In this document: positions 1 to 64,000 of the stretch, one piece after another
Layout: the number at the start of each line of letters is the position of its first letter
Position numbering within the stretch: position 1 is the first letter of the stretch
Source of the DNA: Nitrospinales bacterium
GTDB lineage: Bacteria; Nitrospinota; Nitrospinia; Nitrospinales; VA-1
Length of the DNA: 64,000 nt
Direction of reading: 5' to 3'
Assembly (NCBI GenBank): GCA_965262115.1
Contig: OZ253496.1
Span: forward strand, 1,540,447-1,604,446
Position numbers and translations under genes: made by a program
The notes under the pieces: generated by a model
Seen by the model: only the letters and a program-made list of their open reading frames with translations
Database searches by the model: none
Told to the model about the DNA's origin: nothing

Positions 1-123
1 CCATCGTTTTTGGTACGGGATAGCGCCAAGGGAAATAACGGCAGCCTTGGCATTTACCAAGGCATTTGATATGGCTTGAGAGTCATATTTGATCCAGTTT
101 TCGGGCATGTTATATTTAATCAT
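1..123 (-). CDS. Partial CDS, N-terminus only, running off the left edge; possibly Fic/DOC-family-like
   Basis: Minus-strand ATG at 123-121 opens a frame that stays open to position 1 (MIKYNMPENWIKYDSQAISNALVNAKAAVISLGAIPYQKRW...). It is under 60 aa, so absent from the ORF track. The Fic-like resemblance is by eye only. A very AT-rich tract lies upstream (124-340). Confidence 0.3.
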   Translation of the reverse strand, partial: MIKYNMPENWIKYDSQAISNALVNAKAAVISLGAIPYQKRW

Positions 124-394
124 TTTTAACATTATATTTTTGTTTTATTTTAAAGTCAAGTTTTAATAAGTCTTTTATTTAAAAGAATTTATAAAATATT
201 TTACAAATATATTTATAGTTTATTTTTAATTTATATTAACTTAATATATTCAACATTTCCTATAGATATCTAGTTAAAAACAAATTGTGCAGCAAAAAAG
301 GAGCTAATAAACGATTAAAAATTAAAGGAAAACTATCTTGATTTGCCAGGGGAATGGGAGGCGAGGAGGGGTGGGGATTGCCTGTTTTTGCTTA

Positions 395-418
395 CCTGCC
401 TCCCTAATGGGAGGCAGG
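395..418 (-). terminator. GC-rich hairpin downstream of thiC; candidate terminator, possibly bidirectional
   Basis: CCTGCCTCCC-TAAT-GGGAGGCAGG is a perfect 10-bp stem 27 nt after the thiC stop. The U-tract is weak on the thiC strand and GTTTT follows on the plus strand. Confidence 0.35.
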
Positions 419-444
419 GTTTTAGAGCTGGGCGATCTATGCGG

Positions 445-3024
<2,580 letters not shown>

Positions 3025-3029
<5 letters not shown>

Positions 3030-3060
3030 AGCTCAATCAGGCCATCCAGCGGGCTGCTGG
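3025..3060. repeat. Direct repeat copy 1: a duplicated thiG 3' end abutting the thiE start
   Basis: ATCATAGCTCAATCAGGCCATCCAGCGGGCTGCTGG matches 3236-3271 at 35 of 36 positions. This copy contains the thiE ATG (3029-3027). Confidence 0.9.
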
Positions 3061-3070
3061 ATGAACAAAT

Positions 3071-3189
3071 CGTCATCGCGAGCGACTGTGTGAAATTCTT
3101 CATTTGCCTTCATGCCCCGAAGGGGTAAAAGGAGCGCGGCGATCCGGGTTTCTGGATTGCTTCGTCGCGGTTAGCTCCTCGCAATGACG
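3071..3189. mobile_element. MITE-like element, family B (terminal inverted repeats CGTCATYGCGAG)
   Basis: It starts CGTCATCGCGAGCGAC and ends GCTCCTCGCAATGACG, which are inverted. The first ~75 nt are nearly identical to 6905-6980. It has no coding capacity. Confidence 0.7.
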
Positions 3190-3235
3190 GGTTATAAAAA
3201 GTTCTTGTTTTTGGCGGCACAGAAGTCATCATAAG

Positions 3236-3271
3236 ATCACAGCTCAATCAGGCCATCCAGCGGGCTGCTGG
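3236..3271. repeat. Direct repeat copy 2: the authentic thiG 3' end
   Basis: ATCACAGCTCAATCAGGCCATCCAGCGGGCTGCTGG. It contains the thiG stop codon (3239-3237). Confidence 0.9.
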
Positions 3272-4019
3272 CTGAGGCATAAAGTTTTTTAGGGATGCGT
3301 CCGGCTTCATAAGCCAGTCGGCCGGACTCCACCGCCATTTTCATAGCTAATGCCATCTTGTACGGCTCTTTCGCGCTGGCGATGGCAGTGTTCATCAAGA
3401 TTCCTGAAACGCCGAGTTCCATGGCGCGGCTGGCATCGGAGGCGGTGCCAACCCCGGCATCGATGATGACCGGCACCTTGACCGCTTCTAAAATCAGTTT
3501 GATGTTATACGGGTTGCGAATGCCGAGGCCGGAGCCGATCGGCGCCGCCAGTGGCATGACTGCGGCGCAACCGATGTCTTCGAGTTTTTTGCAGAGCACG
3601 ACATCGTCGGTGCAATAAGGCAGAACATGAAAGCCGTCTTTGACTAATAGTTTAGAAGCCTCCAGCGTGGCTTCGTTGTCGGGGAACAGAGTTTTCTCGT
3701 CACCGATGACTTCTACCTTGACGATGTTTCCCAGTCTCGCTTCCCGCGCCAGTTCGCAAGTCATCACCGCCTCTTTCAGCGTGTAGCATCCGGCGGTGTT
3801 GGGCAGAAAAGTGTATTTTTTTGGGTCGAGATGATTGAGTATGGAGTCTTTATTTTTGTCCAGCTCAATGCGGCGAACGGCGACCGTCACAATTTCGGCG
3901 CCGGAAATTTCGATAGCCTGTCGGGTTTCGTCGAAGGATTTATATTTCCCGGTCCCTACAATCAGCCTGGACTTGAAGGTCTTGTCGCCAATTTTCATGA
4001 ATTCTTGTTTTGTGTTCAT
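3237..4019 (-). CDS. thiG: Thiazole synthase ThiG
   Basis: 260-aa ORF with typical ThiG sequence ([12 protein letters not shown]..., [14 protein letters not shown]). Confidence 0.95.
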
Positions 4020-4043
4020 ATTGCCAGTTTTAAAAAATTAAAA

Positions 4044-4247
4044 TTAAATTCCACCACCGACGGCATGCACAATTTCAACCTCGTCGTTTTCCTGGATCGG
4101 GGTTGCGGCGTATTTGGATTTTGGAACGACTTGCTGGTTAAGGGCCATGGCGAAATTTGGGGCCTGAATATCGAGCTCGCGAGCCAGGTCCTCAAGGTTC
4201 TGGCTTTTCAGGATTTCGCGGTTTTCGCCATTAATCGTCAGTTTCAT
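4044..4247 (-). CDS. thiS: Sulfur-carrier protein ThiS
   Basis: 67-aa ubiquitin-like ORF directly upstream of thiG. The C-terminus is ...VHAVGGGI, a GG motif with one extra residue. Confidence 0.8.
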   Translation of the reverse strand: MKLTINGENREILKSQNLEDLARELDIQAPNFAMALNQQVVPKSKYAATPIQENDEVEIVHAVGGGI

Positions 4248-4362
4248 AGGATACGCTCCAGAAAAAGGACAAGGTCCAGTCCAAAATATCCGTTAAATCA
4301 ATAAGACAAGACTAAAATCGCGGATCAAATGCAGGAGGGATTCTTAAAGGAAGGGCGGACAT

Positions 4363-4400
4363 AAAAAAAGCCGCATCCCAACCTTGGAGGAAATGCAGCG
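4363..4400 (-). terminator. Intrinsic terminator / attenuator; candidate expression platform of the TPP riboswitch
   Basis: The minus strand reads GCUGCAUUUC-loop-GGGAUGCGGC, about 10 bp including G-U pairs, followed by UUUUUUU. It lies between the aptamer and the thiS start. Confidence 0.55.
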
Positions 4401-4414
4401 TATCTATTGTAAGA

Positions 4415-4510
4415 TGGCCTCACTTCCCTTCGCTGGCATGATCCAGATCAGGTTCAAAGGGTCGTCCTGTTTTAGGACTCTCAGTTCAAAAACGCCCCCA
4501 GTGTTCGTGA
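4415..4510 (-). promoter_or_regulatory. TPP (THI-box) riboswitch aptamer
   Basis: The minus strand contains CUGAGA ... ACCCUUUGAACCUGAUCUGGAUCAUGCCAGCGAAGGGAAG, the canonical THI-element core. It lies upstream of thiS. Confidence 0.9.
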
Positions 4511-4551
4511 CGAGTCTAGGTTATTTCATATTTCCTACAAGTCAACAATTA

Positions 4552-4579
4552 TTGACGTAAAAATAAAAAAGAGTAATAT
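4552..4579 (+). promoter_or_regulatory. Candidate sigma70-type promoter (TTGACG-16 nt-TAATAT) for the TPR/SH3 lipoprotein gene
   Basis: Near-consensus -35 (4552-4557) and -10 (4574-4579) hexamers. The -10 overlaps the ATG at 4578, so the ATG at 4587 would be at or near the transcript 5' end. Confidence 0.35.
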
Positions 4580-5774
4580 GCACATTATGTTTCCCACACT
4601 CCTGTTGCGCGTTTTGTTAATGGTTCTCCTTTTTGGGATCAGTGGTTGCGTCACCCGCTCGGCGCCTGTAAATCCCCATTTTGAGATGCCACCCGAGAAT
4701 CTGCCTAAAGCGCAGCTGGAGCTGTATAACCGCGCCATGGCGCAACTAAAAAACAATCAACTCGACAACTCGATTGATCTCTGGAAACAGTTTTTGCAAA
4801 ACAACCCGAGGTCGTTCAGGGGCCATAACAACCTTGGCATGGCGTTTTATTCCAGTGACCAACTGGCACCCGCCGTGACCTCTTTTGAAACCGCTCTGGC
4901 TCTGGAACCTTTTGACACTAAGATCAAGGATAATCTGAAAAGAGCATTACGGTTTCAGGTCACAATTTTGCGGGAGAACAAGGATTTTGAAACAGCTATC
5001 GAGCATCTCGAAAGGGTGAAAAAACTCACCGATCTTGGGGGAAAAGAGAAAGTGGCGCTGAAGATAGAAACCCTCCAGGACCTTATCTACGAGCAGGTCA
5101 AGCGGGCCAACACGTTGGAAGATTATGAAGCGTTTGTGGCGAAATATCCCGACAACCCGAAAAACTCTGATGAGGCCCGGCGTCTGATTGCCAAAATTAA
5201 GCCGGAAGAATCCCTGTTGGGAGAATTTCCGGAAATGCAGGGAGACATGTTGCCCGACCCTGTGCAACGAACCACCCAGACCCGAGAGGAGGTTTTTGTC
5301 CCCGAGCCGATGGGAGAGAGCCGTGTTCCTATTGCTTCCGCGCCTGTGCGCAGGGAATCGATAGAAATCGTGGCGGAAACAAAACGGTCTGTTGATGAGG
5401 AAGAGTTTTTCGAGGAGACACTGGATGAGAGGTTGGAACCTGTGGTGGAAGAAGCTACGCCAAAATCGTCAGCAATGGAGCGGCCTCAAAGAACCGAACC
5501 GATTGTGGATCCGGATATGGAAATGAAACGGGAAACACCTTCGATTGCCGCTCCGGTCGAGGAACCTGTGCCAACAAAACGGGTGCGGGTCACGACCCAA
5601 AATGCCTCGCTTCGAGTGTGGGCAAAACCGGATGCCCGGTCTACAGTGATGTCCCAGATCCCCAAAAATTCGGTTGTGCCGGTTTTTCAGGATACCGACA
5701 AGTGGTTCCAGATTGAGTACCAAAAAGGCAAGAAGGGCTGGATCTCCAAAAAATATTCCCGGCTGGTAAATTAA
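4578..5774 (+). CDS. Lipoprotein with TPR repeats and a C-terminal SH3b domain
   Basis: 398-aa ORF with signal peptide and lipobox (LLFGISGC). TPR-like N-terminal half, acidic linker, SH3b-like C-terminus (ASLRVWAKPDARS...WFQIEYQKGKKGWISKKY). The start could be 4587. Confidence 0.7.
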   Translation: MHIMFPTLLLRVLLMVLLFGISGCVTRSAPVNPHFEMPPENLPKAQLELYNRAMAQLKNNQLDNSIDLWKQFLQNNPRSFRGHNNLGMAFYSSDQLAPAVTSFETALALEPFDTKIKDNLKRALRFQVTILRENKDFETAIEHLERVKKLTDLGGKEKVALKIETLQDLIYEQVKRANTLEDYEAFVAKYPDNPKNSDEARRLIAKIKPEESLLGEFPEMQGDMLPDPVQRTTQTREEVFVPEPMGESRVPIASAPVRRESIEIVAETKRSVDEEEFFEETLDERLEPVVEEATPKSSAMERPQRTEPIVDPDMEMKRETPSIAAPVEEPVPTKRVRVTTQNASLRVWAKPDARSTVMSQIPKNSVVPVFQDTDKWFQIEYQKGKKGWISKKYSRLVN

Positions 5775-5923
5775 CCCCCTTCATCCAATTAGCTGATTCC
5801 TCCATCCATTACTGGATGTTATCCAGAAGTGTTGTTTGCTGTGATTCGAGTTGACCCGGTTTGACCGCATGAATATAATCCGTTATTGGCAGGTAATTTA
5901 GATATCGAACTATTTGGAGAATT

Positions 5924-6891
5924 ATGGCAACGATTGATAAGGAAGAACTGGATGCATTGATCCAGAGCGAGTGGGATTATCTGGAATCCAAAAGAGGCGA
6001 GTGGAGCCTTCTTGAAGGGAAACAGGATATGGAAGTGCTGGAACATGTCTTGCGCTGTATCCTGCATATGGATTTGACCGAAGAAAAACCCCGCGAATTC
6101 AAAGAGTGCGTCAAGGTGCAAAACCCGGATGGCGGCTGGTCTAAAGAATCCCACACCGAAAAACTTCGATGTGGATCACGACTTTTGTTGGGCTCAAACT
6201 CTGCCGGGGTAATATGGCTCTCAAAGATCCGGAAATTCAAGTGACCGTTGATAAGACTCTGGAATATGTCCTGTCCATGCAGGAAGAAGACGGGCATTGG
6301 TCCGATGCTGAATGGTCTCATCTGGATACGACCTGTTCGGTCACGTGCTTTCTGACCATCTATCAGGTCACTCAGGACAAGACCGATGACGAACGCATCA
6401 ACAAAGCTCGTGTTAGAGGCTTCGAGTTTATCAAGGAATGGCAAAAGGATTCAGGACTCTGGAAAGATGAAACGTTCCATCCGGCAGGTATCGAAACCAC
6501 GGCGCATTTAATGCAGTACACTCTGGTTCCCGCCTACTTCATGGACAAAATCGAGTATGCCGGAAAAATGTGCATGCAGGCGGCCGACTCCCTCGTGGCG
6601 GAACAAGCCGCAAACGGCAGTTGGGATAATGAAAATAATGACCACACCATGGATGCCTGTCGTAACCTGATGCTGGTGTCGGACACCTTCAAGGATAAGG
6701 AAAAATACACGCCGATTATTGAAAAAGGGGTGCGCTGGCTGATCGATATTAAAAATGAGCAGGGCTGGGGAGACTTCCCCGAGGAACCGAGCAACGTGGA
6801 ACGCAGCGCAGATGGACTGGATACCCTGCTCAAATACCGGCGCTACTGCTCCAGCAAACCGATGTCCGATTTCTGGGCTTTTTCTAAATAA
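5924..6891 (+). pseudogene. Prenyltransferase / squalene-cyclase-repeat protein, split by a frameshift at an A5 run
   Basis: ORFs 5924-6244 and 6169-6891 overlap in different frames. Both carry the repeated D-G-[GH]-W / NGSW / QGWG motifs of terpene-cyclase-like repeats. One extra A at 6159-6163 would read ...SHTEKTSMWITTFVGL... continuously. Confidence 0.6.
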
Positions 6892-6904
6892 CCCCTTCAG
6901 TATT

Positions 6905-7062
6905 CGTCATCGCGAGCGACTGTGTGAAATTCTTCATTTGCCTTCATGCCCCGAAGGGGTAAAAGGAGCGTGGCGATCCAGACTTCTGGATTTACCCTTT
7001 CAGGGCACGAAAGCTTGGGAAGAATATCTCGGCTTCGTCGCTGTTGGCTCCTCGCAATGACG
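6905..7062. mobile_element. MITE-like element, family B, longer copy
   Basis: Same termini as 3071-3189 (CGTCATCGCGAGCGAC ... GCTCCTCGCAATGACG) and a near-identical first ~75 nt. It has an extra ~39-nt internal segment. Confidence 0.7.
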
Positions 7063-7114
7063 TGCTATGCAAGGGTTTCCCTGTCAAGGGGTGTCAAGCT
7101 GGTAGAGGTTTTTT

Positions 7115-7870
7115 GTGGAAGCAATCATATTACTTGCCGGTTACGGCTCACGTCTGGATCGGCAAGATCTTGCTCATAAAGCGCTGCTGCCTTTCGGCGA
7201 GGAGACACTGCTTTCCCGCCACTTGAAATGCCTCAAAGCTCTGGGCATTCAGAAAACCCATCTCATCCTGGGTCATAATGCTCCGGTGCTGAAATCCTAT
7301 GTGCAGGAACTCAACCTCGATCTGCCGGTACATTTCATTGATAACCCGGTCTACCGCACCACCGGCAACACATTGTCGATGGTGATGGGACTCAAACACT
7401 GCCAGGACGAAACATTGATTCTCGATGGCGATGTATTGTATCCGCCCGAGGCCCTGCTCAATTATGTCCAAAAAGCGTCGCGCTCTTCATTTGCGTTGAT
7501 ACCTGCTGATATCGACGACGCTGAATGCGCGAAAGTATTGTTGAATCCATCAGGAACCATCCACGCTTTCATCACCAAACGAGAACTGACCGACGAGGAA
7601 AAATCCGGTTTCAGTTTTGGTGGCGAGGCTATAGGATTTTTCATGCTGCGCCAGGAAGATGTCCCCCGGTTTGTCGCCCTGTATGAAAATAATGAGTCCG
7701 CCTACCGACCCGTCCTTTGGGAAATCCCGTTCACCGAGTTTGCCCGAAACACCTCCCTGCATCCCTGGAACGTTGAGGAAGAAGGCTGTTTTGAAATAGA
7801 CACCCAAGAGGACTACTCCACCGCATTGAAGCGCTTTCAATCCCACCCGGATCAATACCAGCTCCCATAG
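7115..7870 (+). CDS. Nucleotidyltransferase (NTP_transferase fold; sugar-phosphate or phosphocholine cytidylyl/uridylyltransferase-like)
   Basis: 251-aa ORF with a GTG start. The N-terminal AIILLAGYGSRL matches the G-x-G-x-R-L nucleotide-binding signature. Confidence 0.65.
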   Translation: MEAIILLAGYGSRLDRQDLAHKALLPFGEETLLSRHLKCLKALGIQKTHLILGHNAPVLKSYVQELNLDLPVHFIDNPVYRTTGNTLSMVMGLKHCQDETLILDGDVLYPPEALLNYVQKASRSSFALIPADIDDAECAKVLLNPSGTIHAFITKRELTDEEKSGFSFGGEAIGFFMLRQEDVPRFVALYENNESAYRPVLWEIPFTEFARNTSLHPWNVEEEGCFEIDTQEDYSTALKRFQSHPDQYQLP

Positions 7871-8124
7871 CTAATAAAGTACAAATAAGTTAAAAAACTG
7901 TATGATTTTTAACATTTTATATTATTAATTATAATAATTTATCAGTTTTTGGATAAATTTAAATTTTTGTTTAAATTTTTTCTCAGTTTTTAAGAAAAAT
8001 TTCCTCTTTAAATACAAAAGGTTAGATACATCTCTCCCAAGTCCTCCCGAAAACTTTTGTTTATTGGTATCTTTTTTACTTTTTAATTGTGGTTCCCAGG
8101 ATTTAAGGAAACCGGTTTTGATCC

Positions 8125-8649
8125 CTAACTTTGAAGCGACTTAGAGACTTTGATCAATTGGTCCGACAATTTGCGAATGCGCTGTTCGATTTCAGGATCG
8201 GCCAGGTTGTCTCCTTCAAAAGCCGCACCTGTAACGTAAACGAATCGGGGCAGGACGATACATCGAAAGTCCAGCATCAGGCTGTTAGCCAGGCTCATGA
8301 TGGACATATAACTGCCTTGTCCTCCAGCGGCACAAAGAAACCCCACCACCTTATCTTCCCAACTTTTTCCGGTAAGCTCGATCAGGTTCTTCGCGGCGGC
8401 ATTGGCATCGTAGTTATAAATGGGGACGGAAAGCAAAATCCCCTCAGCTTTTTTAACTCGTTCAGCAACAGATATTACCTCCGGTTGTGCGTAAGCCGAA
8501 TCTCCATCACAAAGAGGTAAGGGAATATCCTTTAGAGACATAAAATCTACCGTTGCACCTGCTTGACGTAGTGCTTCCTCGGCCTGTTGTGCCAGGACAC
8601 GGCTACGGCTTTCAGGGTTGAGACTACAGGCCACAATTAAATAAGACAT
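8125..8649 (-). CDS. NAD(P)H-dependent FMN reductase family oxidoreductase
   Basis: 174-aa flavodoxin-like ORF (MSYLIVACSLNPESRSR..., SVPIYNYDANAAAKN). Confidence 0.75.
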   Translation of the reverse strand: MSYLIVACSLNPESRSRVLAQQAEEALRQAGATVDFMSLKDIPLPLCDGDSAYAQPEVISVAERVKKAEGILLSVPIYNYDANAAAKNLIELTGKSWEDKVVGFLCAAGGQGSYMSIMSLANSLMLDFRCIVLPRFVYVTGAAFEGDNLADPEIEQRIRKLSDQLIKVSKSLQS

Positions 8650-8754
8650 TTATTTCTCCAGATTCAAAATGGTTATCACGGAAATGATTCAAATCTTTTC
8701 CCGTTGGCTTTCCATCTTATTTACAGTATAAAATTCCAGTTATAAAATTTAATT

Positions 8755-9480
8755 TTGGGAAATTTTCCATTGCCTTTATCGTCTTATAAAGCGGTTTTTT
8801 TTGATGTCGGGGGGACTCTGATCCACGTTCACCCGTCGGTCGGGGATGTCTATGCCCGACACGCCCGCCCCTTCGGCTATTCGGGTTCTGTCGAGGTTTT
8901 AAACGAAGAGTTTCGCGCGCAATGGAAGAAAATGGGGGGTATCGAGTCTTTGGGCAATCAGAGCGGAGCCGAAGCGGAAAGAAATTTTTGGCGCAAATTG
9001 GTTTATGAGGTGTTTCAACCGCTGGGAGGGCTCGACCGGTTTGAAGAATACTTTGATCTCATTTTTGAGGCGTTTCGAGAGAAATCCAACTGGCGCGTTT
9101 ATGAAGATGTGATCGAATCAAAAATTCTCGAAACTCTGAAAAAAAGAGGCGTGGTGTTGGGGGTCATTTCTAACTGGGACTCGCGGTTGACCTCCACCCT
9201 GGAAAATATTGGTCTCGCGCGGTATTTTGATTTTATCTTACCCTCTGCTGTGGTCGGTTCGGCAAAGCCCGATAAAAAAATATTTGAGGAAGCGTTAAGA
9301 CGAAGTGGTGTCCAGCCTCATGAAGCCTGCCATATCGGCGATGAAATGCGAACCGATGTAGATGGGGCCCAGGCGGCTGGTATACATCCTATCCTGCTGG
9401 ACCGGGACAACCGTTTTGACTTGGCGGGAGTGACGAAAGTTGCTTCCCTTAGAGAACTGAATCCGTCGGCTGAATTGTGA
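8755..9480 (+). CDS. HAD-superfamily hydrolase (subfamily IA)
   Basis: 241-aa ORF with motif I FFDVGGTLI and a later GDEMRTD motif. TTG start. Confidence 0.75.
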   Translation: MGNFPLPLSSYKAVFFDVGGTLIHVHPSVGDVYARHARPFGYSGSVEVLNEEFRAQWKKMGGIESLGNQSGAEAERNFWRKLVYEVFQPLGGLDRFEEYFDLIFEAFREKSNWRVYEDVIESKILETLKKRGVVLGVISNWDSRLTSTLENIGLARYFDFILPSAVVGSAKPDKKIFEEALRRSGVQPHEACHIGDEMRTDVDGAQAAGIHPILLDRDNRFDLAGVTKVASLRELNPSAEL

Positions 9481-9505
9481 AGCGGGGAAAGTGGATAGGC
9501 GGCTT

Positions 9506-9670
9506 TTAAGCCTTATAGCCTTTTATGCCATCCAGTTTAGCATTTTTAAAGCTGGCGTCTTTAGTATCGGCTTTGGTCAAGTCTGCTTTGGAGAGATCCG
9601 CCCCATGGAAAGAGACGGCGTTGAGGTCGGCCTCCCTCAAATTGCTACTGACCAGAGATGCGAAGGTCAT
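9506..9670 (-). CDS. Pentapeptide-repeat ORF; stand-alone 54 aa, or a C-terminal domain of the upstream membrane protein
   Basis: Eight tandem A(D/N)LxX-type pentapeptides (NLREA DLNAV SFHGA DLSKA DLTKA DTKDA SFKNA KLDGI). There is no clear SD before the ATG at 9670. The frame is linked to the upstream ORF through an A10 run. Confidence 0.5.
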   Translation of the reverse strand: MTFASLVSSNLREADLNAVSFHGADLSKADLTKADTKDASFKNAKLDGIKGYKA

Positions 9671-11168
9671 GCCGACCGTTTTTTTTTTGCTTTTCCCGGA
9701 ATTCCAGAGCCAATAAAAAATAAAAAGGGAGATACTCCACCCAGGGGATCCATGGGCTAAATGCTTGAAGTTCTTGATAATCAAAATAAAAGTCGAGGTA
9801 ATAAAGGCCCACCAGTCCGGTCAATACCATCCACGACCGCGCGGGGAAGATACACAAAAATGGCACCACCCAGCAGAGATACCACGGGTTCTGCACCGGA
9901 CTGAGGAGAAATACCAAAGCCATGATCCAGAAAAGCCCGCGAACAAATTCTTCGGGTTGTTGAAGGAGAGAAGCCCCCTTAACCAGTAACCAGAATAAAA
10001 CCCCGATTAATGTAAGGGCCACTGTAACCTTGCTCAGAAAAATTGGCAGGGGATTGGAAAAAATCGTTTCACTCGCGAACCCACCCGACACATTGTTAAA
10101 GATGAAAACCAGAATAGCAAAAATGCTGTCGTTGCTCTGCCAGTACAGGCTGAAGGCTTTGAGTCCATCAAACATCTGCAATCCGATCCCCATAAAGGGT
10201 AGATACCCCAAAATGGCCACTCCGAGAAACAGACTGGTATTGCCGAAAGGAGTCAGCCAGGCTTTCCCCCCCGACTGGCGCATTTTTTCATAACCGGCCT
10301 TGAGGTATAGGGGAAGCAAAATCACGGGGTACAGTTTTCCCAGAAGGCCAAAGGCCAGAAACAGGGTCGCCAAGGTATGGCGGTGACAAAGCAAAAAATA
10401 AATGGAGCCAGTGAGCAGGGATATACCGATGATATCCAAATGGGTCGAGTTAAAAGTTTCCTTGATGATCAGAGGGCTCCAGAAATAAATCAGGCAAGCG
10501 GATTTATCTATCCCCAACCTCGAAAGAATGCCAACGATAAAAACTAAAGTCATGATGTCGAAAATTAAAAATCCGGAACGCAGGGCGACAATGCTGTCGG
10601 GTTTTATCTGATGCGCCAGGCGGAACACAAACTGCGCCATCGGTGGGTAGATGGTGGGCACATCTGGATGGTTCACCCGTTCCAAGTATTTAAGGGATTG
10701 GGGAGACGCCCATTTCAACGCATCCAGTTGTTCCAGTTCGCGCTCGTTGCGTTCAACATAAGTTTCATAATAGCTTTCTGGATTCTGAATCCTTAGCGCC
10801 TTGAAGTCGTGCGCTTCGGCGGGGGCGTATTCAAATGGATTGATTCCATTCGCGAATACTTTTCCATCCCATAAATAGCGGTAGACGTCATCTTCCTGAA
10901 TCTGCTGAGAGGGGAGGATGGCGGCACGAAACAACAGGCCGAACACGATGATCATCCAAAAACTGCCTGCGTCTCCGGGACGCTTGCGCACGATATACCA
11001 AGTGAGGCCATAAAGTGTACACAGGGAAAAATAAACAACAAGATAAGTGAGGAGGGGTCTTTCTGAATATCCCTCTCCCCAGTTGAATTGGTGGGAAAGC
11101 TGGGTCAGGAAACCATAAAGCAGGAGGCTGGCTGTCCCCGTTAACAGGATAGGGAGTCGGGAACGCAT
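9645..11168 (-). CDS. Polytopic membrane protein, GT-C-type glycosyltransferase-like (DUF2029/GT87-like)
   Basis: 507-aa ORF with many hydrophobic segments. It has an early loop motif DDVYRYLWDGKVFANGINPFEY, typical of this family. Confidence 0.55.
   Translation of the reverse strand: MRSRLPILLTGTASLLLYGFLTQLSHQFNWGEGYSERPLLTYLVVYFSLCTLYGLTWYIVRKRPGDAGSFWMIIVFGLLFRAAILPSQQIQEDDVYRYLWDGKVFANGINPFEYAPAEAHDFKALRIQNPESYYETYVERNERELEQLDALKWASPQSLKYLERVNHPDVPTIYPPMAQFVFRLAHQIKPDSIVALRSGFLIFDIMTLVFIVGILSRLGIDKSACLIYFWSPLIIKETFNSTHLDIIGISLLTGSIYFLLCHRHTLATLFLAFGLLGKLYPVILLPLYLKAGYEKMRQSGGKAWLTPFGNTSLFLGVAILGYLPFMGIGLQMFDGLKAFSLYWQSNDSIFAILVFIFNNVSGGFASETIFSNPLPIFLSKVTVALTLIGVLFWLLVKGASLLQQPEEFVRGLFWIMALVFLLSPVQNPWYLCWVVPFLCIFPARSWMVLTGLVGLYYLDFYFDYQELQAFSPWIPWVEYLPFYFLLALEFREKQKKNGRHDLRISGQ
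9679..9688. repeat. Homopolymer T10 (A10 on the coding strand)
   Basis: Counted directly. It lies where the 507-aa ORF frame and the pentapeptide frame overlap. Confidence 0.95.
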
Positions 11169-11174
11169 ACCCGG

Positions 11175-12043
11175 CTAGGGATTGTGGGCAAAAGAGCTCT
11201 GCCCCTCCAGGGTTTTCAACTCTTCGATTTCTTGATCTGCAAGAATTTTATAAATATCCAGAACGCTTCGGTGTACATAGGGATCGTCATTTTTCAAGGC
11301 CAGGGCAGACCAGTAGCGGGAAAGGGCCTCCCGGAACATTTTTTTCTTCTTATACAAGTCCCCGAGTTTGACATAAATTTCCAACCGCTTTGGTTCCAGA
11401 ACTGAAACCCTTTCAAAATAGTTCGCGGCCTCAAAATAATCTCCCGACCGTTTATATTCTTCAGCCAGAGCTTCCAGATAAGCAGGGTTCTCTGCTTCCA
11501 GATCAATGGATTGTTTCAGGTGCTCAATGCCTTGAGCAAACTTTTCCCGTTTCAGGTGCAACCGCCCCAGCCGATAGTGGGTGAGAGCATGTCGGCTATC
11601 AATACTCAAGGCCTTGAGATATTTTTGCTCCGCCTCGGCAAACTTTCCTTCCCGCTCCTTGAACTCTCCCAATCAGGATTTTTATTTGCCGCAGTTTCAA
11701 GTTGCCTGAAAGCCTCGTCCCGGTTTCCCTTGTTGTAATGAATTCCCGCCAGGTTAATGCGGCTGAAAGTGTCTTCGGTGATTTTCAGGATATCCCGGTA
11801 AAGGTTTTCGGCCTGGTCGGTCTTGTCCTGGTCCTGATATACAATGGCCAGGTTGTACATAGAGAAGGTGTCGTTGGGGTTTTTCCGGAGTGCCAGGTTG
11901 TACTCTTCAATGGCTTTGGCCAGTTCCTGATTGTCGTAGTGCTCCACGCCTTTGTTGAAGTGGCTGTCGATAGGAGCGGGAACATTGGCGCAGCCGAAGA
12001 AAAATAAAGCCGCTATTATAACCCCGTTGTTTATTTTAATCAT
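11175..12043 (-). pseudogene. TPR-repeat lipoprotein split by a 1-nt frameshift
   Basis: ORFs 11606-12043 (lipobox FFFGC, TPRs) and 11175-11672 (TPRs) overlap. Reading ...AANKNPD then LGEFKEREGKFAEAEQ restores a regular TPR pattern if 1 nt is added near 11666-11672. Confidence 0.55.
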
Positions 12044-12049
12044 CGTTGT

Positions 12050-13165
12050 CTAATTGCCGGATACTTTGTCCAGCCGTTTCATCCGGATGTTGGCTTGTCC
12101 GGGAGCAGTGGCCTCCGCGGGTGGAACGGGCACTTCATCAGATTTGCGAATCAGTTTCCAGGGGTTCCGTTTCAAGTCTTCGGTCAGGGATTTCAGGTTT
12201 TGCGATGTTTCGTTCATGTTCTGGATAAGTTGAAGCAGGTTTCTGCGGTTTTCCACCATGATGGAGTTGCCCTGGCCGAGAGTCTGTTCAACGCTCGTTG
12301 CGGTGCGGTCTATATCGATGGTGATTTCCCGTGCGTTCGTTTCCATACTATTGATCAAACTGGTTACACCCGGTCGCGTGTCAGCAAGCAGGATTTCCAT
12401 TTCCCGCGTCAGGTTATGAATCTGATCGATGATTTTGCGGATGTCCTTATCCTTGTCGGTGAACAGCTTGTCGGTTTTTTCTGAAACCGAAGCCACATGG
12501 TCGAAAGTGGATTGCAGTTTGCCGCTGTTTTTATCCAGCATGTCGGAAACCTTTTCGGAAATCTCCAGGGCATTTTCCATATTGGCCCGGATATATTTGC
12601 GGTTTTCTTCCAAGATCGTATCGACATTTGCGAGAGAGGTTCGAACATCTTTTAATGTGGCACGGGCATCGGTAACAAGTTCCCCTGTCAGTTGGGTAAA
12701 ACGCCGGATCTCCAACACCACCTCGGTAGCCATGTCGCCAATTTTAGCGATTTCAAACGAGTCCTCCCCAATCAACTCCTCATTGTCCTCTAAAGGTGGT
12801 GACCCTTGCGTACCGGGCCGCACGTCTATATAAAGCCCTCCCATCAGTCCGGAAGTTTTGATCATGGCGACGGAATTCTTTTTGATGATGATCTGAGGGT
12901 TGATTTCGGCCATCACTACCACTCGGTCATGGCCCTGATCATCCCCTAGCAATTCTATGTCCCTGACCGAGCCAATATCGAGCCCGGCATAACGTACCGG
13001 CGCGCCCACTTCCATCCCACCCGTAAAATTGAACACGATACGCAACATCTTCATGGGTTTGAAATAATCCTTAATATCGCCCAACACGAAGATCATTACG
13101 ATCAAAACCACCATGCTGACGAAAATAAAAAACCCGGCTTTAACTTCTGAGGAACGATATTCCAT
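12050..13165 (-). CDS. mlaD: MlaD / MCE-domain protein of the Mla-type lipid ABC transporter, with a long helical C-terminal extension
   Basis: 371-aa ORF with an N-terminal TM segment followed by an MCE domain (VRYAGLDIGSVRDIEL). Confidence 0.8.
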   Translation of the reverse strand: MEYRSSEVKAGFFIFVSMVVLIVMIFVLGDIKDYFKPMKMLRIVFNFTGGMEVGAPVRYAGLDIGSVRDIELLGDDQGHDRVVVMAEINPQIIIKKNSVAMIKTSGLMGGLYIDVRPGTQGSPPLEDNEELIGEDSFEIAKIGDMATEVVLEIRRFTQLTGELVTDARATLKDVRTSLANVDTILEENRKYIRANMENALEISEKVSDMLDKNSGKLQSTFDHVASVSEKTDKLFTDKDKDIRKIIDQIHNLTREMEILLADTRPGVTSLINSMETNAREITIDIDRTATSVEQTLGQGNSIMVENRRNLLQLIQNMNETSQNLKSLTEDLKRNPWKLIRKSDEVPVPPAEATAPGQANIRMKRLDKVSGN

Positions 13166-13168
13166 AGA

Positions 13169-13975
13169 TCAGGCTCGACTCATTTCTTTAAGTTCTTCCC
13201 CATAATCTGTCTGGCTTTTGCTGAACGGAATGGGTCCGTCCGGACTGCCTTCAATAAACTGGATCACTTTTGGGTCATCGCTGTTCCTGATTTCCTCCGG
13301 CGTACCCTCCGCGATGATCTTGCCTTTGAAGAGCATAATAATTTTATCCGAAATACGCATGGCGCTGGGGATTTCGTGCGTGACCACCACCGAGGTGATG
13401 CCCATTTTCCTGCTGAGGTCCATGATCAACTTGTCAATCACGCCAATGGAAATTGGATCCAGTCCCGCCGATGGCTCATCATAAAAAACAATTTTTGGAT
13501 CGAGAGCGATGGCCCGGGCCAGGGCAATGCGTTTGATCATGCCGCCGGAAAGTTGGGCTGGCTTGAGGTGCTCCGCTCCTCTTAGCCCGACCATTTCCAG
13601 TTTCATCTTAACCATGATAAGAATGGTGCCCTCGTTGAGGTCGGTATGCTCCCGCATGGGCAAGGCGACATTGTCCTCCACCGTCAGGGAGTTGAACAAG
13701 GCTCCGCTTTGGAACATGATGCCAAACTTTTTGCGGACACGATTGATCTCCTCGCCCTTGAACTGGCTGACTTCTTCGCCATCAATCCAAATTTCTCCCG
13801 AGTCGGGGCGATAAGCCCCTATTAAATGTTTGAGGACGGTGCTTTTGCCACTGCCACTGCCGCCAATGATGGAAGTGATCTGGCCTTTCTCCATGTGCGC
13901 GTTGAAATCTTCCAGAACAGTGATGCGCTGGTCGCCTTCTCCAAACGATTTTTTCAGGTTCTTGATTTGTATCAT
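13169..13975 (-). CDS. mlaF: ABC transporter ATP-binding protein MlaF
   Basis: 268-aa ORF with Walker A GGSGSGKST, signature LSGGM and Walker B VFYDEP. Confidence 0.85.
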   Translation of the reverse strand: MIQIKNLKKSFGEGDQRITVLEDFNAHMEKGQITSIIGGSGSGKSTVLKHLIGAYRPDSGEIWIDGEEVSQFKGEEINRVRKKFGIMFQSGALFNSLTVEDNVALPMREHTDLNEGTILIMVKMKLEMVGLRGAEHLKPAQLSGGMIKRIALARAIALDPKIVFYDEPSAGLDPISIGVIDKLIMDLSRKMGITSVVVTHEIPSAMRISDKIIMLFKGKIIAEGTPEEIRNSDDPKVIQFIEGSPDGPIPFSKSQTDYGEELKEMSRA

Positions 13976-14793
13976 CAGAGTACAAAGAAAAATAAGGATG
14001 TAAATATCAGATCGGCGATGATCACCAAAATCATCGATACCACCACGGCCGTGCGGGTGTTCTGCCCGACCATTTCCGCTCCGCCTTCAATAACGAAGGC
14101 CATATAACTGCCAACCATGACAATAATGACAGCAAATACTGCACTCTTGATCAGCCCGGTCACGACATCCTTCATCACCATGGCGTCCAGGGAGTTGTTG
14201 ACATAGGTCACCGGGTCGATTCCCAACGTGGTGACGCCAATCAAAAACCCGCCTAATATCCCCATCAAGTCTGCCATGATGGTCAGGCAGGGGAGCATGA
14301 TTAAAAGAGCGATAAACCGGGGAGTGATTAAAAACTTAACGGGATCCAACGCCATGATCTCAAGGGCCAGCACTTCATCGGAAACCTTCATCGTCCCCAT
14401 TTCGGCGGTGAACGCGGCCCCAACCCGTCCAGACATGACCAGTGCCGTCATCAACGGCCCCAGCTCACGCAAAATGGCAACCCCCACCAATGCGCCAACA
14501 AACTCCAAGGCCCCCAACCGGCTCAACTGGTGTGCCGACTGAAACGCAAGAATGACCCCGATCAGAAACGAAACCAGAAAAACAATGGTGGTGGACTTGA
14601 CCCCAACCTCTTCCATCTGTGTCCACACCGGACGCCATTTATTGGGTTTGCCGCGCAAGGGTTCTATGAAGGTGCAATATAAAGTGGAACGGGTGAGATA
14701 ATACAACCCGCTGATTTCCTTGAAAAAATTTTCCAAGACATCAGTGAGCTCGAATCCCCTTCTCCCTATAAACCCGAAAAATGATCTGACCAT
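13975..14793 (-). CDS. mlaE: ABC transporter permease MlaE
   Basis: 272-aa polytopic ORF of the MlaE/Ttg2B type. It overlaps mlaF by 1 nt. Confidence 0.85.
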   Translation of the reverse strand: MVRSFFGFIGRRGFELTDVLENFFKEISGLYYLTRSTLYCTFIEPLRGKPNKWRPVWTQMEEVGVKSTTIVFLVSFLIGVILAFQSAHQLSRLGALEFVGALVGVAILRELGPLMTALVMSGRVGAAFTAEMGTMKVSDEVLALEIMALDPVKFLITPRFIALLIMLPCLTIMADLMGILGGFLIGVTTLGIDPVTYVNNSLDAMVMKDVVTGLIKSAVFAVIIVMVGSYMAFVIEGGAEMVGQNTRTAVVVSMILVIIADLIFTSLFFFVL

Positions 14794-14929
14794 GAAAATG
14801 CTAATGCCCGTTAGAAATGGAACAAAAGGTTAACGAACCCGCATCACGATTCTCACGTACAAGGTCCTCATCTAGAAGCGCAACAAATGTTGTTCGCTCT
14901 AAAAGGCCTCAACTCACTGCCTGCGGAGG

Positions 14930-15265
14930 CTACTCCGTAAGGGCTTGTTCTTTTGTGTCGAAAACTTCAAACACGCTTAACAGACGTGCGATCTCAAACA
15001 CGTCCTTGACGCCGGGGTTCAAAGCCGCAAGGCGGAATTTGTTCTTGCTGTTGTGGCTCCATTGCAAGCCTTCCACAAGAGTGGCGATGCCAGAGCTGTC
15101 AATGTAGGAAACTCCTGATAAATCCACAACGATGACCTTATTGTTGTTCTGAAAAAGAGGAGCCAAAGCATCTCTAACTTTGGTCGAAGAACTCATGTCG
15201 ATATCGCCAGTAACTTCGAGGGTCACCGTATCCCCGGCTTTATCCAGTTTTAAATCTATACTCAT
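14930..15265 (-). CDS. STAS-domain protein (anti-sigma-factor antagonist SpoIIAA/RsbV-like; possible MlaB analogue)
   Basis: Start chosen at the internal ATG at 15265 (SD AGAGG; 2 nt after the kinase stop). It has the motif DLSGVSYIDSSGIATL containing the conserved phosphorylatable serine. Confidence 0.8.
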   Translation of the reverse strand: MSIDLKLDKAGDTVTLEVTGDIDMSSSTKVRDALAPLFQNNNKVIVVDLSGVSYIDSSGIATLVEGLQWSHNSKNKFRLAALNPGVKDVFEIARLLSVFEVFDTKEQALTE

Positions 15266-15267
15266 AG

Positions 15268-15705
15268 TTACCTCTTGTCCTGTGTCGACGTCAGTCCGGT
15301 TCTTAATTTTTTTATCATGGTCAGCAATGTGCCCTTGGCCCGGTTGGTGCAATAGCTGACCTCATCCATAATTTCATTCATGAAATGGGTGCCCAGTCCA
15401 CCCGGTTTTACATCCCCCAGGCTCCGCGGTTTTATCTGGTCAAGATCGCATTGTTTGCCGTAGTCGCGAATCTGAACTTTGAAGTTATCCTCTTCAATGG
15501 TGAAGGTGGCCTCAATCAGTTCATCGCAGGAACCTTCGTAACTGTGCTTGATCACGTTCGCGCAGGCCTCATCGACACAAAGGATCAGGCGGCGGGCTGT
15601 ATCCTCGGGCACATCATGGCTGTCCAAAAGCTCCTGCAAAACTTTACGAATCAATCCCAGGTATTTCGGGTCACTCGGTATAGAAAGTTTGATGGGTTGG
15701 GGCAT
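15268..15705 (-). CDS. RsbW/SpoIIAB-like serine protein kinase (HATPase_c anti-sigma regulatory factor)
   Basis: 145-aa ORF with N-box EACANVIKH and G-boxes DYGKQ...GGLGTHFMNEIMDEV. Confidence 0.8.
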   Translation of the reverse strand: MPQPIKLSIPSDPKYLGLIRKVLQELLDSHDVPEDTARRLILCVDEACANVIKHSYEGSCDELIEATFTIEEDNFKVQIRDYGKQCDLDQIKPRSLGDVKPGGLGTHFMNEIMDEVSYCTNRAKGTLLTMIKKLRTGLTSTQDKR

Positions 15706-15869
15706 AGGTCCTCGCTGGTATTAATTTAAAACTATTATAACGATCAAACCCCCGTTATTTCAATCATATCACCCACTGACGCGGGGAGCAATGGGCAATA
15801 GGTATAAAGCGGTCAGGTGTTGTTGAAGGCTGAAAAAGTCGAGTTAGTTGTCTGTGGCGCCTTGCTGCT

Positions 15870-16329
15870 TTATAAGGCTTTAAAGGTCAGGGAGGTGAGG
15901 TCGTCGAACTGGGGGGCGTCGCCGATGAATTGTTTGATGGAGGTTTCCAGATTTTGCAGGAATTCTTTCGCTTGGGCGGTATTGTCGGCAAACAGGTTTT
16001 TCAACCGATCGACTCCGAATTCCTTCTGCTGTTTGTTTTTGGGTTCGGTCACTCCATCGGTGAAAATAAGAATCTCGTCCCCGCTTTTAAGGCAATGTTC
16101 TTCCTGGCTGTATTGCATATGCACCCTCATCGACCAGCAATAAACTGCAGGCATCGGCATTCATGACTTTTTTGGCAACATTCATGATGGTGTCGAGAAG
16201 ATTGGCGAGATTCGGTTCGGAATTGATCAGGGAGGTGATTTTGTAGCAGGTTTCCAACTGGTCGATCCGCCGTTCCATTTGGGCCAGCCGTGAATCTGTG
16301 GAAGGCAATGCGTCTTTATCTGTACTCAT
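15870..16329 (-). pseudogene. Remnant of a GAF-PP2C (RsbU/SpoIIE-type) phosphatase with an internal deletion plus frame change
   Basis: ATG at 16329 with SD GGAGGA. The N-terminal coiled coil and the start of a GAF domain (...VMNADACSLLLVDE) join out of frame to a PP2C C-terminus only (...GDEILIFTDGVTEPKNK...FDDLTSLTFKAL). About 150 codons remain; intact homologues have roughly 380 or more. Confidence 0.65.
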
Positions 16330-16519
16330 GGTCCTCCATATCAGGAGAGGTGACTTGTAAGGCCGAGATAACTCGTTGCTTGCTTGATGGGTTACTCTTA
16401 TTGCCACCGGCGGCTCGCCGGTTGGCCTCACGCCGAGTGGTGGAGAAATAACTTTAACTTAGCCGCTAAGATAGCTAAAATGTGATAGTGGGTCAAACCG
16501 TTTCCCCAATATCTCGTTT

Positions 16520-16840
16520 ATGGACAGAAAGCTAAAACAAAGCTCAAGCGGGAACTGGTCAGAAATTAGGTCGGTTCTTTTTCAGTCTCTTCCTGATGAA
16601 ATGTTTTCCAAGGCGAATCAACAGGAATGGCTGACCTATCATTGGAACCTGGTAGTGGGAAAAGAAATTTCAGGGGTTTCCACCATTGACAAGGTGGCGC
16701 GGGGGATACTCCATGTACGGGTAGAGGGTAAGGAGTGGGTGCCAGTTTTGGATCTGTTAAAAAGCAAAATCGTGCAGGAAATAAATAGCAGGGCAGGTGA
16801 ACCGTTGTTAAACGGTATTGTGTTTAAGGCAGTGGCCTGA
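16520..16840 (+). CDS. DUF721 (DciA-like) protein
   Basis: 106-aa ORF with the pattern W..VVG..I...T....V..GIL.V.V....W, typical of DUF721. Confidence 0.6.
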   Translation: MDRKLKQSSSGNWSEIRSVLFQSLPDEMFSKANQQEWLTYHWNLVVGKEISGVSTIDKVARGILHVRVEGKEWVPVLDLLKSKIVQEINSRAGEPLLNGIVFKAVA

Positions 16841-16924
16841 TATGCTCTAAAGAAAAATTTTCTATATGTCAGGGCAATCCAGAAGATGAAAGCTATAGCC
16901 TGTGAATTAAAGTCTATTTGCAGA

Positions 16925-17095
16925 ATCAGCCAGCGGAGAGCCTCCGCAGGCGTAATGTTTTTCCTTGGCCTTCGTGCCCCGGAGGGGTACAAATTGCAAT
17001 ATCTTTCCCTGGCTAGAAATGATTTTCCCGGTTGGGCAAGCCATTGCCCAGTTGCCTCCACGGCTAGTGGGCGGAGAGCCTCCGCTGCAGGTTTA
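16925..17095. repeat. Cluster of short hairpin repeat modules
   Basis: It contains GCGGAGAGCCTCCGC twice, CTTCGTGCCCCGGAGGGGTA, AATTGCAATATCTTT and GTTGCCTCCACGGCTAGTGG (17051-17070). All of these recur elsewhere in the window. Confidence 0.8.
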
Positions 17096-17098
17096 TTC

Positions 17099-18859
17099 AT
17101 GCTCCTGTTCCTGGCGAGTTGCACGACAATACCCGGAGTCCCGGATTCAACGACTTCTGACTTGTCTTCTTCCTATGCGGTTTTGTCGTTCGAAAAGAAA
17201 AAACAACTTTCCGGGAAACTGGATACGCGGGATCCCCGCTCCTATTACCACTACCTGCTGGCCCTGAAGGCGGAAAAGGGCTACCAGATGGATCAGGCCG
17301 CTGTGCATTATAAAGAAGTGGTCCAGTATGATCCGGAAACAGAAAGGTTCCATGAAAAATGGGTTCGCCTGTTGCTCCGTACCGGTCAGTTGGATGAGGC
17401 CGTTGAAGCCGGTCAAAATGCACTGGCCCGTTTTCCCAACAACGAGGAAATTTTGATGGTCCTGGGGGATATTCTGGCCAGTCAGGGGAAAGCGGAAGAG
17501 GCCATCACGTATTATGACCGGATTAGCCGGGTTGCCTCTGGAAATGCCCGGGCTCCGTTACTGAAAGGTTCTTTGTTAGAGGGGTTGGAGCGATTTAACC
17601 AGGCTTTTGAAGAGTATAAGAAAGCGGCGTTGATAGAGCCGAAAAATCCTCTGGTGCAGTTTTATCTGGGCCGGGCCTATTTGCGGGCCAACCAGTTGCC
17701 GGAGGCCGAAAAGAGTCTTGAAACGGCAGTTTCCCTGAAGCCCAACCTTCTCCAGGCCCGACACCATTTAGCCTGGGTGCTCGAACGTCAGGGCAGAACC
17801 GTTGAAGCGTTGAAAGAATATGGGCTATTGTTAAAGCTGACACCGGATAACGAATATATTAAAAATCGGGTTTCACAGCTTCACTCTTCGGATTCTTTGG
17901 GTCAGAGCCCCTCGCAGGGTTTTGAAGCCATTCCCTCCGGCTTGGCAGAGCAACCCGATATCCATATGCGTATCGCAACGATATATTTTGAGCAAACTCT
18001 ATATATGAGAGCATTGGATGAGTTTCAGCTTGTTCTGGCCAAACACGATTACAAGGATCCGCATGTTCTCATGGCCCGGATTTATGAAACTCACGGCCGC
18101 CTGGACAAAGCCGTTGAGGAGTTTGAAAAACTCAGAAAGCTGGAACCGCAATCCCTGGACCTTCTCCTTTATACGGCCCGGCTCTATAGCTTGATGAAAA
18201 AAACACAAAAATCGGTGGGTCTGCTCAATGAGGCCGTTGCAATAGAACCGGAGAACGACCAGATACATCACTCTCTGGCACTGGCCTACATGGCCCTCAA
18301 AAAAAATGAGGAGGCCATTGCAACCATGCGGAAAGCTTTGGCTTTGAACCCTCAAAAAGATTCCTACTATTTTGATCTGGGCGCCCTGATGGAAAAAGCC
18401 GGAGATTACCAAGGGGCCATTGCAAATATGAGGCTGGCGATTGAGTTAAATCCTTTGCACTATAACGCACATAATTTTTTGGGGTACATGTATGCGCTGG
18501 AAGGACACGACCTTGACCAGGCCCTTGAGCATCTGAAAAAGGCCCTGACCATCCAGCCTCGCAACGGCTATTTCCTGGACAGCCTGGGTTGGATTTATTT
18601 CAAAAAAGGCGAATCGGAAAAAGCTTTAACGCAAATTCAGAAGGCCTTGATCTACACCGAGCCGGACCCGGTACTTTATGACCACCTTGGGGATATTCTG
18701 TTCTCTCTGGAAAATTACGATGAAGCCAATTGGGCATGGAGAAACAGCCTGTTTCTCACTGTGAATCCAAAAGACGACCTGGGTGGAGAAGCGCCGGACC
18801 CGCAAACACTTAAGAATAAAATTAATAAATCGAAAAGGCTTTTACAAAAGAGCTATTAA
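17099..18859 (+). CDS. Large TPR-repeat lipoprotein
   Basis: The ORF track starts at 16886, but its first ~70 codons are repeat-module sequence. The ATG at 17099 gives MLLFLASC (lipobox), then about 580 aa of TPRs. The start is uncertain. Confidence 0.7.
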   Translation: MLLFLASCTTIPGVPDSTTSDLSSSYAVLSFEKKKQLSGKLDTRDPRSYYHYLLALKAEKGYQMDQAAVHYKEVVQYDPETERFHEKWVRLLLRTGQLDEAVEAGQNALARFPNNEEILMVLGDILASQGKAEEAITYYDRISRVASGNARAPLLKGSLLEGLERFNQAFEEYKKAALIEPKNPLVQFYLGRAYLRANQLPEAEKSLETAVSLKPNLLQARHHLAWVLERQGRTVEALKEYGLLLKLTPDNEYIKNRVSQLHSSDSLGQSPSQGFEAIPSGLAEQPDIHMRIATIYFEQTLYMRALDEFQLVLAKHDYKDPHVLMARIYETHGRLDKAVEEFEKLRKLEPQSLDLLLYTARLYSLMKKTQKSVGLLNEAVAIEPENDQIHHSLALAYMALKKNEEAIATMRKALALNPQKDSYYFDLGALMEKAGDYQGAIANMRLAIELNPLHYNAHNFLGYMYALEGHDLDQALEHLKKALTIQPRNGYFLDSLGWIYFKKGESEKALTQIQKALIYTEPDPVLYDHLGDILFSLENYDEANWAWRNSLFLTVNPKDDLGGEAPDPQTLKNKINKSKRLLQKSY

Positions 18860-18868
18860 GAAGGTCCG

Positions 18869-19681
18869 TTGAATTCCTACCTGTTAACGCGTGTGACCAA
18901 CCTCCCTCATTTTTTCAGATTCCTAATTTTTGTTTTGTTGGGCTGGGGATGTCAGCCTCGTGTCGAACCAATCGCTCCGCATTTTTTAAAAGATTCAATC
19001 ACCACCGATTACGTTTTAAAAAGGCAGGTAGACCGGGCGGGGCAAATTAAAAACCTTAAATCATTCACCCGCACCAGCTTTTTAGGTCCTAAGCGGAAGC
19101 AAAGTTTCCGTCAGTCTTTATTGATTCAGAGTAGCCAGTCTATTCGGGTGGATACCTATGGCTTGTTTGGTCAGGCTCTGGGTGTTTTCACCCACCATGA
19201 GGGCAAGACCACGTTTTTTGATCCGGCAAAAGGCAGGATTTATTGCGGGGCAGAAGTGGAATCCCTGATGGAGAGAATGCTGGGAACACAAGTGGATTTT
19301 TACGAGCATCTCAGAATTTTTATCGGCCATATCCCAAGACTTGAGCTGCTTAAGGTTTTAAAATCGCGTTTGAATTTAGACCGGACGCGATACATCCTGC
19401 AATTGACCGATATCCTGCGGGGTGGTCGCGTGACCCTGCAATTTTCCGCCACGACTTTGCTTCCTCTTGCGATGACTCGCTATCTGGAGGGAGGGCGCGC
19501 CGTCTATTCGGTCACATGGCAGGAATACGCAAAAGTGGGGGAGCATGACTTTCCTCATCTGGTGACGTTAACATTTCCTGAAAAACAGGAAACGATCAGG
19601 GTGAAATATAAAAATCCGATCATCAACCAGGGACTGCCTGCAGACACGTTTCAACTCCCTTTACCTGCTTCGAGAAGTTGA
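18869..19681 (+). CDS. LolB-like / DUF4292-like outer-membrane lipoprotein
   Basis: 270-aa ORF with lipobox LLGWGC. Its position immediately upstream of ispE-prs mirrors the lolB-ispE-prs arrangement known from E. coli. Sequence similarity was judged by eye only. Confidence 0.45.
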   Translation: MNSYLLTRVTNLPHFFRFLIFVLLGWGCQPRVEPIAPHFLKDSITTDYVLKRQVDRAGQIKNLKSFTRTSFLGPKRKQSFRQSLLIQSSQSIRVDTYGLFGQALGVFTHHEGKTTFFDPAKGRIYCGAEVESLMERMLGTQVDFYEHLRIFIGHIPRLELLKVLKSRLNLDRTRYILQLTDILRGGRVTLQFSATTLLPLAMTRYLEGGRAVYSVTWQEYAKVGEHDFPHLVTLTFPEKQETIRVKYKNPIINQGLPADTFQLPLPASRS

Positions 19682-20580
19682 TGACAGCGTCTAGCGTTTC
19701 TTTTAAGACCCCGGCAAAAGTGAATCTGGGGCTCCATATTCTTGGCAAGCGTGAAGACGGTTTTCATGAACTCGAAACCCTGTTTCAAATGGTGAACTGG
19801 TGTGACGAGATTAAGTTGGAACGTCTTTCGTACGGATTGGAGTTGGTCTGCAACCAGCCGGATATTCCTGCCGATGAAGGCAATCTGGCTATAAAAGCCG
19901 TCCGCCTGTTAGAAACGCACTATTCTGATCGCTGTAAGGGTGTAAGAATCCATTTAAAGAAAAACATTCCCCATGGGGCCGGGTTGGGGGGAGGCAGTGG
20001 CAATGCCGCCGGGGTTTTGCTGGGACTCAACTTTTTGTGGGATTTGCAAATAAAACGGAAAGACCTGATTCTTATAGCTTCCGAACTGGGTTCGGATGTG
20101 CCTTTTTTCCTGCTTTCCCCCTGCGCTATTGGAAGGGGTCGGGGAGAAATTCTCGAATCGGTAAAAAGTTCCATTAGATTTTATGTTTTAATGGTTTACC
20201 CGGGGTTTGCCGTGTCCACGGCGATGGTTTATGGAAATCTAAAATTGAATTTGACAAAGCGGGAAAATAATATTAACATTTTGAAAAATTTTCTCTTGCA
20301 GTCGGAGTTTGCCCAATTGGGGGCGGCCTGGTCCAATGATTTGGAACCCGTTGTATTTCAAGAGCATCCGGGTATTTCTGAGATAAAAAAAGAGATGCTT
20401 GCTTTGGGAGCAAAGGGGGCGCTCCTTTCAGGAAGTGGCTCCACTGTCTTTGGTATTTTCGACAATCCCGAAACAGCGAAAAGTGCGTACGCCCGGTTGG
20501 AGAGAGGGGAATTCCGGCTGTTTTTAGCTGAAAGCGTTGCCAGTTTATCCGAATTATATCCTGAGGAAATGTTGTGTTAA
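19678..20580 (+). CDS. ispE: 4-diphosphocytidyl-2-C-methyl-D-erythritol kinase IspE
   Basis: 300-aa GHMP kinase with [23 protein letters not shown] and the P-loop-like [14 protein letters not shown]. Confidence 0.9.
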
Positions 20581-20622
20581 CGACCACCCTAGCGCATTGG
20601 TGCGGATTGGGTTTTTATACTT

Positions 20623-20698
20623 TGGGGCGTCGTCAAGTGGCTAAGACACAGGATTTTGATTCCTGCATTCGGAGGTTCGAGTCCTCCCGCCCCAGCCA
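20623..20698 (+). tRNA. tRNA-Gln (anticodon UUG), CCA encoded
   Basis: Manual cloverleaf: acceptor TGGGGCG/CGCCCCA, anticodon stem CAGGA/TCCTG with loop TTTTGAT, T arm GGAGG-TTCGAGT-CCTCC. 76 nt in total. Confidence 0.9.
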
Positions 20699-20723
20699 GA
20701 TTTTTACGGGGATTATTTATAGA

Positions 20724-21689
20724 ATGTATTCCAGCGATAATGGGCGGTTGCTTGTTTTTTCAGGTAGGGCCAATCCGTCCCTGGCGGAGGATATTTGTAA
20801 ATATCTTAAAGTTTCTTTAGGGAAAACGGTGGTCCGTGATTTCTCCGACAAGGAGATTTATGTGCGGATCGAAGAAAATGTTCGCGGCGGAGATGTTTTT
20901 GTTATTCAGCCGACTTGTTATCCCGGCAATACCAATTTGATGGAATTACTGATCATGATCGATGCCTTGCGCCGGTCATCAGCAAAAAGGATCACGTCGG
21001 TGATCCCTTATTATGGTTACGCGCGCCAGGATCGCAAATGCGAACCCAGGGTGCCAATCACCTCCAAGCTGGTTGCCGATTTGCTGGAAACGGCTGGAAC
21101 GGACCGGGTGTTGACTCTCGATCTTCATGCCGGACAGATACAGGGTTTTTTCAATATTCCCGTGGATCATCTGTTTGCCATGAATGTTCTGATTGAATAT
21201 ATCCGCACACTTGCTTTACCAAATTTGATTGTTATTTCACCCGATGCGGGAGGGGTGGAACGGGCCAGGGCATATGCCAAAAGGCTGAATACCTCTTTGT
21301 CCATTATCGATAAGCGCAGGTATATTCCGAACGAAGCCAAAGCCATGAATATTATTGGTGACGTGAAGGACAAGGTAGCGTTTATTGTGGACGATATGAT
21401 TGATACTGCGGGAACCCTCATGGAAGCGACCGATGCGTTGCTGGGGGTGGGCGCTAGCGAGGTTCATGCCTGTTGTTCTCATGCGGTTCTTTCCGGTCCT
21501 GCGGGGGAGCGAATCAGTAATTCTCGGATCAAGTCGGTGGTGACGACAAACAGCATTCCCTTAACCAACGGGTTAGAAAAAAACCCGAAGATCAAGGTGC
21601 TCACGGTCGCGCCGTTGTTGGGAGAAGCTATTTTAAGAATTCACGAAGAAACCTCGGTCAGTTCGTTATTCGATTCAACCCGAGAATAA
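20724..21689 (+). CDS. prs: Ribose-phosphate pyrophosphokinase Prs
   Basis: The ORF track starts at 20574 and would overlap tRNA-Gln. The ATG at 20724 gives [24 protein letters not shown]..., a typical Prs N-terminus. PRPP-binding loop [10 protein letters not shown]. Confidence 0.9.
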
Positions 21690-21761
21690 AAAATCAGGCT
21701 TTGGCGTTGCATATTATGCGTAGTGCGCTCATAGCTTTTATCTAATGGATGGGAGTATAGA

Positions 21762-22427
21762 ATGTCAGCTTTAGCGGGAAAATTAAGAGAAGTAACCGGC
21801 AAGTCTGCCACGCGGAAACTTAGAAACGATGAGACCATGCCTGCAGTTCTATATGGACTGAAAGACAACCTCAGCCTGACGGTTAACCCCAAGGAATTGA
21901 GAAAGCTCCTTGAAGCAAAGGGCCGCAATGCCTTGATTGAACTCGAAATTGAAGGTGACTCCAAACGCAGCGTGGTGGTGAAAGAATATCAAGCCCACCC
22001 TTTAAAGCCGGGTTGGGTGCATGCGGATTTCCTGGAAGTGGATGTTACTAAAAAAATCAAGGTCAAGGTTCCTGTTGTGCTGGTGGGTGATTCACCCGGC
22101 GTAAAAATGGGCGGGTTGGTCAACCACATCCTTCGCAATATTGAGGTGGAGAGTGTTCCCTTGAATATCCCTGAAAAAATTGAGGTGCAGATGGGTGGAG
22201 TGGAACTCAATGATGTGATTCATGTTTCCGATCTTACGGTAGGAGAAGATGTGGAAATTCTCAACAACCCCAGTGATGCTGTGGTGACCGTTCATGTTGA
22301 AAAAGTGAAAGAAGAGACACCTGAAGGCGAGGAAGGCGAAGAAGTCCTAGAAGGCGAGACTGATGAAGGCGCTGAAGCCACCGCAGATGCACCGGCTGAT
22401 GCTGCCGGTAAAAAAGAAGACGGTTAA
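21762..22427 (+). CDS. rplY: 50S ribosomal protein L25 / general stress protein Ctc
   Basis: 221-aa ORF with an L25 N-domain (RKLRNDETMPAVLYG) and an acidic C-terminal tail. Confidence 0.85.
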   Translation: MSALAGKLREVTGKSATRKLRNDETMPAVLYGLKDNLSLTVNPKELRKLLEAKGRNALIELEIEGDSKRSVVVKEYQAHPLKPGWVHADFLEVDVTKKIKVKVPVVLVGDSPGVKMGGLVNHILRNIEVESVPLNIPEKIEVQMGGVELNDVIHVSDLTVGEDVEILNNPSDAVVTVHVEKVKEETPEGEEGEEVLEGETDEGAEATADAPADAAGKKEDG

Positions 22428-22435
22428 AATAAATA

Positions 22436-22993
22436 GTGTTCTTGATTTTGGGTCTGGGCAATCCCGGGCCACGCTACGAATTGACACGGCACAACGCGGG
22501 TTTTTGGGTGGCGGATAACCTGGCCGATAAATATGATATCCGGCTGGGGTGCCACAAATATTTCTCCTTGTATGGAAAAGGAGAATTGGATGGACTCGAA
22601 GTTGTTATAGCGAAACCGATGACCTATATGAATGAAAGCGGAAAAGCGGCCAAGTCGTTGCTTTCCGCTTTTAATCTTTCCCCAGAGCGATTGCTGGTGA
22701 TTCATGACGACATTGATCTTCCTCTTGGCAAGGTTAAGAAAAAGTTCAAGGGCGGCGATGGCGGGCAACGGGGAATCCGATCAACGATCCGATCCATACG
22801 GACCGGGGAATTTGCGCGAGTTCGAGTGGGGATCGGTAGGCCCGAGGATAAAGGCGATATTGTTGATTATGTGTTGTCCCCATTTGAAGAAGAAGATTCG
22901 GGCCTGATAAATGAAACTATGGAACAAGCGGTGCAAGCGGTAGAAGCGGCGCTCAAAGAACTCAATAAACGATCTAAATCTACGGAGGATTGA
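22436..22993 (+). CDS. pth: Peptidyl-tRNA hydrolase
   Basis: 185-aa ORF with a GTG start and [21 protein letters not shown]. Confidence 0.9.
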
Positions 22994-25074
22994 ACGGAAT
23001 GTTAACGGAACATAAAGGTGAAATGATTTTCATCGGATTTGCCATGATCTTGTATCTGGTGATGGCCGCTTTTGATGTGTCGCAGAAATTTGTTTATCTG
23101 GCGGTCTTATTTGGGTTATTCGGGCTCGTCATAGCCTGGAAACTTTTTGAAAGCGTGGATGATGAACCGGCCGGCAATGAAAAAATGACCGAAATCGCCG
23201 ATGCCATCCATGAAGGTGCAATGGTTTTCCTGGCCAGGGAATATAGAATACTGGGTTATTTTGTGGGAGGGGTGTTCCTTCTGCTGTTGGTTTTGATTTC
23301 CGTACAGAGTGGTTTGTGGATCGGTCTGTGGACAGCCATTGCTTATGCAGTAGGGGCTGGGTGTTCCATGCTTGCCGGATTTTTCGGCATGAACGCGGCG
23401 ACCACCTCCGGGGTACGAACTTCTCAGGCTGCTTTGGATGGCGGTCAGGCTAAAGCCCTCAACATCGCTTTCAACGGCGGTGCGGTGATGGGACTTTGTG
23501 TGGCGAGTTTGGGCCTGATCGGGGTTGGCGGATTGTTCACCCTGTTTGGCCGTGGAGAGTCTATCGGAGTCATCAGCGGATTTGCCATGGGCGCCAGTTC
23601 CATCGCGCTGTTTGCGCGCGTGGGCGGAGGCATCTACACCAAAACTGCCGACGTTGGTTCCGACCTGGTTGGTAAAGTGGAAGCGGGAATCCCGGAAGAC
23701 GATCCAAGAAACCCGGGGGTTATTGCTGACAACGTCGGAGACTGTGTGGGCGATACTGCAGGTTTGGGAGCAGATATTTTTGAGTCCTACTGCGGTTCCA
23801 TGATTGCTACCATTGCTCTCGGTGCAGGCATGGCAACCATGAAGTTTGAATACATGGCCCTGCCGATCCTGGTTGCCATGATCGGCCTGGTGGCTTCTGT
23901 CCTGGGAATCCGGGCCATGAGTGCTTTGGGAAACATGGATCCTTCCGCCGCACTGCGCAATTGTACTTTTATCAGCGCCGGGGCCATGTTGTTCGTCACC
24001 TTTTTTCTGATTAAGGTTATGGGACTGCCTTCTGGCGTTTTTGTCGCCTTGTTGTTTGGTTGTCTGGCAGGTATTGGTATTGGCCTGATCACCGAGTATT
24101 ACACGGCTGGCAAACCAGTTATCCGCATTGCAGAGGCAAGTGAAACAGGGGTTGCGACAGTAATGATCACGGGTCTTGCGATAGCAATGGAAAGTTGTGT
24201 TGTGCCTATCCTGATCATTGCGTTGACGATTTTTGTGAGTGCCGAATTCGCCGGTCTCTATGGTGTGGCGCTTGCGGCCGTGGGTATGCTGGCAACAGTA
24301 GGCATCACCATGTCGGTCGATGCTTACGGACCGATTGCGGATAACGCAGGCGGAATCTCTGAAATGGCTGGGCTGGGGGAAGAAACCCGTAAGATTACTG
24401 ATGGACTAGATCAAGTGGGTAACACCACGGCCGCTATCGGTAAAGGTTTCGCCATTGGTTCTGCGGCTCTGACGGCACTGGCCTTGTTTGCCGCGTTCAC
24501 CCAGGCGGCAAACATTGATTCGATTGATATTACCAAAACGACAGTCATCATTGGTGTCTTTTTGGGTGGGGCGATTCCCTTCTATGTCGCCGCTCTCACC
24601 ATGACTTCGGTGGGCGAGGCGGCCATGAAAATGGTTGAAGAAATCCGCCGCCAGTTCAGAGAGATTCCTGGGTTGATGGAAGGCACGGCAAAACCAGACA
24701 GTGCCCGTTGTATCGATATCAGCACTCAGGCGGCCTTGAGAGAAATGGTCGCCCCGGGTGTAGTGGCTTTCCTTAGTCCCATCATTGTCGGTTCAGTGCT
24801 TGGAGCAGAAGCTCTGGGAGGTATGCTGATGGGTGCCACGCTTACTGGCGTTTTGCTGGCGTTGTTTATGTCTAATGGTGGCGGTGCCTGGGATAACGCG
24901 AAAAAATATGTGGAAGCGGGTAACCTGGGTGGTAAAGGTTCCCCTGCTCACCACGCTACAGTAGTTGGAGATACGGTTGGAGATCCGCTGAAAGATACAT
25001 CGGGTCCGGCGATGAACATCCTGATCAAATTGATGTCTATCGTCTCCCTGGTGATGGCGCCGTTTTTCCTGTAA
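22990..25074 (+). CDS. hppA: Membrane-bound proton/sodium-translocating pyrophosphatase, K+-dependent type
   Basis: 694-aa polytopic ORF with [21 protein letters not shown] and [18 protein letters not shown] motifs. The start is TTG 22990 or ATG 22999. Confidence 0.9.
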
Positions 25075-25094
25075 CTGAAATAAGGTTTAAGTTA

Positions 25095-25130
25095 AAGGGA
25101 TGGGGGCTTGCCCCCATCCCTTTTCTTTTT
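25095..25130 (+). terminator. Rho-independent terminator after hppA
   Basis: AAGGGATGGGGG-CTTG-CCCCCATCCCTT is a perfect 12-bp stem followed by TTCTTTTT. Confidence 0.85.
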
Positions 25131-25147
25131 AGAAAGGAGTCTGTTTC

Positions 25148-25924
25148 GTGCTGTTAGGAATTCATGACTTTATAAATTCACAGCCTCTTTTGGAGCCTTT
25201 GAGGAAACGGGCTCTGGATATCCGTACCGACTCCCCGGCGCGGCTGGCCGATCAATTATCTGGCGGAGAGCTGGATATGGCCATGATTCCCGCCATCGAA
25301 TATTTAAAGCAGGCCGATCGGTTTCGACTTTTACCGAACATTTCCATAGCCTCCAGAAACAAGGTGGGAACCGTTTTGCTGGTCTCCAAGGTTCCTCTTA
25401 ATTCTATCCGCTCTTTGGCACTGGATGACCGTTCGAGAACTTCGGTCGCGTTGATCCAGGTGCTTTACTCGAAAGTGTTTGTGACCGGACTCAAACTGGA
25501 GAGCCAGGAGCCCGATCCGGAAAAGATGCTCGAAAATCACGATGCCGCATTGATCATTGGCGATCAGGCTCTGGGGTTTTCCAAAGAAGGCGTGTCAGTC
25601 TATGACCTCAGCGAAGAGTGGTTCAACCAGACAGGCAAAACTTTTGTTCACGCCGTGATGGCAGTTCGGGAAGGTGTCAAGGTGGAGGGTGGAATTATTC
25701 AAACCCTGCTGGATGCAAAGCAGGAAGGAATGGAAAACCTGGATACGATTGCCGAGAGTCAGGCAAAGAAAACGGATCATCCTGTGTCTTTATTGCAGGA
25801 CTATCTCAAAAATAAAATTCGTTACGATTTTGGCGAAGAGGAAATAGAAGGGCTCGTGCATTTTCAGTCCCTTTGCCACGAGACCGACCTGATTCCACAA
25901 AAATTTCCCTTAAAGTTTGTTTGA
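25148..25924 (+). CDS. mqnA: Chorismate dehydratase MqnA (futalosine pathway of menaquinone synthesis)
   Basis: 258-aa ORF with a GTG start. It shows the MqnA/VitK2_biosynth pattern (FINSQPL...GELDMAMIPAIEY...). Confidence 0.7.
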   Translation: MLLGIHDFINSQPLLEPLRKRALDIRTDSPARLADQLSGGELDMAMIPAIEYLKQADRFRLLPNISIASRNKVGTVLLVSKVPLNSIRSLALDDRSRTSVALIQVLYSKVFVTGLKLESQEPDPEKMLENHDAALIIGDQALGFSKEGVSVYDLSEEWFNQTGKTFVHAVMAVREGVKVEGGIIQTLLDAKQEGMENLDTIAESQAKKTDHPVSLLQDYLKNKIRYDFGEEEIEGLVHFQSLCHETDLIPQKFPLKFV

Positions 25925-25941
25925 GGATGGGCTCCGAAAAC

Positions 25942-26688
25942 TCAACTCGGCTTTTGTTTTAAATAATCCCAACCCCAATTAAACCCTTCTTTAATAAACT
26001 GGCCTAATTTCTGCACAGAAGATTCAACGAAGTCGAGATAAGCCTGGACGGCTTCAGTGCGTTGTGGTTCGTCCGGCTCTGATGAGGAAGGTTCTGGAGA
26101 AGCGATCACTTCAGTCACCACTGCCTCGGCTACATTCTGTTTTAAAGTCGGCTCAGGTTCTTCGAGGCTTGCGGTTTCCTGCAGTTCTTCCGCCACATCT
26201 TCCTCTTCGGGAGTCTGATCAAAATCGTTGCCAGAGAGGTGGGCCGCTGATGTGGACGGTGGGCCGCTGATACGTGTTTCCTGAATTTCAGGAGGCGAGA
26301 CGGTAGCAAGCTTGGCAATTTCAGCCTCAGGAACCTCAGCGGGTTCTGAAATTTTAGCAACCGTCTCGTCCATAAAGGGCGGTGTTGGGGTGACCAATGC
26401 CAGTGGTTTGGAAGGAGCTGATTTTGGGGAAACGAAGTTTAAAATTTCAGCGGGAATGAGGTTGTTGAAATATAGATAGCCGCCCGAACCTATCAAAACA
26501 AGAACCAGGAGCAAAAAGACTTTCCCTGCGCCGGATTTTTTCTTTTCTTCTGGAGGCAGAAACTCCTGTTCCTCAAACCCGGGATCGGATTCAGAATCTT
26601 CCGGCGTCTCCACCGCAACAGGGAGAGCTTCTTCTTTTTCTAGAGAGTCTGAGTCTTGCGGTTTTTCTGATTCGCTGTTTTCTTGCAT
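25942..26688 (-). CDS. Hypothetical single-pass membrane protein, acidic and Pro/Glu-rich
   Basis: One TM segment (VFLLLVLVLIGSGGYLYF). The start is set at ATG 26688 because the upstream 18 codons of the tracked ORF are repeat-module sequence. No family was recognised. Confidence 0.5.
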   Translation of the reverse strand: MQENSESEKPQDSDSLEKEEALPVAVETPEDSESDPGFEEQEFLPPEEKKKSGAGKVFLLLVLVLIGSGGYLYFNNLIPAEILNFVSPKSAPSKPLALVTPTPPFMDETVAKISEPAEVPEAEIAKLATVSPPEIQETRISGPPSTSAAHLSGNDFDQTPEEEDVAEELQETASLEEPEPTLKQNVAEAVVTEVIASPEPSSSEPDEPQRTEAVQAYLDFVESSVQKLGQFIKEGFNWGWDYLKQKPS

Positions 26689-26692
26689 AAGA

Positions 26693-26890
26693 CCACTAGC
26701 CGTGGAGGCAGATAGCAATAAATCGTTGGGCCGAGCAGCCAATGGAGCGCAAGTTAAAGATATTGCAATTTTCCAGAGGCGGTGCGGCGTCCACTCGCCG
26801 TGGAGGCAACTGGAAAAAACTTCATCCAGAAGCTCAATGACCCTCGTTCGCCCTATAACGTACCAACCTTTTTCCCGTGGCGGTGCGCCA
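26693..26890. repeat. Cluster of short hairpin repeat modules
   Basis: CCACTAGCCGTGGAGGCAGATAGC (26693-26715) and CAAGTTAAAGATATTGCAATT (26750-26770, identical to 29187-29207), plus further CCGTGGAGGC / CCACTAGTGG motifs. Confidence 0.8.
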
Positions 26891-27769
26891 CTAGTGGATG
26901 ATTTTGTTTAAGGGATATTCGACAATATCTTCTGCGCCAGCGTTTTTAAGGTCGGGTACAATATCCCGCACCAGTTTTTCTTCCAGAATAACATTCACGG
27001 CAACCCAGCCCTTTTCGCTGAGTTCGGAGATGGTGGGTTTTTTCCCCGGCGGAAAAATTTTAATAATGGCATCAAGATTATCTTTCGGGGCGTTCAGCAT
27101 CAGCCCTACCCGGCCGTTTGCGGCCATGGCTCCCTGCAACATCAAAACAAGGCGATCCACTTTATTTCTTTTCCACTTGTCCTGGCTGGCTTGCTTGTTC
27201 ATGATAAAGCGGGTTGTCGATTCCATCAAGGTGTCCACAATGCGCAGGTTGTTAGCTCTCAGAGAAGACCCGGTTTCGGTAACTTCAACAATGGCATCCA
27301 CCAGTTTAGGAGCTTTAACTTCTGTTGCTCCCCAGGAAAACTCAATGTTCGCGGTCACTCCCTTTTCTTTCAGCCAGTCGGTGGTCAGGTTAACCACTTC
27401 AGTGGCGATGCGTTTGCCCTGCAGGTCTTTAACTGATTGGATGGCAGAATCGTTGGGGACGCACAGCACCCAGCGTACTGGCCGGGCGGAGACCTTTGAA
27501 TAAACCAGAGGTGCGATCTCTTCAACATCGGCACGATTCTCAAGAATCCAGTCTTTGCCTGTCAGACCGGCATCGAGCACTCCATCCGCCACATAACGGG
27601 CTATTTCCTGGGCGCGGATCAGCATGCATTCGATCTCGTCATCATCGATGCTGGGAAAATAGGACCGGCTTTTAATGGTGATGTTATAACCTGCGCGCGC
27701 GAAAAGTTTAACGGTTGCTTCTTCCAGGCTTCCTTTGGGAATTCCTAACTTCAATACGTTACCGCTCAT
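26891..27769 (-). CDS. hisG: ATP phosphoribosyltransferase, long form
   Basis: 292-aa ORF with [12 protein letters not shown] and a C-terminal regulatory domain. Confidence 0.9.
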
Positions 27770-27811
27770 GGATTGGCTTCTTTCTAAAGAAAAATTATTT
27801 AAAAGGGCGGA

Positions 27812-28183
27812 TTATTTTTTATAAACTTTTTCTGGATCAAAAACTTTTTCTTCGATGATTTTCACGTCGCCGTTAACTTTTCTGAAAAAACAACTGGTAT
27901 AGCCTTTATGGCAGGCGGCATTGCCAACTTGTTCGACTTTCAGCAGAACTGTGTCGTCATCGCAGTCGACAAAAACTTCCTTAACGATTTGCACGTTACC
28001 GCTTTCTTCACCTTTCATCCATTGTTTGTCGCGCGAGCGGCTGTAGAACCAGGCTTTTCCGGTTTCCAGGGTTTTTCCCCAGGCAATGGTGTTCATGTAC
28101 GCAAGCATCAGAACCTTGCCGGTTTCCGCGTCCTGAATGATGACCGGGACCAGACCGCCCATCTTATCAAAATCCAATTTCAT
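27812..28183 (-). CDS. hisI: Phosphoribosyl-AMP cyclohydrolase
   Basis: 123-aa ORF ([22 protein letters not shown]...[10 protein letters not shown]). Confidence 0.9.
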
Positions 28184-28496
28184 AAACCTTCTCCAATACG
28201 TGATAACGCAGTGAAAATGCGCTTAAATTTGAGACTAATTAGGGGTCAGAACCTGAATCCCTGAAACTTCTCCAGTATTGAGGAAGACCGAAATGGCACA
28301 TTCATATTATTGGGTAAAAACCCAATAAATACTGGCTCAAGGTGAAGCTTGAAAATTTAAAATATAATTGATTTTATGTCAGCCTTATAATAGCCTGTTT
28401 GAAACCGAATTAGTTGTTTTTTTTGTTTGTTTTGCGACATTCCCCTGTTGAATTTATGGGGAATTAAACGATTTGATCCTATTTGAAAGAGGTCTT

Positions 28497-29117
28497 ATGC
28501 CTTCGATCACCCATTTTGAAATCTATAAACCTGCGGAGCCGTGTAGTTATACCGGTGAAAAATTGCGGGAAGTCATGACGAAAATAATCTCCGAAACGCT
28601 CACTCCAGACGGTACAGACTTGAACTTGAAAGGCTATTGCATTGGCCCAAATGGCATGACGATCATTACCCGTGACGAACGTGTTGCCAAAGTGCGACGA
28701 TTAAACCTGGGGGGCAACCGCATTGGCGATGCCGGGGTCAAGCTATTGGCGGAGGCGGAGTTGTTTTCCAAGGTCAGCTGGTTGGAGCTTGGAGGGAACG
28801 ATATTGGGCCGGATGGCATCCGTTCCCTGGCGAGTTCAAATGCATTGAAAAAGGTCAAATCCCTCAATCTTTATCGCAACTACCTTAAGGACGAGGGGGC
28901 GATTATTCTTGCTAATGAGAACCAGTTGGCAAAAGTTGAGGATCTTGACCTGGCTCAGAATGAGATCGGGGATGACGGCATTTTGGCTCTTTCCCGGTCG
29001 AAAAAATTTCCTGAACTGGTGAGCATCGCTTTGGACAATAATTTTTCTTCTGCTGAAGGAAAAGAAGAGGCCAAAGTCGGCCCTAACTTTAAAAAGCTCC
29101 AGTCCCTCAACCTGTAA
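28497..29117 (+). CDS. Leucine-rich-repeat protein, ribonuclease-inhibitor (RNI)-like repeats
   Basis: ATG at 28497 with SD AGAGG. It has about six 28-aa repeats of the type L.L..N.IGD.G...LA......L..L.L. No signal peptide is evident. Confidence 0.65.
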   Translation: MPSITHFEIYKPAEPCSYTGEKLREVMTKIISETLTPDGTDLNLKGYCIGPNGMTIITRDERVAKVRRLNLGGNRIGDAGVKLLAEAELFSKVSWLELGGNDIGPDGIRSLASSNALKKVKSLNLYRNYLKDEGAIILANENQLAKVEDLDLAQNEIGDDGILALSRSKKFPELVSIALDNNFSSAEGKEEAKVGPNFKKLQSLNL

Positions 29118-29270
29118 CTACTAGGCGCCAGCGTGACGCTGGACTCAGCGTGCAAGAACCCGTTAAGCCGAGTAGCCGATTGAGGGCAAGTTAAAGATAT
29201 TGCAATTGGCCCCACGCCTAGTGGTTGCTAGTTGCCAGCGGAGGCACTCCGCTTACTCATTCGTGGGATT
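29118..29270. repeat. Cluster of short hairpin repeat modules
   Basis: CAAGTTAAAGATATTGCAATT (29187-29207), GGCCCCACGCCTAGTGG (29209-29224) and GCGGAGGCACTCCGC. Confidence 0.8.
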
Positions 29271-29278
29271 AAAATATC

Positions 29279-29851
29279 ATGTCAGAAGCTAACCAAGATT
29301 ATGGGAAAGGTCATTTTATGATCGCTAATCCTGTTTTGCCGGACCCTAGTTTTTCCCGAACGGTGGTGTTGTTATGCAATCATGACGACCAGGGTTCGTT
29401 TGGCTTGGTGATTAATCGGTCTGCCCCTGCCAGCGCCAAAGAGATTTTTGAGGGCATGGGCATTTCAAATTCTCCCTCAGGGAAAATTTATTTAGGTGGT
29501 CCCGTGTCCCCCTCGCAGGTGTTTTACCTTTGCCACTCAAAAACTCCTTTGCTGGAACTGGATGCCATTTGTGATGGAGTTTATCTGGGAATGAGTTGGG
29601 AACTTCTTGATAATTTGATGACGCGGGTTGAAGATCCGGAAAAAAATATCAGGTTTTATATGGGCTATTCCGGTTGGGGCGCAGGTCAGCTTGTGGGCGA
29701 GATGACCCGGCTCAGCTGGTTGACTTGTGAAGCGCAAAGCGAATTTGTGTTTCAGGAAAATGAAGAGGGCGTCTGGGCAAATGCCGTGAAGTCCATGGGC
29801 AAAGATTACGAATACCTGATCAAAGCCCCCGTTAACCCACAATGGAACTAA
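29279..29851 (+). CDS. YqgE/AlgH family protein (UPF0301)
   Basis: 190-aa ORF (FSRTVVLLCNHDDQGSFGLVINR ... GYSGWGAGQL). Confidence 0.8.
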   Translation: MSEANQDYGKGHFMIANPVLPDPSFSRTVVLLCNHDDQGSFGLVINRSAPASAKEIFEGMGISNSPSGKIYLGGPVSPSQVFYLCHSKTPLLELDAICDGVYLGMSWELLDNLMTRVEDPEKNIRFYMGYSGWGAGQLVGEMTRLSWLTCEAQSEFVFQENEEGVWANAVKSMGKDYEYLIKAPVNPQWN

Positions 29852-30030
29852 CCCACTAGCCGTGGGGGCAGATAGCCATAACTTTTTCCGGCAAAAAAAG
29901 TTGTCGCGGCTTAATGGGTTGGGGTGATTGACCTCCAGTGGGGTTGCCGTGCCCGAGTGAGAGGATGTTTTATTCTTCTTTAGCTTTCATGATCCTGTGA
30001 TTTCCCCTGACGTTAACTTCATGCCCTGCA
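29852..30030. repeat. Cluster of short hairpin repeat modules
   Basis: CCCACTAGCCGTGGGGGCAGATAGCC (29852-29877), GGGTTGGGGTGATTGACC (29916-29933, also at 48974-48991) and CTTCATGCCCTGCAGGGTA. Confidence 0.8.
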
Positions 30031-30037
30031 GGGTACA

Positions 30038-31003
30038 ATGAGTAATAACTTTCACCGGCCTCCGGCAACCCAGCAAATTTATAAATCCACAATTCCTACG
30101 CAATACCACGGTTTTGTTATCGAACAGTATTTTTCCTTACGATTTCCCTATCAGACCCGGCAAGCGTGGGTGGCGCAGATTATAAACGGAGACATCAGGT
30201 TAAACGGAGAAAAGGCCCAACCCGGGTGTATCCTTCATAAGGGGGACAGCATCATCACTCATGCGGGGGTTCGTCAGGAACCTCTGGCGGACCGCAGGTT
30301 GAGGGTTGTTTATCAAGACAGGCATATCCGGGTGTTCAACAAGCCGGCACCCATTCCCGTGCATCCGAGTGGCCGGTATTTTCAAAACAGCATGACCGAA
30401 GTCTTGAAGGAAATGTTTCCGGAGGAGGTTCCACGTCCTGTGCAACGGTTAGACGCAACCACCACCGGGTTGATCGTGTTTGCCCGGTCCCGTCAGGCTG
30501 CGGGATTCTTAATGAAAGAGTTTCAAAACCATCGAGTGCAGAAAGAATATCTGGCCTTGGTGAAAGGCAAGCCGGAGAAAAAGCAGTTCACTTTGACAGC
30601 CCCTATTGGAGTGGTGGCCGGGGTGCAACGAGGCGTGGGAGAGGGAATCAGGAAACCGCAAGCCGCGACCACCCAGGTTGAATGGTTGGCCTCCACCGAC
30701 ACTCATTCTATTTTAAAAGTGGTTCCCTTGTCTGGCAGAACCAATCAGATTCGCGTGCATTTATCCAGTCAGGACCTGCCAATTTTAAATGATGAGGTTT
30801 ATGGAGAAGGGAACCTGGAAAGTTATGAGTATGGACTGCATGCCTGGAAGCTGAGTTTCCATTGTTTTGACCGCTATCTGGAGTTTGAAGTAGCTCCTCC
30901 TCCACATTTCCAATCTTTTTGGGAAGATTTTGATAGAAAAAGTTTATGGACTTACTGCAATCATCACTTGTATCGGATGCACCCGCGAGTCAGGGAAAAC
31001 TGA
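30038..31003 (+). CDS. RluA-family pseudouridine synthase with an S4-like N-terminal domain
   Basis: 321-aa ORF with the catalytic-loop motif VQRLDATTTGLIVFARS. Confidence 0.8.
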   Translation: MSNNFHRPPATQQIYKSTIPTQYHGFVIEQYFSLRFPYQTRQAWVAQIINGDIRLNGEKAQPGCILHKGDSIITHAGVRQEPLADRRLRVVYQDRHIRVFNKPAPIPVHPSGRYFQNSMTEVLKEMFPEEVPRPVQRLDATTTGLIVFARSRQAAGFLMKEFQNHRVQKEYLALVKGKPEKKQFTLTAPIGVVAGVQRGVGEGIRKPQAATTQVEWLASTDTHSILKVVPLSGRTNQIRVHLSSQDLPILNDEVYGEGNLESYEYGLHAWKLSFHCFDRYLEFEVAPPPHFQSFWEDFDRKSLWTYCNHHLYRMHPRVREN

Positions 31004-31989
31004 TAGCGCGCGCCAGGAGTCCGTTTTGGCTGGCTCCTATGGCGGGGATCACCGATGTTTGTTTTCGCCAATTGATGGATGAAATGCAGGCAGGTGTTTT
31101 GATTTCAGAGCTGGTGTCAGCGAAAGGGCTCTTATTTAATTCCGGGAAGACCCGGAAAATGATGCGCATTCATAAAAATCCCGGAACCATTGTCGGGGTT
31201 CAGCTTTTTGGTGAGTCGGCGGAGGATATTGTTCAGGCGGTGAGCGTGGTTGAAGAGACGGGGGCAGATTTTGTCGACATCAATATGGGTTGCCCGGTAA
31301 AAAAAGTGGTCAAAAAAGGATGCGGGGCGGCATTGCTGCGCGACCCGGCTTATGTGGAAACATTTTTGACTACGATTAAAAAAGGCATTCGTCTGCCCCT
31401 CACCGTCAAAATGAGAACGGGTTGGAATGAAAATGAGTTGACCATCCATGAATGTGTCGAAGCGGCTTACCAGTCAGGTTGCGAGTGGGTGGCCATTCAT
31501 GGGCGTACTCGCGCTCAGGGTTATGAGGGCAAAGCGGACTGGGACCTTATTGCTGAAGTCAAACACCGGGCGAAATTGCCGATCATCGGTAACGGAGATA
31601 TCCGCAGTGCCGCCCAGGCAAAACAAAGATTGCAGGAAACCGGAGTGGATGCGGTGATGATCGGTCGTGGAGCTTTGCGGAATCCCTGGATTTTTAAAGA
31701 ATGTGTCGGCCTGTCTGTCCAGCGTGCCGGTCTCGAACTTTTGAACCACTATTTAAATGGGTTGCGCGAAAATTACGATTTGCGATCGACGCTGATTTTG
31801 TTGCGCAAGTTTTCGTCCTGGTTGGCGTTCGCCTATCCCGGCGCGGCGAAGTTTAGAAAAAATATGTTCGAGTGCCATACCGCATCAGAGGTCATGCAAC
31901 AGGCGGAAAACTTTTTCAGCCAGGTTGCCGAACTTCCAGTTCCGGCTTTTGAAGACAGTGAAGAATTTATGATGGGAGGTCATGGTTAG
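30946..31989 (+). CDS. dusB: tRNA-dihydrouridine synthase
   Basis: 347-aa ORF with LAPMAGITD, DINMGCP and IGNGDI motifs. The ATG at 30946 implies a 58-nt overlap with the upstream gene, so the true start is uncertain. Confidence 0.85.
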   Translation: MDLLQSSLVSDAPASQGKLIARARSPFWLAPMAGITDVCFRQLMDEMQAGVLISELVSAKGLLFNSGKTRKMMRIHKNPGTIVGVQLFGESAEDIVQAVSVVEETGADFVDINMGCPVKKVVKKGCGAALLRDPAYVETFLTTIKKGIRLPLTVKMRTGWNENELTIHECVEAAYQSGCEWVAIHGRTRAQGYEGKADWDLIAEVKHRAKLPIIGNGDIRSAAQAKQRLQETGVDAVMIGRGALRNPWIFKECVGLSVQRAGLELLNHYLNGLRENYDLRSTLILLRKFSSWLAFAYPGAAKFRKNMFECHTASEVMQQAENFFSQVAELPVPAFEDSEEFMMGGHG

Positions 31990-32079
31990 TGGAGTGCCTC
32001 CGCCTCCAGGGAAAAATAACCGAAGTGTTGAGGATTAGTCGTTGTAAATGGAGCATTAATTTTATAAAATATACTTGAG

Positions 32080-32997
32080 ATGAAGGCATCCGAAAAAAGA
32101 AAAAAAGTTCATACCGTAAAAGGTGAAAGCCCCTTAATAGATACTCCGTTCACACAGATATACTTGGGAGACTGTGCGGAACAGTTGCAAGATATTGACA
32201 GTAGCTCTATAGATTTAATCGTTACCTCTCCGCCTTATGCCGACCAACGGAGTAAAACCTACGGTGGTATCACGCCAGACAATTATGTTGAATGGTTTTT
32301 GCCTGTTTCCGCAGAGCTATTACGAGTACTAGAGCCTACGGGGACCTTTATCCTCAACATAAAAGAAAAGGTTGTAAATAGTGAGCGCCATACCTATGTT
32401 TTAGAACTCATCCTTGCTATGCGCAAACAGGGTTGGTTGTGGACAGAAGAGTTTATCTGGCATAAGAAAAATTGTTATCCCGGCAAATGGCCCAATCGGT
32501 TTAGAGATTCCTGGGAGCGTTTGTTGCAATTTAACAAAAATCGCAAATTTAAGATGTTTCAAGAAGAAGTCATGGTGCCAACGGGAGATTGGGCCAAGAC
32601 CCGGCTTAAAAAACTGAGCGAGACAGATAAGACCCGTGACGAATCAAAAGTGGGTAGTGGCTTTGGAAAAAATATTTCAAACTGGACGAACAGGGATAAA
32701 GCCTATCCTACAAATGTTTTGCAAATGGCAACGGAATGTAGCAATAAAAGCCACAGTGCCGCTTTTCCACCTACTTTGCCAGAGTGGTTTATCAAGCTTT
32801 TTACTTCGGAAAATGATGTTGTGCTTGACCCTTTTGCGGGTTCAGGAACGACTCTGAAAATTGCCAAGCGAATGAATCGGCATGCGATTGGTATTGAAGT
32901 TAATAAAGACTATTACGATCATATTTTAGAAGATTTGGATGAAAGACAATATTTTTTAATGGAAGAGTCCAAAAAATATGTCGCAAATCGTTCTTGA
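32080..32997 (+). CDS. Beta-class N4/N6 DNA methyltransferase; SPPY motif suggests N4-cytosine
   Basis: 305-aa ORF. Motif IV (IVTSPPYADQR) lies near the N-terminus and motif I (DPFAGSGTT) near the C-terminus, which is the beta permutation. G+C is visibly lower than in the flanks. Confidence 0.8.
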   Translation: MKASEKRKKVHTVKGESPLIDTPFTQIYLGDCAEQLQDIDSSSIDLIVTSPPYADQRSKTYGGITPDNYVEWFLPVSAELLRVLEPTGTFILNIKEKVVNSERHTYVLELILAMRKQGWLWTEEFIWHKKNCYPGKWPNRFRDSWERLLQFNKNRKFKMFQEEVMVPTGDWAKTRLKKLSETDKTRDESKVGSGFGKNISNWTNRDKAYPTNVLQMATECSNKSHSAAFPPTLPEWFIKLFTSENDVVLDPFAGSGTTLKIAKRMNRHAIGIEVNKDYYDHILEDLDERQYFLMEESKKYVANRS

Positions 32998-33727
32998 TGT
33001 TGTCAGAGAATTTGTTAGGGGTAATATTGGTCATTTTCATAAAAAGCGGTTGCAAAATTTGGAGAAGTTGAAGTTAGGCAAAATCCTGAAACGTAAAAAT
33101 CCCTACCTTTTTAAATCTAAAAATATACTTACCTCTGAGGCATTGGTCAAAACTTTGTTGGATGCCCACCTGTCCTCACAAGAAGAAACTATTTTTGGGG
33201 ACTTTCTCGAGGAACTCGCGATATTTATCAATCAACAAGTTTATGCTGGAAAAAAATCTTCTGCAGATGGTATAGATTTAGAGTTTGACCGTGAGGGAAT
33301 TCATTACATTGTTTCCATTAAGTCCGGACCTGATTGGGGAAACAGTAGCCAGATTAAGCGAATGAAAGAGAATTTTAAACAAGCTCAAAAGATTCTTCGT
33401 ACAGGAAACTCTAAACTCCATGTCAGGGCGATAAATGGTTGTTGCTATGGTAGAGGTGGCAGGGAGGATAAGGGGGACTACCATAAATTATGTGGGCAGC
33501 AATTCTGGGCTTTCATTTTCGGCAATGACAATATTTATACGGAAATTATTGAACCTCTTGGATATCAGGCTAAAAAGAGAAATGAGGATTTTGACAAGCA
33601 CTATGCCAGGATTGTAAACCAGTTTTCAAAATCATTTATGAATCATTTTTGTGACCAAGGTGAAATTAATTGGGACAAATTGGTGCAATTTAATTCGGGC
33701 AAAAATAAGGTTTCTTTGAAAATTTAA
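32978..33727 (+). CDS. Putative type II restriction endonuclease, cognate of the adjacent methyltransferase
   Basis: 249-aa ORF overlapping the MTase gene by 20 nt and AT-rich. It has a possible PD-(D/E)xK-like core (ADGIDLEF...YIVSIKSG). Family assignment (possibly TdeIII-like) is from memory only. Confidence 0.5.
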   Translation: MSQIVLDVVREFVRGNIGHFHKKRLQNLEKLKLGKILKRKNPYLFKSKNILTSEALVKTLLDAHLSSQEETIFGDFLEELAIFINQQVYAGKKSSADGIDLEFDREGIHYIVSIKSGPDWGNSSQIKRMKENFKQAQKILRTGNSKLHVRAINGCCYGRGGREDKGDYHKLCGQQFWAFIFGNDNIYTEIIEPLGYQAKKRNEDFDKHYARIVNQFSKSFMNHFCDQGEINWDKLVQFNSGKNKVSLKI

Positions 33728-33865
33728 TTTTTCTGAACACCTTTTTGCCGGGCCGTAGGAATTTATTACTTGTGGTTTTGTGGTAAAATAAAAACGGCCC
33801 TGAACAAAACTGAAAAGAAAATCATTCAAATCCCCCCAAAGTTCTTTTATTTAACGGCCCCATAA

Positions 33866-34684
33866 TTGAGCCAGAGAATCACAGCCTATGAAAAAACGCG
33901 CCCCGACCGGGTGCGTAAGCAGTATAAAGAGCGGGAAGAGTTCACCCTCTATGGCTGGAACTCCTGCATGAGCGCGTTCAAGGCGAGACCGGAAAGTCTC
34001 TTGCGCATGTTCTTCAGCCGCGCCCGTTCCGCTCAGTTGAAAGAGATCAAGGTTTTTTGCGGAGAAAATAAAATTCCCTATCGGCAATTGGATCAGGAAT
34101 CCCTCAATAAAGTTGCGTCTGGTGTTCACCATGAAGGAGTGGTGATGGTTGTCCGGCCCCGCCTGCCGGAATCCGCGCATCGACTGATCCGGGGAACAAT
34201 GCCCGACAGGGGACTGGTCGTGGCGTTAGACGGAATTGATAACCCGCATAACCGGGGAGCAATTTTGCGGACCTGCGCTTTTTTTGGTGTGCGGGGGTTG
34301 CTGGTTCCCGGAGATGGAAAGGTTGTTTCCTCTTCCGCCGCGAGAATGGCGGAAGGAGGACTGGAAGAAGTCCCGATATTTACCAGTAGTGACCTTCCCT
34401 CTGCATTAAGAGATTGCAGGGAGCGAGGCTGGTTTGTGGTGGGTGCGGATGCAAACGCGAAAGAAACCCTTTTCGACGCTACAATCAAGTTTCCTGCTGT
34501 GGTGGTGATGGGAAATGAACAGGAGGGACTTTCGAGTCGAGTCAAACAAAAATGCGATAAGGTGGTCCGGGTTCCCGGAGAGGGTTCCCTGCAATCTCTC
34601 AATGTATCGGTCGCGGCTGGAATCATTCTGGCGGAAATCGGCCGCCGGAGAAAAACCCGCAAAAAAAATATATCTGGTTCATGA
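33866..34684 (+). CDS. SpoU/TrmH-family RNA 2'-O-methyltransferase (RlmB-like)
   Basis: 272-aa ORF with a TTG start and DGIDNPHNRGAILRT, VVMGNEQEGLS and LNVSVAAGI motifs. Confidence 0.8.
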   Translation: MSQRITAYEKTRPDRVRKQYKEREEFTLYGWNSCMSAFKARPESLLRMFFSRARSAQLKEIKVFCGENKIPYRQLDQESLNKVASGVHHEGVVMVVRPRLPESAHRLIRGTMPDRGLVVALDGIDNPHNRGAILRTCAFFGVRGLLVPGDGKVVSSSAARMAEGGLEEVPIFTSSDLPSALRDCRERGWFVVGADANAKETLFDATIKFPAVVVMGNEQEGLSSRVKQKCDKVVRVPGEGSLQSLNVSVAAGIILAEIGRRRKTRKKNISGS

Positions 34685-35100
34685 TTTTCTTCGCAAAACT
34701 CCATCCCATGATCGTTCACTTTCCAGTGGGTTTGTTAATCAGTGGAGTGGTGTTTGAAATTTATGGAGTGCTTCGCAACGAGGAGGTGGTTGCAACCGCA
34801 GGCCGGTTTAATATCCGGTTTGGGTTCTGGTGTCTGTTTCCTGTTCTGCTGGTGGGGTTTCTGGGAATGCTCAGCCTGGAAAACACGGAAAAGTTCAGGG
34901 ACTTTCTGTCCAGCCATTTGAAGTTTGCGTTCACCACTGCCGGAGTATTTATTTTGGCCATGCTGGTTTCCAGATATTTTCGCCAACCTTGGGGCAGGGT
35001 TTTGTATTTACTGATCATTGCCACAGGGGGAATTTGTGTTCTTACCACAGGTTACTTCGGCGGAGAACTGGTTCATCGCTTCGGAGTTTCCACGCGCTAA
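34681..35100 (+). CDS. DUF2231-family membrane protein
   Basis: 139-aa ORF with four TM segments and an N-terminal HPMIVHFPVGLL motif. Confidence 0.6.
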   Translation: MIFFAKLHPMIVHFPVGLLISGVVFEIYGVLRNEEVVATAGRFNIRFGFWCLFPVLLVGFLGMLSLENTEKFRDFLSSHLKFAFTTAGVFILAMLVSRYFRQPWGRVLYLLIIATGGICVLTTGYFGGELVHRFGVSTR

Positions 35101-35151
35101 GTGAAGGAGCCAATTCGTATCACCTATCGTAAAACATTCCGCTAAAAGACC

Positions 35152-35278
35152 AGACCTTTGCATAACCCCGAGATTCTTCGTCACGTTGTTCCTCAGAATG
35201 ACAAAACAGCCCTTTATTGTCATGCTGAGCTTGTCGAAGCATCTCGCTTTTCTGCTTTATCGACTTACGCAAAGGTCT
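35152..35278. mobile_element. MITE-like element, family A (terminal inverted repeats AGACCTTTGCRTAAG)
   Basis: The left end is AGACCTTTGCATAA and the right end TTACGCAAAGGTCT. It is flanked by the direct repeat CTAAAAGACC (35142-35151 and 35280-35289). The second copy includes the stop codon of the gene at 35280-35660. Confidence 0.75.
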
Positions 35279-35279
35279 C

Positions 35280-35660
35280 CTAAAAGACCAGTTGGTAGCC
35301 TGAAAACAGGCAGATGCCCATTACCAGAAGTCCTGCCAAATAAAATCCTGTCGCGGTTCTCGAAAAGGTATTGGTGTAGGCGTAGCCGGCAGAGAATCCA
35401 TAGAGGATGGTAAACAAAAAAGCATAGCCTTGGTGCCCCTCAACCTCCACAATGGTTCGCAAGTTAATGTCGACAGAGACCATGCCGGAAAAATCGGCGA
35501 CCACAGCGGCTAGAAGGCCCAGGCTCAGATTAAAAGCTCCTGCGGCTTTTAATTTTTCATCATTTTTTTTGTGGGCCAAAAAAAGCAGGGCCAGTCCGGC
35601 AACAAATAAGGCGGGAGAAAAATGGGAAATGAAAGGGTGAAACGATACGGAGCTGATCAT
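35280..35660 (-). CDS. DUF2231-family membrane protein
   Basis: 126-aa ORF with HPFISHFSPALFVAGL and four TM segments. Confidence 0.6.
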   Translation of the reverse strand: MISSVSFHPFISHFSPALFVAGLALLFLAHKKNDEKLKAAGAFNLSLGLLAAVVADFSGMVSVDINLRTIVEVEGHQGYAFLFTILYGFSAGYAYTNTFSRTATGFYLAGLLVMGICLFSGYQLVF

Positions 35661-35781
35661 TGCATGAGAAACTCTTGATTGGGTAGGTTAGGTGGTGGAG
35701 CAGGGACTCATCCAGTCGAGACAATTTTGCGATTGCCAGATAAAGTGGCGGCCTACTGGCCCCACGCCTAGTGGGCGCCGG

Positions 35782-36090
35782 TCAGTCGTCTTTTTTTCTC
35801 AGGTCGCCGACAATGTCGCCGGCAAGATCGAGGTCGGCTTCTGAAAGGTTGACATCCACGTCCACTTTGGTGGCGGCACTGATATCCTGTTCCAGGGCAT
35901 CGATGTTGACGGTTTGTTTGAGTCCTTCCGCCTCATCCATGACCTCCTGTTTCAGGCCGCTGAAAGTTTTTTGGAATTCGCCCCAACCTTTACCAATGGC
36001 TCTTGCGAGTTTAGGCAGGTTCTGTGGGCCAATCACCACTACGGCGATGCCCATAATAATCATCAGCTCAAAAAATCCGATATCAAACAT
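35782..36090 (-). CDS. tatB: Twin-arginine translocase subunit, TatB-like (TatA/B/E family)
   Basis: 102-aa ORF. MFDIGFFELMIIMGIAVVVIGPQNLPKLARAIG closely resembles the E. coli TatB N-terminus as I recall it. Acidic tail. Confidence 0.7.
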   Translation of the reverse strand: MFDIGFFELMIIMGIAVVVIGPQNLPKLARAIGKGWGEFQKTFSGLKQEVMDEAEGLKQTVNIDALEQDISAATKVDVDVNLSEADLDLAGDIVGDLRKKDD

Positions 36091-36232
36091 TCAGATGCTC
36101 CAATCTTGTTGCGATAGGGTTCATTCTAGCAGATTAAAGGGGTAAATGCATCAGGTTGGAATCAGGATTTTTCCGGATGGTTTTCTGCTGATCTTGAATA
36201 AAAAGTGGTTTGGGGTAGTATAAGACCAATTT

Positions 36233-37174
36233 ATGAGAATTATTCGAGGAACAAAAAATATAACCGGTGCCATTCCCTATCCTGTGATGGCGATTGGCAA
36301 TTTTGACGGAGTGCATGTGGGCCATCAGACCCTGTTCCGTAAAACGGCTGAGTTGGCATTGGTGCATGAGGGCACTGCTATCGCGTTCACCTTCGAGCCG
36401 CATCCCTTAAAGATCATCGCGCCGGAAAAAGTACCCCCCCTGCTGACCAATTTCCATAAAAAGATGGAGTTGATGGAATCCTTTGGAATCGACCTGGTCA
36501 TTTGCGCCGATTTCACCCGTAAATTCGCAGACCAGCGGCCGCGTGATTTTTCAAAAAATATTCTTTTTGAAAAGATAGGGGTGAAGGAGGTAGTGGTCGG
36601 GTTCGACTACGCATTTGGCCGTGGAAGGGAGGGGACGATTCCCTACCTTAAAAAGATGGGAGAGGAGTTTGGGTTTCAGGTTCATGTGGTGGAGCCCTTC
36701 AAGCTCAAGGGGCATACTGTGAGTAGTTCCCATGTGCGGGAACTGATAGAGGCCGGGCAGATAGAAACAGCGAGTCAATTCCTGGGCCGGGATTATTCCA
36801 TTATAGGCCCGGTTATTTCCGGTTATAAAACCGGGCAGTCCATCGGGTTCCCCACCGCTAATATTGATACCAGCAAGGTCCAGATACCGGGGACGGGGGT
36901 GTACGCGGTTCGGGTTGTCTATGAAAATAAACCTTATGATGCAGTGGCCAATATCGGGTTTAATCCAACCTTTCATCGCGACCGATTAAGTGTTGAGGTG
37001 CATATCTTTGATTTTAATCAAGTGATCTACCATCATGAAATTGAAGTTCAGTTTGTAGAGCGCATTCGTAGTGAAATATCCTTCAAGTCCGCCGACGATC
37101 TGGTCGCTCAGATTAAGCACGATATTGATAAAGCCAAAAAAATACTGGAGCAGACAGAAATCCCGAACAAGTGA
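36233..37174 (+). CDS. ribF: Bifunctional riboflavin kinase / FMN adenylyltransferase
   Basis: 313-aa ORF (AIGNFDGVHVGHQ..., GFPTANI, ...FDFNQVIYHHEIEVQFVERIR). Confidence 0.9.
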   Translation: MRIIRGTKNITGAIPYPVMAIGNFDGVHVGHQTLFRKTAELALVHEGTAIAFTFEPHPLKIIAPEKVPPLLTNFHKKMELMESFGIDLVICADFTRKFADQRPRDFSKNILFEKIGVKEVVVGFDYAFGRGREGTIPYLKKMGEEFGFQVHVVEPFKLKGHTVSSSHVRELIEAGQIETASQFLGRDYSIIGPVISGYKTGQSIGFPTANIDTSKVQIPGTGVYAVRVVYENKPYDAVANIGFNPTFHRDRLSVEVHIFDFNQVIYHHEIEVQFVERIRSEISFKSADDLVAQIKHDIDKAKKILEQTEIPNK

Positions 37175-37297
37175 TTCTTTAGTTGACAGGCATTCAAATT
37201 CCATAGGAATTTGCTATAATGCCGCTTTAAATTTTGCCCAAATAAATATTGTATGTCTTCGTGAGTAAGAGCTCACGCCAACAGACTGAAAATGTAT

Positions 37298-37384
37298 GCC
37301 GAAGTGGCGGAATTGGTAGACGCGCATGATTCAGGTTCATGTGCCCGAAAGGGTGTGGAAGTTCGAGTCTTCTCTTCGGCACCA
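37298..37384 (+). tRNA. tRNA-Leu (anticodon CAG), long variable arm, CCA encoded
   Basis: Acceptor GCCGAAG/CTTCGGC, anticodon stem CATGA/TCATG with loop TTCAGGT, variable arm GCCCGAAAGGGTGT, T arm GGAAG-TTCGAGT-CTTCT. Confidence 0.9.
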
Positions 37385-37539
37385 TTTTTCAATTAATTAG
37401 ACTGTTGGCTCACCCGGGTAATTATTCAGCAAAAGTTTGACCGGCTTTTTTCGATGAACTGGATGGGGAATTGCCCCCTGCCTGATTGTCTAGGTTATGA
37501 GTGCCTCCTTGCGGACCTTCTGAATTGTGTTGTAATACA

Positions 37540-38040
37540 GGGCATCTCAAAAAATTGCTTTTGTACCCCTGTGGGGCATGAAAGCTGATGGGGAATATAA
37601 CAGCCACGAGCGGCCATTATGACAAGGAGACCTTTGCATAAGTCGAAAATCGAGATGCTTCGACATACCCCTCCGGGGCAAGAAGGCAAAGGTCGAGTAT
37701 CACTAGCTCAGCATGACAATACTGGGCCATTTTGTCATGCTGAGGAACAAGGCGACGAAGACGTGACATTTTTCCTTACCCTTCGTGCCCGGCACGGGTA
37801 ATCTCGCTTTGCATAGGCTTGGGGATTTGGGGTTGCCGTCTTTGCGAGGAGGCTTTAGCCGACGCGGCAATCCAGGTTTTGGTTTTTCTCTCGGGGTCAT
37901 GCTGAGCCTGTTGAAGAATCTCGCCTTGCATAGGCCTGGGGATTCTTCACTGCGTTCAGAATGACAAGAAACGCCGGTTTGTCATCCTCAAGGAGCCAAC
38001 GGCGACGAATGATCCGGGGTTACGCAAAGCTCTCTATGAT
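37540..38040. repeat. About 500 bp built only of nested MITE-like and hairpin repeat units
   Basis: Family A terminus GAGACCTTTGCATAAGTCG at 37627, GTCATGCTGAG / CTCAGCATGAC inverted pairs, TACCCC-N3-GGGGCA hairpins, and family B-like termini (GCGAGGAGGC..., ...GGAGCCAACGGCGACGAA). Confidence 0.8.
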
Positions 38041-38118
38041 AAGGGTCTGCGAGTTGCCTTAGAGAAAATTACCGAATAAATAGAGATTTTTTGCAGTTAG
38101 TTCATTCACCAGTCCGGT

Positions 38119-40038
38119 TTGAATTCGATGAAAATGGTTGACGTAATTGTTATTGGCGGTGGGCACGCGGGTTGCGAAGCGGCTCTGGCCTCGGCACGTA
38201 TGGGGTGCTCCACAGTGATGATCACCCTGGAAGCGGACAAAATCGCCCTGATGCCATGCAACCCCGCTATTGGCGGGGTGGGCAAGGGCCATATCGTGCG
38301 CGAAATAGACGCGCTCGGGGGTGAGATGGCCAAAATCATCGACGAGACAGGAATCCAGTTCCGGGTTTTGAACTCTTCCAAAGGGCCGGCCGTACATGGT
38401 TACCGGGCTCAGGCCGACAAGGACCGTTACAAAAATGCCATGCGCCGGGTTCTGGAAAATACCGATAATCTCGACCTGCTCTTCGAAGAAGTCGATGAAC
38501 TGATTATTGAGAGCTCTGCCGTTAAAGGGGTACGGACGGCATCGGGAACCGAAATTAAGGCCGTATCGGTGGTCATCACTACGGGAACTTTTTTAAACGG
38601 GCTCATCCATCTTGGGCTGAAAAGCAGACCGGCTGGCCGGGTGGGAGAAAAACCTTCTACCAGATTGTCGCAGTCGTTTCTGGCTGTCGGCTTTGAACTG
38701 GGTCGTTTGAAAACGGGAACCCCGCCGCGTTTGAAACGCGGAAGTATCGACTTCAGTCGCTGTACCCCGCAGCCCGGGGATGAGGTGCCGCGGCCTTTTT
38801 CGTTTTCGACCTCCGGTATTGACCGGAAGCAGGTGCCCTGCTACCTCACCGCCACCAATGAACGAACCGCACAGGTCATCCGCGACAATATGCATTTGTC
38901 CCCGTTATACAGCGGCGTGATAGATGGAGTCGGTCCGCGTTATTGTCCTTCCATAGAAGATAAAGTTGTTAAGTTTCCTGATAAGAATTCGCATAATATT
39001 TTTCTCGAGCCGGAAGGTTTGGAGTCGGACTGGATTTATCCGAACGGCATTTCCACCAGTCTTGCTGAAGAGGTGCAGTTACAGTTCGTGCGCACGATCC
39101 CGGGTCTGGAGCAGGCCGAGATTGTTTTGCCGGGTTACGCTGTGGAATACGATTATGTCCCACCCACGCAGCTCACTCCTGCTCTGGAGACTAAACGGGT
39201 GAGCGGGTTGTTCCACGCAGGTCAGATTAACGGCACCTCCGGCTATGAAGAAGCGGCGGGCCAGGGCATCATGGCAGGGATCAACGCCGCCCTCAAGGCG
39301 CAAAAACGCAAGCCATTTCTGCTCACCCGCATGGATAGTTATATTGGTGTGCTCATTGATGATCTGGTGACCAAAGGTACGTTGGAGCCCTACCGCATGT
39401 TCACCTCACGCGCCGAATATCGGTTGATTTTAAGGCAGGACAACGCCGACGAGCGGCTGATGGAAAAGGGTCATGGACTGGGTCTGGTGAATAAAGACCT
39501 GCTTGAAAAATGTATGAATAAATACCGCGCGGTGGACAGAGAGATAAAAAGACTGGAAGAGACAACAGTTGCGCCCAATCCGGAAACGCTTGTCCGGTTG
39601 TCCAAACTGGGTATTCAGGAGTTGAGGAATCCCACCACACTGGGGGGTCTGCTCCGTCGTCCCGAAGTGTCGCATGATAGTTTGCTAAGAGCTTTTGATG
39701 GTGGTGAGGTCCCGCAACTGGTCGGCGAGCAGGTAGAGATTCGCGTGAAGTATGAAGGATTCATCAACCGGCAGAACCAGATGGTAGCCCGGCAAAAGAA
39801 ACTGGAGCACTACCGCATACCCGATGAGTTTGAGTATCAGGGGGTTTCCGGACTTTCTCGCGAAGTGGTGCAGAAACTTGAAGAAATTCGCCCGGTTACG
39901 TTGGGGCAGGCAGGGCGTATTTCCGGAATCACTCCCTCAGCCATCAGCCTGATTATGATACTCCTAGAGAAACTCCACTCCCGGCCCACAACTGGTGATA
40001 ATGGGGTCGTGACGCTGGTGCGCCCACCAAAGGCATGA
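38119..40038 (+). CDS. mnmG: tRNA uridine 5-carboxymethylaminomethyl modification enzyme MnmG (GidA)
   Basis: 639-aa ORF ([17 protein letters not shown]...). The start is probably the ATG at 38128. Confidence 0.95.
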
Positions 40039-40277
40039 CCCGGAAGGCAAGCGTGCATACGGATTCTATTCAATGGCAGATCGAAGTCGATAAAAAAGAC
40101 ATCGCATACATTGTCAGCATTTTTGACGGATATGATAATCTGGCGGTGGTGCGAACGCTGGATGCTTCCCGTGGACTCATTGAGCTGATAATCTCTCCCG
40201 ACTATCTGGAAGATACCCGTTGCCTGGTGGAGGCACTCTCCAGGGAAATCCCTTTCCGCCCACTGGCAGGGTGCTAA
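40035..40277 (+). CDS. DUF4911-domain protein
   Basis: 80-aa ORF overlapping mnmG by 4 nt ([22 protein letters not shown]...[10 protein letters not shown]). Confidence 0.55.
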
Positions 40278-40315
40278 AAAACTCCTGTAGTTCGGCGGTG
40301 TTGACCTCCCTCCCT

Positions 40316-41782
40316 GTCAAGTCTTTTGGGCCTGTTGCCCAAACCTTTTGATAGAAGCGTGGGTTTATAAGGATTATAATTTATCTGGCTAGTTTTTGTT
40401 CTTCTACAGTTTTAATCTTTTTTTCCGGGAGTCATTCCCATGATGAAACGCGAAACCCCGTCCCAGAGCGTATTCTTTAACTAGGCCGTGAATCTTGAAG
40501 ATCGGAGTCCTCCAGATCACGAGTTGCGGCAAGTTTCTTCCGTTTTGAACCTGGATTTTGTGTATGAACAAGTAAAGGATAAGTACGGCCACAATGGCAA
40601 CGAATCGGTTCCGCCTCCGGTGATGCTAAAACTGATGTTGCTGCTCATCTTTTACAACGTTCGTTCCGAACGTGAGTTGATGCGTACGCTTCCGTAGCGG
40701 ATGGATTGGCTCTGGTTTCTGGGTTATGGTCTGGACACTGTGATTCCTAATCCCAGCGTATTATCGAAACCAAGGGTTACGAGAAACTTTGTGAGAGACT
40801 GGGCGAACCGGAGGAATCCAATAATCGGCGGGTACGCAGAGAAGTTAATGTTCGTTACCGTTCTACGACCGCTCCGGATGCGGCGATTGTGCCGCGCGGG
40901 GGTTCGCGTTTGCGTTATAAAGTACATCGTTCGGTGGATCCGGCGGCGGAAGTGATCACCACGACTGAGGTGACACGTGGCGATGTAGACGATTCGCATC
41001 GGTTCAGTGCCATGCTGGAAGCGCACCAGGAAAATACCGGGATGTCAGCGAAGACCGCAGTGGCCGACAGTAAATACGGTACGGTGGAAAACTTTCTTGC
41101 CTGCAAAGATATGGGCATTCAACCCCATATGCCCGACCTGAAAAAGAGTCAGGAAACAGACGGCAAACGTCATGGAATATTTTCCAACAGCGCATTTACA
41201 TTCGACCCTGAAAGCGATACCTATATCTGCCCGGTGGGCAAACGCTTGCGGCTGAAGACCTGCCGGTTAAAAGAGCAGCGTATGTATTACGCCGCCAGAG
41301 CAGACGACGGTAATGCCTGCGAACTAAAATCCCAATGCACACGTAGTGCAACCGGACGCACGATCCAACGGGTTGATCGTCAGGACGACCTCGAAGAAAT
41401 GCGCGCAATGGCAAAGACCCCAAAAGGAAAACAAGACCTGAAAACGAGACAGCATCTTATGGAACGGTCATTCGCATATTCGGTGCCCTTGGGATTCAAA
41501 AGGGCACGGTGGCGAAGATTATGGCTGATCCAGATTCAAGAATACCTGACCGCATCCATTCAAAACATCAAACGAATGATCCAACACCTGAAAAAACCGA
41601 TTCACAGTCATGCACTGAAGGTCGTACAACGATTCAAAAACTGCTTGCAGGCTTCAACTTGGGGAGGAATGAATCTGGGTTTTGGGATTTCAATTTAGAA
41701 AAGAAAATTCGTAAGAAATACACAAAATTAATATCAGCAACCCTTCACGGCAACCCTTTGGGCAACAGGCCCTTTTCTTGAC
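40316..41782 (+). mobile_element. Decayed IS1182/IS5-family insertion sequence; the transposase is a pseudogene
   Basis: Terminal IRs GTCAAGTCTTTTGGGCCTGTTGCCCAAA (40316-40343) and TTTGGGCAACAGGCCCTTTTCTTGAC (41757-41782). The transposase reading frame has in-frame TAG codons at 40482 and 40698 and a frame change with apparent internal deletion after ...SVLSKPR. The DDE C-terminal part is in ORF 40889-41698. Confidence 0.8.
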
Positions 41783-41810
41783 TACAAGAGGGTAAAAGAA
41801 GCGTGGCAAT

Positions 41811-42258
41811 CCAACCCTCCCCCAGCCCCTCCCTATGAAGGGAGGGGAGGCAGATGTTTTAAAATCTTTTCAAAAACTCCATCCAGGTTTTCATAAACAT
41901 CCTGATTGGTAAATCGCAGAAACCGTATCCCCATATCTTCGATGGTTTTCTGCCGGATTTCATCCGATTGGATCGCCGTTCCACTGAAATGAGAGTCTCC
42001 ATCGATTTCAATCGCGAGTTTTGCCGATGGGCAATAAAAATCCAGAATGTATCGGTCGACACTGTATTGTCGCCCAAACTTATATCCACCGGCCTGTCTG
42101 TTTCGCAAAAACTGCCACAAAGCCACTTCCGCTAGCGGCATTTCTTTGCGCAAGGATTCTCTTTTGGTTTTTTCTGTGTTTCTGTTGAAAATTTTTACCA
42201 TAGCTTTCTACATTCCAAGCCCCCCTCCCTTCATAGGGAGGGGCTGGGGGAGGGTTGG
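41811..42258. mobile_element. 448-bp cassette: DUF559 gene bracketed by perfect 37-bp inverted repeats
   Basis: CCAACCCTCCCCCAGCCCCTCCCTATGAAGGGAGGGG (41811-41847) and its exact reverse complement (42222-42258). Confidence 0.75.
41833..42201 (-). CDS. DUF559 (Vsr-like endonuclease fold) protein, copy 1
   Basis: 122-aa ORF (LWQFLRNRQ...YILDFYCPSAKLAIEIDGDSH...RFLRFTNQDV). The stop codon and last codons (LPPLPS) lie inside the left IR. Confidence 0.8.
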   Translation of the reverse strand: MVKIFNRNTEKTKRESLRKEMPLAEVALWQFLRNRQAGGYKFGRQYSVDRYILDFYCPSAKLAIEIDGDSHFSGTAIQSDEIRQKTIEDMGIRFLRFTNQDVYENLDGVFEKILKHLPPLPS

Positions 42259-42363
42259 ATCAAAGTTAGCATCCGAACCTGAAAACAGGTTAACAAATAG
42301 TTGAAGATGGTGTAAATAATTTTTGTGTCTGCTTTGAGGCTGGAGGCGGCTCAAGTACTTTTT

Positions 42364-42650
42364 TTATAGTCCCTCCCTATGAAGGGAGGGATAGATATCG
42401 GCAGAGAGGGTTTGAGTCATTTTTTGATGCTCGGCAAACTCCAGGCCGTTGTCATAAGTGATGGTGTGAACCCGGTTCCGGTGAGGGGCAAGCCCCTGTT
42501 CGATGCGTTGGCGGACCTGTGGGACCTGTTTGGTTTTCGATGCGGTCAGAACCGTATATTGAGTTTTGCGCTCCACAAGAGTGGCAACAACGCCGACCTT
42601 TACCGATGAGGGTATCGCCTTCCCAGTCTCCGACACGAAATGGCATTTTG
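42364..42650 (-). pseudogene. IS30-family transposase fragment
   Basis: Two overlapping frames carry ...GDWEGDTLIGKG... and ...TLVERKTQYTVL...TITYDNGLEFAEH..., which are integrase-core motifs of IS30 transposases. It is truncated at both ends. The 3' end abuts a CCCTCCC-N6-GGGAGGG hairpin. Confidence 0.7.
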
Positions 42651-42743
42651 TTATTTTTATCTATTGTGGATCATTCTGGATAAAAATACGGCGGAATTAA
42701 AAGAGGCCGGGTCTTTCGGGGAACGGTTGTCGCTAATTTAGCT

Positions 42744-43838
42744 TCATCGTCCCAGGCAAATGCCGATTGACTCAGCAGTACGGACCAGTTGCGAGTCATC
42801 GGGTACCTGACGGACGATTCCAGCCAGGGATGCCAGCGGAACTAAGACAATATCCTGAGATTTCAAAGCCACCATAGTGCCAAATTTCCCTTCTGCGGCG
42901 GCTTCGACCGCCTGGGTTCCCAACCGGGTACCAAGCACCCGGTCAAAAGCCAAAGGAGTGCCACCTCTTTGCGTATGACCTAAAACCGTGCAACGCACTT
43001 CCAAATCGATTCGATCGCTCAATTGCTTGGCGATATAATTGCCCACTCCTCCCAACTGAGCGACTCCCTGCAATCGGGTAGATGCCGCCTCACTGGTGAT
43101 GGCTTCCTTGCCAATCTCTTTGGCACCTTCGGCCACCACGATCACGCTGAAAGGACTGCCCCCTTCTTCCCGCAAGCGGATTTTTTCCCGGACTTTTTCA
43201 AGGTTGTAAGGGATTTCCGGAATAAGAATGACATGAGCTCCGCCGGAAATTCCGGCTTCCAGAGCGGTCCATCCGGCACTCCGGCCCATTACTTCCAGGA
43301 TCATGATGCGATGGTGACTTTCGCCAGTGGTTTTCAGTCTGTCCAAGGCATCGCAAGCAACCTGCACGGCGGTCTGGTAACCAAACGTGTAGTCCGTTCC
43401 CACCAGATCGTTATCAATCGTCTTGGGAATGCCGATCACCGGCAACCCTTTTTCAAAAAATTTGTGCCCCAACTGCAGGGTTCCATCCCCGCCCACCACA
43501 AACAGGCAGTCCAGTTCAAGGCGCTTGAAATTTTCAATCGTTTTTTGGGAATAGTCCTGAGTGGTCAGGTTGCCGTCTTTATCGAATTGGCGGTACTCAA
43601 AAGGATCTCCTTTATTGGTGGTCCCGAGAATGGTTCCCCCTAACGTCAGGATGTCCTTGGTTCCGGCTACGGTGAGCTTGCAGTTGCGGTCAAAGATCAA
43701 GCCTTCGAAACCCTGCTCGATGCCAATGACTTCAGCTTTATAGGTGATGATCGCGGATCGGGTGACCGCCCGGATGACCGCATTGAGTCCCGAGCAATCT
43801 CCCCCGCCGGTCAGAATGCCAACACGTTTAAGGCCCAT
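42744..43838 (-). CDS. pfkA: 6-phosphofructokinase
   Basis: 364-aa ORF (ILTGGGDCSGLNAVIRAV, VVGGDGT, GIPKTIDND). Confidence 0.9.
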   Translation of the reverse strand: MGLKRVGILTGGGDCSGLNAVIRAVTRSAIITYKAEVIGIEQGFEGLIFDRNCKLTVAGTKDILTLGGTILGTTNKGDPFEYRQFDKDGNLTTQDYSQKTIENFKRLELDCLFVVGGDGTLQLGHKFFEKGLPVIGIPKTIDNDLVGTDYTFGYQTAVQVACDALDRLKTTGESHHRIMILEVMGRSAGWTALEAGISGGAHVILIPEIPYNLEKVREKIRLREEGGSPFSVIVVAEGAKEIGKEAITSEAASTRLQGVAQLGGVGNYIAKQLSDRIDLEVRCTVLGHTQRGGTPLAFDRVLGTRLGTQAVEAAAEGKFGTMVALKSQDIVLVPLASLAGIVRQVPDDSQLVRTAESIGICLGR

Positions 43839-45158
43839 GGGAAACAGTTACAGGTTCCGCAATCAGGTCATAATCCGCCGCGTGCTTTATGGTTACCGGA
43901 ATTATTTCTCCGGGTTCGGCTTCACATTTTTCGAGGATGACCTGTCCGTCAATATCCGGTGCCTGGGAGGCGAGCCTTCCCGTCATCAAATAATTTTCCT
44001 GCGGGTCAAAACCTTCCACCAAAACCGGTTCCACCCTGCCCACGCGCTCCCGGTTTTTTCTGAGAGCAATATCTTTTTGAAATTCCATCAGGATATCGCG
44101 GCGCTCTTCTTTGACCTCCTGCGGTACCCGGTCGGGATAATCGAAGGCAGTGGTGCCTTCCTCATCCGAATAAGTAAAAATCCCAACATGGTCGAATTCC
44201 ATTTCACAAAGAAACCGGACCGTATGTTTAAAATGCGTCTCGGTCTCCCCCGGAAATCCGATGATAAACGTGGTTCTCAGCGCCACATCGGGAATTTTTA
44301 ATCGAACTTCTTCGAGCATTTTCCGCACCCCGCCTGCCGTTTCATGCTTTTAAGCATCTCGTCATGCGTATGTTGCAGAGGCACATCAATGTAGCGGCAG
44401 ACTTTGGGCTCTGAGGCGATGAACTCAATCACCTCCGAGTTCAAAAAGGTCGGGTAACAATATAAAAGCCTGATCCACTCCAACCCATCGACCTTGGCCA
44501 TTTCTGCCAGCAAGCGAACCAGTCCGTCTTTCATTCCCAAGTCAAAACCGTACATGGTGGTGTCTTGCGAAATCAGGTTAAATTCTTTGACTCCCTTGCT
44601 GGCCAGGTTCTCGGCCTCGGCCAGAATGGATTCCGGCGAGCGACTGCGCATCGGCCCACGCATTTTCGGAATGATGCAAAACGCGCAACGGTTGGAGCAA
44701 CCTTCGGAGATTTTTAAATAAGCAGTATAAAAAGCTGTGCTCAACAACCGGTCGGTGTACGACTCATAATATTCGGCGGGTGTGGCGACATGGTTTTTGG
44801 ATAACGGGTCTGTATCCCCAATGATGTTTTTCAATTGAGGGTACTGGCCCACCCCCAGCAGGTGGTCGATTTCTGGAATTTCATCAAGCAGTTCCTGACT
44901 ATACCGTTCGGCCAGACAACCGGTGACGACCAACTGTTTGCATTCCCCCTCGGTCTTGTGCCGGGCCATTTCCAGAATCGTGTCGATCGATTCCTTTTTG
45001 GCAGACTCTATAAAGCCGCAAGTGTTGACAATGATTACCTCTGCATCTTCTTCATTCTGGGTGAGGCTGAATCCAGAAGAAACCAGATCGCCCAGAACCC
45101 TTTCGGTGTCCACCGTGTTTTTCGGACACCCCAAACTCACCATGCCAATTTTTTTCAT
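43828..45158 (-). pseudogene. rimO: Ribosomal protein S12 methylthiotransferase RimO, split by a 1-nt frameshift
   Basis: ORF 44298-45158 carries the UPF0004 domain and the radical-SAM motif CSNRCAFC. ORF 43828-44328 carries the rest plus the TRAM domain. Adding one G near 44330-44338 gives ...MLKSMKRQGGVRKMLEEVRLKIPD... continuously. Confidence 0.8.
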
Positions 45159-45192
45159 TCTCTGTCTTAACTCCCTGAATCCCCTTGTCAGG

Positions 45193-45442
45193 CAGACCTT
45201 TGCGTAAGTCTATAAAGCAGAAAAGCGAGATGCTTCGAGATACCCCTACGGGGCATGAAGTTTAATGAAGAGGATATCACATACCCCTCCTACCCCTCCG
45301 GGGCATGAAGTTAATGGAAGGGGATATAACAGGCTCAAGAAGGCAAAGGTCGAGTATCACTAGCTCAGCATGACAATAAAAGGCTATTTTGTCATTCTGA
45401 GGAGCTATTGCAACGAAGAATCTTGGGTTATGCAAAGGTCTC
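45193..45442. mobile_element. MITE-like element, family A, with about 125 bp of hairpin modules nested inside
   Basis: Ends are CAGACCTTTGCGTAAGTC and TTATGCAAAGGTCTC. The internal arms match the reverse complement of 35152-35278. The middle carries two TACCCC-N3-GGGGCATGAAG...GGATATCAC units. Confidence 0.7.
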
Positions 45443-45491
45443 CTTCTTAGGGGGAAGTTCTTTTAAGTATTACCCTTCCGGGGCACGAAGG

Positions 45492-46181
45492 CTAATGAAG
45501 AGTATCACGTGCGCTTGAGCGTTTGGTCCGCTTTATAGGCAATGCAGTGCTGGCAGCATGTGATACCCCTTCACTTGTTTCATGCCCCGTAGGGGTACGC
45601 CGAGCGGTTAACTTTTTATCCATTTTGCGAATGAGTTCATCAAAACTCTTTTTTTTAATCACCTTGTAAAACTGACTGCGCAAATTGTTCCGCATGCTGA
45701 TCCCGTCCAGAATGACATCCACCACCTGCCATTTACCTCCGGCCAGAGTCAGATGAAAATCGATGTCGACTTCCCCTTCCTTTTCATGAATCACCGTCAG
45801 GGGAACCACAACAACTTTCTTTTTTTCTTTGGTTTTTCCATATTCCAGATCCAGTTCGGCAAAAAATTTCGCAGAACTGGGAAATGCCACATGGACGAAC
45901 AGGTCCCCGAGCAGGGTTTTAAACTTTTCTCGCTCGGGATCACTGCGCTTAGCCCAATGTTTTCCTAAAGCTTTTTTGCTGATTTCTGCGACATTCAGCA
46001 AACCAAGAGCAGATTGGGAATGCTTCTGGTTGTCTGCCTCTTCTAAACCCGAAACATCCGCTTTAATCTGTTGAATTTCTCCCAACAACTTTTTCACCGA
46101 ATCCTGGGGGTCTTTGGTTTCTGCCCAGAGCGGACTGGTGGTCAAAACAATAAAAAGAACAGCACTTAAGGTTTTTTTCAT
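45492..46181 (-). CDS. MlaC/Ttg2D-like periplasmic lipid-binding protein with a repeat-encoded C-terminal tail
   Basis: 229-aa ORF with a signal peptide and an MlaC-like core (ALGKHWAKRSDPEREKFKTLLGDLFVHV...). The last ~38 codons (45492-45608) are translated hairpin-repeat sequence. Confidence 0.6.
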   Translation of the reverse strand: MKKTLSAVLFIVLTTSPLWAETKDPQDSVKKLLGEIQQIKADVSGLEEADNQKHSQSALGLLNVAEISKKALGKHWAKRSDPEREKFKTLLGDLFVHVAFPSSAKFFAELDLEYGKTKEKKKVVVVPLTVIHEKEGEVDIDFHLTLAGGKWQVVDVILDGISMRNNLRSQFYKVIKKKSFDELIRKMDKKLTARRTPTGHETSEGVSHAASTALPIKRTKRSSARDTLH

Positions 46182-46290
46182 ATTCGTCTATGATAGGTTC
46201 AGCATTGCATATTTAGTGGGGGCTTCTCATAAATTATAACGCAAACCGCAAGTTCATTTAACAAATTTTAATCCCTTTATAAAACGACAC

Positions 46291-47073
46291 ATGGCTGAAG
46301 ACTCATCCCAAACAAAGAGACTTTTAAAGGGCCGGGTTTTCCTACTGGCAGTATTTCTCGTGATTCTAACCGGGAAAACCTCCTTTGCCGGGCCGGCCGA
46401 GATCGATAAACAGTATCAGCAAGCCAAAACCTTGAAAGAGTTTGAACGCATCGCCGAAGAAATCCGGAAAACCCTCGAAAAAGAACCGGGCAGCCCCCAA
46501 TGGCAATGGCGACTGGCTCGATCCCATTACGCCATCGCCAAACGAACGGAGGACGAAGACATCGCAAACCAGCAATACGACCTGTGCATCGAGCACAGTA
46601 GCCGGACTCTGGAAATGCAACCGGACTCGGCCATCGGTTATTTTTTCCGTGCCATATGCCGAGGCAAACAGGGGGAGATGAAAGACATGTGGTCCAGCCT
46701 GGGAATCATCGATCCTTTTGAAGAAGATATGAAAAAAGCGTTAGAGCTGGATCCGGCTATCCAGAACGGCGGCCCGAACCGCGCGCTGGGCAAGTTTTAT
46801 TTGGAGTTGCCCTTTTTTCTAGGTGGCAGCACAGATCAATCGATTTATCACCTTAAAGAAGCAGTTCGCCTGAGTCCTGATTACGCAGAAAACCACCTTG
46901 GGCTGGCCCAGGCTTATTATGCTAAAAATAATTTCACCTCCGCGCGAAAATCGCTTTCCACCCTACTTAGTCTGACCGATAATGTTGCGGACAATGAGGA
47001 CCTTTTAAAACTCAGGACAAAAGGCCAGGAGTTGATGAAAAAGCTGACCACTGATTATTCCCACACCTTATGA
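46291..47073 (+). CDS. TPR-like periplasmic protein (TatT-like, low confidence)
   Basis: 260-aa ORF with a signal sequence and helical repeats (NRALGKFYLELPFFLGGSTDQSIYHLKEAV). Confidence 0.5.
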   Translation: MAEDSSQTKRLLKGRVFLLAVFLVILTGKTSFAGPAEIDKQYQQAKTLKEFERIAEEIRKTLEKEPGSPQWQWRLARSHYAIAKRTEDEDIANQQYDLCIEHSSRTLEMQPDSAIGYFFRAICRGKQGEMKDMWSSLGIIDPFEEDMKKALELDPAIQNGGPNRALGKFYLELPFFLGGSTDQSIYHLKEAVRLSPDYAENHLGLAQAYYAKNNFTSARKSLSTLLSLTDNVADNEDLLKLRTKGQELMKKLTTDYSHTL

Positions 47074-48770
47074 TTAAAGAAATTAGAATCCGAAATTTTG
47101 CCACTATAGAAAATCTTGCGGTGAACTTTGAGAAAGGATTGAACGTGCTGACCGGTGAAACCGGCGCGGGTAAATCCATCATCATCGACGCGCTGAATCT
47201 CCTGCTAGGAGGTAGGGCCGATACCGATTCCATCCGTTCCGGAGAAACCACCGCTTTTGTGGAAGCAGCCTTCGAAGTCACCGACCCCATGACTCTCGAC
47301 TTGATTTTGGAATTCGGCATCGAAATAGAGGATGGAGAACTTCTTGTCAAACGCCAGATTTCCAACGCTGGGAAAAATCGCTGCCTACTCAATGATAGTC
47401 CGGTCACGGTTTCCACCCTGGCAAAAATTGGTGACCGCCTGGTCGATCTGCATGGGCAACACGATCACCAGACCCTGCTTCATCCTGAAGTCCACGTCGA
47501 TCTTTTAGACCTGTACGGCAAATGCAGGACACTCCGCGATGAGTTCTCCGGGAAGTTCTCGGACCACCAGACTGGGACGAAAAAATTGCAGTCCATGAAA
47601 ATGGATGAGCAGGAGCTGGTACAAAAACAGGAGTTCCTGAACTTTCAACTCAACGAGATTGATCAGGCCCAGCTCTCGGAGGAAGAAGAGGAAGAAATCA
47701 AGGCGGAGCGCAATAAACTGAAACACGCCGGACAAATTCGCGAAGGCCTGCAAAAAAGCCAGTCGCTGTTGACCGATGAAAGCGGCTCCATACTGGAAAA
47801 CCTGGGGCAGGTTTTGAAAGAGCTGGAATCGGTTCTCGACATCGATCCCAGCATGAAAGAAACGGTTGAACGGTCCCGTTCCGCTTTCTATGAACTGGAA
47901 GAGGTGGTGGAGTCTTTACGAAACTATGACCGATCTTTGGAGTTCAATCCGAACAGACTGGAAGAAATTGAAGACCGGCTCGCCGAGATAAGCGGACTAA
48001 AACGAAAATACGGCAACGACATCGCAGAAATTTTAAAGCGCCGGGAACAGATCGCCCAGGAGTTGGAGCAGTTGGCCTCCAATGATGAAAACATGAAAGC
48101 CCTGGAAGAAGAACTGAAGAAAAAAGAAAAGGCGCTTGCCGAACTCAGCATCCGCCTGGCTGAAAAAAGAGAAGCCGCCGCCAAAAACCTTACCAACAGT
48201 GTTGAGAAGGAGCTGAAAGAACTGAGCATGGGCAGCGTCCAGCTTGGCGTGCGTTTTGATTATCCGACCGACCCTGAGGGATTCATCCTGTTCCGCAAAG
48301 AAAAAATGAAAGCCACACCAACCGGATTGGGCACACTGGAATTTTTGTTTTCGTCGAATCCGGGTGAAGAACTGCGCCCCCTGGCTAAAATCGCCTCAGG
48401 CGGTGAATTATCGCGGGTGATGCTGGCTTTGAAATCTATCTTGAACGACCAGGACACCATCCCGGTGATGATCTTCGATGAAGTGGATACCGGCATCGGT
48501 GGAAGAGTGGCAGAAAAGGTGGGAACCAAATTACAAAAAGTCGCCAGTACCAAACAGGTTTTTTGCATCACTCACCTGCCACAAATTGCCGGGATGGCTT
48601 CTTTCCATTACCGGGTAGAAAAAGAAGTAAAAGGGAAACGCACACGCTCCACCATCCGCCAACTGGAACATGAAGAACGCGTTGAAGAACTGGCCCGCAT
48701 GTCGAGCGGAGAAAACATCACCAACGCCTCCCTCAATCACGCCCGCGAAATGCTTCGGCCCACCCGCTAG
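47070..48770 (+). CDS. recN: DNA repair protein RecN
   Basis: 566-aa SMC-like ORF with Walker A GETGAGKS, a long coiled coil and the signature ASGGELSR. Confidence 0.95.
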   Translation: MIKEIRIRNFATIENLAVNFEKGLNVLTGETGAGKSIIIDALNLLLGGRADTDSIRSGETTAFVEAAFEVTDPMTLDLILEFGIEIEDGELLVKRQISNAGKNRCLLNDSPVTVSTLAKIGDRLVDLHGQHDHQTLLHPEVHVDLLDLYGKCRTLRDEFSGKFSDHQTGTKKLQSMKMDEQELVQKQEFLNFQLNEIDQAQLSEEEEEEIKAERNKLKHAGQIREGLQKSQSLLTDESGSILENLGQVLKELESVLDIDPSMKETVERSRSAFYELEEVVESLRNYDRSLEFNPNRLEEIEDRLAEISGLKRKYGNDIAEILKRREQIAQELEQLASNDENMKALEEELKKKEKALAELSIRLAEKREAAAKNLTNSVEKELKELSMGSVQLGVRFDYPTDPEGFILFRKEKMKATPTGLGTLEFLFSSNPGEELRPLAKIASGGELSRVMLALKSILNDQDTIPVMIFDEVDTGIGGRVAEKVGTKLQKVASTKQVFCITHLPQIAGMASFHYRVEKEVKGKRTRSTIRQLEHEERVEELARMSSGENITNASLNHAREMLRPTR

Positions 48771-48774
48771 GCGC

Positions 48775-49490
48775 GGGGCCGACTGCAATAGCTTTCCCTG
48801 GCAAGCAATAGGTTAGCCCGGCCTGATGAGCCGCCGAGGGCAAAAACTTCTCCCCTGACAGGTGGACGTGATATTTTTCCTAAATTTTCGTACCCCGAAG
48901 GGATATTGAGGGGGGTTGATTTTTTAACTCCCTCTTTCTCAAACTCGAACAATAGGAAGACGTTTTGTTCGACGGGTTGGGGTGATTGACCACAAGAAGG
49001 GGGTTTGTCGTCATTGCGAACGAAGTGAAGCAATCCAGTTGCTAGTACCCCAAAACCGTATGAAACACAGCACCAATTCCGACACACCAGTAAATGTCGG
49101 CACCAATAAGGTTCCAAACTGCGGCTGATTTCTCTAAAGGTCATTGCATCACCGCCTTAACCACAAAGAAAAAGAACGCGAGCATGGTGAGGACGGTGTT
49201 CGCCACCGCCGACCAGATCATGATTGTGTGCGCAATATTCCCATCACTAACTTCATGCCCCGTAGGGGGGGTATAATAGTTTTTCCATATCACTTGCCAT
49301 TCTGAGTTTGTAGGTCTGTCATGCTGAGCTAGTGATATTTGATCTTTGAATTCTTGCCCCGGAGGGGTATGTCGAAGCATCTCGATTCTTCGATTTTTCG
49401 ACTTATGCAAAGGGCTCCCTGTCAAGGGAGGGGTGAATGATCTCTTTACAACCTTGGTAACACTGAACTATTTCACAAGGCTCAAGGCCA
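48775..49490. repeat. About 700 bp tract of hairpin and MITE-like repeats, possibly with a gene remnant
   Basis: GGGTTGGGGTGATTGACC (48974-48991), GTCGTCATTGCGAACGAAG...CAATCC, CTTCATGCCCCGTAGGGGGGGTA, GTCATGCTGAGC, and the family A terminus ACTTATGCAAAGGGCTC (about 49401-49417). Confidence 0.75.
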
Positions 49491-49491
49491 G

Positions 49492-49939
49492 CCAACCCTC
49501 CCCCAGCCCCTCCCTATGAAGGGAGGGGAGGCAGATGTTTTAAAATCCTTTCGTAAACTCCATTCAGGTTTTCATAAACATCCTGGTTGGTAAAACGCAG
49601 AAACCGTATTCCCATATTTTCGATAACCTTCTGTCGGACCTGGTCCGATTGTGCAGCCTCTTCGCTAAAATGAGAATCCCCATCGATTTCAATCGCGAGT
49701 TTTGCCGATGGGCAATAAAAATCCAGAATGTATCGATCAACACTGTGTTGCCGCCGAAACTTGTGTCCATTTGCCTGCCTGTTTCGCAAAAACTGCCACA
49801 AAGCCACTTCCGCTGGGGGCATTTCTTTGCGCAAGGACTTTCTCCTGGTTTTTTCTGTATTTTTATTAAAAATTTTTACCATTGTTTTTTTGTTTTTCAT
49901 ATCCCCTCCCTTCATATGGAGGGGTTTGGGGAGGGCTGG
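49492..49939. mobile_element. Second DUF559 cassette with degenerate right inverted repeat
   Basis: The left IR (49492-49528) is identical to copy 1. The right IR (49903-49939) differs at 4 of 37 positions. The length is the same, 448 bp. Confidence 0.7.
49514..49882 (-). CDS. DUF559 (Vsr-like endonuclease fold) protein, copy 2
   Basis: 122 aa from the ATG at 49882. It differs from copy 1 at 18 of 122 residues by manual alignment. The tracked 253-aa ORF is an upstream read-through extension. Confidence 0.75.
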   Translation of the reverse strand: MVKIFNKNTEKTRRKSLRKEMPPAEVALWQFLRNRQANGHKFRRQHSVDRYILDFYCPSAKLAIEIDGDSHFSEEAAQSDQVRQKVIENMGIRFLRFTNQDVYENLNGVYERILKHLPPLPS

Positions 49940-50062
49940 ATTAAAGCAATGCATTATCCTGAACTTCCCCTGGTTGAGTGGACACATTGAAAGTGTGGAT
50001 AATACATTTTTGGAGGTGTGTCTATGGTGAGCAAGCGAAGGAGTTTTAGTAAGGAGGTGGGA

Positions 50063-50251
50063 ATGCAGTACCAGCTCAAAATTGTTTTCGTGGATAATCA
50101 GGAGCTGGTTCTCGATACGACCCAAAAGCATGGTTTCAGCGATGACCTGGAACTGTTCGAGGTGACCACCTCGGAGGAAATTTTTGTGGTTCCCCTCAAA
50201 CAGAGCAAATATATCTCCCGCGACGCCGGAATCTTTCAAATAGGAGTCTAA
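50063..50251 (+). CDS. Small hypothetical protein (62 aa)
   Basis: Strong SD TAAGGAGGTG 5 nt before the ATG at 50063 (MQYQLKIVFVDNQELVLD...). No family was recognised. Confidence 0.45.
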   Translation: MQYQLKIVFVDNQELVLDTTQKHGFSDDLELFEVTTSEEIFVVPLKQSKYISRDAGIFQIGV

Positions 50252-50318
50252 CTTCCCCGCATTAGAGATTGACACGAGCAGATGACTTAGCTAAAATCCG
50301 TTGCATGTTTATTAAAAC

Positions 50319-50329
50319 GGGGGGGGGGG
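50319..50329. repeat. Homopolymer G11
   Basis: Counted directly. It lies between an ATG (50305) and the first in-frame start (GTG 50333) of the autotransporter ORF. Confidence 0.95.
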
Positions 50330-50332
50330 ATA

Positions 50333-53123
50333 GTGGTTACTTTGAAAAGCCGTGCTGTATTGAGTGCTGTGCAGTCTGCGTCCAGTTCTGGTTCGTCGGG
50401 TGAGGGGCACGCCCTATGCGCTGTGAGAAACCCCGCACTACCGAAGAAAGTCTTCCGCCATTTCCTGGCTTCATGCCCGTCCCTGGTCCGGTTATGCACA
50501 GTCGCCATCCTTGTCCTGCTGTTCATGGCCCCCGTTGCCAGCGCCCAAGTCACCGCCAATGCCGGGGACGATCAGATCGTCGCAGAGGGCGCGTTCGTCA
50601 CGCTTGACGGCGGTGACAGTTCCGGCCCCGGCAGTGCGCTGACCTATGAATGGAGGCAGACCGCCGGTACTGAGACCGCTCTCCCAGTCGTGCTAGACGA
50701 CATTGCGGCAATCTCACCAACCTTCACTGCGGGTACCGCCGTGGAACTGGAATTTGAATTGACCGTGAGTGATGGTACCTCCTCGGATACCTACGAGGTG
50801 GTGGTCAGTGTAGTTCCGAACACTGTCCTGAGTTTCGGTACGGCCACAATCTCCGACCGGACTTTTATATTTACACAGAATACACTGGTTGGCGAAATGA
50901 CCGCCCTGCACGTAGCCAGTGGCGGCAACGTGCCCCTGACCTACAGCATAATAGAGACGCTGCCAGCGGGGCTAAGCTTTAATCCTGTCACCCGCACAAT
51001 CAGCGGCACCCCGACCGCCGTTAGCCAGAGAGCTATCTATACATACGAGGTCAGCGACGCGGATGCTGACACCGTTAACAACAGTGTTTTCATCACCGTT
51101 AATCCCGACCCCGCCATCATAGTCAACCAGGCTCCGACCGCCGTGGTCGTGCAGCTTGCGGATCAGACCCCAAGCCCGTTGATAACGGAGGACATAGTCA
51201 ACCCCCCCCCATCACTGGCGTTGACGGCGGCGTTCTGATCACGCTTGACGGCAGCCGCAGTTTTGATCCCGACGGCGATACCCTGGCCTACCTCTGGACC
51301 CAGGTTCTTGGTCAGGATATTCTGGCCGAAGGAGCCTTCTCCTCTGAAGAAATAAGCCCTCAAATCACCATTCCGGCCGACTTCCCTGTCGGAACGGAGC
51401 TGGAGTTCAGATTGACTGTGACCGATAGTCCGCAGCCGGGCCAGCCAAGCCTATTCACCATCGACACCGTGACCATCACCGTCGTCACGGACGGGACTGC
51501 TCCGGTCATTACCCTGAACGGTATGGCGACGGTCTCCATCGATCTGGGTTCTACCTATGCGGACGACGGGGCAAGCGCCACAGACAACATTGACGGGGAT
51601 ATTTCCAGCTCGATCACAACGACCATTACCGACAGCAGCGGTGCTGTGATCGCTGCGGTCGATACCGGTACGGTTGACGTCTACACCATCACCTACACGG
51701 TCTCCGATGCGGCGGACAACCCGGCCGTTGCCGTTATTCGCACCATCAGCGTCACCGCTGATGTGACGAGGTTTGCCGACCTCAATAACGCGGTCCTGCC
51801 GGAAGTGGCGCGTGCCATAGCAGACCAGACGGTGGGTGCGATAACAGAACGTATTGGTCAGGCCAGGAATGGTACGACCCGTTCTGTGTCACCATCGCCG
51901 GGCAGTCCACATTGACCGGGGCGGCATCTGCCCACGGGCAGGCCATAGCCGATGGCACGCTGAGTCTGAAGGATGTACTGGGTAACTCCGACTTTGTACT
52001 GCCGCTGGATGATATGGGCGGCATGGACAACGGGATGCTCTCCTCCCTGACCTTATGGGGCGGGGGCGGCTACCGCAGCTTCGAAAGTTCCGGCGGGAGC
52101 GTGAACTTCGACGGCGACCTGTTCAGCGCCCATCTGGGACTGGACGCCCGACCGCGCGACGATCTGCTGATCGGTCTGGCGGCGTCCTGGAGCCAGAGCG
52201 ATCTTGACTACAGAGGAGGCCTCGACCTGAACGGCGAGCACAAGCTGGACCTCACCAGCGTCCACCCCTATGTGAGCTGGGAAGTATTGGCCGGACAACT
52301 GGACCTGTGGGCCACTGCGGGCTACGGCTGGGGTGACCTTGAGATCGCCAATGACGGGCTAGACCGTGTATCGAGTGATGTCGAGACGCGGACTGTGAGT
52401 GTGGGCGGTGATTATCAGTTGCCGCAGATAGGATCAACCACGTTCCGGCTCAAGGGTTCAGCCTTGCTGACCGAGCTGGAAGTGGATGGCAGCGATGATA
52501 TAGAAGCGCTGGATGTGGAGGCCAGCCTGTTTCGGATGGTCCTGGAAGGGGCCCATAAGCACATGTTGTCTGACGGGGCTTATGTGGAGCCGAGCCTGGA
52601 GGCTGGAGTGCGGTATGACGGCGGCGACGGCGAAACCGGTTTCGGGGCCGAGCTGGGTGCCGGTTTCCGTTACACCGATCCGACCGTCGGCCTGACTCTG
52701 GAAGGCAGGGCGCGGACTCTGGTGGGACGGGACAATTATGAGGAATGGGGCGTTTCCGGCCTGATTCTTCTGGAGCAGGGCCGAAACGGGCGGGGACTGT
52801 CGTTCAGTCTGAGTCCCGGCTACGGCAGTACAGACAGCGGCACGCAAAAAGTATGGCAGGAGGGTCTGCGTGACGAGATCAGCCGGGATTACGGCGTGCG
52901 GTTGGACACCAGTCTTGGTTACGGGCTGACCGCTCCCGGCGGACGGGGACTGCTGACTCCCTACAGCGAGATGACCTTCGGCGGCTCTTCCAGGAGCTAC
53001 CGCCTGGGGATGAGATGGGAACTTGATGCGTTGTTTGACCTGAACCTGACCGGTGAACGCAGTGAAAGCAACAGCAACACCACCGATCACGCCATCATGC
53101 TGAAGGGCGATATCCGGTTTTAA
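50333..53123 (+). pseudogene. Autotransporter (type Va) adhesin-like gene broken into three frames
   Basis: The signal peptide ends ...LLFMAPVASA. The passenger has PKD-like (LDGGDSSGPGSALTYEW; LDGSRSFDPDGDTLAYLW), putative-Ig (LPAGLSFNPVTRTISGTP) and DUF5011/HYR-like (APVITLNG...ATDNIDGDIS) modules. The C-terminal ~400 aa is a beta-barrel domain ending in F. The frame changes at the C9 run (51202-51210) and near 51885-51888. Confidence 0.75.
51202..51210. repeat. Homopolymer C9 inside the autotransporter coding sequence
   Basis: Counted directly. C10 would join frame 2 (...IVNPPP) to frame 1 (ITGVDGGVLITLDGSRSFDPDGD...). Confidence 0.95.
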
Positions 53124-53220
53124 CCCGGTTGTGGTCATTGAGTGAAGCGCGGCTCAAGCCGCACTTCCGGCAACCCTGCCAGTCCTGCCGTCTGCAACGG
53201 TCTTGTGTGGGCGTGGCCCG

Positions 53221-53760
53221 TTAATAATGGATCATGGAGTGAACGGGGGTGTTTTTGAGTTTTTCCCGGCCTTTCAGGAAGTCTAGTTCGATCAAGAAGG
53301 CGGCTTCCACAACTGTTACATTGCTAAAATTTTTCTGGATCAAATCGAGGGTGGCGGCCAGGGTTCCTCCGGTGGCCAGCACATCATCAATGACGAGGAT
53401 ATTTTGTCCTGGCCGGAATGCATCCTGATGAACTTCGACGGTATCGGTTCCGTATTCCAGGGAATAGGTTTCCTGAAAAGTTTTGTAAGGCAGTTTGCCC
53501 GGTTTTCGAACCATGACCACTCCTGTACCCAGCGCATAGGCCAGGGCTGAGGCAAAGATAAACCCGCGCGCTTCCACGCCGACCACCACGTCTACCCGCT
53601 TATCTGCGTAACGATCCTTCAGGGAATTAATGGTTTTCTGGAAGGCGACAGGGTCGCCCAGGAGCGGCGTGATATCTTTAAAGATGATTCCCTCTTTGGG
53701 GAAGTCTGGAACATCGCGGATGATTTGTTTCACAGCGGTCTCACCTTGCTTAAAATTCAT
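53221..53760 (-). CDS. apt: Adenine phosphoribosyltransferase
   Basis: 179-aa ORF (FPKEGIIFKDITPLL..., VLVIDDVLATGGT). Confidence 0.9.
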   Translation of the reverse strand: MNFKQGETAVKQIIRDVPDFPKEGIIFKDITPLLGDPVAFQKTINSLKDRYADKRVDVVVGVEARGFIFASALAYALGTGVVMVRKPGKLPYKTFQETYSLEYGTDTVEVHQDAFRPGQNILVIDDVLATGGTLAATLDLIQKNFSNVTVVEAAFLIELDFLKGREKLKNTPVHSMIHY

Positions 53761-53817
53761 ATTTGCTCTGAGTTGTGACCCTGGTTTTTTATCAAAGATC
53801 TGGATAAAAAGAAAACC

Positions 53818-54525
53818 TTATCTTTTGAGAGGCAGATATTTTACAGGATCTTTGGGATGCGTGTCGTTTCGCACTTCAAAATGGAGATGGGATCCGGTGG
53901 ACCGGCCGGTGCTTCCCATCAGAGATATTTTTTGTCCCTGCTTGACCCGGCTTCCTTTTTTAGCGATGAGTTTTGAGTTATGCGCATAAAGGGTGGTCAG
54001 ATGATGTCTGTGTTTGATGATGACCATTTTCCCATAGCCGGTGGGCCCCCAGCCACTAAACACCACCTCACCTGCGGCAGCGGCATGAACGGGAGTTCCT
54101 TTGGGTGCGGCAATATCGATTCCTTCATGCCTGCGCCCGTTTCGCATCCCGAATCGAGACGTCAGAGTTCCCTTCGTCGGCCAGACGAGAAAACCTTTGC
54201 GGGGTTTGACGGTGGGCGATGATTTCTTTTTTGCGGTACGGGATACAGGTTTATCGGGGACCTTTAAAACCCGGCGGGCTCCCGGTATCCATAACCGGAT
54301 TCCTTCCCGGAGTTTTGCGGGATCTCTTATATGGTTGGCGCGCCGCAGAACTTCCACACCCAGATCATAGGTTTTGGCAATGCGGTACAGGGTCTGGCCT
54401 TTTTGTACCGTGTGGTACACCCCTTCCCCCTTTTCGGGCCAGGGATCGAATTGGAAACTCTGGCATCCCGTAAGGAATAAAATGATAATAAAAAAAACTG
54501 ATTTGTAATAATGATGGCAGGACAT
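53818..54525 (-). CDS. LysM-domain M23 metallopeptidase lipoprotein (NlpD/murein endopeptidase-like)
   Basis: 235-aa ORF with lipobox LFLTGC, LysM (YHTVQKGQTLYRIAKTYD) and M23 motifs HEGIDIAAPKGTPV and GSTGRSTGSHLHFEV. Confidence 0.85.
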   Translation of the reverse strand: MSCHHYYKSVFFIIILFLTGCQSFQFDPWPEKGEGVYHTVQKGQTLYRIAKTYDLGVEVLRRANHIRDPAKLREGIRLWIPGARRVLKVPDKPVSRTAKKKSSPTVKPRKGFLVWPTKGTLTSRFGMRNGRRHEGIDIAAPKGTPVHAAAAGEVVFSGWGPTGYGKMVIIKHRHHLTTLYAHNSKLIAKKGSRVKQGQKISLMGSTGRSTGSHLHFEVRNDTHPKDPVKYLPLKR

Positions 54526-54619
54526 TTTATAGGGGCTTGAATATGCTCTAACTTATTGAAAATTGTAGCATTTTTTCAAATTCGTTTACAAGTTTCGCAG
54601 CATCCTGTATAACCGAAAA

Positions 54620-54835
54620 ATCGTTTTAGCGGAGAGCCTCCGCTGGCAACCGGCAAGGGCATGAAGGCTAATGATGGGGATATCACAAGCCAAGATAATT
54701 TTTTCTAGCCAGACGTGATATTTTTCTTAAGTCTTCGTGCCCCTGTGATATCCCCTCCGCTAAATTCATGCCCGGAACGGGTAGAAGGGGTAAATAGTTA
54801 TTACCAGTTGCCTCCACGGCTAGTGGTGGGATTTA
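54620..54835. repeat. Cluster of short hairpin repeat modules
   Basis: GCGGAGAGCCTCCGC, GGCATGAAGGCTAATGATGGGGATATCAC, its inverted partner GTGATATTTTTCTTAAGTCTTCGTGCCCC, and GTTGCCTCCACGGCTAGTGG (54807-54826). Confidence 0.8.
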
Positions 54836-54853
54836 GAATCGGGAAAAACTACG

Positions 54854-56002
54854 ATGAAAAAGTCGGTACGGTTAGATATAAAAATTCTGCTTTCCATATC
54901 AGGAGCCCTTTTGCTATCCGGTTGCGGACAAAGCCAGCCCTCCCCGGATTTGTTCGCTCTGCCGGTTTCCTATATGGTCGGGAAAAAACCTGAAGTGGTG
55001 TTAGCTCATGACATGAACAACGATGAGTTCCCCGATCTTCTGGTAGTCAACTCGGGGGACAATTCCCTGAATTTCCTGGAAGGCCTCGGAGACGGCACTT
55101 TCAAAGACCCGCAAACTATTGAAACCGGGCGCGAACCTTTTGCCCTGGATGTGGCGGACTTCAATGGCGATCGCATTCCTGATATTGCTTTATGCAATTA
55201 TGGTGATGGAAATGTTTCTATCATCCTCGGACAGAAAGACGGGTTGTTCAAGCTGAAGACCGATGTGAAGGTTGGGCGGCTTCCCATCGCGATTAAAGCG
55301 GGCGATTTTAATAACGATGAGAAAACCGACCTCGCCGTGACTCTGCGCTTCAATAAACTGATCATCCTTCTTGGAGTGGGAGATGGCACTTTTAAAGTCG
55401 CCGAGGCCTATCAGGCCGGTCCCACTCCCGCATACATTACCATTGACGATTACAACAGCGATGGCAATCAGGACATTGCTATGGCGCTCAACGCAGTCAA
55501 GGTGAGGCATATTAAAATGTTTTTAGGCAATGGAGACGGCACTTTCCTGCCGCCCAAAAAAATTGCCGGTGGTAACCAGTCCTCGTTCATCATTCACCAC
55601 GATATGAACCTGGATGGGCAGACAGACCTGATCGCATCCAGCCCGATGAGGGACAGCCTAACTATTTATATAGGAGATAAAAAAGGCACGTTCTTCAAAC
55701 TGGAAGACTTTGCCGGAGAAAAAGGGCCGCATAATATTGTGGCGGGGGACTTCACCGGCGACAAGGTTCCCGATATTGTGGTGTGCAACCGCAGAGGGGG
55801 GACCATATCTGTGATTCCAGGGAGAGGTGACGGAACATTTATTTATCCACATTTTAATTATGTCGTGGGTTCCCAGCCCCGTTCCATTACTGGCGCAGAC
55901 TTCAACCTTGATGGCATGATGGATATTGCCGTCGTGCTTTACCAGAAACAAATCCTCGAAGTTTTTTTAAGGAAGGCCAATGTCCCGCTGAACGACTTGT
56001 AA
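54854..56002 (+). CDS. FG-GAP/VCBS-repeat lipoprotein (beta-propeller)
   Basis: 382-aa ORF with lipobox LLSGC and seven repeats of the D.N.DG..D....N.G....S...G.GDGTF type. Confidence 0.8.
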   Translation: MKKSVRLDIKILLSISGALLLSGCGQSQPSPDLFALPVSYMVGKKPEVVLAHDMNNDEFPDLLVVNSGDNSLNFLEGLGDGTFKDPQTIETGREPFALDVADFNGDRIPDIALCNYGDGNVSIILGQKDGLFKLKTDVKVGRLPIAIKAGDFNNDEKTDLAVTLRFNKLIILLGVGDGTFKVAEAYQAGPTPAYITIDDYNSDGNQDIAMALNAVKVRHIKMFLGNGDGTFLPPKKIAGGNQSSFIIHHDMNLDGQTDLIASSPMRDSLTIYIGDKKGTFFKLEDFAGEKGPHNIVAGDFTGDKVPDIVVCNRRGGTISVIPGRGDGTFIYPHFNYVVGSQPRSITGADFNLDGMMDIAVVLYQKQILEVFLRKANVPLNDL

Positions 56003-56412
56003 ATGAGCCTCTCTTCTGCATGAGACTTTTAACAATCGCGAACGAACCAATCCGGGCTGGTTTTACCGCAGATGAACACGGATGGACACCGATAGAAAAT
56101 TCCTCCCCTGATAAGTGGAGGTCAGGAGGGGTTTGGGTTTTAACTGTCTCTTACCCAAAAGCGGCTATTCGACAGGGATTGATCAGGGCTTTCTCTACAC
56201 GCGGAAACTCATACTTCGGGCCAGCACCGGCACCCGCAATCTTCGCCAGGATGACCCGTATTTGGGAGAATTATTCCAGTAAACAATTTACCCTTCTCTT
56301 GCTTTGTGGCTGTCTCTTGCATTTTTGTCTTTCAGCGTTCGCCATTTGTATTTCTTTTTGAACTCGGCCAGAGTTTTACACCTGTCCTGGGGAGTTGGCC
56401 TCAAGTTCGTAG

Positions 56413-56745
56413 TCATAGGCGATCTTGTTCAAGAAGAATATCAATCGTTTGTTTGATAGCTTTGATATGGTTTTTTGCGGAGGGCATGCCATCGTGATGC
56501 GGGTCTTCCTCTTCCAGTGAGATGATGCCGGGGCCGAGGTAGTTGCAGTAAAACGTTCCCAGTGGGCGGAACTTTTCCATCGGTTCATCTTCCAGGCGGG
56601 AGTTGACGACAACCGTTGTTACTGTGTCGTCTGGATCGGGATAAACCTCGAACAATCCGCCCTTCTGGATCGTGTGTTCCTGGCAGTATGCAATAATGCG
56701 TTCGACATCTTCGGGAGCAAGCGCCTTGTAAACGGTGTGCAACAA
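56413..56745 (-). CDS. Hypothetical protein (110 aa)
   Basis: Clean ORF with ordinary composition. No family was recognised. Confidence 0.4.
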   Translation of the reverse strand: MLHTVYKALAPEDVERIIAYCQEHTIQKGGLFEVYPDPDDTVTTVVVNSRLEDEPMEKFRPLGTFYCNYLGPGIISLEEEDPHHDGMPSAKNHIKAIKQTIDILLEQDRL

Positions 56746-56897
56746 TCATCTCCTGTTTTTGGTTGATGCATTAATTTTAACAGATTTCCGGCGTAGCCGC
56801 TGGCTGCTCGCCGCAGGGGCAATAGGCCCTTGCTATCTGCCCCCACGGCTAGTGGGGGTTGACTTTATCCACCTAACTTTGATACACCCGGACCACT

Positions 56898-57785
56898 ATG
56901 CATTTTCAAGACATCATTCTCAATCTGCAAAACTACTGGTCGTCCAGGGGATGCGCCCTGCACCAGCCCTATGACATTGAAGTGGGAGCGGGGACGTTTA
57001 ATCCCTGCACATTTTTCCGGGTATTGGGTCCGGAGCCTTATAGTGCCGCCTATGTCGAGCCTTCACGCAGGCCCACCGATGGCAGGTATGGGGAAAACCC
57101 CAACCGTCTCCAACATTATTACCAGTTTCAGGTTATCTTAAAGCCATCGCCCGAAGATGTGCAGAACCTTTATCTCGACAGCCTGACTTCACTGGGAGTG
57201 GATCCGCTTCAACACGATATTCGTTTTGTGGAGGACGATTGGGAGTCGCCCACTCTCGGGGCTTGGGGTTTGGGATGGGAGGTCTGGCTGAATGGCATGG
57301 AGATCACCCAGTTTACTTATTTCCAGCAGGTGGGGGGCATAGACCTGAAACCGATCACGGTCGAGTTGACGTATGGGCTGGAACGCATCGCCATGTATCT
57401 GCAGGATGTGGACAACGTCTATGATCTTAAGTGGAATGAAAATATTTTATATGGCGATGTCCATCTTGAAACAGAAAAGCAGTTCTCGCGTTACAATTTT
57501 GAAGCGTCGGGTAAGGAACGATTATTTCAGTGGTTCGATATGTATGAAGCGGAAGCGAAAGATTTGCTGGGGCAGGAACTGGTTCTGCCTGCATATGACT
57601 ACACTTTAAAATGTTCGCATACCTTCAATCAGTTGGATGCCCGCGGAGCGATCAGTGTCACGGAGCGAACCGGGTTCATTGGCCGGGTGAGGAACCTGGC
57701 CCGGTTATGCGCTGAAAGCTATGTGCAACAGAGGGAAGCGATGGAGTTCCCCTTGCTGAAAAAGCAGGGCAATCTGCAAGCCTGA
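56898..57785 (+). CDS. glyQ: Glycine--tRNA ligase alpha subunit
   Basis: 295-aa ORF ([17 protein letters not shown]..., [23 protein letters not shown]). Confidence 0.95.
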
Positions 57786-57969
57786 AACAATCAATCCCCT
57801 CCGGACCATTTATCTATTTGAGCCTTGATATCACTGGACATGCGATGATCAGGGGTCCAAAGGGGGACTCTCCTTGCTGATGGTTGACTTTGTGGGTATT
57901 TATTCGATAATACCCGTTTTTGCTCAAGTTGGTCACCTTTTGCCACGGCTTTAAACTGAACGGTACGAT

Positions 57970-60036
57970 ATGCCCGAGTTTTTTCTAGAAATTGGTTCTG
58001 AGGAAATCCCTTCAGGATATGTTCAGCCTGCCCTCGAATATATGCGTGAGGAGTTGGCGGCCTTTTTTGCTCGCAACCGGATTCAGGCCGAGATTCCGGA
58101 AATTCTGGGTACGCCCAGAAGGTTGGTGGTATCGGTCAAAGGAGTGCAGGCCTTGCAGGAAGATTGCGTGGATCTTTTTCATGGCCCCAGTGTCTCTGTG
58201 GCTTATGACGATCAGGGAAAACCCACCAAGGCGGCAATTGGGTTTGCCCGTAGTAAGGGTTTGGATGTTTCCGCCTTAACCCGGGAGAACACTGCAAAAG
58301 GAGAAGTGGTCTGCGCCCGTGTAGAAAAAAAAGGCCGCCCTACTCCTGACTATCTCAATGAATTCCTGCCGCAGTTCGTGGGCAATATCCCCTTTCCTAA
58401 AAAAATGCGCTGGCAAAACAAGACCCGCCCCTTCGCACGGCCTTTACATTGGATCACCGCAATATTTGATGGAAAGCCTTTGCAGTTCAGTTTTGATGGT
58501 ATTGGGTGTGGTGATTTTTCGCTGGGACATCGGTTTTTAAAACCCGATAAATTCCAGGTGAAAAACCTGGCCTCTTATTTAGAGGAGAGCGCCAACCATT
58601 TTTTAATGGTCGACCCGGAGCTAAGGAAACAGAAAATTCTTGAGCAGGTGCAAAACCTCGCCCAAGAGGCAGGAGGGTTGGTGGAAGATGACCCGGACTT
58701 ATTGAATACCGTCAATTATCTGGTGGAGTATCCGATAGCCATTCGGGGAGATTTTGATGCCGATTTTCTGGAATTGCCCAAGGAGCTATTGGTGATGACG
58801 ATGAAGTACCACCAGAAATATTTTCATGTCTCTGATGGAAAAGGAAATTTACTGCCCTGCTTTATCACGATCAGCAATATGCCTGAAGGTCCTAAAATAA
58901 AAAGTGGCAACGAGCGGGTTTTGCGTGCCCGGTTGGAGGACGCCAGGTTCTTCTATAATGAAGATAAAAAGAAAAAGCTGGATGATTTTGTGGACGCATT
59001 AAAAGGCGTTGTGTTCCAGAAAAAACTGGGAACGCTGTATGAAAAAATGGAAAGAATTTGCGGTCTTGCCGGAGTTTTGTCCGCTCATGTCTGTCCGGAT
59101 AAGAAATCCCAGGCACTGAGAGCCGGGCGTTTATGCAAGGCCGATCTGGTGACCCTGATGGTTTATGAGTTTCCGGAATTGCAGGGCATCATGGGCGGAT
59201 ATTATGCGTCCCATTCTGGAGAGGCGCCCGAAGTCTCGCAGGCGGTCCAGGAACATTACCGTCCTGCTTTTGCCGGAGATGCTCCTCCCGAAAGTGAGTT
59301 GGGAGCAGTCATCGCAGTTGCGGACAAGCTCGATACTATTTTAGGCTGTATCGGGGTGGGTTTGATCCCCACTGGTTCTGAAGACCCGTATGCTTTGAGA
59401 CGAAATGCACTGGGCATCATCCAGATTTTTCTTAATCGGGGTTGGCAGCTATCGCTGGACAGCCTGGTGGAAGAAGGTCTGCGCTTGGTGGGCTCGAAAC
59501 TCAAACTGGAACCCGAAGCCATTAAAAATCATGTGATGGATTTATTTTCTCAGCGGTATAAAACCCATTTGAACGCCGAGGGGTTTCCTTATGACGCGAT
59601 TGATTGTGTGTTGTCCACGGGCCTGGATTCCATTGTCGATATCAGGAAAAAGGTTTCTGCTTTTTCCGATTTGAAGAAGCAACCCTATTTCGAACCTTTA
59701 GCCATTGCTTTTCGCCGGGTTGTCAGCATCCTCAATGATGAGGCTGAGGGCGAAGTGGATCCTGGATTGTTAAATGAACCTGCTGAAAAAAAATTGTTCG
59801 AAGCGTATTTGAAGGTTCGGGATCCGGTGTTCCGGCACATTCAAAACAAGGAATTTGATCAGGCTCTGGAAAAAATTGTAGAAATAAAACCTGCGGTGGA
59901 CGGTTTTTTTGATGAGGTCATGGTTATGGTGGAAGATGTTTCATTGCGTAATAACCGGCTTCACCTTCTGTATCAGATTTCCGGTCTTTTTTCGGGGCTT
60001 GCCGATTTTTCCCGGATCATTTTGAAAAAAGGTTGA
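57970..60036 (+). CDS. glyS: Glycine--tRNA ligase beta subunit
   Basis: 688-aa ORF (FLEIGSEEIPSGY..., TPRRLVV...). It is separated from glyQ by a 184-nt spacer. Confidence 0.95.
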   Translation: MPEFFLEIGSEEIPSGYVQPALEYMREELAAFFARNRIQAEIPEILGTPRRLVVSVKGVQALQEDCVDLFHGPSVSVAYDDQGKPTKAAIGFARSKGLDVSALTRENTAKGEVVCARVEKKGRPTPDYLNEFLPQFVGNIPFPKKMRWQNKTRPFARPLHWITAIFDGKPLQFSFDGIGCGDFSLGHRFLKPDKFQVKNLASYLEESANHFLMVDPELRKQKILEQVQNLAQEAGGLVEDDPDLLNTVNYLVEYPIAIRGDFDADFLELPKELLVMTMKYHQKYFHVSDGKGNLLPCFITISNMPEGPKIKSGNERVLRARLEDARFFYNEDKKKKLDDFVDALKGVVFQKKLGTLYEKMERICGLAGVLSAHVCPDKKSQALRAGRLCKADLVTLMVYEFPELQGIMGGYYASHSGEAPEVSQAVQEHYRPAFAGDAPPESELGAVIAVADKLDTILGCIGVGLIPTGSEDPYALRRNALGIIQIFLNRGWQLSLDSLVEEGLRLVGSKLKLEPEAIKNHVMDLFSQRYKTHLNAEGFPYDAIDCVLSTGLDSIVDIRKKVSAFSDLKKQPYFEPLAIAFRRVVSILNDEAEGEVDPGLLNEPAEKKLFEAYLKVRDPVFRHIQNKEFDQALEKIVEIKPAVDGFFDEVMVMVEDVSLRNNRLHLLYQISGLFSGLADFSRIILKKG

Positions 60037-60126
60037 AAACCCTTTTACCATCGGATAGTCTGGCTCACTCCACTTGCAGGCTGTTTTAGCCCCTGTTTTC
60101 AGTTGGTTGAGAGGCCAGGTTTTTTT

Positions 60127-62757
60127 ATGACACAGAAATATGTTTATGCCTTCGGCGATGAAAACTCCGAAGGCAAAGCAGGAATGAAAGACCTCTTGGG
60201 AGGGAAAGGTGCCAACCTTGCTGAGATGGCCTCGCTGGGAATACAAGTCCCCCCCGGATTCACCATAAGCACAGAAGCCTGTGTTTACTATTTCAAACAC
60301 AAAAATACGTTCCCTTCTAAATTGTGGGATGAAGTTCTTACCCGTCTGAAAGACCTGGAAAAGACTCTGGGAAGAAAATTTGGCGACCCGGTCAATCCTC
60401 TTCTTGTTTCGGTGCGATCAGGAGCAAGGGTTTCCATGCCCGGGATGATGGATACTGTGCTGAACCTGGGGCTGAATGATATAGCCACCAAAGGTTTGGC
60501 CAAGAGCACCAGGAACGAGTGGTTTGCCCTCGACTCGTATCGCCGTTTCATTTCCATGTTCGGGGATGTGGTGCTGGGGGTTCCTGGAGAGCGGTTCGAG
60601 GCCATCCTCACCAAGAAAAAATTAAAACGTAAAATCGAATTTGATACGGAATTTACCATTCAGGAGTTGAAAGCGCTCATCCGGCAATTCAAAGCTTTGG
60701 TGGTTCGAGTGACGGGGGAAGAGTTTTCAGAAGACCCTATGCAACAGCTGCGCATGGCGATTGAGGCAGTGTTCAATTCCTGGAACACGGATCGTGCGCG
60801 AACGTATAGAAGACTGCATGGAATTCCGCACGAATGGGGCACGGCGGTCACTGTCCAGTCCATGGTGTTTGGCAACATGGGGGAGACTTCCGCCACCGGT
60901 GTTGCGTTCACTCGCAACCCGGCCACAGGGGAAAAGAAATTCTATGGCGAATACATGATCAATGCTCAGGGTGAGGATGTTGTCGCGGGAGTCCGGACGC
61001 CCAGCTCAATCGAAATGCTGGAGCAGGACATGCCGGAGGTGTATCAGGATCTGGTGAAGGTTTACCAGAAACTGGAAAACCATTACAAGGATATGCAGGA
61101 TCTGGAGTTCACCATTGAAAACCAGAAACTGTTTTTATTGCAGACGCGGTCTGGCAAACGCACGGCTGCCTCGGCCATCAAAGTGGCGATTGATATGGTG
61201 AATGAGGGGTTGATCAGTAAACGGGAAGCCCTGATGCGTGTTCCGGCAAACCAATTGGATCAAATCTTTCATCCGATGATTTCCCCCAAGGCGAAATTGA
61301 AATTGCTGGGCCAGGGTTTGGGCGCCTCCCCCGGTGCGGCCGCAGGGAAAATTGTATTCACTCCCGAGCGTGCCCAGGAAATGGCTGAGAAAAAAGAAAA
61401 AGTTATTCTTGTCCGCATGGAGACATCGCCGGAAGATATTCATGGAATGAGTGTGTCGCAGGGAATACTGACCGCCAAGGGGGGCATGACTTCACATGCC
61501 GCAGTGGTGGCCCGGGCCATGGGCAAGCCTTGTGTTTCCGGAGTCAGCACCCTGGATGTTAACGTGAAAAGAAAAAAATGTACGCTTGGGGATGTCCAGC
61601 TAAAGGAGATGGATTCGATCACTCTGGATGGAGCGACAGGCAGGGTGATCCAGGGGGCGGCGCCTTTAATCCAGTCCAGGCTGACCAGTAACTTCACGCG
61701 CATGATGACCTGGGCGGGGGAAGTCCGATCTCTACAAATTCTGGCCAATGCTGATACCCCGCACGATGCATTGATGGCGCGGGATTTTGGAGCGCAGGGG
61801 ATCGGGTTGTGCCGTACGGAACATATGTTTTTTGATGAGGAACGCATTTTCCTGGTACGCAAAATGATCGTTGCCGAGGACGGCAAAGTTCGCGACGAGG
61901 CCTTGAAGAAACTGCTTCCCATCCAACGCGGGGATTTTACCGAAATTTTTAAGGTTATGGATGGGCTTCCGGTCACGGTGCGGTTGCTGGATCCTCCTTT
62001 ACACGAATTTCTGCCCAATTCCCCGGCGGACATTAAAAACCTGGCCAGGGAGATGAAAGTGTCGCCAGCGGCTTTGGGTAAGAAAATCGAAACGATGAAG
62101 GAAGTCAACCCCATGCTTGGGCATCGCGGTTGTCGGCTTGGAATCACCTTCCCGGATATATACCGAATTCAGGTTCGAGCGATTGTTGAAGCGGCCTGCA
62201 GGCAGGCCAAAAAGGGCATTAAAGTTTTTCCGGAAATTATGGTGCCGCTTGTAGCGCATGTTAATGAATTCAAAATTGTTCGTGAACTCATTGTCGAAGT
62301 GGCTGAGGATGCGATTGAAAAAGCCGGTGTGGACCTGAATTATAAAATCGGTACCATGATCGAGCTCCCCCGGGCCGCCCTGACGGCAGATGAAATTGCG
62401 GTGGATGCGGATTTCTTTTCCTTTGGAACCAACGACCTGACACAGACCGCCTTTGGGCTCAGCCGGGATGATTCCGGAAGTTTTCTGAACGAATATCTCG
62501 ATAAAGGCCTGCTGACTCATGACCCGTTTGTGACGGTGGACCAGGAGGGGTTGGGTCAATTGATCAGTATCGCGGTTGAAAAAGGCAAAAAGGTCAAACC
62601 CAATATTCACTTGGGGGTGTGCGGAGAGCACGGAGGAGATCCCGCATCGATCAACTTTTTTAATAAATTAGGTTTGGACTACGTCAGTTGTTCCCCTTAT
62701 CGGGTTCCCACTGCCATACTCGCCGCTGCCCAGGCCGTTATTCAGGAAGACAGTTAA
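60127..62757 (+). CDS. ppdK: Pyruvate, phosphate dikinase
   Basis: The start is taken at ATG 60127 (MTQKYVYAFGD...GGKGANLAEM). Phosphohistidine motif GGMTSHAAVVARAMG and PEP-utiliser C-terminal domain. Confidence 0.95.
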   Translation: MTQKYVYAFGDENSEGKAGMKDLLGGKGANLAEMASLGIQVPPGFTISTEACVYYFKHKNTFPSKLWDEVLTRLKDLEKTLGRKFGDPVNPLLVSVRSGARVSMPGMMDTVLNLGLNDIATKGLAKSTRNEWFALDSYRRFISMFGDVVLGVPGERFEAILTKKKLKRKIEFDTEFTIQELKALIRQFKALVVRVTGEEFSEDPMQQLRMAIEAVFNSWNTDRARTYRRLHGIPHEWGTAVTVQSMVFGNMGETSATGVAFTRNPATGEKKFYGEYMINAQGEDVVAGVRTPSSIEMLEQDMPEVYQDLVKVYQKLENHYKDMQDLEFTIENQKLFLLQTRSGKRTAASAIKVAIDMVNEGLISKREALMRVPANQLDQIFHPMISPKAKLKLLGQGLGASPGAAAGKIVFTPERAQEMAEKKEKVILVRMETSPEDIHGMSVSQGILTAKGGMTSHAAVVARAMGKPCVSGVSTLDVNVKRKKCTLGDVQLKEMDSITLDGATGRVIQGAAPLIQSRLTSNFTRMMTWAGEVRSLQILANADTPHDALMARDFGAQGIGLCRTEHMFFDEERIFLVRKMIVAEDGKVRDEALKKLLPIQRGDFTEIFKVMDGLPVTVRLLDPPLHEFLPNSPADIKNLAREMKVSPAALGKKIETMKEVNPMLGHRGCRLGITFPDIYRIQVRAIVEAACRQAKKGIKVFPEIMVPLVAHVNEFKIVRELIVEVAEDAIEKAGVDLNYKIGTMIELPRAALTADEIAVDADFFSFGTNDLTQTAFGLSRDDSGSFLNEYLDKGLLTHDPFVTVDQEGLGQLISIAVEKGKKVKPNIHLGVCGEHGGDPASINFFNKLGLDYVSCSPYRVPTAILAAAQAVIQEDS

Positions 62758-62802
62758 ACGCTGGGTTTTATGTGGGACGAGTGAAATGCCGGGAAAAAGG
62801 TT
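62734..62802. repeat. 69-bp direct repeat, left copy (ppdK 3' end plus 45 nt downstream)
   Basis: GCCGTTATTCAGGAAGACAGTTAAACGCTGGGTTTTATGTGGGACGAGTGAAATGCCGGGAAAAAGGTT is identical to 63882-63950. Confidence 0.95.
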
Positions 62803-62918
62803 CCGATTATATTCGTTCCAACGTTTCCTTATGGCCGCTTCAGGGATTTGTCTCTCTTGATCCTAACGGGTCAATTCACCCCAGGATATTTATACAAAGA
62901 TGGAAAAGAGAGGGGGAG

Positions 62919-62946
62919 TTGACAGGTGTTGTCATAAGTGACAACA
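62919..62946 (+). promoter_or_regulatory. Candidate promoter and operator of the toxin-antitoxin cassette
   Basis: TTGACA (62919-62924) is followed by the perfect palindrome TGTTGTCA-TAAG-TGACAACA (62927-62946), ending 7 nt before the toxin ATG. Confidence 0.4.
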
Positions 62947-62953
62947 TGGTTTT

Positions 62954-63299
62954 ATGTTAGAGACTGAAAGAGATATTGAATGGATTGTTGCCGCTTTTAA
63001 GGAATTTAAAAAGTTTCCTGATTTTGCGAAACGAAAAATTCTTGTAGCTCTAACCGATGCGGCTAAAGGTACAACTGCCGATATTGCCAAACCTGAAAGG
63101 GCTAGGGGCAGGCATTTTTGAGGTGGCCCTGAAATACAGAACGGATGCTTATAGAACTGTGTATGCGGTTCAGTTTGATAAAAAAATATGGGTGGTGCAT
63201 GCGTTTAAGAAGAAATCGAAAAAGGTAATTAAAACCCCGAAAAAAGAGATTGATTTAATCAAGACTCGCATTAAGTTTTTAAAGGAGCAAAGGAAATGA
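62954..63299 (+). pseudogene. HigB/RelE-superfamily toxin (phage Gp49-like, DUF891-type), frameshifted
   Basis: The ATG at 62954 gives MLETERDIEWIVAAFKEFKKFPDF...ADIAKP. The frame then shifts to ...LKGLGAGIFEVALKYRTDAYRTVYAVQFDKKIWVVHAFKKKSKK..TPKKEIDL (ORF 63057-63299). There is one surplus nt near 63085-63090. Confidence 0.65.
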
Positions 63300-63637
63300 C
63301 CGATAAAAATGAAGATTTTGAAATCGTGCGCGGAAGTGGGAACGTTTTCCGCGATGTTGGGTTTCCCAATCCAGATGTGGAACAGGCCAAAGCACTTTTG
63401 AGCGCCGAAATTATTAAAGCCCTGAATAGCCGGAAATTATCCGTACGTAAAGCCCAGACTCTAACCAAAGTACAGGCCGCAGATTTTTCCCGCATCCGGA
63501 ACGCAGACCTTAAAAGATTTACTATAGACCGTTTGATGACTATTCTAAACAAGCTGGACCCTGAAATGGATGTCAAAATGGAGTTCAAAAGCGGCTCTAA
63601 AAAAAGACCCCCCTTGCAACAGGAAGCAGCTCTTTAA
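63296..63637 (+). CDS. HigA-like XRE-family HTH antitoxin
   Basis: 113-aa ORF overlapping the toxin by 4 nt (RGSGNVFRDVGFPNPDVEQAK...LSVRKAQTLTKVQAADFSRIRN), typical of antitoxins paired with Gp49-like toxins. Confidence 0.7.
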   Translation: MTDKNEDFEIVRGSGNVFRDVGFPNPDVEQAKALLSAEIIKALNSRKLSVRKAQTLTKVQAADFSRIRNADLKRFTIDRLMTILNKLDPEMDVKMEFKSGSKKRPPLQQEAAL

Positions 63638-63881
63638 CCAAGCTCCGGTGTGGCGCGGTAGATGACCGGTGGGATCGTACGACATCATATGCGAAAACGG
63701 CTCACTTGGAGAGTGATCGGGAAAAAGAAATTGATAAGGTAGAAAGTGTCTATGCTTCTTAACTAACTGCCCACTGATTCAGGGGAAGTTCACTTAACAG
63801 GAAAATGCTACTTTTAAACCGTACAACTTATGGGGAGAAGGTCATTAAGCTTTATTTTTGAGGAGGGTTCTATGAAGAAAA

Positions 63882-63950
63882 GCCGTTATTCAGGAAGACA
63901 GTTAAACGCTGGGTTTTATGTGGGACGAGTGAAATGCCGGGAAAAAGGTT
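63882..63950. repeat. 69-bp direct repeat, right copy
   Basis: Identical to 62734-62802. The sequence after it (GACTTCGTTTTTGCC...) is presumably the original ppdK downstream region. Confidence 0.95.
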
Positions 63951-64000
63951 GACTTCGTTTTTGCCGGTCACCATAATGAAAAATTCTTTAATTTGAAAGA

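Follow-up and report, generated by a model that had tools for sequence, protein, structure and literature searches.

A partner-switching kinase-STAS gene pair upstream of mlaE-mlaF-mlaD in at least seven phyla suggests a phospho-switched lipid transporter

Introduction

In Escherichia coli and Pseudomonas aeruginosa, the MlaFEDB system co-encodes MlaE, MlaF and MlaD with exactly one small STAS protein, MlaB, whose gene lies at the end of mlaFEDCB. Thr52 of MlaB, the residue that opens helix alpha2, is central in the MlaF-MlaB interface and its T52E substitution weakens binding, while Tyr261 and Leu265 of E. coli MlaF pack between the two proteins (PMC7367683). It has been hypothesised that MlaB is controlled by phosphorylation, with no kinase known for it (PMC5016091, PMC7367683). 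A STAS domain is also attached to or associated with a membrane transporter in the SLC26/SulP proteins and in the STAS-MlaE (DUF140) fusions noted by Casali & Riley 2007 and Thong 2016, where it is covalent and comes without a dedicated kinase or phosphatase. A further arrangement is the three-component MlaEFD of Veillonella parvula (Grasekamp 2023), a host that is not a proteobacterium; the accompanying survey placed MlaB mostly in Proteobacteria and did not mention kinases.

The partner switches of Bacillus subtilis (SpoIIE-SpoIIAB-SpoIIAA-sigmaF and RsbU/P-RsbW-RsbV-sigmaB) combine a PP2C phosphatase bearing an N-terminal sensor, a HATPase_c_2 serine kinase and a STAS substrate with a DSSG serine, the kinase and STAS genes being adjacent. 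Bordetella BtrU/V/W is a partner-switching module with a non-sigma output, and Gram-negative bacteria are known to have orphan modules that lack a neighbouring sigma gene, as in Chlamydia Rsb. Phospho-controlled STAS proteins likewise act on non-sigma targets in Anabaena (HenR/All4160) and Vibrio fischeri (SypE/SypA); however, none of the Anabaena, Vibrio or Bordetella modules targets an ABC or MCE lipid transporter, and none is conserved across several phyla as one operon together with its presumed target. For HenR/All4160, a 2026 preprint argues that the switch directly controls an enzyme.

Here we describe a kinase-STAS-mlaEFD cluster in a Nitrospinales genome, within a 64-kb stretch of DNA (the window). 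A first-pass annotation of this DNA knew of no natural example of such a set, and our literature search likewise found no prior description of a kinase-STAS-Mla set or of a partner-switching module wired to an Mla/MCE transporter.

Results

All genes of the cluster lie on the minus strand, and open reading frame and profile checks confirmed the order, coordinates and gaps read in the first pass, from a PP2C remnant through kinase, STAS, mlaE and mlaF to mlaD. The kinase gene (15268-15705, 145 aa) is of the RsbW/SpoIIAB type by its HATPase_c_2 match (PF13581, E = 5e-29), although its product falls under both the RsbW and the SpoIIAB equivalog cut-offs (72 bits to the RsbW model PRK04069). Its TAA stop (15270-15268) is followed after 2 nt by the ATG, at 15265, of a SpoIIAA/RsbV-type STAS gene (14930-15265, 111 aa; PF01740; TIGR00377 81 bits against a cut-off of 53). 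The mlaE permease gene (13975-14793, 272 aa) matches PF02405 at 243 bits and TIGR00056 at 233.5 bits (cut-off 212); mlaF (13169-13975, 268 aa) encodes an ABC_tran ATPase whose top NCBIfam model is MlaF at 278 bits; and mlaD (12050-13165) encodes a long, 371-aa MCE protein (PF02470, E = 1.5e-17; TIGR00996 82 bits; weak Mce4_CUP1 match in the same profile searches) with a transmembrane segment, an MCE domain and a long helical tail. The 136-nt spacer between the STAS stop at 14930 and the mlaE ATG at 14793 (14794-14929) is poorly conserved and has neither a terminator-like site nor an Rfam match, and its fold is not significant (z = 0.14). Upstream of the kinase gene we noted a sigma-70-like promoter candidate (15734-15763, minus strand; TTGAAA, 18 nt, TATAAT; 11/12 consensus matches), which is only a lead because the regional count of such sites is not above that in shuffles; the segment 15798-15705, upstream of and at the kinase start, is 92% identical in comparison locus L005 and 81% in L001. 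A tblastn search of the 64-kb window found no second STAS, kinase or PP2C and no sigma-70-family match at E<=1; the first pass had noted no adjacent sigma gene and no further STAS gene in the mla cluster.

The cluster can be compared with several described systems. Like MlaFEDB, it pairs MlaE-MlaF-MlaD with a single small STAS protein, a Ser/Thr opens helix alpha2 of that protein (Ser57 here) and MlaF carries a C-terminal Tyr/Leu extension; unlike MlaFEDB, its STAS gene stands upstream of mlaE and is accompanied by a kinase gene (ancestrally also by a phosphatase gene), and the cluster encodes a long MlaD and shows no mlaC. The mlaE-mlaF-mlaD order, long MlaD and lack of mlaC are those of the Veillonella operon, which differs in having no STAS, kinase and phosphatase in front. 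In contrast to the SLC26/SulP and STAS-MlaE proteins, STAS is here a free protein of the anti-sigma-antagonist type, and no STAS-MlaE or STAS-MlaF fusion was present among the 150 best family representatives, where kinase-STAS fusions were the only fusion type. Compared with the B. subtilis switches, the Mla-linked set draws on the same three protein families; however, it includes no sigma gene and has the MlaEFD transporter in the downstream position.

The first-pass annotation had proposed that the STAS protein is the MlaB equivalent. It bears VSYIDSSGIATL, and the DSSG motif reported earlier is present, with a predicted phosphorylatable Ser57 within D56-S57-S58-G59 that aligns with MlaB Thr52. 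Family membership did not hold: the protein scores 25 bits against the MlaB model (cut-off 90), and in the list of structural matches to its predicted fold MlaB comes only 42nd. The AF2 model (pLDDT 89.9) has the full SpoIIAA topology, with TM-scores of 0.86-0.91 to TM1442, RsbV and SpoIIAA (0.86-0.89 to kinase-bound RsbV and SpoIIAA), and includes a predicted fifth strand and fourth helix that MlaB lacks. By sequence and modelled fold, the protein is thus of the RsbV/SpoIIAA type and distant from MlaB. Mla-linked STAS proteins form one clade, apart from classical STAS proteins that group with SpoIIAA, and differ from the B. subtilis proteins in a distinctive conserved helix alpha2, DSSGIA[TS][LF]VEGL[QK].

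The partner proteins are conserved as well. Among the matches listed, 64 Mla-linked homologues share the conserved kinase boxes (N-box DEAxxNxxxH, G1 RDxG, G2 PGGLG). The window MlaF ends in the extension …PDGPIPFSKSQTDYGEELKEMSRA; its alignment to P. aeruginosa MlaF runs through this extension, and E. coli MlaF is matched there too. The Tyr/Leu "handshake" motif [DE]Y..xL, equivalent to E. coli Tyr261/Leu265, is kept in 58/58 linked MlaF proteins among the matches listed; it is not specific to MlaB-containing systems, since the extension is present in MlaB-less Veillonella too (PMC10665443).

To survey gene order, we drew STAS genes from a genome scan with two short peptide patterns, so that frequencies refer to the matches listed and are not a census, and compared the 80 loci with the most similar STAS, 78 of them assessable for gene order. 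The kinase-STAS-MlaE-MlaF-MlaD order was present in comparison loci L001-L009 and recurred in 64 of these 78, including every assessable locus of similarity rank 1-48, among the matches listed. This is the opposite of the lack of conservation in relatives that would have spoken against the first-pass proposal, and the adjacency is far beyond chance. Mla-linked loci occur in Nitrospinota, Desulfobacterota, Acidobacteriota, Nitrospirota, Planctomycetota, and Alpha- and Gammaproteobacteria, at least seven phyla by our count, and their flanking genes are unrelated. Kinase/STAS and STAS/mlaE show apparent 4-nt overlaps in Desulfobacterota; in other lineages the STAS-mlaE spacer is 9-37 nt (several Nitrospinota) or again an apparent 4-nt overlap. 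The gene abutting mlaE in Mla-linked loci was always STAS among the matches listed, and it stays there in L075 and L080 although the kinase is absent. In Planctomycetota STAS precedes mlaE, yet no mlaF was detected nearby in six of seven Mla-linked loci. Of 72 loci assessable for the phosphatase among the matches listed, 35 have an intact sensor-PP2C gene upstream, which encodes a GAF-SpoIIE protein in L007, L008 and L059 and an HDOD-SpoIIE protein in L053, while several marine Nitrospina and most Acidobacteriota and Planctomycetota have kinase and STAS without an adjacent phosphatase.

In the window, the PP2C remnant noted earlier proved real, as two pieces in different frames that match one intact GAF-SpoIIE (GAF-PP2C) phosphatase of 431 aa, that of L008, used here as reference. 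The 5' piece (16087-16329, from ATG 16329 to stop 16087) encodes the N-terminal coiled coil and the GAF start before a frameshifted tail, with 16284-16129 matching residues 12-63 of the reference at 71% identity. The 3' piece (15870-16112) holds the last ~80 residues of the SpoIIE/PP2C domain; 16112-15873, within an open reading frame at 15870-16160, matches residues 352-431 and covers only positions 110-190 of the 192 in the Pfam SpoIIE profile. The nucleotide match of the 5' piece to the intact L012/L013 genes stops at 16127, and ~845 nt are missing relative to L013 6322-7178, in addition to a frameshift. The phosphatase gene is dead, and the dedicated kinase/phosphatase pair of the first-pass proposal is therefore incomplete in this genome: the kinase is intact, the phosphatase is not.

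Downstream of mlaD, a TPR protein gene (11175-12043, minus strand) is frameshifted by a 22-nt deletion; its two overlapping reading frames match a single 297-299-aa protein of relatives, and nucleotide alignment shows the 22-nt gap. A TPR gene takes this position in Nitrospinota and Desulfobacterota (18-20 loci among the matches listed). In Nitrospinota the cluster ends with a gene (9645-11168, minus strand) for a membrane protein with a faint match to the MptA_B glycosyltransferase family; it is conserved 3' of the TPR gene in L001, L004, L007, L011, L012 and L019 and was not found outside Nitrospinota among the loci compared. A 168-aa gene of relatives is missing from the window and from L005. 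Because the phosphatase is a pseudogene and the TPR gene is frameshifted, the function of the window copy may differ from that of the ancestral version. The kinase and STAS genes nevertheless remain under purifying selection, with dN/dS of 0.04-0.14 for both, similar to mlaE and mlaF, in a comparison with relatives that likewise lack the phosphatase.

Discussion

Collectively, these data strongly support that the partner-switching set and the Mla transporter are functionally linked, since the kinase-STAS-mlaEFD order is kept from Nitrospinota to Proteobacteria, usually behind a sensor-PP2C gene and, in the loci surveyed, never with a SigB-type sigma gene. We put the probability that the co-encoded cascade acts on MlaE-MlaF-MlaD, and not on a sigma factor, at roughly 0.55; the data suggest that the transporter itself is switched by phosphorylation. 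The window locus would be the Nitrospina copy of a widespread phosphatase-kinase-STAS-MlaE-MlaF-MlaD operon, in which unphosphorylated STAS would dock on MlaF through its helical face (helix alpha2, from Ser57), like MlaB in E. coli, and stabilise or activate the MlaFE complex. The kinase would bind the same face and phosphorylate Ser57, upon which STAS would leave MlaF and the transporter would be turned down; the phosphatase would then reset STAS, the signal entering through its GAF or HDOD sensor domain. Of these steps, we infer Ser57 phosphorylation by homology, STAS-MlaF binding by analogy with MlaB, and also the sign of regulation. Against this reading stand the distance of the STAS protein from MlaB, the lack of STAS-MlaE or STAS-MlaF fusions among the 150 best family representatives, the Planctomycetota loci in which no mlaF was detected nearby, the MlaF extension of MlaB-less Veillonella, and the damaged phosphatase and TPR genes of this copy. 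Because a deletion has destroyed the cognate phosphatase gene in the window genome, the reset must come by another route there, which could be a phosphatase encoded elsewhere, new synthesis, or a kinase response to ATP/ADP.

A classical partner switch whose sigma factor gene lies at another site, in which the kinase is the anti-sigma factor, STAS its antagonist and the sigma factor drives mlaEFD or a wider envelope-stress regulon, would suit two proteins that belong to the RsbV/RsbW-SpoIIAA/AB families by sequence and fold, and orphan Gram-negative modules are a precedent. We nonetheless consider it unlikely, as no SigB-type gene lay within ±8 kb of any of 64 Mla-linked loci among the matches listed, whereas the same search found SigB-like genes beside two STAS genes that are not Mla-linked (L084 and L089). 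The sole sigma exception at an Mla-linked locus was in L086, where an ECF sigma gene lies at a distance of 7 kb, and sigma families are absent from the top flanking Pfam families of the surveyed loci. The constant contact of STAS with mlaE, often through apparent overlaps and even without a kinase, also argues against it, and conservation of the whole block over seven phyla with changing flanks exceeds that of a usual trans-acting regulator.

The kinase, not STAS, could instead contact the transporter, inhibiting MlaF or MlaE until unphosphorylated STAS sequesters it. MlaF or MlaE would then take the role of sigma within the classical logic; this agrees with the conserved kinase-STAS-mlaE order and draws on the kinase-STAS fusions as a sign of a tight complex. 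MlaB is a proven MlaF partner (PMC7367683), and the neighbour of mlaE is always STAS, in some loci with no kinase at all. We rate direct kinase contact as somewhat less probable again; to our knowledge, an RsbW-type kinase binding an ABC ATPase has no precedent.

That the pair is a decaying relic in this genome, with kinase and STAS regulating nothing and mlaEFD constitutive, is improbable: the truncated PP2C gene, the TPR frameshift and the lost 168-aa gene point that way, but kinase and STAS are intact with their catalytic motifs and Ser57, their dN/dS is low, and other lineages keep both without an adjacent phosphatase. Chance or purely syntenic adjacency is effectively refuted, for although order kept within one family would prove little and a promoter of its own might lie in the 136-nt gap, at least seven phyla share the arrangement, with differing flanks and with overlapping genes, and the Mla-linked STAS proteins form their own clade.

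Under the preferred reading, in which the cascade acts on the transporter, parts familiar from sigma-factor control have been placed upstream of an Mla/MCE lipid transporter operon in at least seven phyla, which, if true, suggests a lipid transporter switched by phosphorylation.

A sigma-less partner-switching set directly precedes mlaE-mlaF-mlaD

Annotation of the cluster with Pfam and NCBIfam models confirmed the gene order, strand and coordinates proposed by the first-pass annotation. On the minus strand, the remnant of a PP2C phosphatase gene comes first, as a 5' piece running from an ATG at 16329 to a stop at 16087 and a 3' piece at 16112-15873 that lies inside an ORF at 15870-16160. It is followed by a HATPase_c_2 serine kinase gene (15705-15268) and, with its ATG 2 nt past the kinase stop, by the gene (15265-14930) for a STAS protein containing VSYIDSSGIATL. 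After a spacer of 136 nt come mlaE (14793-13975), mlaF (13975-13169) and a long form of mlaD encoding 371 aa (13165-12050), with a 1-nt overlap between mlaE and mlaF and 3 nt between mlaF and mlaD. These genes place a permease (PF02405), an ABC ATPase (PF00005) and an MCE-domain protein (PF02470) in one operon, as expected of an MlaFED/MCE-type transporter; MlaE scores 233.5 bits vs a cut-off of 212.2 (TIGR00056), and MlaF (277.7 bits vs 441) and MlaD (TIGR04430, 68.9 bits vs 135) both fall below the equivalog cut-offs for the E. coli proteins.

The upstream boundary of the cluster is DciA (16520-16840, plus strand), and its surroundings are housekeeping genes, including ispE, prs, pth, an H+-pyrophosphatase gene and the thiamine synthesis genes thiG-thiE-thiC (3237-4019, 2370-3029, 445-2373) downstream of a TPP riboswitch (4408-4509, minus strand, 70.8 bits). 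The prs ORF as mechanically called (20574-21689) contains a tRNA-Gln gene (20623-20698) within its start, and as its Pfam match starts at residue 60, the true prs start must be downstream. The absence of an adjacent sigma-factor gene and of another STAS gene in the mla cluster, both reported at first reading, extended to the whole 64-kb window: tblastn returned no second STAS, kinase or PP2C gene and no sigma-70-family gene at E<=1. Homologues of the STAS protein bore the names Nitrospina or Nitrospinaceae, and one of them (P0001) was 100% identical.

We retained a candidate promoter at 15763-15734 as a lead only, since similar sites are no commoner in the region than in shuffles. A riboswitch or attenuator in the 136-nt spacer was dropped as a candidate, because the spacer contained no Rfam family and no terminator-like site, its folding was not significant vs shuffles (z = 0.14) and it showed little conservation. 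The spacer does carry a small hairpin, GAGCGAACAAC…GTTGCGCTTC at 14870-14900 (minus strand), that follows the pattern GCG..AAC/GTT..CGC and is common to the window and, among close relatives, L005, L001 and L012.

The STAS protein is of the antagonist type

By score the STAS protein is an anti-sigma-factor antagonist (TIGR00377, 81.3 bits vs a cut-off of 53.45), and it reached 25.3 bits against the MlaB model NF033618, whose cut-off is 90. Its closest solved relatives by profile were TM1442, SpoIIAA and RsbV, and it matched P. aeruginosa MlaB (7ch8_K) at 21.9 bits (E = 1e-3). The AF2 model (pLDDT 89.9) adopted the full beta-beta-alpha-beta-alpha-beta-alpha-beta-alpha topology and superposed with TM-scores of 0.91 on TM1442, 0.86 on RsbV and 0.89 on SpoIIAA (kinase-bound forms), with E. 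coli MlaB ranking 42 among its structural matches (TMq 0.63). The STAS fold of MlaB is minimal and lacks a fifth strand and a fourth helix (Kolich 2020); the model has both, continuing after helix 3 with a strand (100-102) and a helix (105-109). The gene position also differs, with mlaB the last gene of mlaFEDCB and the STAS gene of the window standing before mlaE.

The DSSG motif noted at first reading is present as D56-S57-S58-G59. Ser57, the first serine past Asp56, corresponds by motif to Ser58, the phosphorylated serine of SpoIIAA, and hhalign paired D56-S57 with D51-T52 of E. coli MlaB at 91% probability. The protein has a serine at the N-terminus of helix alpha2, where E. coli MlaB has Thr52, and is encoded by the only STAS gene of its MlaFED operon, directly before mlaE. 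Its DS[ST]G motif and the neighbouring gene for a HATPase_c_2 kinase are likewise as expected of an antagonist, and its phosphorylation is predicted. Thus the proposed equivalence to MlaB stood in gene context and in the position of Ser57 and failed on MlaB score and fold; on the latter two tests we rejected filing the protein as MlaB, although it may still work like MlaB.

In a profile search of 1.84 billion representatives, the best 150 included kinase-STAS and multi-STAS fusions and none of STAS with MlaE or MlaF. Four of the closest family representatives (P0139, P0186, P0257 and P0270) are natural single-chain fusions of HATPase_c_2 followed by STAS, and another protein, P0127, has three STAS domains and then a kinase domain.

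The operon recurs in at least seven phyla

Using the STAS alignment as query, we scanned GTDB at one genome per species and obtained at least 80 loci, whose gene content was typed by tblastn with the window proteins; as candidates were picked by two peptide patterns and at least 80 loci listed, the following counts describe recurrence, not prevalence. The first-pass annotation had proposed a survey of gene neighbourhoods in related genomes, and among the matches listed mlaE lay directly downstream of STAS on the same strand at 64 of 78 assessable loci, in at least seven phyla, and at every assessable locus of similarity ranks 1-48. Among the same matches, a kinase gene was directly upstream of STAS at 63 loci, mlaF was at the STAS locus in 54 and mlaD, under-detected owing to its divergent sequence, in 46, and a sensor-PP2C gene was upstream at 35 of 72 assessable loci. 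By taxon, again among the matches listed, mlaE was found at 10/10 loci in Nitrospinota, 8/8 in Nitrospirota, 15/17 in Desulfobacterota plus 'delta', 17/19 in Acidobacteriota, 7/8 in Planctomycetota, 3/3 in Gammaproteobacteria, 1/1 in Alphaproteobacteria, 0/6 in Leptospirales/Spirochaetota and 0/3 in Verrucomicrobiota.

By Pfam, a Nitrospirota locus reads GAF-SpoIIE, HATPase_c_2, STAS, MlaE, ABC_tran, MlaD and ABC_trans_aux, and a gammaproteobacterial locus has HDOD-SpoIIE as its phosphatase. Simple ORF calls gave apparent 4-nt overlaps of kinase with STAS and of STAS with mlaE in Desulfobacterota, and gaps of 9-37 nt in several Nitrospinota. The order kinase-STAS-MlaE-MlaF-MlaD-TPR is found in Nitrospina contigs, Ca. 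Nitrohelix vancouverensis and other Nitrospinota, and this block is kept at two loci (L004 and L009) despite a different upstream or downstream flank. Following mlaD there is a TPR protein at 18-20 loci or an ABC_trans_aux lipoprotein at 12, among the matches listed, and flanks are otherwise unrelated from phylum to phylum. At six Planctomycetota loci (L026, L042, L044, L048, L055 and L080), opposite-strand genes come after STAS-mlaE; the kinase gene is upstream in five of them (not L080), and neither mlaF nor mlaD was detected near STAS-mlaE, so the ATPase and MCE genes must be elsewhere.

Neighbour-joining gathered the Mla-linked STAS proteins into one clade with phylum-coherent subclades and placed the classical ones with SpoIIAA. 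Helix alpha2 reads DSSGIA[TS][LF]VEGL[QK] in Mla-linked STAS proteins across phyla and DSSGIG[AE]L[IV]S in the others. Loci without Mla had no alternative common partner, their neighbours being unrelated by Pfam (ABC1 kinase, K+ channel, FHA, HAD). Two orphan STAS genes, beside an ABC1/UbiB-type kinase gene (L066, 7899-10109) and a TrkA-type K+ channel gene (L069, 7932-9597), encode an Mla-type helix alpha2 and are nested inside the Desulfobacterota Mla-linked clade.

Given the antagonist-type score and fold of the STAS protein, we considered a classical partner switch, in which an antagonist targets an anti-sigma factor bound to a sigma factor that is usually encoded alongside, with the sigma gene in this case elsewhere. 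No sigma family was among the 25 commonest flanking families when Pfam matches were pooled over as many as 116 upstream and 144 downstream neighbours, and no SigB-like gene lay within ±8 kb of Mla-linked loci among the matches listed, with one ECF sigma gene 7 kb away in L086. As a positive control, SigB-like genes were detected about 2 kb from STAS at two Leptospirales/Spirochaetota loci without mla (L084 and L089). From the window and these flanks, we regard a classical switch as unlikely, and it is slightly less likely still that the kinase, rather than STAS, is the transporter-binding member: among the matches listed, STAS is always the member that adjoins mlaE, even where the kinase is absent (L075 and L080).

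The kinase and MlaF retain their conserved motifs and the phosphatase gene is variable

The kinase matched PF13581 at 101 bits and scored below the equivalog cut-offs for RsbW (PRK04069, 71.8 bits vs 145) and SpoIIAB (TIGR01925, 53.4 vs 135), and its N, G1 and G2 ATP-binding boxes (DEAxxNxxxH, RDxG and PGGLG) were kept in 64/64 homologues. The alignment of the window MlaF with P. aeruginosa MlaF takes in the C-terminal extension, E. coli MlaF matched over the same residues, and a [DE]Y..xL motif was present in this extension in 58/58 STAS-linked MlaF proteins. MlaB attaches to the helical subdomain of MlaF, whose association and activity depend on it. In E. coli, Tyr261, Leu265 and Leu266 of the MlaF extension are packed between MlaB and MlaF, and Thr52 of MlaB forms the centre of the interface, where T52E weakens binding (PMC7367683).

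The dedicated kinase/phosphatase pair suggested initially is half preserved in the window, where the kinase gene is intact and the phosphatase gene is internally deleted and split between frames. Only positions 110-190 of the 192 in the SpoIIE profile (PF07228) are left, short of a complete domain; compared with the GAF-SpoIIE protein of L008, the window keeps residues 12-63 and 352-431, in different frames, and residues ~64-351 are deleted, with ~845 nt absent at about 16126-16115 in a nucleotide comparison with L013. In L007/L008, a Nitrospinae MAG from groundwater, DciA and the kinase gene flank an intact gene for a 431-523-aa GAF-SpoIIE phosphatase. Intact PP2C genes also occur in L012-L016, L059 and others, and the closest relatives (L005 and L001) have lost the remnant altogether, giving three phosphatase states within one family: intact, internally deleted as in the window, and gone. 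Such a series within Nitrospina shows that an adjacent phosphatase is not needed for the module to persist. The gammaproteobacterial copy (L053, 5898-7580) carries HDOD instead of GAF, the same switch with different sensors. In L012 the intact PP2C gene is separated from the kinase gene by three small ones (182, 130 and 208 aa; 5710-7289); its contig is labelled Emcibacteraceae yet clearly Nitrospina-like, and is probably mis-binned.

The damaged phosphatase gene raises the alternative of a decaying, non-functional relic in the window genome. The kinase and STAS genes are under purifying selection (dN/dS 0.04-0.14), like mlaE and mlaF, and this extends to marine Nitrospina without the phosphatase; we consider a relic improbable. 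Chance adjacency, set beside the recurrence of the operon, is effectively excluded.

Further lesions and features of the window

The TPR gene after mlaD (11175-12043, minus strand) has lost 22 nt near 11671, where the closest relative, L005/L006 (GCA_001542995.1, 97% STAS identity), reads CGGCTCATCCTCTGAGCGTTTT, and so falls into two ORFs; relatives encode a single protein of 284-299 aa, and the break reflects either a true frameshift or an error of assembly. The same holds for L005/L006, where mlaE (6476-7295) and mlaD (8105-9221) are each in two pieces, through frameshifts or assembly errors. A 168-169-aa gene without a Pfam match, located between membrane-protein and HAD hydrolase genes in L001 (11764-12273), L004, L007, L011, L012 and L019, is absent from the window (~9480-9645) and reduced to a 51-aa remnant in L005. 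Its absence, added to the damage in the PP2C and TPR genes, suggests that the Nitrospina lineage of the window has been losing genes.

Elsewhere, a type II restriction-modification pair (N6_N4 DNA methylase and EcoO109I-like endonuclease, 32080-33727, plus strand) coincides with a GC dip to 0.40 and is probably a horizontally acquired islet. Three consecutive ORFs with PKD/Ig-like surface domains and an autotransporter beta-domain (50333-53123, plus strand, GC 0.565) may be a single fragmented autotransporter gene.

A phosphorylation switch may act on MlaEFD through MlaF

These data show a conserved operon that unites a partner-switching set, without a sigma factor, and MlaEFD, with parts that look functional. 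The earlier proposal that partner switching controls a lipid transporter rather than a sigma factor is partly supported: the conserved operon speaks strongly for a functional link, MlaB family membership is not sustained, and STAS-MlaF contact and MlaB equivalence we infer. Our preferred reading, to which we assign a probability of roughly 55%, is that a STAS-phosphorylation switch acts on MlaEFD via MlaF. By homology, the kinase would phosphorylate Ser57 and the PP2C would remove the phosphate, with the GAF or HDOD sensor of the latter as the putative input. By analogy with MlaB, unphosphorylated STAS would dock on MlaF through its helical face and support transporter assembly or activity, and phosphorylation or capture by the kinase would withdraw it. 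RsbW/RsbV can respond to ATP/ADP. With the input arm broken in the window, phosphorylated STAS would depend for its reset on a phosphatase from elsewhere in the genome, or the kinase and STAS may sense ATP/ADP.

Phosphoregulation of MlaB at Thr52 has been hypothesized, with no kinase or phosphatase for MlaB known in E. coli (Thong 2016, Kolich 2020; eLife; PMC5016091, PMC7367683), and STAS domains beside or fused to MlaE-type permeases have been described (Casali & Riley 2007, Thong 2016). A survey of Mla components found MlaB to be mostly proteobacterial and the remainder three-component MlaEFD, with kinases unmentioned (Grasekamp 2023). Non-sigma targets of partner switching are already known, and a 2026 preprint reports that an enzyme of Anabaena is controlled directly. 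Consistent with the initial remark that its author was not aware of a described natural example, our full-text literature searches on partner switching together with Mla proteins found no paper on such an operon, and Mla is absent from a review of STAS-only proteins. As each part is known and the combination is undescribed in the literature searched, the finding joins two known kinds and is not a new category.

With genes for a kinase, a phosphatase and a textbook STAS substrate beside mlaEFD, and with a spread over at least seven phyla, this natural operon opens MlaB phosphoregulation, and with it the post-translational control of MCE lipid transporters, to direct testing. It revises the published picture of non-proteobacterial Mla as a bare three-component MlaEFD, and would extend the few known partner-switching targets other than sigma to an ABC transporter. 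More tentatively, a large and ancient class of MCE/Mla transporters beyond the model Proteobacteria could be gated post-translationally by a complete partner-switching cascade, in which a reversibly phosphorylated SpoIIAA-type STAS protein would serve as a detachable MlaB-like MlaF subunit and a GAF or HDOD phosphatase would set its state. If so, no earlier example in nature would have shown an ABC transporter under partner switching, and E. coli MlaB, which has no kinase, would represent a reduced relative of the kinase/phosphatase/STAS arrangement.

Follow-up and report, generated by a model that had tools for sequence, protein, structure and literature searches.

REP/RAYT systems combine dispersed extragenic palindromes, including REPINs, with one or a few enzyme genes that are flanked by inverted copies of the repeat. 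A different kind of self-propagation is represented by I-Bth0305I, a selfish nuclease of a phage group I intron that promotes the copying of its own gene and carries an extra DNA-binding region. DUF559 is, to our knowledge, a large family of small nucleases without an assigned role, and we know of no function for either of its members YcjD of Escherichia coli and NGO0050 of Neisseria gonorrhoeae. In the literature, DUF559 has been grouped with the EDxHD family of I-Bth0305I; the Caulobacter DUF559 protein VsrA (CCNA_02930) causes DNA damage in vivo and is functionally tied to a cytosine methyltransferase, and in Legionella repeated DUF559 segments form hotspots of recombination.

Among dispersed repeats, the BoxC/PIT/TM class has been described since the 1990s and catalogued since 1992, with tens to hundreds of copies per genome. 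Its published pattern comprises a 9-nt C stem, a 3-6-nt loop, a 9-nt G stem, a 3-nt loop and another 9-nt G stem (Holder et al. 2015, PMC4666352). The E. coli motif occurs in 23 copies in MG1655, all of them intergenic, with inverted pairs of two subtypes; its single strand folds as a triplex in vitro, as seen by CD and NMR, and the fold was undetected in vivo (PMC4666352). Loci that carry the motif in E. coli show greater variability, and the repeats have been tied to genome instability (PMC4666352). Earlier experiments had shown neither promoter nor terminator activity for them, and the authors reported explicitly that transposases, integrases and other mobility functions were missing nearby and that the flanking genes shared no theme (PMC4666352).

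The DNA analysed here is a 64,000-nt stretch of a Nitrospinales contig (hereafter the window), the relevant features of which are collected in Table 1. The sequence-only reading of this DNA had described a single 122-aa DUF559 gene between the arms of a perfect 37-bp inverted repeat, with a hairpin in each arm. All of this was borne out: the repeat is perfect (100% complementary) and in fact 39 nt long (41809-41847 and 42222-42260), with 374 nt between the arms, and the single credible ORF inside, on the minus strand, belongs to DUF559 (Pfam PF04480; E=1.2e-29, 102.8 bits against a gathering cutoff of 20.6). The hairpin in each arm has a 9-bp stem with an N4 loop, CCCCTCCCT-N4-AGGGAGGGG, and a folding energy of about -10 to -11 kcal/mol as ssDNA. 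By chance, 0.00-0.01 matches to the arm or hairpin patterns would be expected, as judged from dinucleotide-preserving shuffles of the window. In the minus-strand reading, the repeat module at the gene's 3′ end consists of the hairpin CCCCTCCCT-tcat-AGGGAGGGG, the linker ctg, the mirror tail GGGGAGGGT and then TGGAT. It covers the stop codon, as had been claimed, together with the last four codons (PLPS) and not the last six or seven. The upstream module is its exact reverse complement, and 20 nt separate its hairpin from the start codon.

The IS1182 remnant on the left and the IS30 fragment on the right, both named in the sequence-only reading, were correctly called. The ORFs of the IS1182-family transposase are split over 40488-41698, and this insertion is specific to the window: it is missing in the orthologous loci L077 and L006, with both of which homology restarts at 41772. 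The conserved left flank was considered as an IS end and rejected; it is native sequence common to L077, L006 and L094, and the IS1182 insertion starts beyond it. A solitary hairpin does lie at the IS30 fragment, though at 42370-42391 instead of about 42364-42385; it has no mirror tail and is also found in the orthologous locus L077. The locus is a hotspot of rearrangement that contains IS debris. In the ORF list alone, no gene for a methyltransferase stood out within ~3 kb of cassette A.

Table 1. Positions within the window of the two DUF559 cassettes, their repeat modules and neighbouring insertion-sequence remains (TM, triplex-type repeat module)
Feature	Position	Strand	Remarks
IS1182-family transposase pseudogene (two ORFs), beside cassette A	40488..41771	+	insertion absent from orthologous loci
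TM, 3′ end of DUF559 copy A	41809..41847	-	tail 41814-41822, linker 41823-41825, hairpin 41826-41847
DUF559 (Vsr-like PD-(D/E)xK) predicted nuclease gene, copy A, 122 aa	41833..42201	-	Pfam PF04480
TM upstream of DUF559 copy A	42222..42260	+	hairpin 42222-42243, linker 42244-46, mirror tail 42247-42255
IS30-family transposase fragment	42364..42636	-	context of cassette A
Solitary hairpin TCCCTCCCT-atga-AGGGAGGGA, without mirror tail	42370..42391	.	truncated end of IS30 fragment
TM, 3′ end of DUF559 copy B	49490..49528	-	matches the copy A module exactly from CCAACC on
DUF559 gene, copy B, 122 aa	49514..49882	-	from homologous ATG at 49882
TM upstream of copy B, decayed	49903..49941	+	one hairpin mismatch, two tail mismatches

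Another, diverged copy of the entire unit (copy B), overlooked in the earlier reading, is present at 49490-49941. Its inverted repeat measures 38 nt (89%) and its protein is 85% identical to that of copy A; as whole units the two copies are 86% identical, with homology that starts and stops at the outer arm ends. Between the genes, dN/dS is 0.18 at a dS of 0.46. The program-called ORF of copy B extends upstream to 50275. Four complete modules occur in the 64-kb window, and all of them flank the two DUF559 genes.

The nearest solved relative of the copy A protein is the N. gonorrhoeae DUF559 protein 3HRL (E=2.8e-15). An AF2 model of the protein (pLDDT 87) returned 3HRL as the best Foldseek match, followed by the catalytic domain of I-Bth0305I (3R3P; E=4.5e-4, TM-score 0.61-0.75) and, more weakly, by 1VSR/1CW0 and related nuclease domains. 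Residues D54, E65, D67 and H71 (D...E-x-D-G-x-x-H) are invariant in 25 homologues. The fold is Vsr-like, as the sequence-only reading had stated. For copy A, dN/dS lies at 0.08-0.35, and among the Nitrospinaceae copies it ranges from 0.03 to 0.35, and the modules are nearly identical between several lineages whose dS exceeds 1, that is, whose synonymous sites are saturated; therefore, both the gene and the modules are maintained. The DUF559 protein keeps an intact Vsr-type catalytic core under purifying selection and is a predicted nuclease. PADLOC gave weak matches to methyl-directed restriction enzymes, and a match to NCBIfam PRK09767 stayed below the cutoff.

Beside the hairpin, the arms carry a mirror-repeat tail, a feature that the earlier reading had overlooked. 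In general, a module runs from a C-rich arm (9-10 nt) through a loop, mostly of 3 nt, to the complementary G-rich arm, which is followed by a linker, also mostly of 3 nt, and by a tail that mirrors the G-rich arm; in the window, the blocks measure 9, 4, 9, 3 and 9 nt in both arms. Across 209 hairpins of DUF559 loci, mostly within 250 bp of the gene, a mirror tail accompanies 73%, in comparison with 6% in random controls. As an alternative description of the tail, direct repetition of the purine arm was tried and rejected, since 7/7 matches were found for the mirror in 75 cases and for the direct repeat in 29. The arm and tail pairings match the triads of the antiparallel purine-motif triplex (G.GC, A.AT, T.AT): in 138 distinct modules adjoining DUF559 genes, G faces G at 823 of 832 positions and A faces A or T at 382 of 415. 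The sole triad change in the window modules, A to T, falls at the stem end.

Because this three-block layout matches the published definition, the arms are assigned, on sequence grounds, to the BoxC/PIT/TM class of putative intrastrand triplexes, and form a sequence family that is new within this known structural class. The window modules fail the E. coli TMECO sequence pattern CCCTCNCCC-N3-6-GGGNGAGGG-N3-GGGNGAGGG and have their own stems, CCCCTCCCT, AGGGAGGGG and GGGGAGGGT. A search of Rfam at a permissive threshold gave just two chance-level matches. No terminator-like site was predicted, and promoter-like sites stood at the shuffle level.

When one genome per species was searched for exact matches to the 20-nt hairpin, at least 96 stretches were returned; nearly all are from assemblies of Nitrospina or Nitrospinaceae, many coming from the same genome. 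Almost all matches hold a module of ~37 nt, A[T/G]CCAACCCTCCC-N3-4-CCCTCCC-TATGAA-GGGAGGG, the variation of which falls mostly in the short linker. Among the matches listed, 108 of 113 modules are intergenic, and just ~20 of the 112 exact hairpin matches flank the 12 DUF559 genes, most being solo. The arm is therefore a REP-like dispersed repeat and not a private transposon end. When two modules with their tails out stand 366-401 bp apart, DUF559 lies between them in nine of nine cases (Nitrospinaceae stretches listed). The 11 aligned Nitrospinaceae cassettes occupy at least six genomic contexts, and homology stops at the module borders. In the same family, inward-tailed pairs bracket other accessory genes (a HEPN/TPR gene, a trypsin-like peptidase and LpxR), the repeats also bracket a DUF4062-like gene, and gene-less inverted doublets have 51-54-nt spacers. 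The same 20-nt hairpin occurs in Prevotella, Nitrospirae, Planctomycetaceae, Calothrix and proteobacterial contigs (L071, L015, L031, L066 and L060), where no DUF559 gene was found within stretches of up to 8 kb.

Across phyla, the DUF559 gene stands in physical linkage with the repeats, which keep fixed distances to its start and stop codons. In Anabaena, a homologue of 51% identity lies inside 52-nt inverted repeats (94%) of the same design with their own stem sequence, and the 3′ module likewise overlaps the ORF end; a 1.3-Mb contig shows the same arrangement. A profile of the 25 homologues retrieved 80 metagenomic loci of 44-87% identity, which together with Anabaena and the 1.3-Mb contig make 82 loci. 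In these, C/G hairpins reach a density of 4.79/kb up to 250 bp from DUF559 in comparison with 0.09/kb elsewhere in the same loci, an enrichment of ~50-fold over the neighbouring genes. Adequate flanks were available for 74 loci, with hairpins on both sides in 50, upstream only in 14, downstream only in three and on neither side in seven, so that ~10% of the DUF559 loci have no hairpin. The tails point outward from the gene in Nitrospinaceae and inward in most other phyla. Homologues with 36-48% identity occur in cultured organisms: pSymB of Sinorhizobium meliloti has a true inverted module pair around the DUF559 gene, and modules stand beside the gene in Photobacterium, Azospirillum, Deinococcus and Picosynechococcus PCC 7002. 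The negative control comprised 76 viral-contig loci with similarity to the DUF559 catalytic core alone, none of which had these hairpins, whereas four viral loci with full-length DUF559 similarity (40-41% identity) had them on both sides. Phage carriage was considered and set aside, viral contigs showing distant, core-only relatives without hairpins save for the four full-length ones. Taken together, the association between DUF559 and the repeats is solid. The sequence-only reading had named, as an outcome that would speak against it, a generic intergenic hairpin without linkage to DUF559; the repeat is indeed a widespread intergenic hairpin, but the linkage is strong across phyla, so that this objection holds by half. 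We found no literature that links DUF559 or YcjD to triplex repeats, within a partial coverage of the journals, and an earlier description is possible.

A comparison is offered by E. coli. In K-12, a decayed module overlies the ycjD stop codon, and a partial duplicate of the gene's own 3′ end comes after it. A classic BoxC copy, number 9 in the published TMECO table, stands between ycjD and fabI, 167 nt from ycjD. The gene is present in 3,378 of 5,426 complete E. coli genomes. For the strains with counted repeats, the phylogroup of each is the one to which we take it to belong. Published repeat counts are 19-30 in K-12, B, HS, 55989, IAI1, W and E24377A, strains of ycjD-carrying groups, against 0-2 in B2 strains without ycjD, e.g. 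CFT073, UTI89 and IHE3034. A recent paper assigns ycjD to the interval from sapF to fabI in phylogroups A, B1 and C and in ST69 and ST182; elsewhere, an efflux operon is found there instead. Groups D, E and F have 6-15 repeats (042, UMN026, IAI39, SMS-3-5 and O157:H7) though they are without ycjD, and therefore the repeats can persist without the gene. The trend agrees with a partnership of gene and repeat, but it is confounded by phylogeny.

Recent mobility of the cassette is weakly supported, because copy A has orthologous sites, the copies are old (dS 0.46) and under purifying selection, and target duplications were not seen. Copy A occupies the orthologous site in at least four relatives, Nitrospina sp. 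LS_NOB (L077), L094, L099 and L006, and in five of five orthologous loci the DUF559 gene points the same way with respect to its flanks. Synteny with Nitrospina sp. LS_NOB ends at recN, before copy B. The orthologous site of L073 is without the gene: between the two outer tails, which are kept, stands a different short hairpin, and a DUF4062-like gene and a solo module come next. It was considered as an empty site for copy A but is not a clean one, being rearranged with other DNA between the retained tails. Among the orthologous loci we found no clean pair of filled and empty sites for copy A, and in 11 aligned units no direct repeats abut the arms as target-site duplications. Within the cassette, no transposase of a known family was found, only DUF559-type families being matched. 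An insertion sequence or a transposon with terminal inverted repeats was thus rejected on three counts: no known transposase, no target duplication and copies that are just 86% identical.

These results divide the earlier suggestion of a transposable or homing unit. The cassette is discrete and has sharp borders, whereas its arms are not element-specific terminal repeats; the recommended survey of copies, empty sites and target duplications yielded many copies in several contexts but neither a clean empty site nor a target duplication. The remark that a known mobility mechanism is lacking holds, since none explains the cassette.

What the arrangement resembles most, in our view, is a REP/RAYT-like partnership in which DUF559 would be the cognate nuclease of the triplex repeats. 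We put the probability of this at roughly one half (0.5), the mechanism being read from co-location, and it fits the data better than a simple transposon. The cassette would have two parts, a stand-alone Vsr-like DUF559 gene and two inverted BoxC/PIT-type repeats that are also scattered as solos. DUF559 may bind the motif either as a duplex or as a folded purine strand (hairpin plus triplex) in transiently single-stranded DNA, and would nick or cut at the bound motif. Repair of the break from other copies could then homogenise and disperse the repeats, and the same repair could carry along the gene between two repeats and cause the local rearrangements reported around the motifs. The upstream module may keep the expression of the nuclease low, its RBS-like purine arm being sequestered in the hairpin. 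A more ambitious version is tentative: stand-alone DUF559 proteins might be the missing BoxC/PIT enzymes, which recognise the hairpin-plus-mirror-tail fold and whose nicking drives the copying, homogenisation and spread of the repeats, also of their own gene and possibly of other bracketed single-gene cassettes.

Beyond the linkage, module structure and protein features above, three observations made elsewhere speak for the partnership: a related motif folds as a triplex in vitro (Holder et al. 2015), the authors of the repeat study found no associated mobility function (PMC4666352), and VsrA of Caulobacter damages DNA in vivo. Several others count against it. Most repeat copies lie far from any DUF559 gene, and module pairs in Nitrospinaceae bracket unrelated accessory genes too; the tail orientations are opposite between groups, which one rigid mechanism would have to accommodate; ~10% of the loci are hairpin-free, and the E. 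coli triplex was undetected in vivo. The presence of copy A at the same site in at least four relatives, with no clean empty site among the orthologous loci and no target duplication in the aligned units, weighs on the same side.

The same evidence bears on other explanations. One is a selfish homing cassette, in which the free-standing DUF559 would cut empty repeat sites and its gene would be copied in by break repair, with the modules as homology arms; the dispersed repeats would then be targets and not products. The second-best structural match, the catalytic domain of I-Bth0305I, and the placement of DUF559 in the EDxHD family are in line with this, as are the several genomic contexts with sharp cassette borders, the gene-less inverted doublets with 26-54-nt spacers in E. 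coli and Nitrospinaceae, which resemble empty versions, the L073 site, which keeps just two outer tails around a different short hairpin, and the Legionella hotspots made of repeated DUF559 segments. However, a clean filled-versus-empty pair was not found, the 122-aa protein has no separate DNA-binding domain, arms as short as 37-39 nt are borderline for repair by recombination, and the copies are old and under purifying selection instead of decaying as in the usual homing cycle. Homing would also leave unexplained the solo repeats that far outnumber the cassettes, and we regard it as unlikely. An invertible switch, in which the inverted repeats would mediate programmed inversion of DUF559 relative to outside promoters, is far less probable still. 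A published survey found DUF559 or 'endonuclease domain-containing protein' to be 10- to 14-fold enriched among predicted programmed-inversion targets, and a perfect 39-nt inverted repeat does flank the gene; such an enrichment is to be expected if flanking inverted repeats are common at DUF559 genes. Against a switch, only IS pseudogenes and no site-specific recombinase were found nearby, and the gene keeps one orientation relative to its flanks in the five orthologous loci.

A further explanation dispenses with any enzymatic link, and we consider it about as doubtful as homing. The repeats could be fragile sites at the borders of small accessory genes, or cis silencers or insulators of a toxic nuclease gene through RBS sequestration and an mRNA panhandle, while DUF559 would act elsewhere, e.g. 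in very-short-patch mismatch repair or restriction-like defence. Fragile sites would suit the Nitrospinaceae pairs around the HEPN/TPR, trypsin-like peptidase, LpxR and DUF4062-like genes, the local genome variability linked with E. coli repeats and the rearrangement hotspot with IS debris at this locus; silencing would suit the purine arm, which is Shine-Dalgarno-like and stands 8-20 nt before the start codon. A role of DUF559 elsewhere is compatible with the functional tie of Caulobacter VsrA to a cytosine methyltransferase and with the weak PADLOC matches to methyl-directed restriction enzymes, although the ORF list alone showed no methyltransferase gene within ~3 kb of cassette A. The ~50-fold hairpin enrichment at DUF559 over neighbours in the same loci argues against the lack of a link, and so do the fixed position with a module overlapping the stop codon, a pairing that is kept across phyla while the module sequence changes, and the lack of promoter or terminator activity in earlier experiments, none being predicted here either.

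If DUF559 is the cognate nuclease of the triplex repeats, two widespread bacterial orphans would explain each other, and the spread of the repeats as well as the genome destabilisation around them would be accounted for. A nuclease that recognises a non-B DNA structure might come out of it as well, and in the more ambitious, tentative version the partnership would represent a new mobile or genome-plasticity class, made of a Vsr-like nuclease and triplex-forming DNA and extending from Nitrospinota to E. coli. From the conserved coupling follows a direct hypothesis that could be tested cheaply, E. coli having ycjD, 23 chromosomal repeats and natural lineages with and without the gene.

Compared with the described systems, the locus shares with REP-RAYT an enzyme gene between inverted copies of a dispersed extragenic palindrome, and gene-less doublets exist in addition. 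However, the enzyme here is a Vsr-like PD-(D/E)xK protein and not an HUH Y1 (IS200/IS605-like) transposase, which would make it an analogue and not a member, and the repeat has a mirror tail that could form a triplex. With I-Bth0305I (EDxHD, PDB 3R3P) it has the Vsr-like catalytic fold in common, but the protein here is free-standing, 122 aa long and encoded in an intergenic setting. YcjD of E. coli and NGO0050 of N. gonorrhoeae (PDB 3HRL) belong to the same small stand-alone family, though at an identity of just ~30-39%. Caulobacter VsrA and E. coli Vsr are alike in their Vsr-type nuclease fold; these, in contrast, are tied to cytosine methylation and T:G mismatches, and a link to repeats has not been reported for them. 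The likeness to BoxC/PIT repeats extends to the three-block architecture, the multi-copy and intergenic occurrence, the presence of both solos and inverted pairs, and the variability of the loci, while the Nitrospina module CCCCTCCCT...AGGGAGGGG-ctg-GGGGAGGGT is unlike the E. coli CCCTCNCCC...GGGNGAGGG. The published work on that class names no associated gene or enzyme, whereas here the repeats bracket a predicted nuclease gene.

In Nitrospinaceae, triplex modules (BoxC/PIT-type repeats) also bracket single accessory genes, and the module tails there point mostly inward. The genes enclosed in this way encode a HEPN_LA2681+TPR protein, a trypsin-like peptidase, LpxR, an unknown 257-aa protein and a DUF4062-like protein, and the bracketing modules may delimit single-gene islets that can be exchanged. 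The small CTCAAGCCC/GGGCTTGAG hairpin may be a further mini-repeat, one that inserts into triplex modules: in L094 it is placed between the module's tail and the module's own hairpin, and in L073, a relative without a DUF559 gene at the site orthologous to that of copy A, the two tails that are retained enclose it at the position of the DUF559 cassette in relatives.

Coordinates of features in the window and at module-bearing loci (L006, L009, L012, L064, L073 and L094, Nitrospinaceae stretches; L071, uncultured Prevotella contig; L077, Nitrospina sp. LS_NOB)
Feature	Location	Remark
Module-bracketed accessory genes	L009 1403-3312; L012 209-1369; L064 1297-3228; L094 2442-3477; L073 1100-2060	
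Small nested hairpin, CTCAAGCCC-loop-GGGCTTGAG	L073 1041-1103; L094 upstream module, about 3880-3960	Inside triplex modules
IS1182-family pseudogene	Window 40488-41771	Insertion private to the window's genome; absent from L077 and L006
IS30 fragment	Window 42364-42636	Common to window and Nitrospina sp. LS_NOB
Tail-less hairpin of IS30 fragment	Window 42370-42391	Common to window and Nitrospina sp. LS_NOB
Mosaic intergenic repeats, second family	Window 35152-35281, 37620-37761, 45182-45510, 49317-49428	
Mosaic intergenic repeats, second family, pieces	Window 29980-30033 and 54657-54792	
Near-identical triplex module pair	L071 7403-7767	Tails outward; 298 bp apart

Around DUF559 copy A, the IS remnants differ in their distribution among relatives (see table), and of the 3′ end of an upstream gene only about 60 nt are left there (window 42270-42340). 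The surroundings of copy B belong to a variable island: when the window from 48760 onward is compared with positions 6538-8000 of the Nitrospina sp. LS_NOB stretch, collinearity ends directly after recN, which is followed by an HNH-like gene in Nitrospina sp. LS_NOB and by repeats, copy B and large surface-protein-like ORFs in the window. The second, mosaic repeat family of the window includes the motifs TGTCATGCTGAGC..., CCCCGGAGGGGTATGTCGAAGCATCTCG and TTTTCGACTTATGCAAAGGTCTCC. In other Nitrospina genomes, many solo triplex modules have a conserved right flank that these mosaic motifs make up, so that modules often lie within BIME-like repeat clusters.

Beyond Nitrospinaceae, the 20-nt module hairpin occurred in single copies in Nitrospirae, Planctomycetaceae, Calothrix and proteobacterial contigs among the matches listed. 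The module pair of the Prevotella contig encloses no DUF559 gene, only other short hairpin repeats. In E. coli MG1655, a partial duplicate of the 3′ end of the DUF559 gene ycjD, roughly 70 nt long, lies downstream of that gene (region 1351204-1351420); it carries a decayed module and is followed by an intact BoxC copy, and resembles a remnant left by a second cassette or by slipped repair.

Follow-up and report, generated by a model that had tools for sequence, protein, structure and literature searches.

A YcjD-type DUF559 nuclease gene between inverted triplex-type repeats: a candidate gene-plus-repeat module in Nitrospinales and other bacteria

The window analyzed here, a 64,000-nucleotide stretch of a Nitrospinales genome, contains two short units in which a small gene is enclosed by inverted repeats, raising the question of whether such a unit is a transposon, an ordinary host gene or a different kind of association between a gene and a repeat. 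Copy 1 (41811-42258) and copy 2 (49492-49939) are both 448 bp long, each carry a DUF559 gene between 37-nt inverted repeats and lie 7,681 bp apart, measured start-to-start, confirming the size and spacing given in an initial annotation of this sequence. That annotation described the copies as paralogues in non-homologous contexts and took them for products of past duplication or transposition rather than for a housekeeping gene. The left repeat of copy 2 (49492-49528) was said to be identical to its counterpart in copy 1 (41811-41847), which is the case, and the four mismatches counted in the right repeat were also found, the copy 2 arms being 89% complementary over 38 nt. In copy 1, complementarity is 100% over 39 nt, with the inverted repeat reaching 2 nt beyond the 3′ arm to position 41809. 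The encoded proteins differ at 18 of 122 residues, exactly as counted before, with the quoted core motifs the same in both, while the genes differ at 49 of 369 nucleotides and the two copies show 86% nucleotide identity. Homology ends at the outer edges of the arms. Beyond them, the flanks yield no significant alignment (upstream score 10.5 vs 8.6±1.4 for shuffled sequences, downstream score under the shuffled mean), in agreement with the contexts having been called non-homologous. A multiple alignment hinted that the copies also share some 75 bp on the upstream side of their 5′ arms, but this was rejected as not significant, 67 of 500 shuffles scoring as high. The surroundings named in the annotation are likewise present: the IS remnant beside copy 1 is a truncated DDE transposase ORF (40889-41698), the high-GC island adjoining copy 2 is a block of 56% GC at 50-54 kb, with about 48% elsewhere, and hairpin repeats are found beside both copies.

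The most direct form of the transposition reading is an autonomous IS-like transposon, with the 37-nt repeats as terminal inverted repeats and the DUF559 protein as transposase. Discrete units with homology ending at the repeat ends would fit such an element, as would a stop codon inside the terminal repeat, which is seen in many IS elements. Copy number may point the same way. According to cluster metadata, the 2.68 Mb contig of the source genome carries at least four such genes, which are diverged, and a close relative (OZ252246.1) carries a pair that is 99.1% identical together with a truncated fragment. Duplication of the unit does happen, as the multiple genes and the near-identical pair show, and the gene is not a single-copy housekeeping gene. 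However, no direct repeat indicating a target-site duplication could be found at the junctions of either unit, where the annotation had also seen none. The dinucleotide AT found at each end of copy 1 belongs to an extended inverted repeat (AAAAT/ATTTT in locus L004) and does not count as a target-site duplication. Given also the nature of the protein, the age of the copies and the behavior of the repeats, all described below, we consider an autonomous IS-like transposon highly unlikely.

The copy 2 gene (49514-49882, minus strand) and the copy 1 gene (41833-42201, minus strand) both encode YcjD-like proteins of 122 aa that match Pfam PF04480 (E 6e-32 and 1e-29, respectively) over profile positions 4-108 of 109. 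In copy 2, translation could also start in frame at the ATG at 49915, within the 5′ hairpin loop, to yield P0002, a protein of 133 aa (MKGGDMKNKKTMVKIF...); P0002 and P0121 are exact matches in the protein collection. Copy 1 has been recorded by gene callers from M21 as the identical 102-aa protein P0124. The nuclease aligns over its full length with the models for E. coli YcjD (b1289) and PF04480 and with NGO0050 (PDB ID: 3HRL; sequence match E 2.8e-15, for copy 1). The YcjD model NF007294 is matched over positions 6-110 of 117 (E 4e-20), however, identity to YcjD is only about 39% and the score of 72 bits is below the equivalog cutoff of 218. An AlphaFold model of copy 1 (pLDDT 90) has as its best fold matches 3HRL (TM-score 0.79) and the EDxHD homing endonuclease I-Bth0305I (3R3P; Foldseek E 6e-4, TM-score 0.73). 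Eight residues are invariant among 82 homologues (D54, E65, D67, G68, H71, D80, R83 and R96) and all of them are retained in both copies. Both copies keep the nuclease active-site signature D...ExD...H within a predicted Vsr-like fold, and the encoded protein is a predicted PD-(D/E)XK (Vsr-like) nuclease and not a known transposase. Pfam, NCBIfam, PHROGs and PADLOC scans returned DUF559-type or restriction-endonuclease-like matches only and no recognized transposase; no DDE, HUH, serine or tyrosine recombinase domain was detected in the protein by these profiles, which is at odds with an IS-like element. Membership in a defence system was rejected, PADLOC giving weak domain-level matches to nuclease domains of larger proteins only.

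Comparing dN/dS between the two copies, as the annotation had suggested, gives a value of 0.17, and the gene is under purifying selection. With dS at 0.46-0.52, the copies are old paralogues, a further point against an IS-like transposon. The arms show 0 and 4 differences in 37 positions, remain near-identical even in comparisons where dS is saturated, and are far better conserved than synonymous sites. The position of copy 1 is kept in relatives: L002 shares 39 bp of its 3′ flank, and the upstream flank is orthologous to the 5′ flanks of L084 and L085. Given the age of the window copies and the stable location of copy 1, any mobility must be rare. Ancient paralogues of conserved position had been named in the annotation as the finding that would speak against its own reading; this is, in part, what is seen.

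All four arms share the same build, consisting of a C-stem, a loop, a G-stem, a second loop and a mirror G-stem. The 3′-side arm of copy 2, the left repeat, is a full triplex-type motif on the minus strand that reads CCCCTCCCT-TCAT-AGGGAGGGG-CT-GGGGGAGGGTTGG. It encodes the last five codons of the gene (PPLPS) and the TAG stop, which falls at the hairpin loop, and its DNA hairpin has a 9-bp stem (-11.1 kcal/mol). The 3′-side arm of copy 1, also on the minus strand, is identical, and the 5′-side arm of copy 1 (42222-42258, plus strand) is its perfect complement. Arm hairpins fold at -10.4 to -11.1 kcal/mol, values that refer to the Watson-Crick hairpin part alone. The 5′-side arm of copy 2 (49903-49939, plus strand), the motif with four mismatches, reads CCCCTCCCT-TCAT-ATGGAGGGG-TT-TGGGGAGGGCTGG and forms a weaker hairpin with a 7-bp stem (-7.2 kcal/mol). 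The annotation called this right repeat decaying, which holds for the arm itself (G-to-T, from -10.4 to -7.2 kcal/mol) but not for the gene, which is intact at a dN/dS of 0.17. Two shorter hairpins lie outside the units. One, TCCCTCCCT-ATGA-AGGGAGGGA (42370-42391, plus strand), is a solo hairpin with the same core 110 bp outside copy 1; it is without the G-rich tail, folds at -10.1 kcal/mol (z -4.8) and is probably a degraded motif. The other, GGGCTCCCT-GTCA-AGGGAGGGG (49412-49433, plus strand), is a degenerate hairpin of the same family 60 bp outside the 3′ arm of copy 2 with a weak fold (-5.7 kcal/mol). The hairpin core CCCTCCC-N-GGGAGGG occurs four times in the window and not once in 100 shuffles. 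A detector set to stem length 8 found only four full motifs in the 64 kb, the four arms; at stem length 7 one weak motif is added (56102-56131).

An Rfam search matched no family. The build of the repeat is that of the BoxC/PIT/TMECO repeats: the C-stem, G-stem and mirror G-stem measure 9 nt each and are separated by loops of 3-6 nt and 2-3 nt, respectively, in a total of about 34-37 nt, dispersed and intergenic, either solo or in inverted pairs. Triads are as expected for a purine-motif triplex, 93% of the triads parsed from 190 motifs across phyla being C.G*G, T.A*T or T.A*A, and stem sequences vary across phyla while the three-part match persists. The window stems (CCCCTCCCT, AGGGAGGGG and GGGGGAGGG) lie outside the published TMECO pattern CCCTCNCCC N3-6 GGGNGAGGG N3 GGGNGAGGG, which misses the window because the stem sequence differs (CCCCTCCCT here, CCCTCNCCC in E. 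coli). The window arms have the BoxC/PIT/TMECO build in another sequence variant. Work on these repeats is reportedly due to Bachellier et al. in the 1990s and to Hoyne and Maher in 2000. BoxC/PIT/TMECO repeats are abundant in enterobacteria and cyanobacteria, form triplexes in vitro, as reported by Holder et al. for the E. coli sequence only, and mark unstable genome parts, and the literature reports neither a function nor an origin nor a partner protein for them (PMC4666352). In the window, by contrast, a DUF559 gene adjoins each of the full copies. The repeat also disperses independently of the gene. A 39-nt motif unit of the Nitrospinota type is found solo and with sharp edges in at least eight unrelated metagenome contexts and at the ends of DUF559 genes in six. 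An origin of solo motifs by LINE-like, 5′-truncated copying of the gene's 3′ end was rejected, partial fragments deriving from both N-terminal and C-terminal parts. The inverted repeats are copies of a 37-39-nt dispersed repeat and not ordinary transposon ends. Of the duplication or transposition proposed in the annotation, the discrete paralogous units, the at least four genes and the 99% pair stand; dispersed repeats in place of dedicated termini, missing target-site duplications and a nuclease as the encoded protein speak against the remainder.

Gene and motif are found together well beyond the window. Using peptide patterns from the protein body, none of them within the last five, repeat-encoded codons, 79 loci were drawn that span Nitrospinota, Bacteroidota, Cyanobacteria, Desulfuromonadales, Patescibacteria, Acidobacteria and Gammaproteobacteria. 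Motif density in these loci falls from 8.8/kb at up to 50 bp from the gene to 0.066/kb at distances above 500 bp; shuffled sequence gives 0.006/kb. A motif adjoins the gene in 60 of the 79 loci, and none was detected next to it in the other 19. Where both sides carry a motif, the pair is inverted in 28 of 33 loci, the tails pointing inward in 19 and outward in 9. Such a flip in orientation to the gene in other phyla, together with the solo copies, would not be expected of the terminal repeats of an IS-like element. The gene's stop codon lies within the 3′ motif in 22 of 40 loci. Further, motif likeness follows nuclease likeness (Mantel rho 0.24; 0 of 2,000 permutations as high).

We hypothesize, at roughly even confidence, that the units are a conserved module in which a YcjD-type DUF559 nuclease gene is nested between inverted triplex-type repeats and the enzyme acts on the repeat in a manner resembling REP/RAYT. 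The nuclease would recognize its own repeat in a folded and probably single-stranded state and cut or nick it. Its activity may maintain or disperse solo repeat copies and would keep the repeat pair at the gene ends, and this pair in turn could let the whole unit duplicate or move occasionally by recombination or repair at the repeats. Against this reading, PD-(D/E)XK nucleases are not known to perform strand transfer on their own. REPtrons (REP/RAYT, REPINs) offer a close parallel, as they also consist of a small nuclease gene flanked by inverted copies of a genome-dispersed short palindromic repeat and are likewise chromosomal, mostly vertically inherited and rare on plasmids and phages. They differ in encoding a Y1 HUH (IS200/IS605-like) transposase instead of a PD-(D/E)XK Vsr-like nuclease, and in having a plain hairpin where the repeat here has an extra mirror G-tract with triplex or G-quadruplex potential. 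More broadly, and somewhat more tentatively, YcjD-type DUF559 nucleases may be the cognate enzymes of BoxC/PIT/TMECO-type triplex-forming repeats throughout Bacteria. They would then represent a second class of repeat-associated nucleases, independent of REP/RAYT, that recognizes a hairpin, triplex or G-rich structure and maintains, disperses or processes the repeats, which might lead to the reported instability.

The same data have to be weighed against an ordinary chromosomal host gene encoding a Vsr-like repair or restriction-type nuclease that is inactive on the repeats. The motifs would then be independent of the enzyme and would gather at the gene ends either as 5′/3′ UTR elements, involved in sequestration of the ribosome-binding site or mRNA stabilization, or simply where the site tolerates or attracts them. 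In many loci, AAGGAGG-like ribosome-binding sequences do occur within the hairpin or its G-rich tail, 6-25 nt upstream of the start codon, and the gene is chromosomal, old, positionally stable in the case of copy 1 and scarce on plasmids (32 of 72,556 records) and phages (2 of 50,697). DUF559 belongs to the Vsr-like branch of the PD-(D/E)XK superfamily (PMC3424549), many homologues are labelled 'very-short-patch-repair endonuclease' by JGI, and a Caulobacter DUF559 protein acts as a Vsr-like repair nuclease tied to a cytosine methyltransferase. In contrast, the fold match of the window protein to Vsr itself is weak (E 0.14) and no cytosine methyltransferase is encoded among the ten neighboring ORFs scanned. 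Promoter and terminator scans found nothing on the gene strand, and PIT elements have no promoter or terminator activity according to earlier work as cited in Holder et al. (PMC4666352). An ordinary host gene would also leave unexplained why a single repeat family, whose stems covary, should go with one small gene family across at least seven phyla, more than 100-fold enriched and in inverted pairs, and why paralogue homology stops exactly at the repeat ends. We therefore consider it unlikely.

A selfish gene of the homing type would cut a gene-less motif or inverted motif pair, repair from a gene-bearing copy then bringing the gene in between the motifs. Inverted pairs with short spacers, as in classical BoxC of E. 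coli, would represent sites from which the gene is absent or has been deleted. The protein is predicted to fold like the catalytic domain of I-Bth0305I, PHROGs gives a weak 'homing endonuclease' match, the gene lies exactly between inverted motifs in 28 loci, and five inverted TMECO pairs with short spacers are present in E. coli; the differing contexts of the unit among related genomes also agree with such a history. However, I-Bth0305I comes from a phage group I intron and binds DNA through a separate domain, while the protein described here is a free-standing, single-domain protein of 122 aa whose gene is intergenic and not located in an intron, intein or conserved host gene. No orthologous site pair was found with a bare motif pair in one genome and the gene in the other, the paralogues, at 14% divergence, are not near-identical, and homing leaves the spread of solo motifs unexplained. 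On balance, homing seems quite improbable as the main explanation.

Nuclease action on the repeat is directly testable in E. coli K-12, where one ycjD gene coexists with 23 motifs. The stop codon of this sole YcjD gene falls within the loop of a degenerate motif. E. coli ycjD itself is thus tied to a motif of this kind; no motif was found at its 5′ side. TMECO #9 lies 167 nt from K-12 ycjD, and Holder et al. name ycjD as a flanking gene without comment (PMC4666352). The ycjD gene was found in 3,378 of 5,426 E. coli genomes and has been assigned to phylogroups A, B1 and C (PMC12817139). TMECO counts in the tables of Holder et al. are 13-30 in some strains and 0-2 in others (PMC4666352). O157:H7 strains carry 10-11 TMECOs (PMC4666352), and in the O157:H7 lineage (ST11, phylogroup E) ycjD is replaced by eefRABCD (PMC12817139). 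The correlation between ycjD and TMECOs among strains is confounded by phylogeny. Strains with 13-30 motifs we take to belong to phylogroups A/B1/C, and those with 0-2 to B2. At TMECO #5 (tauD-hemB), motif-free strains have a wholly different intergenic segment instead of a clean 36-bp indel. Orientation of solo E. coli motifs relative to replication (8 co-oriented, 5 not, from the published table) is uninformative.

If nuclease and repeat are indeed coupled, they would form a second kind of repeat-plus-nuclease module with an enzyme that may read non-B DNA. For the orphan BoxC/PIT/TMECO repeat, known for about 30 years, the nuclease is the first candidate as a partner enzyme. The DUF559/YcjD nucleases form a very large family, and the coupling across phyla provides a concrete hypothesis for the repeat as well as for the small stand-alone YcjD-like members. 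Literature searches outside subscription journals turned up no paper that connects DUF559 with BoxC.

Inverted repeats around a gene may also suggest an invertible switch, in which recombination at the repeats would turn the gene towards or away from a promoter outside the unit. DUF559 is 14-fold enriched among predicted programmed-inversion targets in a bacteria-wide inverted-repeat screen (PMC9881135, Table 1), however, overlap of repeat and coding sequence would yield this enrichment anyway, causing DUF559 to score as a 'programmed inversion target' in such screens. No recombinase domain was found among the ten neighboring ORFs scanned, and in all orthologous comparisons (copy 1 vs L002, L084 and L085; L004 vs L005 and L006) the unit faces the same way with respect to its flanks, making a switch extremely improbable. 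The same overlap is visible in gene annotation: where coding sequence extends into the repeat, many DUF559 gene models acquire spurious extensions ('MKGG...', '...PPLPS').

The window contains two DUF559 nuclease genes, both on the minus strand and each encoding a 122 aa protein that matches the Pfam DUF559 profile over its full length: copy 1 at 41833-42201 (E = 1e-29) and copy 2 at 49514-49882 (E = 6e-32). Each gene is located within a 448-bp unit, referred to as a cassette, bounded by 37-nt inverted repeats or arms, and the two units are separated by 7,681 bp from start to start. The copy 1 arms (41811-41847 and 42222-42258) are 100% complementary, with complementarity extending to 39 nt, and those of copy 2 (49492-49528 and 49903-49939) have 4 mismatches between them. 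The proteins differ at 18 of 122 residues. Alignment of the two copies is confined to the stretch between the outer arm ends, and flank alignments were no better than shuffled controls. The factual statements of the initial annotation on arms, unit length, spacing and protein difference were all correct when rechecked, as were the hairpin repeats it described near the cassettes and the two contexts, specifically, a truncated DDE transposase ORF by copy 1 and a 56%-GC block by copy 2. The transposase ORF (269 aa, PF13751/PF01609; 40889-41698, +) lies immediately downstream of copy 1; as the closely related contig OZ252246.1 matches the window to only ~40 bp past the cassette, this side has been rearranged.

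Read outward from the gene, the arm has the form CCCCTCCCT-TCAT-AGGGAGGGG-CT-GGGGGAGGGT-TGG and consists of three blocks. The first is a 9-nt C-stem; the second comprises a 4-nt loop and a G-stem that pairs with the C-stem (DNA hairpin energy, -10.4 to -11.1 kcal/mol); and the third comprises a 2-3-nt loop and a further G-tract that mirrors the G-stem. On the gene strand, the 3' arm codes for the terminal PPLPS, with the TAG stop at the hairpin loop. The 5' hairpin loop contains an ATG that is in frame in copy 2 and several homologues, which explains the 'MKGG[DE]...' extensions produced by gene callers. With the stem length set to 8, a detector purpose-written for this build (C-stem, G-stem and mirror G-tract) identified the four arms and no other full motif across the 64 kb; a setting of 7 added one weak motif (56102-56131).

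Full-text search with similar motif strings identified the study of Holder et al. 2015, who described the E. coli intrastrand triplex motif (TMECO), earlier named BoxC and then PIT, with the pattern CCCTCNCCC N3-6 GGGNGAGGG N3 GGGNGAGGG (PMC4666352). TMECO and the window arms are alike in build but differ in their stem letters. TMECO forms triplexes in vitro, is found singly or as inverted pairs, marks variable genome parts and was counted 23 times in MG1655 and 3,610 times across 262 proteobacterial genomes (PMC4666352). Holder et al. found no mobility gene near the motif and assigned it no function (PMC4666352). Repeat type and protein family are each known already; the main repeat paper is explicit that there is no associated protein (PMC4666352), and no account of a DUF559 link to triplex repeats was found in the searchable literature, with subscription journals lying outside it and an earlier mention there being possible.

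Relatives of the window protein were retrieved at 79 loci from one-genome-per-species contigs using peptide patterns from the protein body, leaving aside the last five, arm-encoded codons. Motif density at these loci is 8.8/kb within 50 bp of the gene, 4.0/kb at 50-100 bp, 1.8/kb at 100-200 bp, 0.50/kb at 200-500 bp and 0.066/kb beyond 500 bp, compared with 0.006/kb in shuffled loci. A motif adjoins the gene in 60 of 79 loci, the stop codon falls within the 3' motif in 22 of 40, and loci with nearest motifs on both sides comprise 28 inverted pairs versus 5 direct ones. Hosts include Nitrospinota, Bacteroidota, Cyanobacteria, Desulfuromonadales, Patescibacteria, Acidobacteria, Chloroflexota and Gammaproteobacteria. 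In Pontibacter (Bacteroidota) the inverted repeats reach 44-55 nt. The layout is shared by copies on plasmids of Picosynechococcus PCC 7002 and Synechocystis B12, where the stems are shorter. Plasmid and phage records rarely contain the gene (32 of 72,556, mostly chromids, and 2 of 50,697, respectively). Motif orientation relative to the gene varies by lineage, with G-tails pointing inward at 19 loci and outward at 9, the latter including Nitrospinota and the window. Stem letters vary among phyla, and the three blocks change in concert. C.G*G, T.A*T or T.A*A make up 93% of 1,709 parsed triads, which is supportive and not independent evidence because the parser favours these triads; positions with A in the purine stem tend to have T in the third strand. 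Motif similarity follows protein similarity (Mantel rho 0.24, a value reached in none of 2,000 permutations), a correlation that could also stem from shared host ancestry.

The best-supported reading is that the cassette represents a conserved module in which inverted copies of an associated dispersed repeat flank a nuclease gene. REP/RAYT systems share this arrangement; the window enzyme, however, belongs to another class and its repeat is of a triplex or G-rich type. By analogy, we hypothesize that the nuclease would act on the folded form of the repeat. It seems unlikely that the gene instead belongs to the host, has structured cis-elements and is enzymatically unconnected with the repeats. 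In Marinomonas (L073, L077) and cyanobacterial loci (L029, L039, L044), two motif subtypes of opposite orientation alternate in arrays around the DUF559 gene, recalling the type A and type B inverted pairs of E. coli (PMC4666352).

Scanning metagenomes for the Nitrospinota-type motif yielded 21 loci, six of them DUF559 cassettes. At least eight loci with ample flanks contain an identical 37-39-nt unit alone, CCCCTCCCTTCATAGGGAGGGG-NN-GGGGGAGGGTTGG[A/C]T, with sharp boundaries and no further similarity to cassettes, so the arms are members of a dispersed repeat family and not termini specific to one element. A true insertion sequence with the arms as terminal inverted repeats is very unlikely, given that the protein is not a known transposase, the cassette junctions show no target-site duplication and the supposed termini exist independently. 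Of the past duplication or transposition proposed in the initial annotation, duplication is supported. OZ252246.1 encodes a copy 1 orthologue (L002; 96% nucleotide identity, 39 bp of shared 3' flank), a second copy elsewhere that is 99.1% identical and has lost the motif tails (L001), and a truncated 3' gene fragment plus motif. The window's source contig carries at least 4 such genes, all with ...PPLPS ends; protein-collection entry P0124 is copy 1 read from M21, and P0121 is the window's 253-aa ORF. Two metagenome contigs, encoding proteins with 87% and 81% identity to that of copy 1, keep the copy 1 5' flank, and other relatives hold the unit in different contexts. These second copies and kept flanks indicate that unit duplication occurs, though rarely, and that positions can persist across species. 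An invertible switch is most improbable, as orientation comparisons give it no support; DUF559 is 14-fold enriched in a set of predicted inversion targets (PMC9881135), which is expected anyway from the overlap of repeat and coding sequence. Motif-flanked DUF559 genes on PCC 7002 pAQ6 (L105) and a B12 plasmid (L106) lie beside the gene for a DUF1156 protein or for a BREX PglX methyltransferase, an adjacency that may explain both product names in that inversion-target list.

Comparing the copies as the initial annotation suggested gave a dN/dS of 0.17 (NG86) and a dS of 0.46-0.52, values showing two functional genes and an old duplication. This age and the kept flanks of copy 1 agree in part with the ancient, position-conserved paralogues which that annotation had set against its own view. 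Corresponding arms of the two copies differ at 0/37 and 4/37 positions, and between the window and diverged relatives (L004-L006, dS saturated) stems are identical with variation in loops only. The repeats are thus constrained or homogenised more strongly than the coding sequence. Fourteen residues are fully invariant in 82 homologues and kept in both copies, including R18, E25, W29, R44, Q45, E65, D67, H71, D80 and R83; D54, found in 99% of homologues, is also present in both. The AlphaFold model (pLDDT 90) most closely resembles NGO0050 (3HRL) and the I-Bth0305I homing endonuclease in its catalytic domain, with Vsr showing only distant similarity. A homing-type nuclease gene targeting motif pairs is nevertheless considered unlikely.

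The best named match of the window proteins is the NCBI YcjD model. MG1655 has a single such gene (1351407-1351760; protein end ...NRRSPSP*), whose TGA stop falls within the loop sequence of a degenerate motif, followed by a duplicated, diverged 3'-end fragment of the gene (METVLENIRQGLNR...; L080, NC_000913.3 1351240-1351400) and then the full TMECO #9. A hairpin with a 12-bp stem lies just upstream of ycjD at this locus. Table S2 of Holder et al. places ycjD 167 nt from TMECO #9 without comment (PMC4666352). The gene is carried by 3,378 of 5,426 complete E. coli genomes. CFT073, UTI89, IHE3034 and S88 were taken to be B2 strains. Phylogroups A, B1 and C as well as ST69 and ST182 contain ycjD, and B2 and the remaining phylogroups have the eefRABCD operon at this site (PMC12817139). 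Published TMECO counts are 13-30 per strain for those assigned here to A/B1/C, 0-2 for those assigned here to B2 and in between for other strains (PMC4666352). O157:H7 has 10-11 motifs (PMC4666352); its ST11 lineage, in phylogroup E, is reported among the eef and not the ycjD carriers (PMC12817139). The strain distribution fits a gene-repeat link in direction, with phylogeny as a confounder. Strains differ in the tauD-hemB intergenic region (L102-L104), where one allele of 501 bp contains TMECO #5, a second of 552 bp has an additional 51-bp insert, and a third of 434 bp has an unrelated intergenic segment and lacks the motif. In 3,601 of 5,426 genomes, mostly equivalent to the motif allele, the query is covered to at least 80%, a number close to that of the ycjD carriers.

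Further features were observed around these loci. In metagenome locus L096 (WASW01010963.1), an inverted repeat of at least 375 bp (arms ~146-520 and 9350-9770) surrounds a ~9-kb segment, with a Nitrospinota-type triplex motif in each long arm; its composite flank recurs in L094, L095 and L097. Within the window, a MiaB/RimO-like radical-SAM ORF (44298-45158, -) of just 286 aa overlaps a 166-aa ORF (43828-44328, -) and may be a frameshifted or split pseudogene. A second dispersed repeat family, unrelated to the triplex motif and resembling a BIME cluster, is a mosaic of 40-85-bp modules including the hairpin ATACCCCTnCGGGGCATGAAG. It occurs at 45170-45620 and at ~3089-3127, 6923-7031, 16961-16989, 29980-30033, 35152-35278, 37620-37802, 49235-49428 and 54657-54792. 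One of its clusters adjoins copy 2, and in OZ252246.1 (L001, L002) the family also lies immediately upstream of the DUF559 genes.

Follow-up and report, generated by a model that had tools for sequence, protein, structure and literature searches.

A probable decayed and anciently imported autotransporter adhesin gene with contingency-type homopolymer tracts in a Nitrospinales genome

The G+C-rich segment at 50290-53220 of the 64-kb stretch of DNA analysed here (the window) codes for a single protein of the autotransporter type, about 899 aa once repaired, spread over three reading frames, and we regard it as probably a decayed, anciently imported and relocated adhesin gene that bears contingency tracts. 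The copy is now most likely a pseudogene. We propose that it belongs to a large family, mostly of high-G+C Proteobacteria, in which a 450-aa translocator cassette is conserved and passengers are swapped. Horizontal transfer would have brought this family into an ancestor of the present Nitrospina lineages, where it now occupies a different locus in each genome, and its long 5′ G/C homopolymers (here one inside the passenger too) may be slipped-strand ‘contingency’ tracts able to switch expression. The present copy would be off, with a C9 run one base short, an upstream ATG out of frame across a G11 run, and a TG duplication that splits passenger from barrel.

Gene architecture and translocator cassette

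The three-frame layout proposed by the sequence-only reading was borne out, with all pieces on the plus strand. The first piece (50333-51210, frame 2) carries an N-terminal extension, a signal peptide, a PKD domain at ~50561-50812 and a He_PIG domain at ~50912-51100; the second (51211 to ~51886, frame 1) carries another PKD domain (~51238-51462), a Bact_surface_Ig-like/DUF5011 domain (~51508-51753) and the start of a linker helix; and the third (51889-53123, frame 3) holds the rest of the translocator cassette. Pfam searches of the repaired protein returned K319L-like PKD twice, He_PIG, Bact_surface_Ig-like (DUF5011) and the Autotransporter beta-domain, in agreement with the PKD, putative-Ig and DUF5011 passenger modules and the C-terminal barrel that had been named beforehand; the barrel scored above cut-off and its terminus, ...MLKGDIRF, is seen in the sequence. 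The probable signal peptide (50423-50545, plus strand), recognised by inspection, has a GTG start, a basic n-region (MRNPALPKKVFRHF), a hydrophobic core (LVRLCTVAILVLLFMAPV) and an ASA/Q site (...LLFMAPVASA/Q). In an intact gene, this peptide would direct Sec export, as expected from established type V biology, the C-terminal helix-plus-barrel unit would insert into the outer membrane, and the Ig-like passenger modules (PKD, He_PIG, PKD, DUF5011) would be displayed on the cell surface. We infer that the protein is an autotransporter-type (type V) surface adhesin, the adhesin role from its domains only. Passenger and barrel on one polypeptide, a type Va feature, are not found as assembled, where they lie in three frames; they become one polypeptide only after addition of one C and removal of TG.

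The frame disruptions, judged against P0001-P0005, L081 and L082, are one base missing in C9 and an inserted TG. The first appears to lie at the C9 homopolymer (51202-51210, plus strand), because no other site from the NQAPTA motif to LITLDGS is prone to slippage; a C10 would restore ...VNPPPITGVDGGVLITLDGSRSFDPDGD. The second is at TGTG (51885-51888, plus strand), where a TG has been duplicated (2 bp) that occurs once in all homologues compared: in a nucleotide alignment with L081, L083, L082 and L084, the window reads CGTTCTG[TG]TCACC vs CGTTCTGTCGCC in L081, and the tblastn match breaks at 51885/51888. The public gene call P0128 (403 aa) is the window ORF 51912-53123, the third piece, and so the database record holds the same break; exact-protein look-up of the window apt and recN products, P0128 and P0129 gave no record. 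In the second copy of the same genome (P0007+P0129) a +1 T insertion outside any homopolymer breaks the frame, the second copy on the L083 contig has an additional 33-bp deletion, and two frame corrections are required in the N-terminus of the L081 copy of a sister genome.

The conserved translocator cassette (51772-53123, plus strand; 449 aa without the TG) consists of a long helix, a conserved ~60-aa segment (…SDFVLPL…) and a beta-barrel running to MLKGDIRF. It is the only part of the gene with nucleotide homology elsewhere, which ends exactly at the stop codon, and nucleotide identity is 87% to L081, 87-89% to L083, 81-83% to L082 and 73-74% to L084. Pfam PF03797 matched with 47.2 and 49.3 bits (gathering cut-off 26), covering HMM positions 6-212 of 255 and only residues 97-292 of the 449-aa unit. 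The beta-signal, ...HAIMLKGDIRF followed by the stop, ends in an F that is conserved in both a five-sequence alignment and a 70-sequence consensus. The translocator is abundant, with 2257 cluster representatives (50% identity) at E<=1e-30.

An AlphaFold2 model built on the 70-sequence alignment (pLDDT 82.6, pTM 0.75) has a helix at residues 2-32, the 60-aa segment and 18 strands; an earlier run on a 5-sequence alignment was discarded at pLDDT 40. The predicted barrel is unusual in having 18 strands, not 12. In Foldseek the best autotransporter structural match was BrkA, at TM 0.52-0.55 (normalised to BrkA) and 18% identity, and the matches ranked best overall, to TonB-dependent receptors of 22 strands, had a TM of 0.45, which is low; a PDB sequence search with the barrel profile gave no meaningful match. 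The unit resembles classical type Va beta-domains (BrkA 3qq2, EspP 3slj, EstA 3kvn) in its above-threshold PF03797 match, its helix N-terminal to the barrel and its C-terminal aromatic residue, but differs in size (449 aa, compared with roughly 280-310 in classical type Va translocator units), in its 18 modelled strands and in the 60-aa segment between helix and strand 1. The translocator is common, Pfam covers it only in part, and the model predicts 18 strands; generic annotation may conceal a large and so far unstudied branch of type V-like secretion.

Composition, locus and origin

The impression by eye that the sequence from 50290 to the apt stop is G+C-rich relative to its flanks was confirmed by computation: 50290-53220 has 59.7% G+C vs 48.5% for the rest of the window. 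Non-overlapping 2.9-kb windows have a mean of 48.6% (sd 1.7, maximum 52.5%), placing the island ~6 sd out and far beyond the window's range, a result that leaves the claim of foreign origin unrefuted. GC1/GC2/GC3 are 0.61/0.49/0.70 in the repaired gene and 0.55/0.38/0.54 (sd 0.04/0.04/0.06) in 40 other window ORFs, where GC3 reaches a maximum of 0.65. Synonymous sites and amino-acid content both contribute to the excess. Amino-acid composition accounts for part of it, with GC2 higher by 0.11. The compositional island is the single autotransporter gene and does not extend to the rest of a 4.45-kb insert, whose left part (48771-50289) has 45-47% G+C.

This insert, in which the copy sits at the recN 3′ end, occupies a site that is variable among relatives. 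On the left, recN (47070-48770, plus strand; Pfam SMC_N/AAA_23) encodes a protein with 96% amino-acid identity to L045 and 95% to L001; synteny with the closest relatives stops just past its stop codon, nucleotide collinearity reaching window 48760-48831 and then breaking. On the right, apt (adenine phosphoribosyltransferase; 53221-53760, minus strand) is convergent with the autotransporter gene and was assigned by NCBIfam (NF002636, 239 bits, cut-off 125; TIGR01090, 221 bits, cut-off 186). L008 is the only relative with a recN-apt junction: ~480 bp lie there, the whole 4.45-kb insert is absent, and the sequences become homologous again precisely at the apt stop, window 53222. Past recN, every other relative differs in its DNA, and none of the relatives, L008 included, has the gene intact here as an orthologue, a finding that again leaves horizontal acquisition unrefuted.

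Within the insert, the left spacer (48771-49491; 45-50% G+C) has no recognisable gene. Its ORFs had no Pfam or NCBIfam match, no Rfam family reached the gathering score, and blastn gave no match of at least 100 bp in the 14 Nitrospinales and autotransporter loci compared. The DUF559 (Vsr-like endonuclease fold) cassette that had been reported beside the adhesin gene follows at 49492-49939 on the minus strand; its gene (49514-49900; Pfam DUF559, 3.9e-31) is bracketed by 38-nt inverted repeats (49492-49529 / 49902-49939, 89% complementary), and a second copy of the cassette lies at window 41772-42240. The neighbouring ‘repeat tract’ did not materialise: Tandem Repeats Finder gave only two trivial 8-mers, and the 38-nt inverted repeats exist instead. 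Downstream of the gene, a G+C-rich tail (53124-53220) runs up to the apt stop and contains a hairpin at ~53144-53167; a terminator was rejected here, the fold being no better than shuffled (z -0.4) and having no T-run. A structured RNA in 48000-54000 was likewise rejected, as the only match, to an archaeal snoRNA, scored 20 bits vs a gathering score of 39, a chance level. Of the features of an integrase-type island, the locus shows an unusual base composition and is missing from the syntenic site in relatives. No integrase or transposase was found in 48771-53220 and no tRNA target within 13 kb (the nearest tRNA is at 37298), and the borders, searched for att-like repeats, gave nothing beyond chance-level matches of 13-22 nt with 75-88% identity. 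The insert bears no integrase, att or tRNA signature that would explain its arrival.

The sister genomes have homologues at other loci, which share only the translocator cassette (81-89% nt) and are themselves G+C-rich. Homologues at other loci all exceed their flanks in G+C (57.5 vs 44%, 58 vs 46%, and 61% vs mixed flanks averaging 53%). The nearest copy outside Nitrospina is in a Rhodobacterales alphaproteobacterium (66-67% aa; genome 61-63% G+C), named matches fall in Gamma- and Alphaproteobacteria, a sponge-symbiotic Cycloclasticus among them, and most sampled family loci are in genomes of 61-69% G+C. A metagenome scan with the barrel profile turned up no more than 9 loci, all of them distant (34-49% identity) and all lacking G/C runs of at least 9. 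The plasmid collection yielded no tblastn match to the barrel, and so there is no evidence for a plasmid vector.

We propose that horizontal transfer, to which the sequence-only reading had also pointed, explains the G+C excess of this member of a mostly high-G+C family; the compositional outlier and the lack of an intact orthologue at the locus in relatives both support acquisition. Only composition and the place where the family is commonest suggest a direction of transfer. Judged from sequence divergence, the entry into Nitrospina is old, not recent, and only the position is lineage-specific, because the barrel has diverged among the Nitrospina copies (81-89% nt) about as much as housekeeping DNA (85-91%). 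That same agreement of barrel with species divergence could be read as a gene native to Nitrospina, its G+C derived from modules rich in Gly, Ala, Thr and Asp and from G+C-biased gene conversion between paralogues; GC1 and GC2 are raised along with GC3, and mosaic blocks of 94-99% identity between same-genome copies suggest gene conversion. We consider a native origin unlikely, since GC3 exceeds that of every other window ORF, most family loci sampled are in high-G+C genomes, the gene is absent from the L008 syntenic junction, and the barrel is 67% identical in amino acids to a Rhodobacterales copy whereas RecN is 38-43% identical to its Bacillota matches and does not exceed 47% with the most distant Nitrospinota or Nitrospirae-labelled matches.

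Homopolymer tracts and the state of the copy

Upstream of the gene lies orf77 (50018-50251, plus strand), a hypothetical ORF of 77 aa with no family match. About 100 nt over its 3′ end and the following -35 box are conserved upstream of the L081 autotransporter gene, the window and L081 sharing roughly 75% identity over alignment columns ~214-330. A putative sigma-70-like promoter (50269-50297, plus strand; TTGACA, 17 nt, TAAAAT), recognised by consensus match only, agrees with the consensus at 11/12 positions and outranks every other site in the 5.2 kb scanned. Between it and the signal-peptide coding region is a G11 homopolymer (50319-50329, plus strand), which in a three-frame translation is read through by a short ATG-initiated ORF (50305-50403, plus strand). 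The frame of this ORF is off by one base from that of the autotransporter gene, 50305 to 50333 being 28 nt, and a G10 or G13 would fuse the two. The G11 tract may not gate translation in this copy, because initiation at the GTG of 50333, or at in-frame starts further along, could occur at any G11 length. G11 and C9 are the only G/C runs of at least 8 bases in the 64 kb, and both lie inside the autotransporter gene region; their lengths are those of the assembly, and each could be miscalled by one base. Neither these two runs nor the TG duplication had been noted in the sequence-only reading.

Long G/C runs are a recurrent mark of the family. Runs of 9-30 bases are found at the 5′ ends of 8/11 family genes, that is, eight runs of at least 9 G/C in 5.5 kb of 5′ regions vs 0.03 expected (P about 1e-17), and the window's autotransporter gene alone has two vs 0.015 expected. 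Their positions are heterogeneous, falling in the 5′ leader, the N-terminal extension, the signal peptide or the passenger. L084 and L096, paralogues in the Rhodobacterales genome, have C9 vs C30 in a near-identical upstream context, and in L095 an AGGAGG-ATG is followed by C15, its frame shifted by one base from that of the signal peptide, with no alternative start. Tracts elsewhere in the family include C16 in L081, G10 in L082 and both G12 and G9 in L085. The Nitrospina alleles P0002 and P0121, which are 99% identical, did not differ in tract length. The enrichment of runs would fit phase switching of this gene by tract length.

Similar tracts occur in the phase-variable autotransporters NalP and AutA of Neisseria meningitidis, type V surface proteins with poly-G/C near the 5′ end or in the ORF, where homopolymeric tracts in the coding region switch the frame by a one-base change. 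The present system differs in that its host, a member of the phylum Nitrospinota, is no pathogen but lives chemolithoautotrophically by nitrite oxidation, that tract positions are heterogeneous, that the window copy also has a lesion outside any repeat, and that its switching is putative. Autotransporter genes also decay via homopolymer frameshifts in Bordetella, a host-associated lineage in which bapC, for example, is disrupted at poly-C/poly-G runs; here, by contrast, the phylum and passenger are different, and two paralogues of one genome are broken, partly outside repeats.

The association of tracts with the family, the placement of both long G/C runs of the window in this gene, and the three pieces, which have accumulated neither stop codons nor large deletions, could all be accommodated by a live contingency locus in a reversible OFF phase, with G11 and C9 slippage restoring a subpopulation and the TG unit also losable. 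We find this quite unlikely: in slipped-strand mispairing, reversion is much rarer at a (TG)2 repeat than at a homopolymer of 9-11 bases, the three independent off-states would require triple reversion, and the second copy of the genome is frameshifted too, at a non-repeat site. Errors of assembly or consensus, especially at the homopolymer, would leave the gene intact in the cell, and here the mending of shift 1 by a single extra C in a 9-base run is suggestive, as are the coverage and circularity tags in the contig names of related records, which we take to mark long-read metagenome assemblies, presumably weakest at long homopolymers. Such errors are nonetheless very unlikely to be the explanation. 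Shift 2 is a dinucleotide duplication outside any homopolymer, P0128 has the same break as the window, the same-genome paralogue and the L081 copy have independent non-homopolymer lesions, and the syntenic 5 kb is free of coding frameshifts against two relatives; indels vs L045 and L001 over ~5 kb are few and at or next to gene boundaries, the assembly being otherwise clean. That frame is restored in expression is scarcely credible, even though both junctions need the same -1 change, available to -1 ribosomal frameshifting or, at homopolymers, to the RNA polymerase slippage that these can cause; the second site has neither slippery heptamer nor homopolymer, and homologues are single-frame at both positions, on which ground programmed frameshifting was rejected. 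We therefore favour a decayed copy, which cannot simply switch back because C9 is short, the ATG is out of frame over G11 and the TG duplication is not a homopolymer.

Sponge context and significance

The RecN of LS_NOB, a close relative from the glass sponge Lophophysema eversa (PMC10839748, ref. 14), is 95% identical to the window RecN, and we infer a sponge origin or association for the window's bacterium. Glass-sponge MAGs, including a Nitrospinota MAG, encode cadherin, fn3, ankyrin and LRR proteins (PMC12426252). The present protein is like these sponge-symbiont surface proteins in its repeated Ig-like adhesion modules and in coming from a bacterium related to sponge-derived genomes, but those surveys (PMC12426252) make no mention of anchoring by an autotransporter, of homopolymer tracts or of pseudogenisation.

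On its own, an imported adhesin gene with frameshifts would be routine. Long G/C runs tied to the 5′ ends of an adhesin family in at least two phyla are a contingency-locus signature; such loci are known from pathogens, and our literature searches yielded none for Nitrospina or for sponge symbionts. It is possible, though we put it forward only tentatively, that homopolymer-switched adhesins are a horizontally exchanged toolkit of several phyla, including nitrite-oxidising Nitrospina and Rhodobacterales with a presumed sponge association, built on an enlarged, ~18-strand, internally plugged and uncharacterised translocator with interchangeable Ig-like passengers of up to ~7,000 aa. If so, the broken copies in this genome would record a recent loss of host-interaction function, and that both copies are broken bears on whether the lineage is abandoning surface interaction.

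Composition and setting of the insert

The region from 50290 to 53220, which the sequence-only reading had judged by eye to be G+C-rich as far as the apt stop, is a real island, with 59.7% G+C against 48.5% in the remainder of the window and above every same-size non-overlapping window (mean 48.6%, sd 1.7, maximum 52.5%). In 500-nt windows, G+C is 56–63% across about 50250–53250 against 45–50% before, and drops again after. The repaired gene within it has G+C of 0.61/0.49/0.70 at the three codon positions, compared with 0.55/0.38/0.54 (sd 0.04/0.04/0.06) in the 40 other window ORFs of at least 200 aa, none of which exceeds 0.65 at GC3. As all positions including GC3 are raised, the excess is partly one of amino-acid composition and partly synonymous.

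The gene (+ strand) is read in three frames (50333–51210, 51211 to about 51886 and about 51889–53123), and becomes one continuous reading frame of about 899 aa, beginning with a GTG at 50423, once a run of nine Cs (C9) gains one C and one TG is dropped. This repaired ORF starts with a probable signal peptide (…LLFMAPVASA/Q, by inspection), followed by Pfam matches to a K319L-like PKD module, He_PIG, a second PKD module, Bact_surface_Ig-like (DUF5011) and the autotransporter beta-domain PF03797 (47 bits, cut-off 26), and ends in …MLKGDIRF; the three-frame reading and the proposed domain list were borne out. Of the marks of a type Va autotransporter, the gene has the Pfam domain, a probable signal peptide and the beta-signal, but a 12-strand barrel is doubtful and, as assembled, it does not encode a single polypeptide. 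Its neighbours are recN (47070–48770, +), the DUF559 cassette already noticed (49514–49900, −), the hypothetical orf77 (50018–50251, +), apt (53221–53760, −; NCBIfam equivalogs above cut-off) and genes for an M23/LysM peptidase and an FG-GAP protein.

RecN is 96% identical in amino acids to that of contig OZ252246, 95% to that of Nitrospina sp. LS_NOB and 90–92% to those of three further MAGs, so that the window is assigned to Nitrospina. The source of LS_NOB is the glass sponge Lophophysema eversa (PMC10839748, ref. 14); a sponge association of the window's own genome is putative. Collinearity with OZ252246 and LS_NOB (94–97% nt) stops within about 60 nt past the recN stop, 3′ of which both carry gpmA, a TlyA-like gene, xseA and folD. 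Small inserts at this position differ among relatives. LS_NOB has an HNH-like ORF. In the compared locus L005, 11813–14149 holds an AIPR-like ORF of 639 aa and then a second copy of the recN 3′ end (14026–14149, 87% identical in nucleotides to window 48636–48757), and a restriction-modification pair is also present. Judged from these sequences, insertions recur at the 3′ end of recN, the HNH-like ORF occupying the same place as the L005 insert. Among the relatives compared, apt, M23 and FG-GAP lie beside recN only in L008 (RecN identity 83%), where about 480 bp separate recN from apt and homology to the window restarts exactly at 53222, at the apt stop. Compared with L008, 48771–53220 (4.45 kb: spacer, DUF559 copy, orf77, autotransporter gene and tail) is therefore inserted DNA, and its site varies among relatives. 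A search of the insert and its borders for att-like repeats, an integrase and a nearby tRNA found none.

The window holds further features. A low-G+C block with two ORFs (32023–33729; 39.8% G+C in 32001–34000) matches at 82–84% nt both the methylase and restriction-enzyme pair directly 3′ of recN in L005 (14231–15938) and part of locus L002 (11863–12948), so this restriction-modification island sits at different sites in sister genomes. The DUF559 gene occurs twice (41772–42240 and 49492–49939, 85% aa); the first has orthologues in OZ252246 and LS_NOB, and the second, confined to the insert, lies between 38-nt inverted repeats (CCCCTCCC…GGGAGGGG hairpins, 89% complementary). A repeat of about 130 bp flanks tRNA-Leu (37298–37384) in opposite orientations at 35152–35281 and 37941–38045, and OZ252246 has three related copies, one directly after recN (11840–11963).

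A translocator cassette with exchangeable passengers

Homologues in sister Nitrospinales genomes lie at loci that have nothing in common with this one: L081 is flanked by pgk and an FGE-sulfatase gene, L082 is 3′ of a ferredoxin-type gene, and L083 is flanked by hemC and nadC. Each is richer in G+C than its flanks (57.5 vs 44%, 58 vs 46%, and 61% vs mixed flanks averaging 53%). Nucleotide homology is limited to 51765–53123 (linker and barrel), ending at the stop codon, with identities of 87% (L081), 87–89% (L083) and 81–83% (L082), and passenger architectures differ wholly (two PKD modules, numerous He_PIG repeats, or a mixture). In its behaviour the translocator is therefore a conserved cassette whose passengers can be exchanged. 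A further conserved stretch, of about 100 nt, covers the orf77 3′ end and the −35 box and recurs 5′ of the L081 gene. Barrel divergence is about that of housekeeping DNA between the same genomes (85–91% nt), which indicates that the family was present in the clade before these species separated. The two copies of the window's genome share blocks of 94–99% identity, which suggests gene conversion between them.

Outside Nitrospina, the nearest copies (P0003–P0005) have translocators 66–67% identical in amino acids and 73–74% in nucleotides; for comparison, RecN is 38–43% identical to Bacillota matches and does not exceed 47% with the remotest matches labelled Nitrospinota or Nitrospirae. The genome of P0003–P0005 has 61–63% G+C and an adjacent aminotransferase 71–78% identical to Rhodobacterales proteins. 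Family members with a named source belong to Gamma- and Alphaproteobacteria, among them a Cycloclasticus that lives as a symbiont in a poecilosclerid sponge, and further sampled family loci have 61–69% G+C. These comparisons, the GC3 excess and the gene's absence from the syntenic junction jointly support the horizontal acquisition first proposed, probably an incompletely ameliorated import from high-G+C Proteobacteria, with this direction of transfer inferred.

The conserved unit has 449 aa (51772–53123), of which Pfam covers only residues 97–292 (HMM positions 6–212 of 255), the last 157 aa having no Pfam match. An AlphaFold2 model (70-sequence alignment; pLDDT 82.6, pTM 0.75) has a helix at 2–32, a conserved 60-aa segment carrying …GQAIADGTLSLKD.LGNSDFVLPL… before strand 1, and 18 predicted strands (93–447). 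Foldseek gave no good match among solved structures, only weak ones to 22-strand TonB-dependent receptors (TM 0.45) and the BrkA beta-domain (TM 0.52–0.55, BrkA-normalised). An exhaustive HMMER search returned 2257 cluster representatives at E ≤ 1e-30; nearly all of the best 150, which reach about 7,800 aa, align at their C-terminus across almost the whole 449 aa. On this model the translocator looks unusual.

Frame disruptions in the window gene and its relatives

Frameshift 1 falls on C9 (51202–51210), where C10 would regain the PKD motif …ITGVDGGVLITLDGSRSFDPDGD. Frameshift 2 lies outside any homopolymer: the window reads CGTTCTG[TG]TCACC and four aligned homologues CGTTCTGTC…, which identifies a TG duplication within 51885–51888. 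As encoded, pieces 1 and 2 would give a passenger that is secreted but not anchored, and piece 3 a barrel lacking a signal peptide. Upstream, a near-consensus promoter (TTGACA, 17 nt, TAAAAT; 50269–50297, +; 11 of 12 positions) is followed after 22 nt by a run of 11 Gs (G11, 50319–50329). The frame of an ATG at 50305 runs through G11 one base off the autotransporter frame, and G10 or G13 would join the two; translation could nevertheless bypass the run by beginning at a GTG at 50333 or further downstream in frame. Apart from G11 and C9, no G/C run in the 64 kb reaches 8 bases; the lengths of these two, taken from the assembly, are uncertain by ±1 base.

We consider the gene a probable pseudogene. 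That the frameshifts are an artefact is unlikely: the TG duplication is not a homopolymer-type error, the surrounding assembly has no coding frameshifts against two relatives, and the public gene call shows the same break, piece 3 being identical to database protein P0128 on a 2,684,264-bp contig. The genome's other copy (P0007+P0129, L083 6001–10171; 89% nt identical to the window's cassette) further favours real decay: its barrel is broken by an inserted T (+1) outside any homopolymer, and on the L083 contig it has also lost 33 bp between GTGGA repeats. So does L081 (7691–8030), where two frame changes, near a T6 run and at a C4 run, are needed to bring the passenger, the signal peptide and an ATG that has a good Shine-Dalgarno sequence into one frame. 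No signal peptide is present in the L081 database protein (P0001), as the gene caller began after the second shift. A reversible OFF state, to which the C9 and G11 runs would lend themselves, is unlikely.

Homopolymer tracts across the family

G/C runs of at least 9 bases sit at or near the 5′ ends of family genes: G11 in the window gene, C16 in L081, G10 in L082 (in frame, in an N-terminal extension), C9 in L084, C30 in L096, C15 in L095, and G12 and G9 in two of three tandem genes of L085. There are eight such runs in 5.5 kb of family 5′ regions vs 0.03 expected (Poisson P ~1e-17; background one in the flanks, which total 147 kb, and four across 794 kb of recN loci from Nitrospinota), and two in the window gene alone vs 0.015 expected (P ~1e-4). 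In L095, AGGAGG-ATG lies 5′ of C15 with the signal peptide one base out of frame and no other start. The tandem autotransporter genes of L085 (6001–16029; genome about 52% G+C) have G12 5′ of the second gene, G9 within the signal-peptide coding region of the third, and an interrupted GGGGGTGGG at the homologous site upstream of the first. The C30 of L096 (within 4900–4940) and C9 of L084 (5932–5940) lie in otherwise near-identical upstream regions of two paralogues that come from a single sample; the L096 run precedes 11 inserted bp (TTTGTAACGCC), a repeat of a motif further upstream, and IS66 elements flank both genes. Tract length was identical in two 99%-identical Nitrospina alleles.

Neisseria has type V autotransporter adhesins with SSR-based switching, to which the window gene can be likened. 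The layout of tracts across the family is the anatomy of slipped-strand contingency loci, with switching itself putative, and searches of the literature covered turned up no account of phase variation or autotransporters for either Nitrospina or sponge symbionts. The finding in the window, an imported and broken adhesin gene, is sound and largely ordinary; its interest is raised to moderate by the family-wide association with tracts and by the enlarged translocator.
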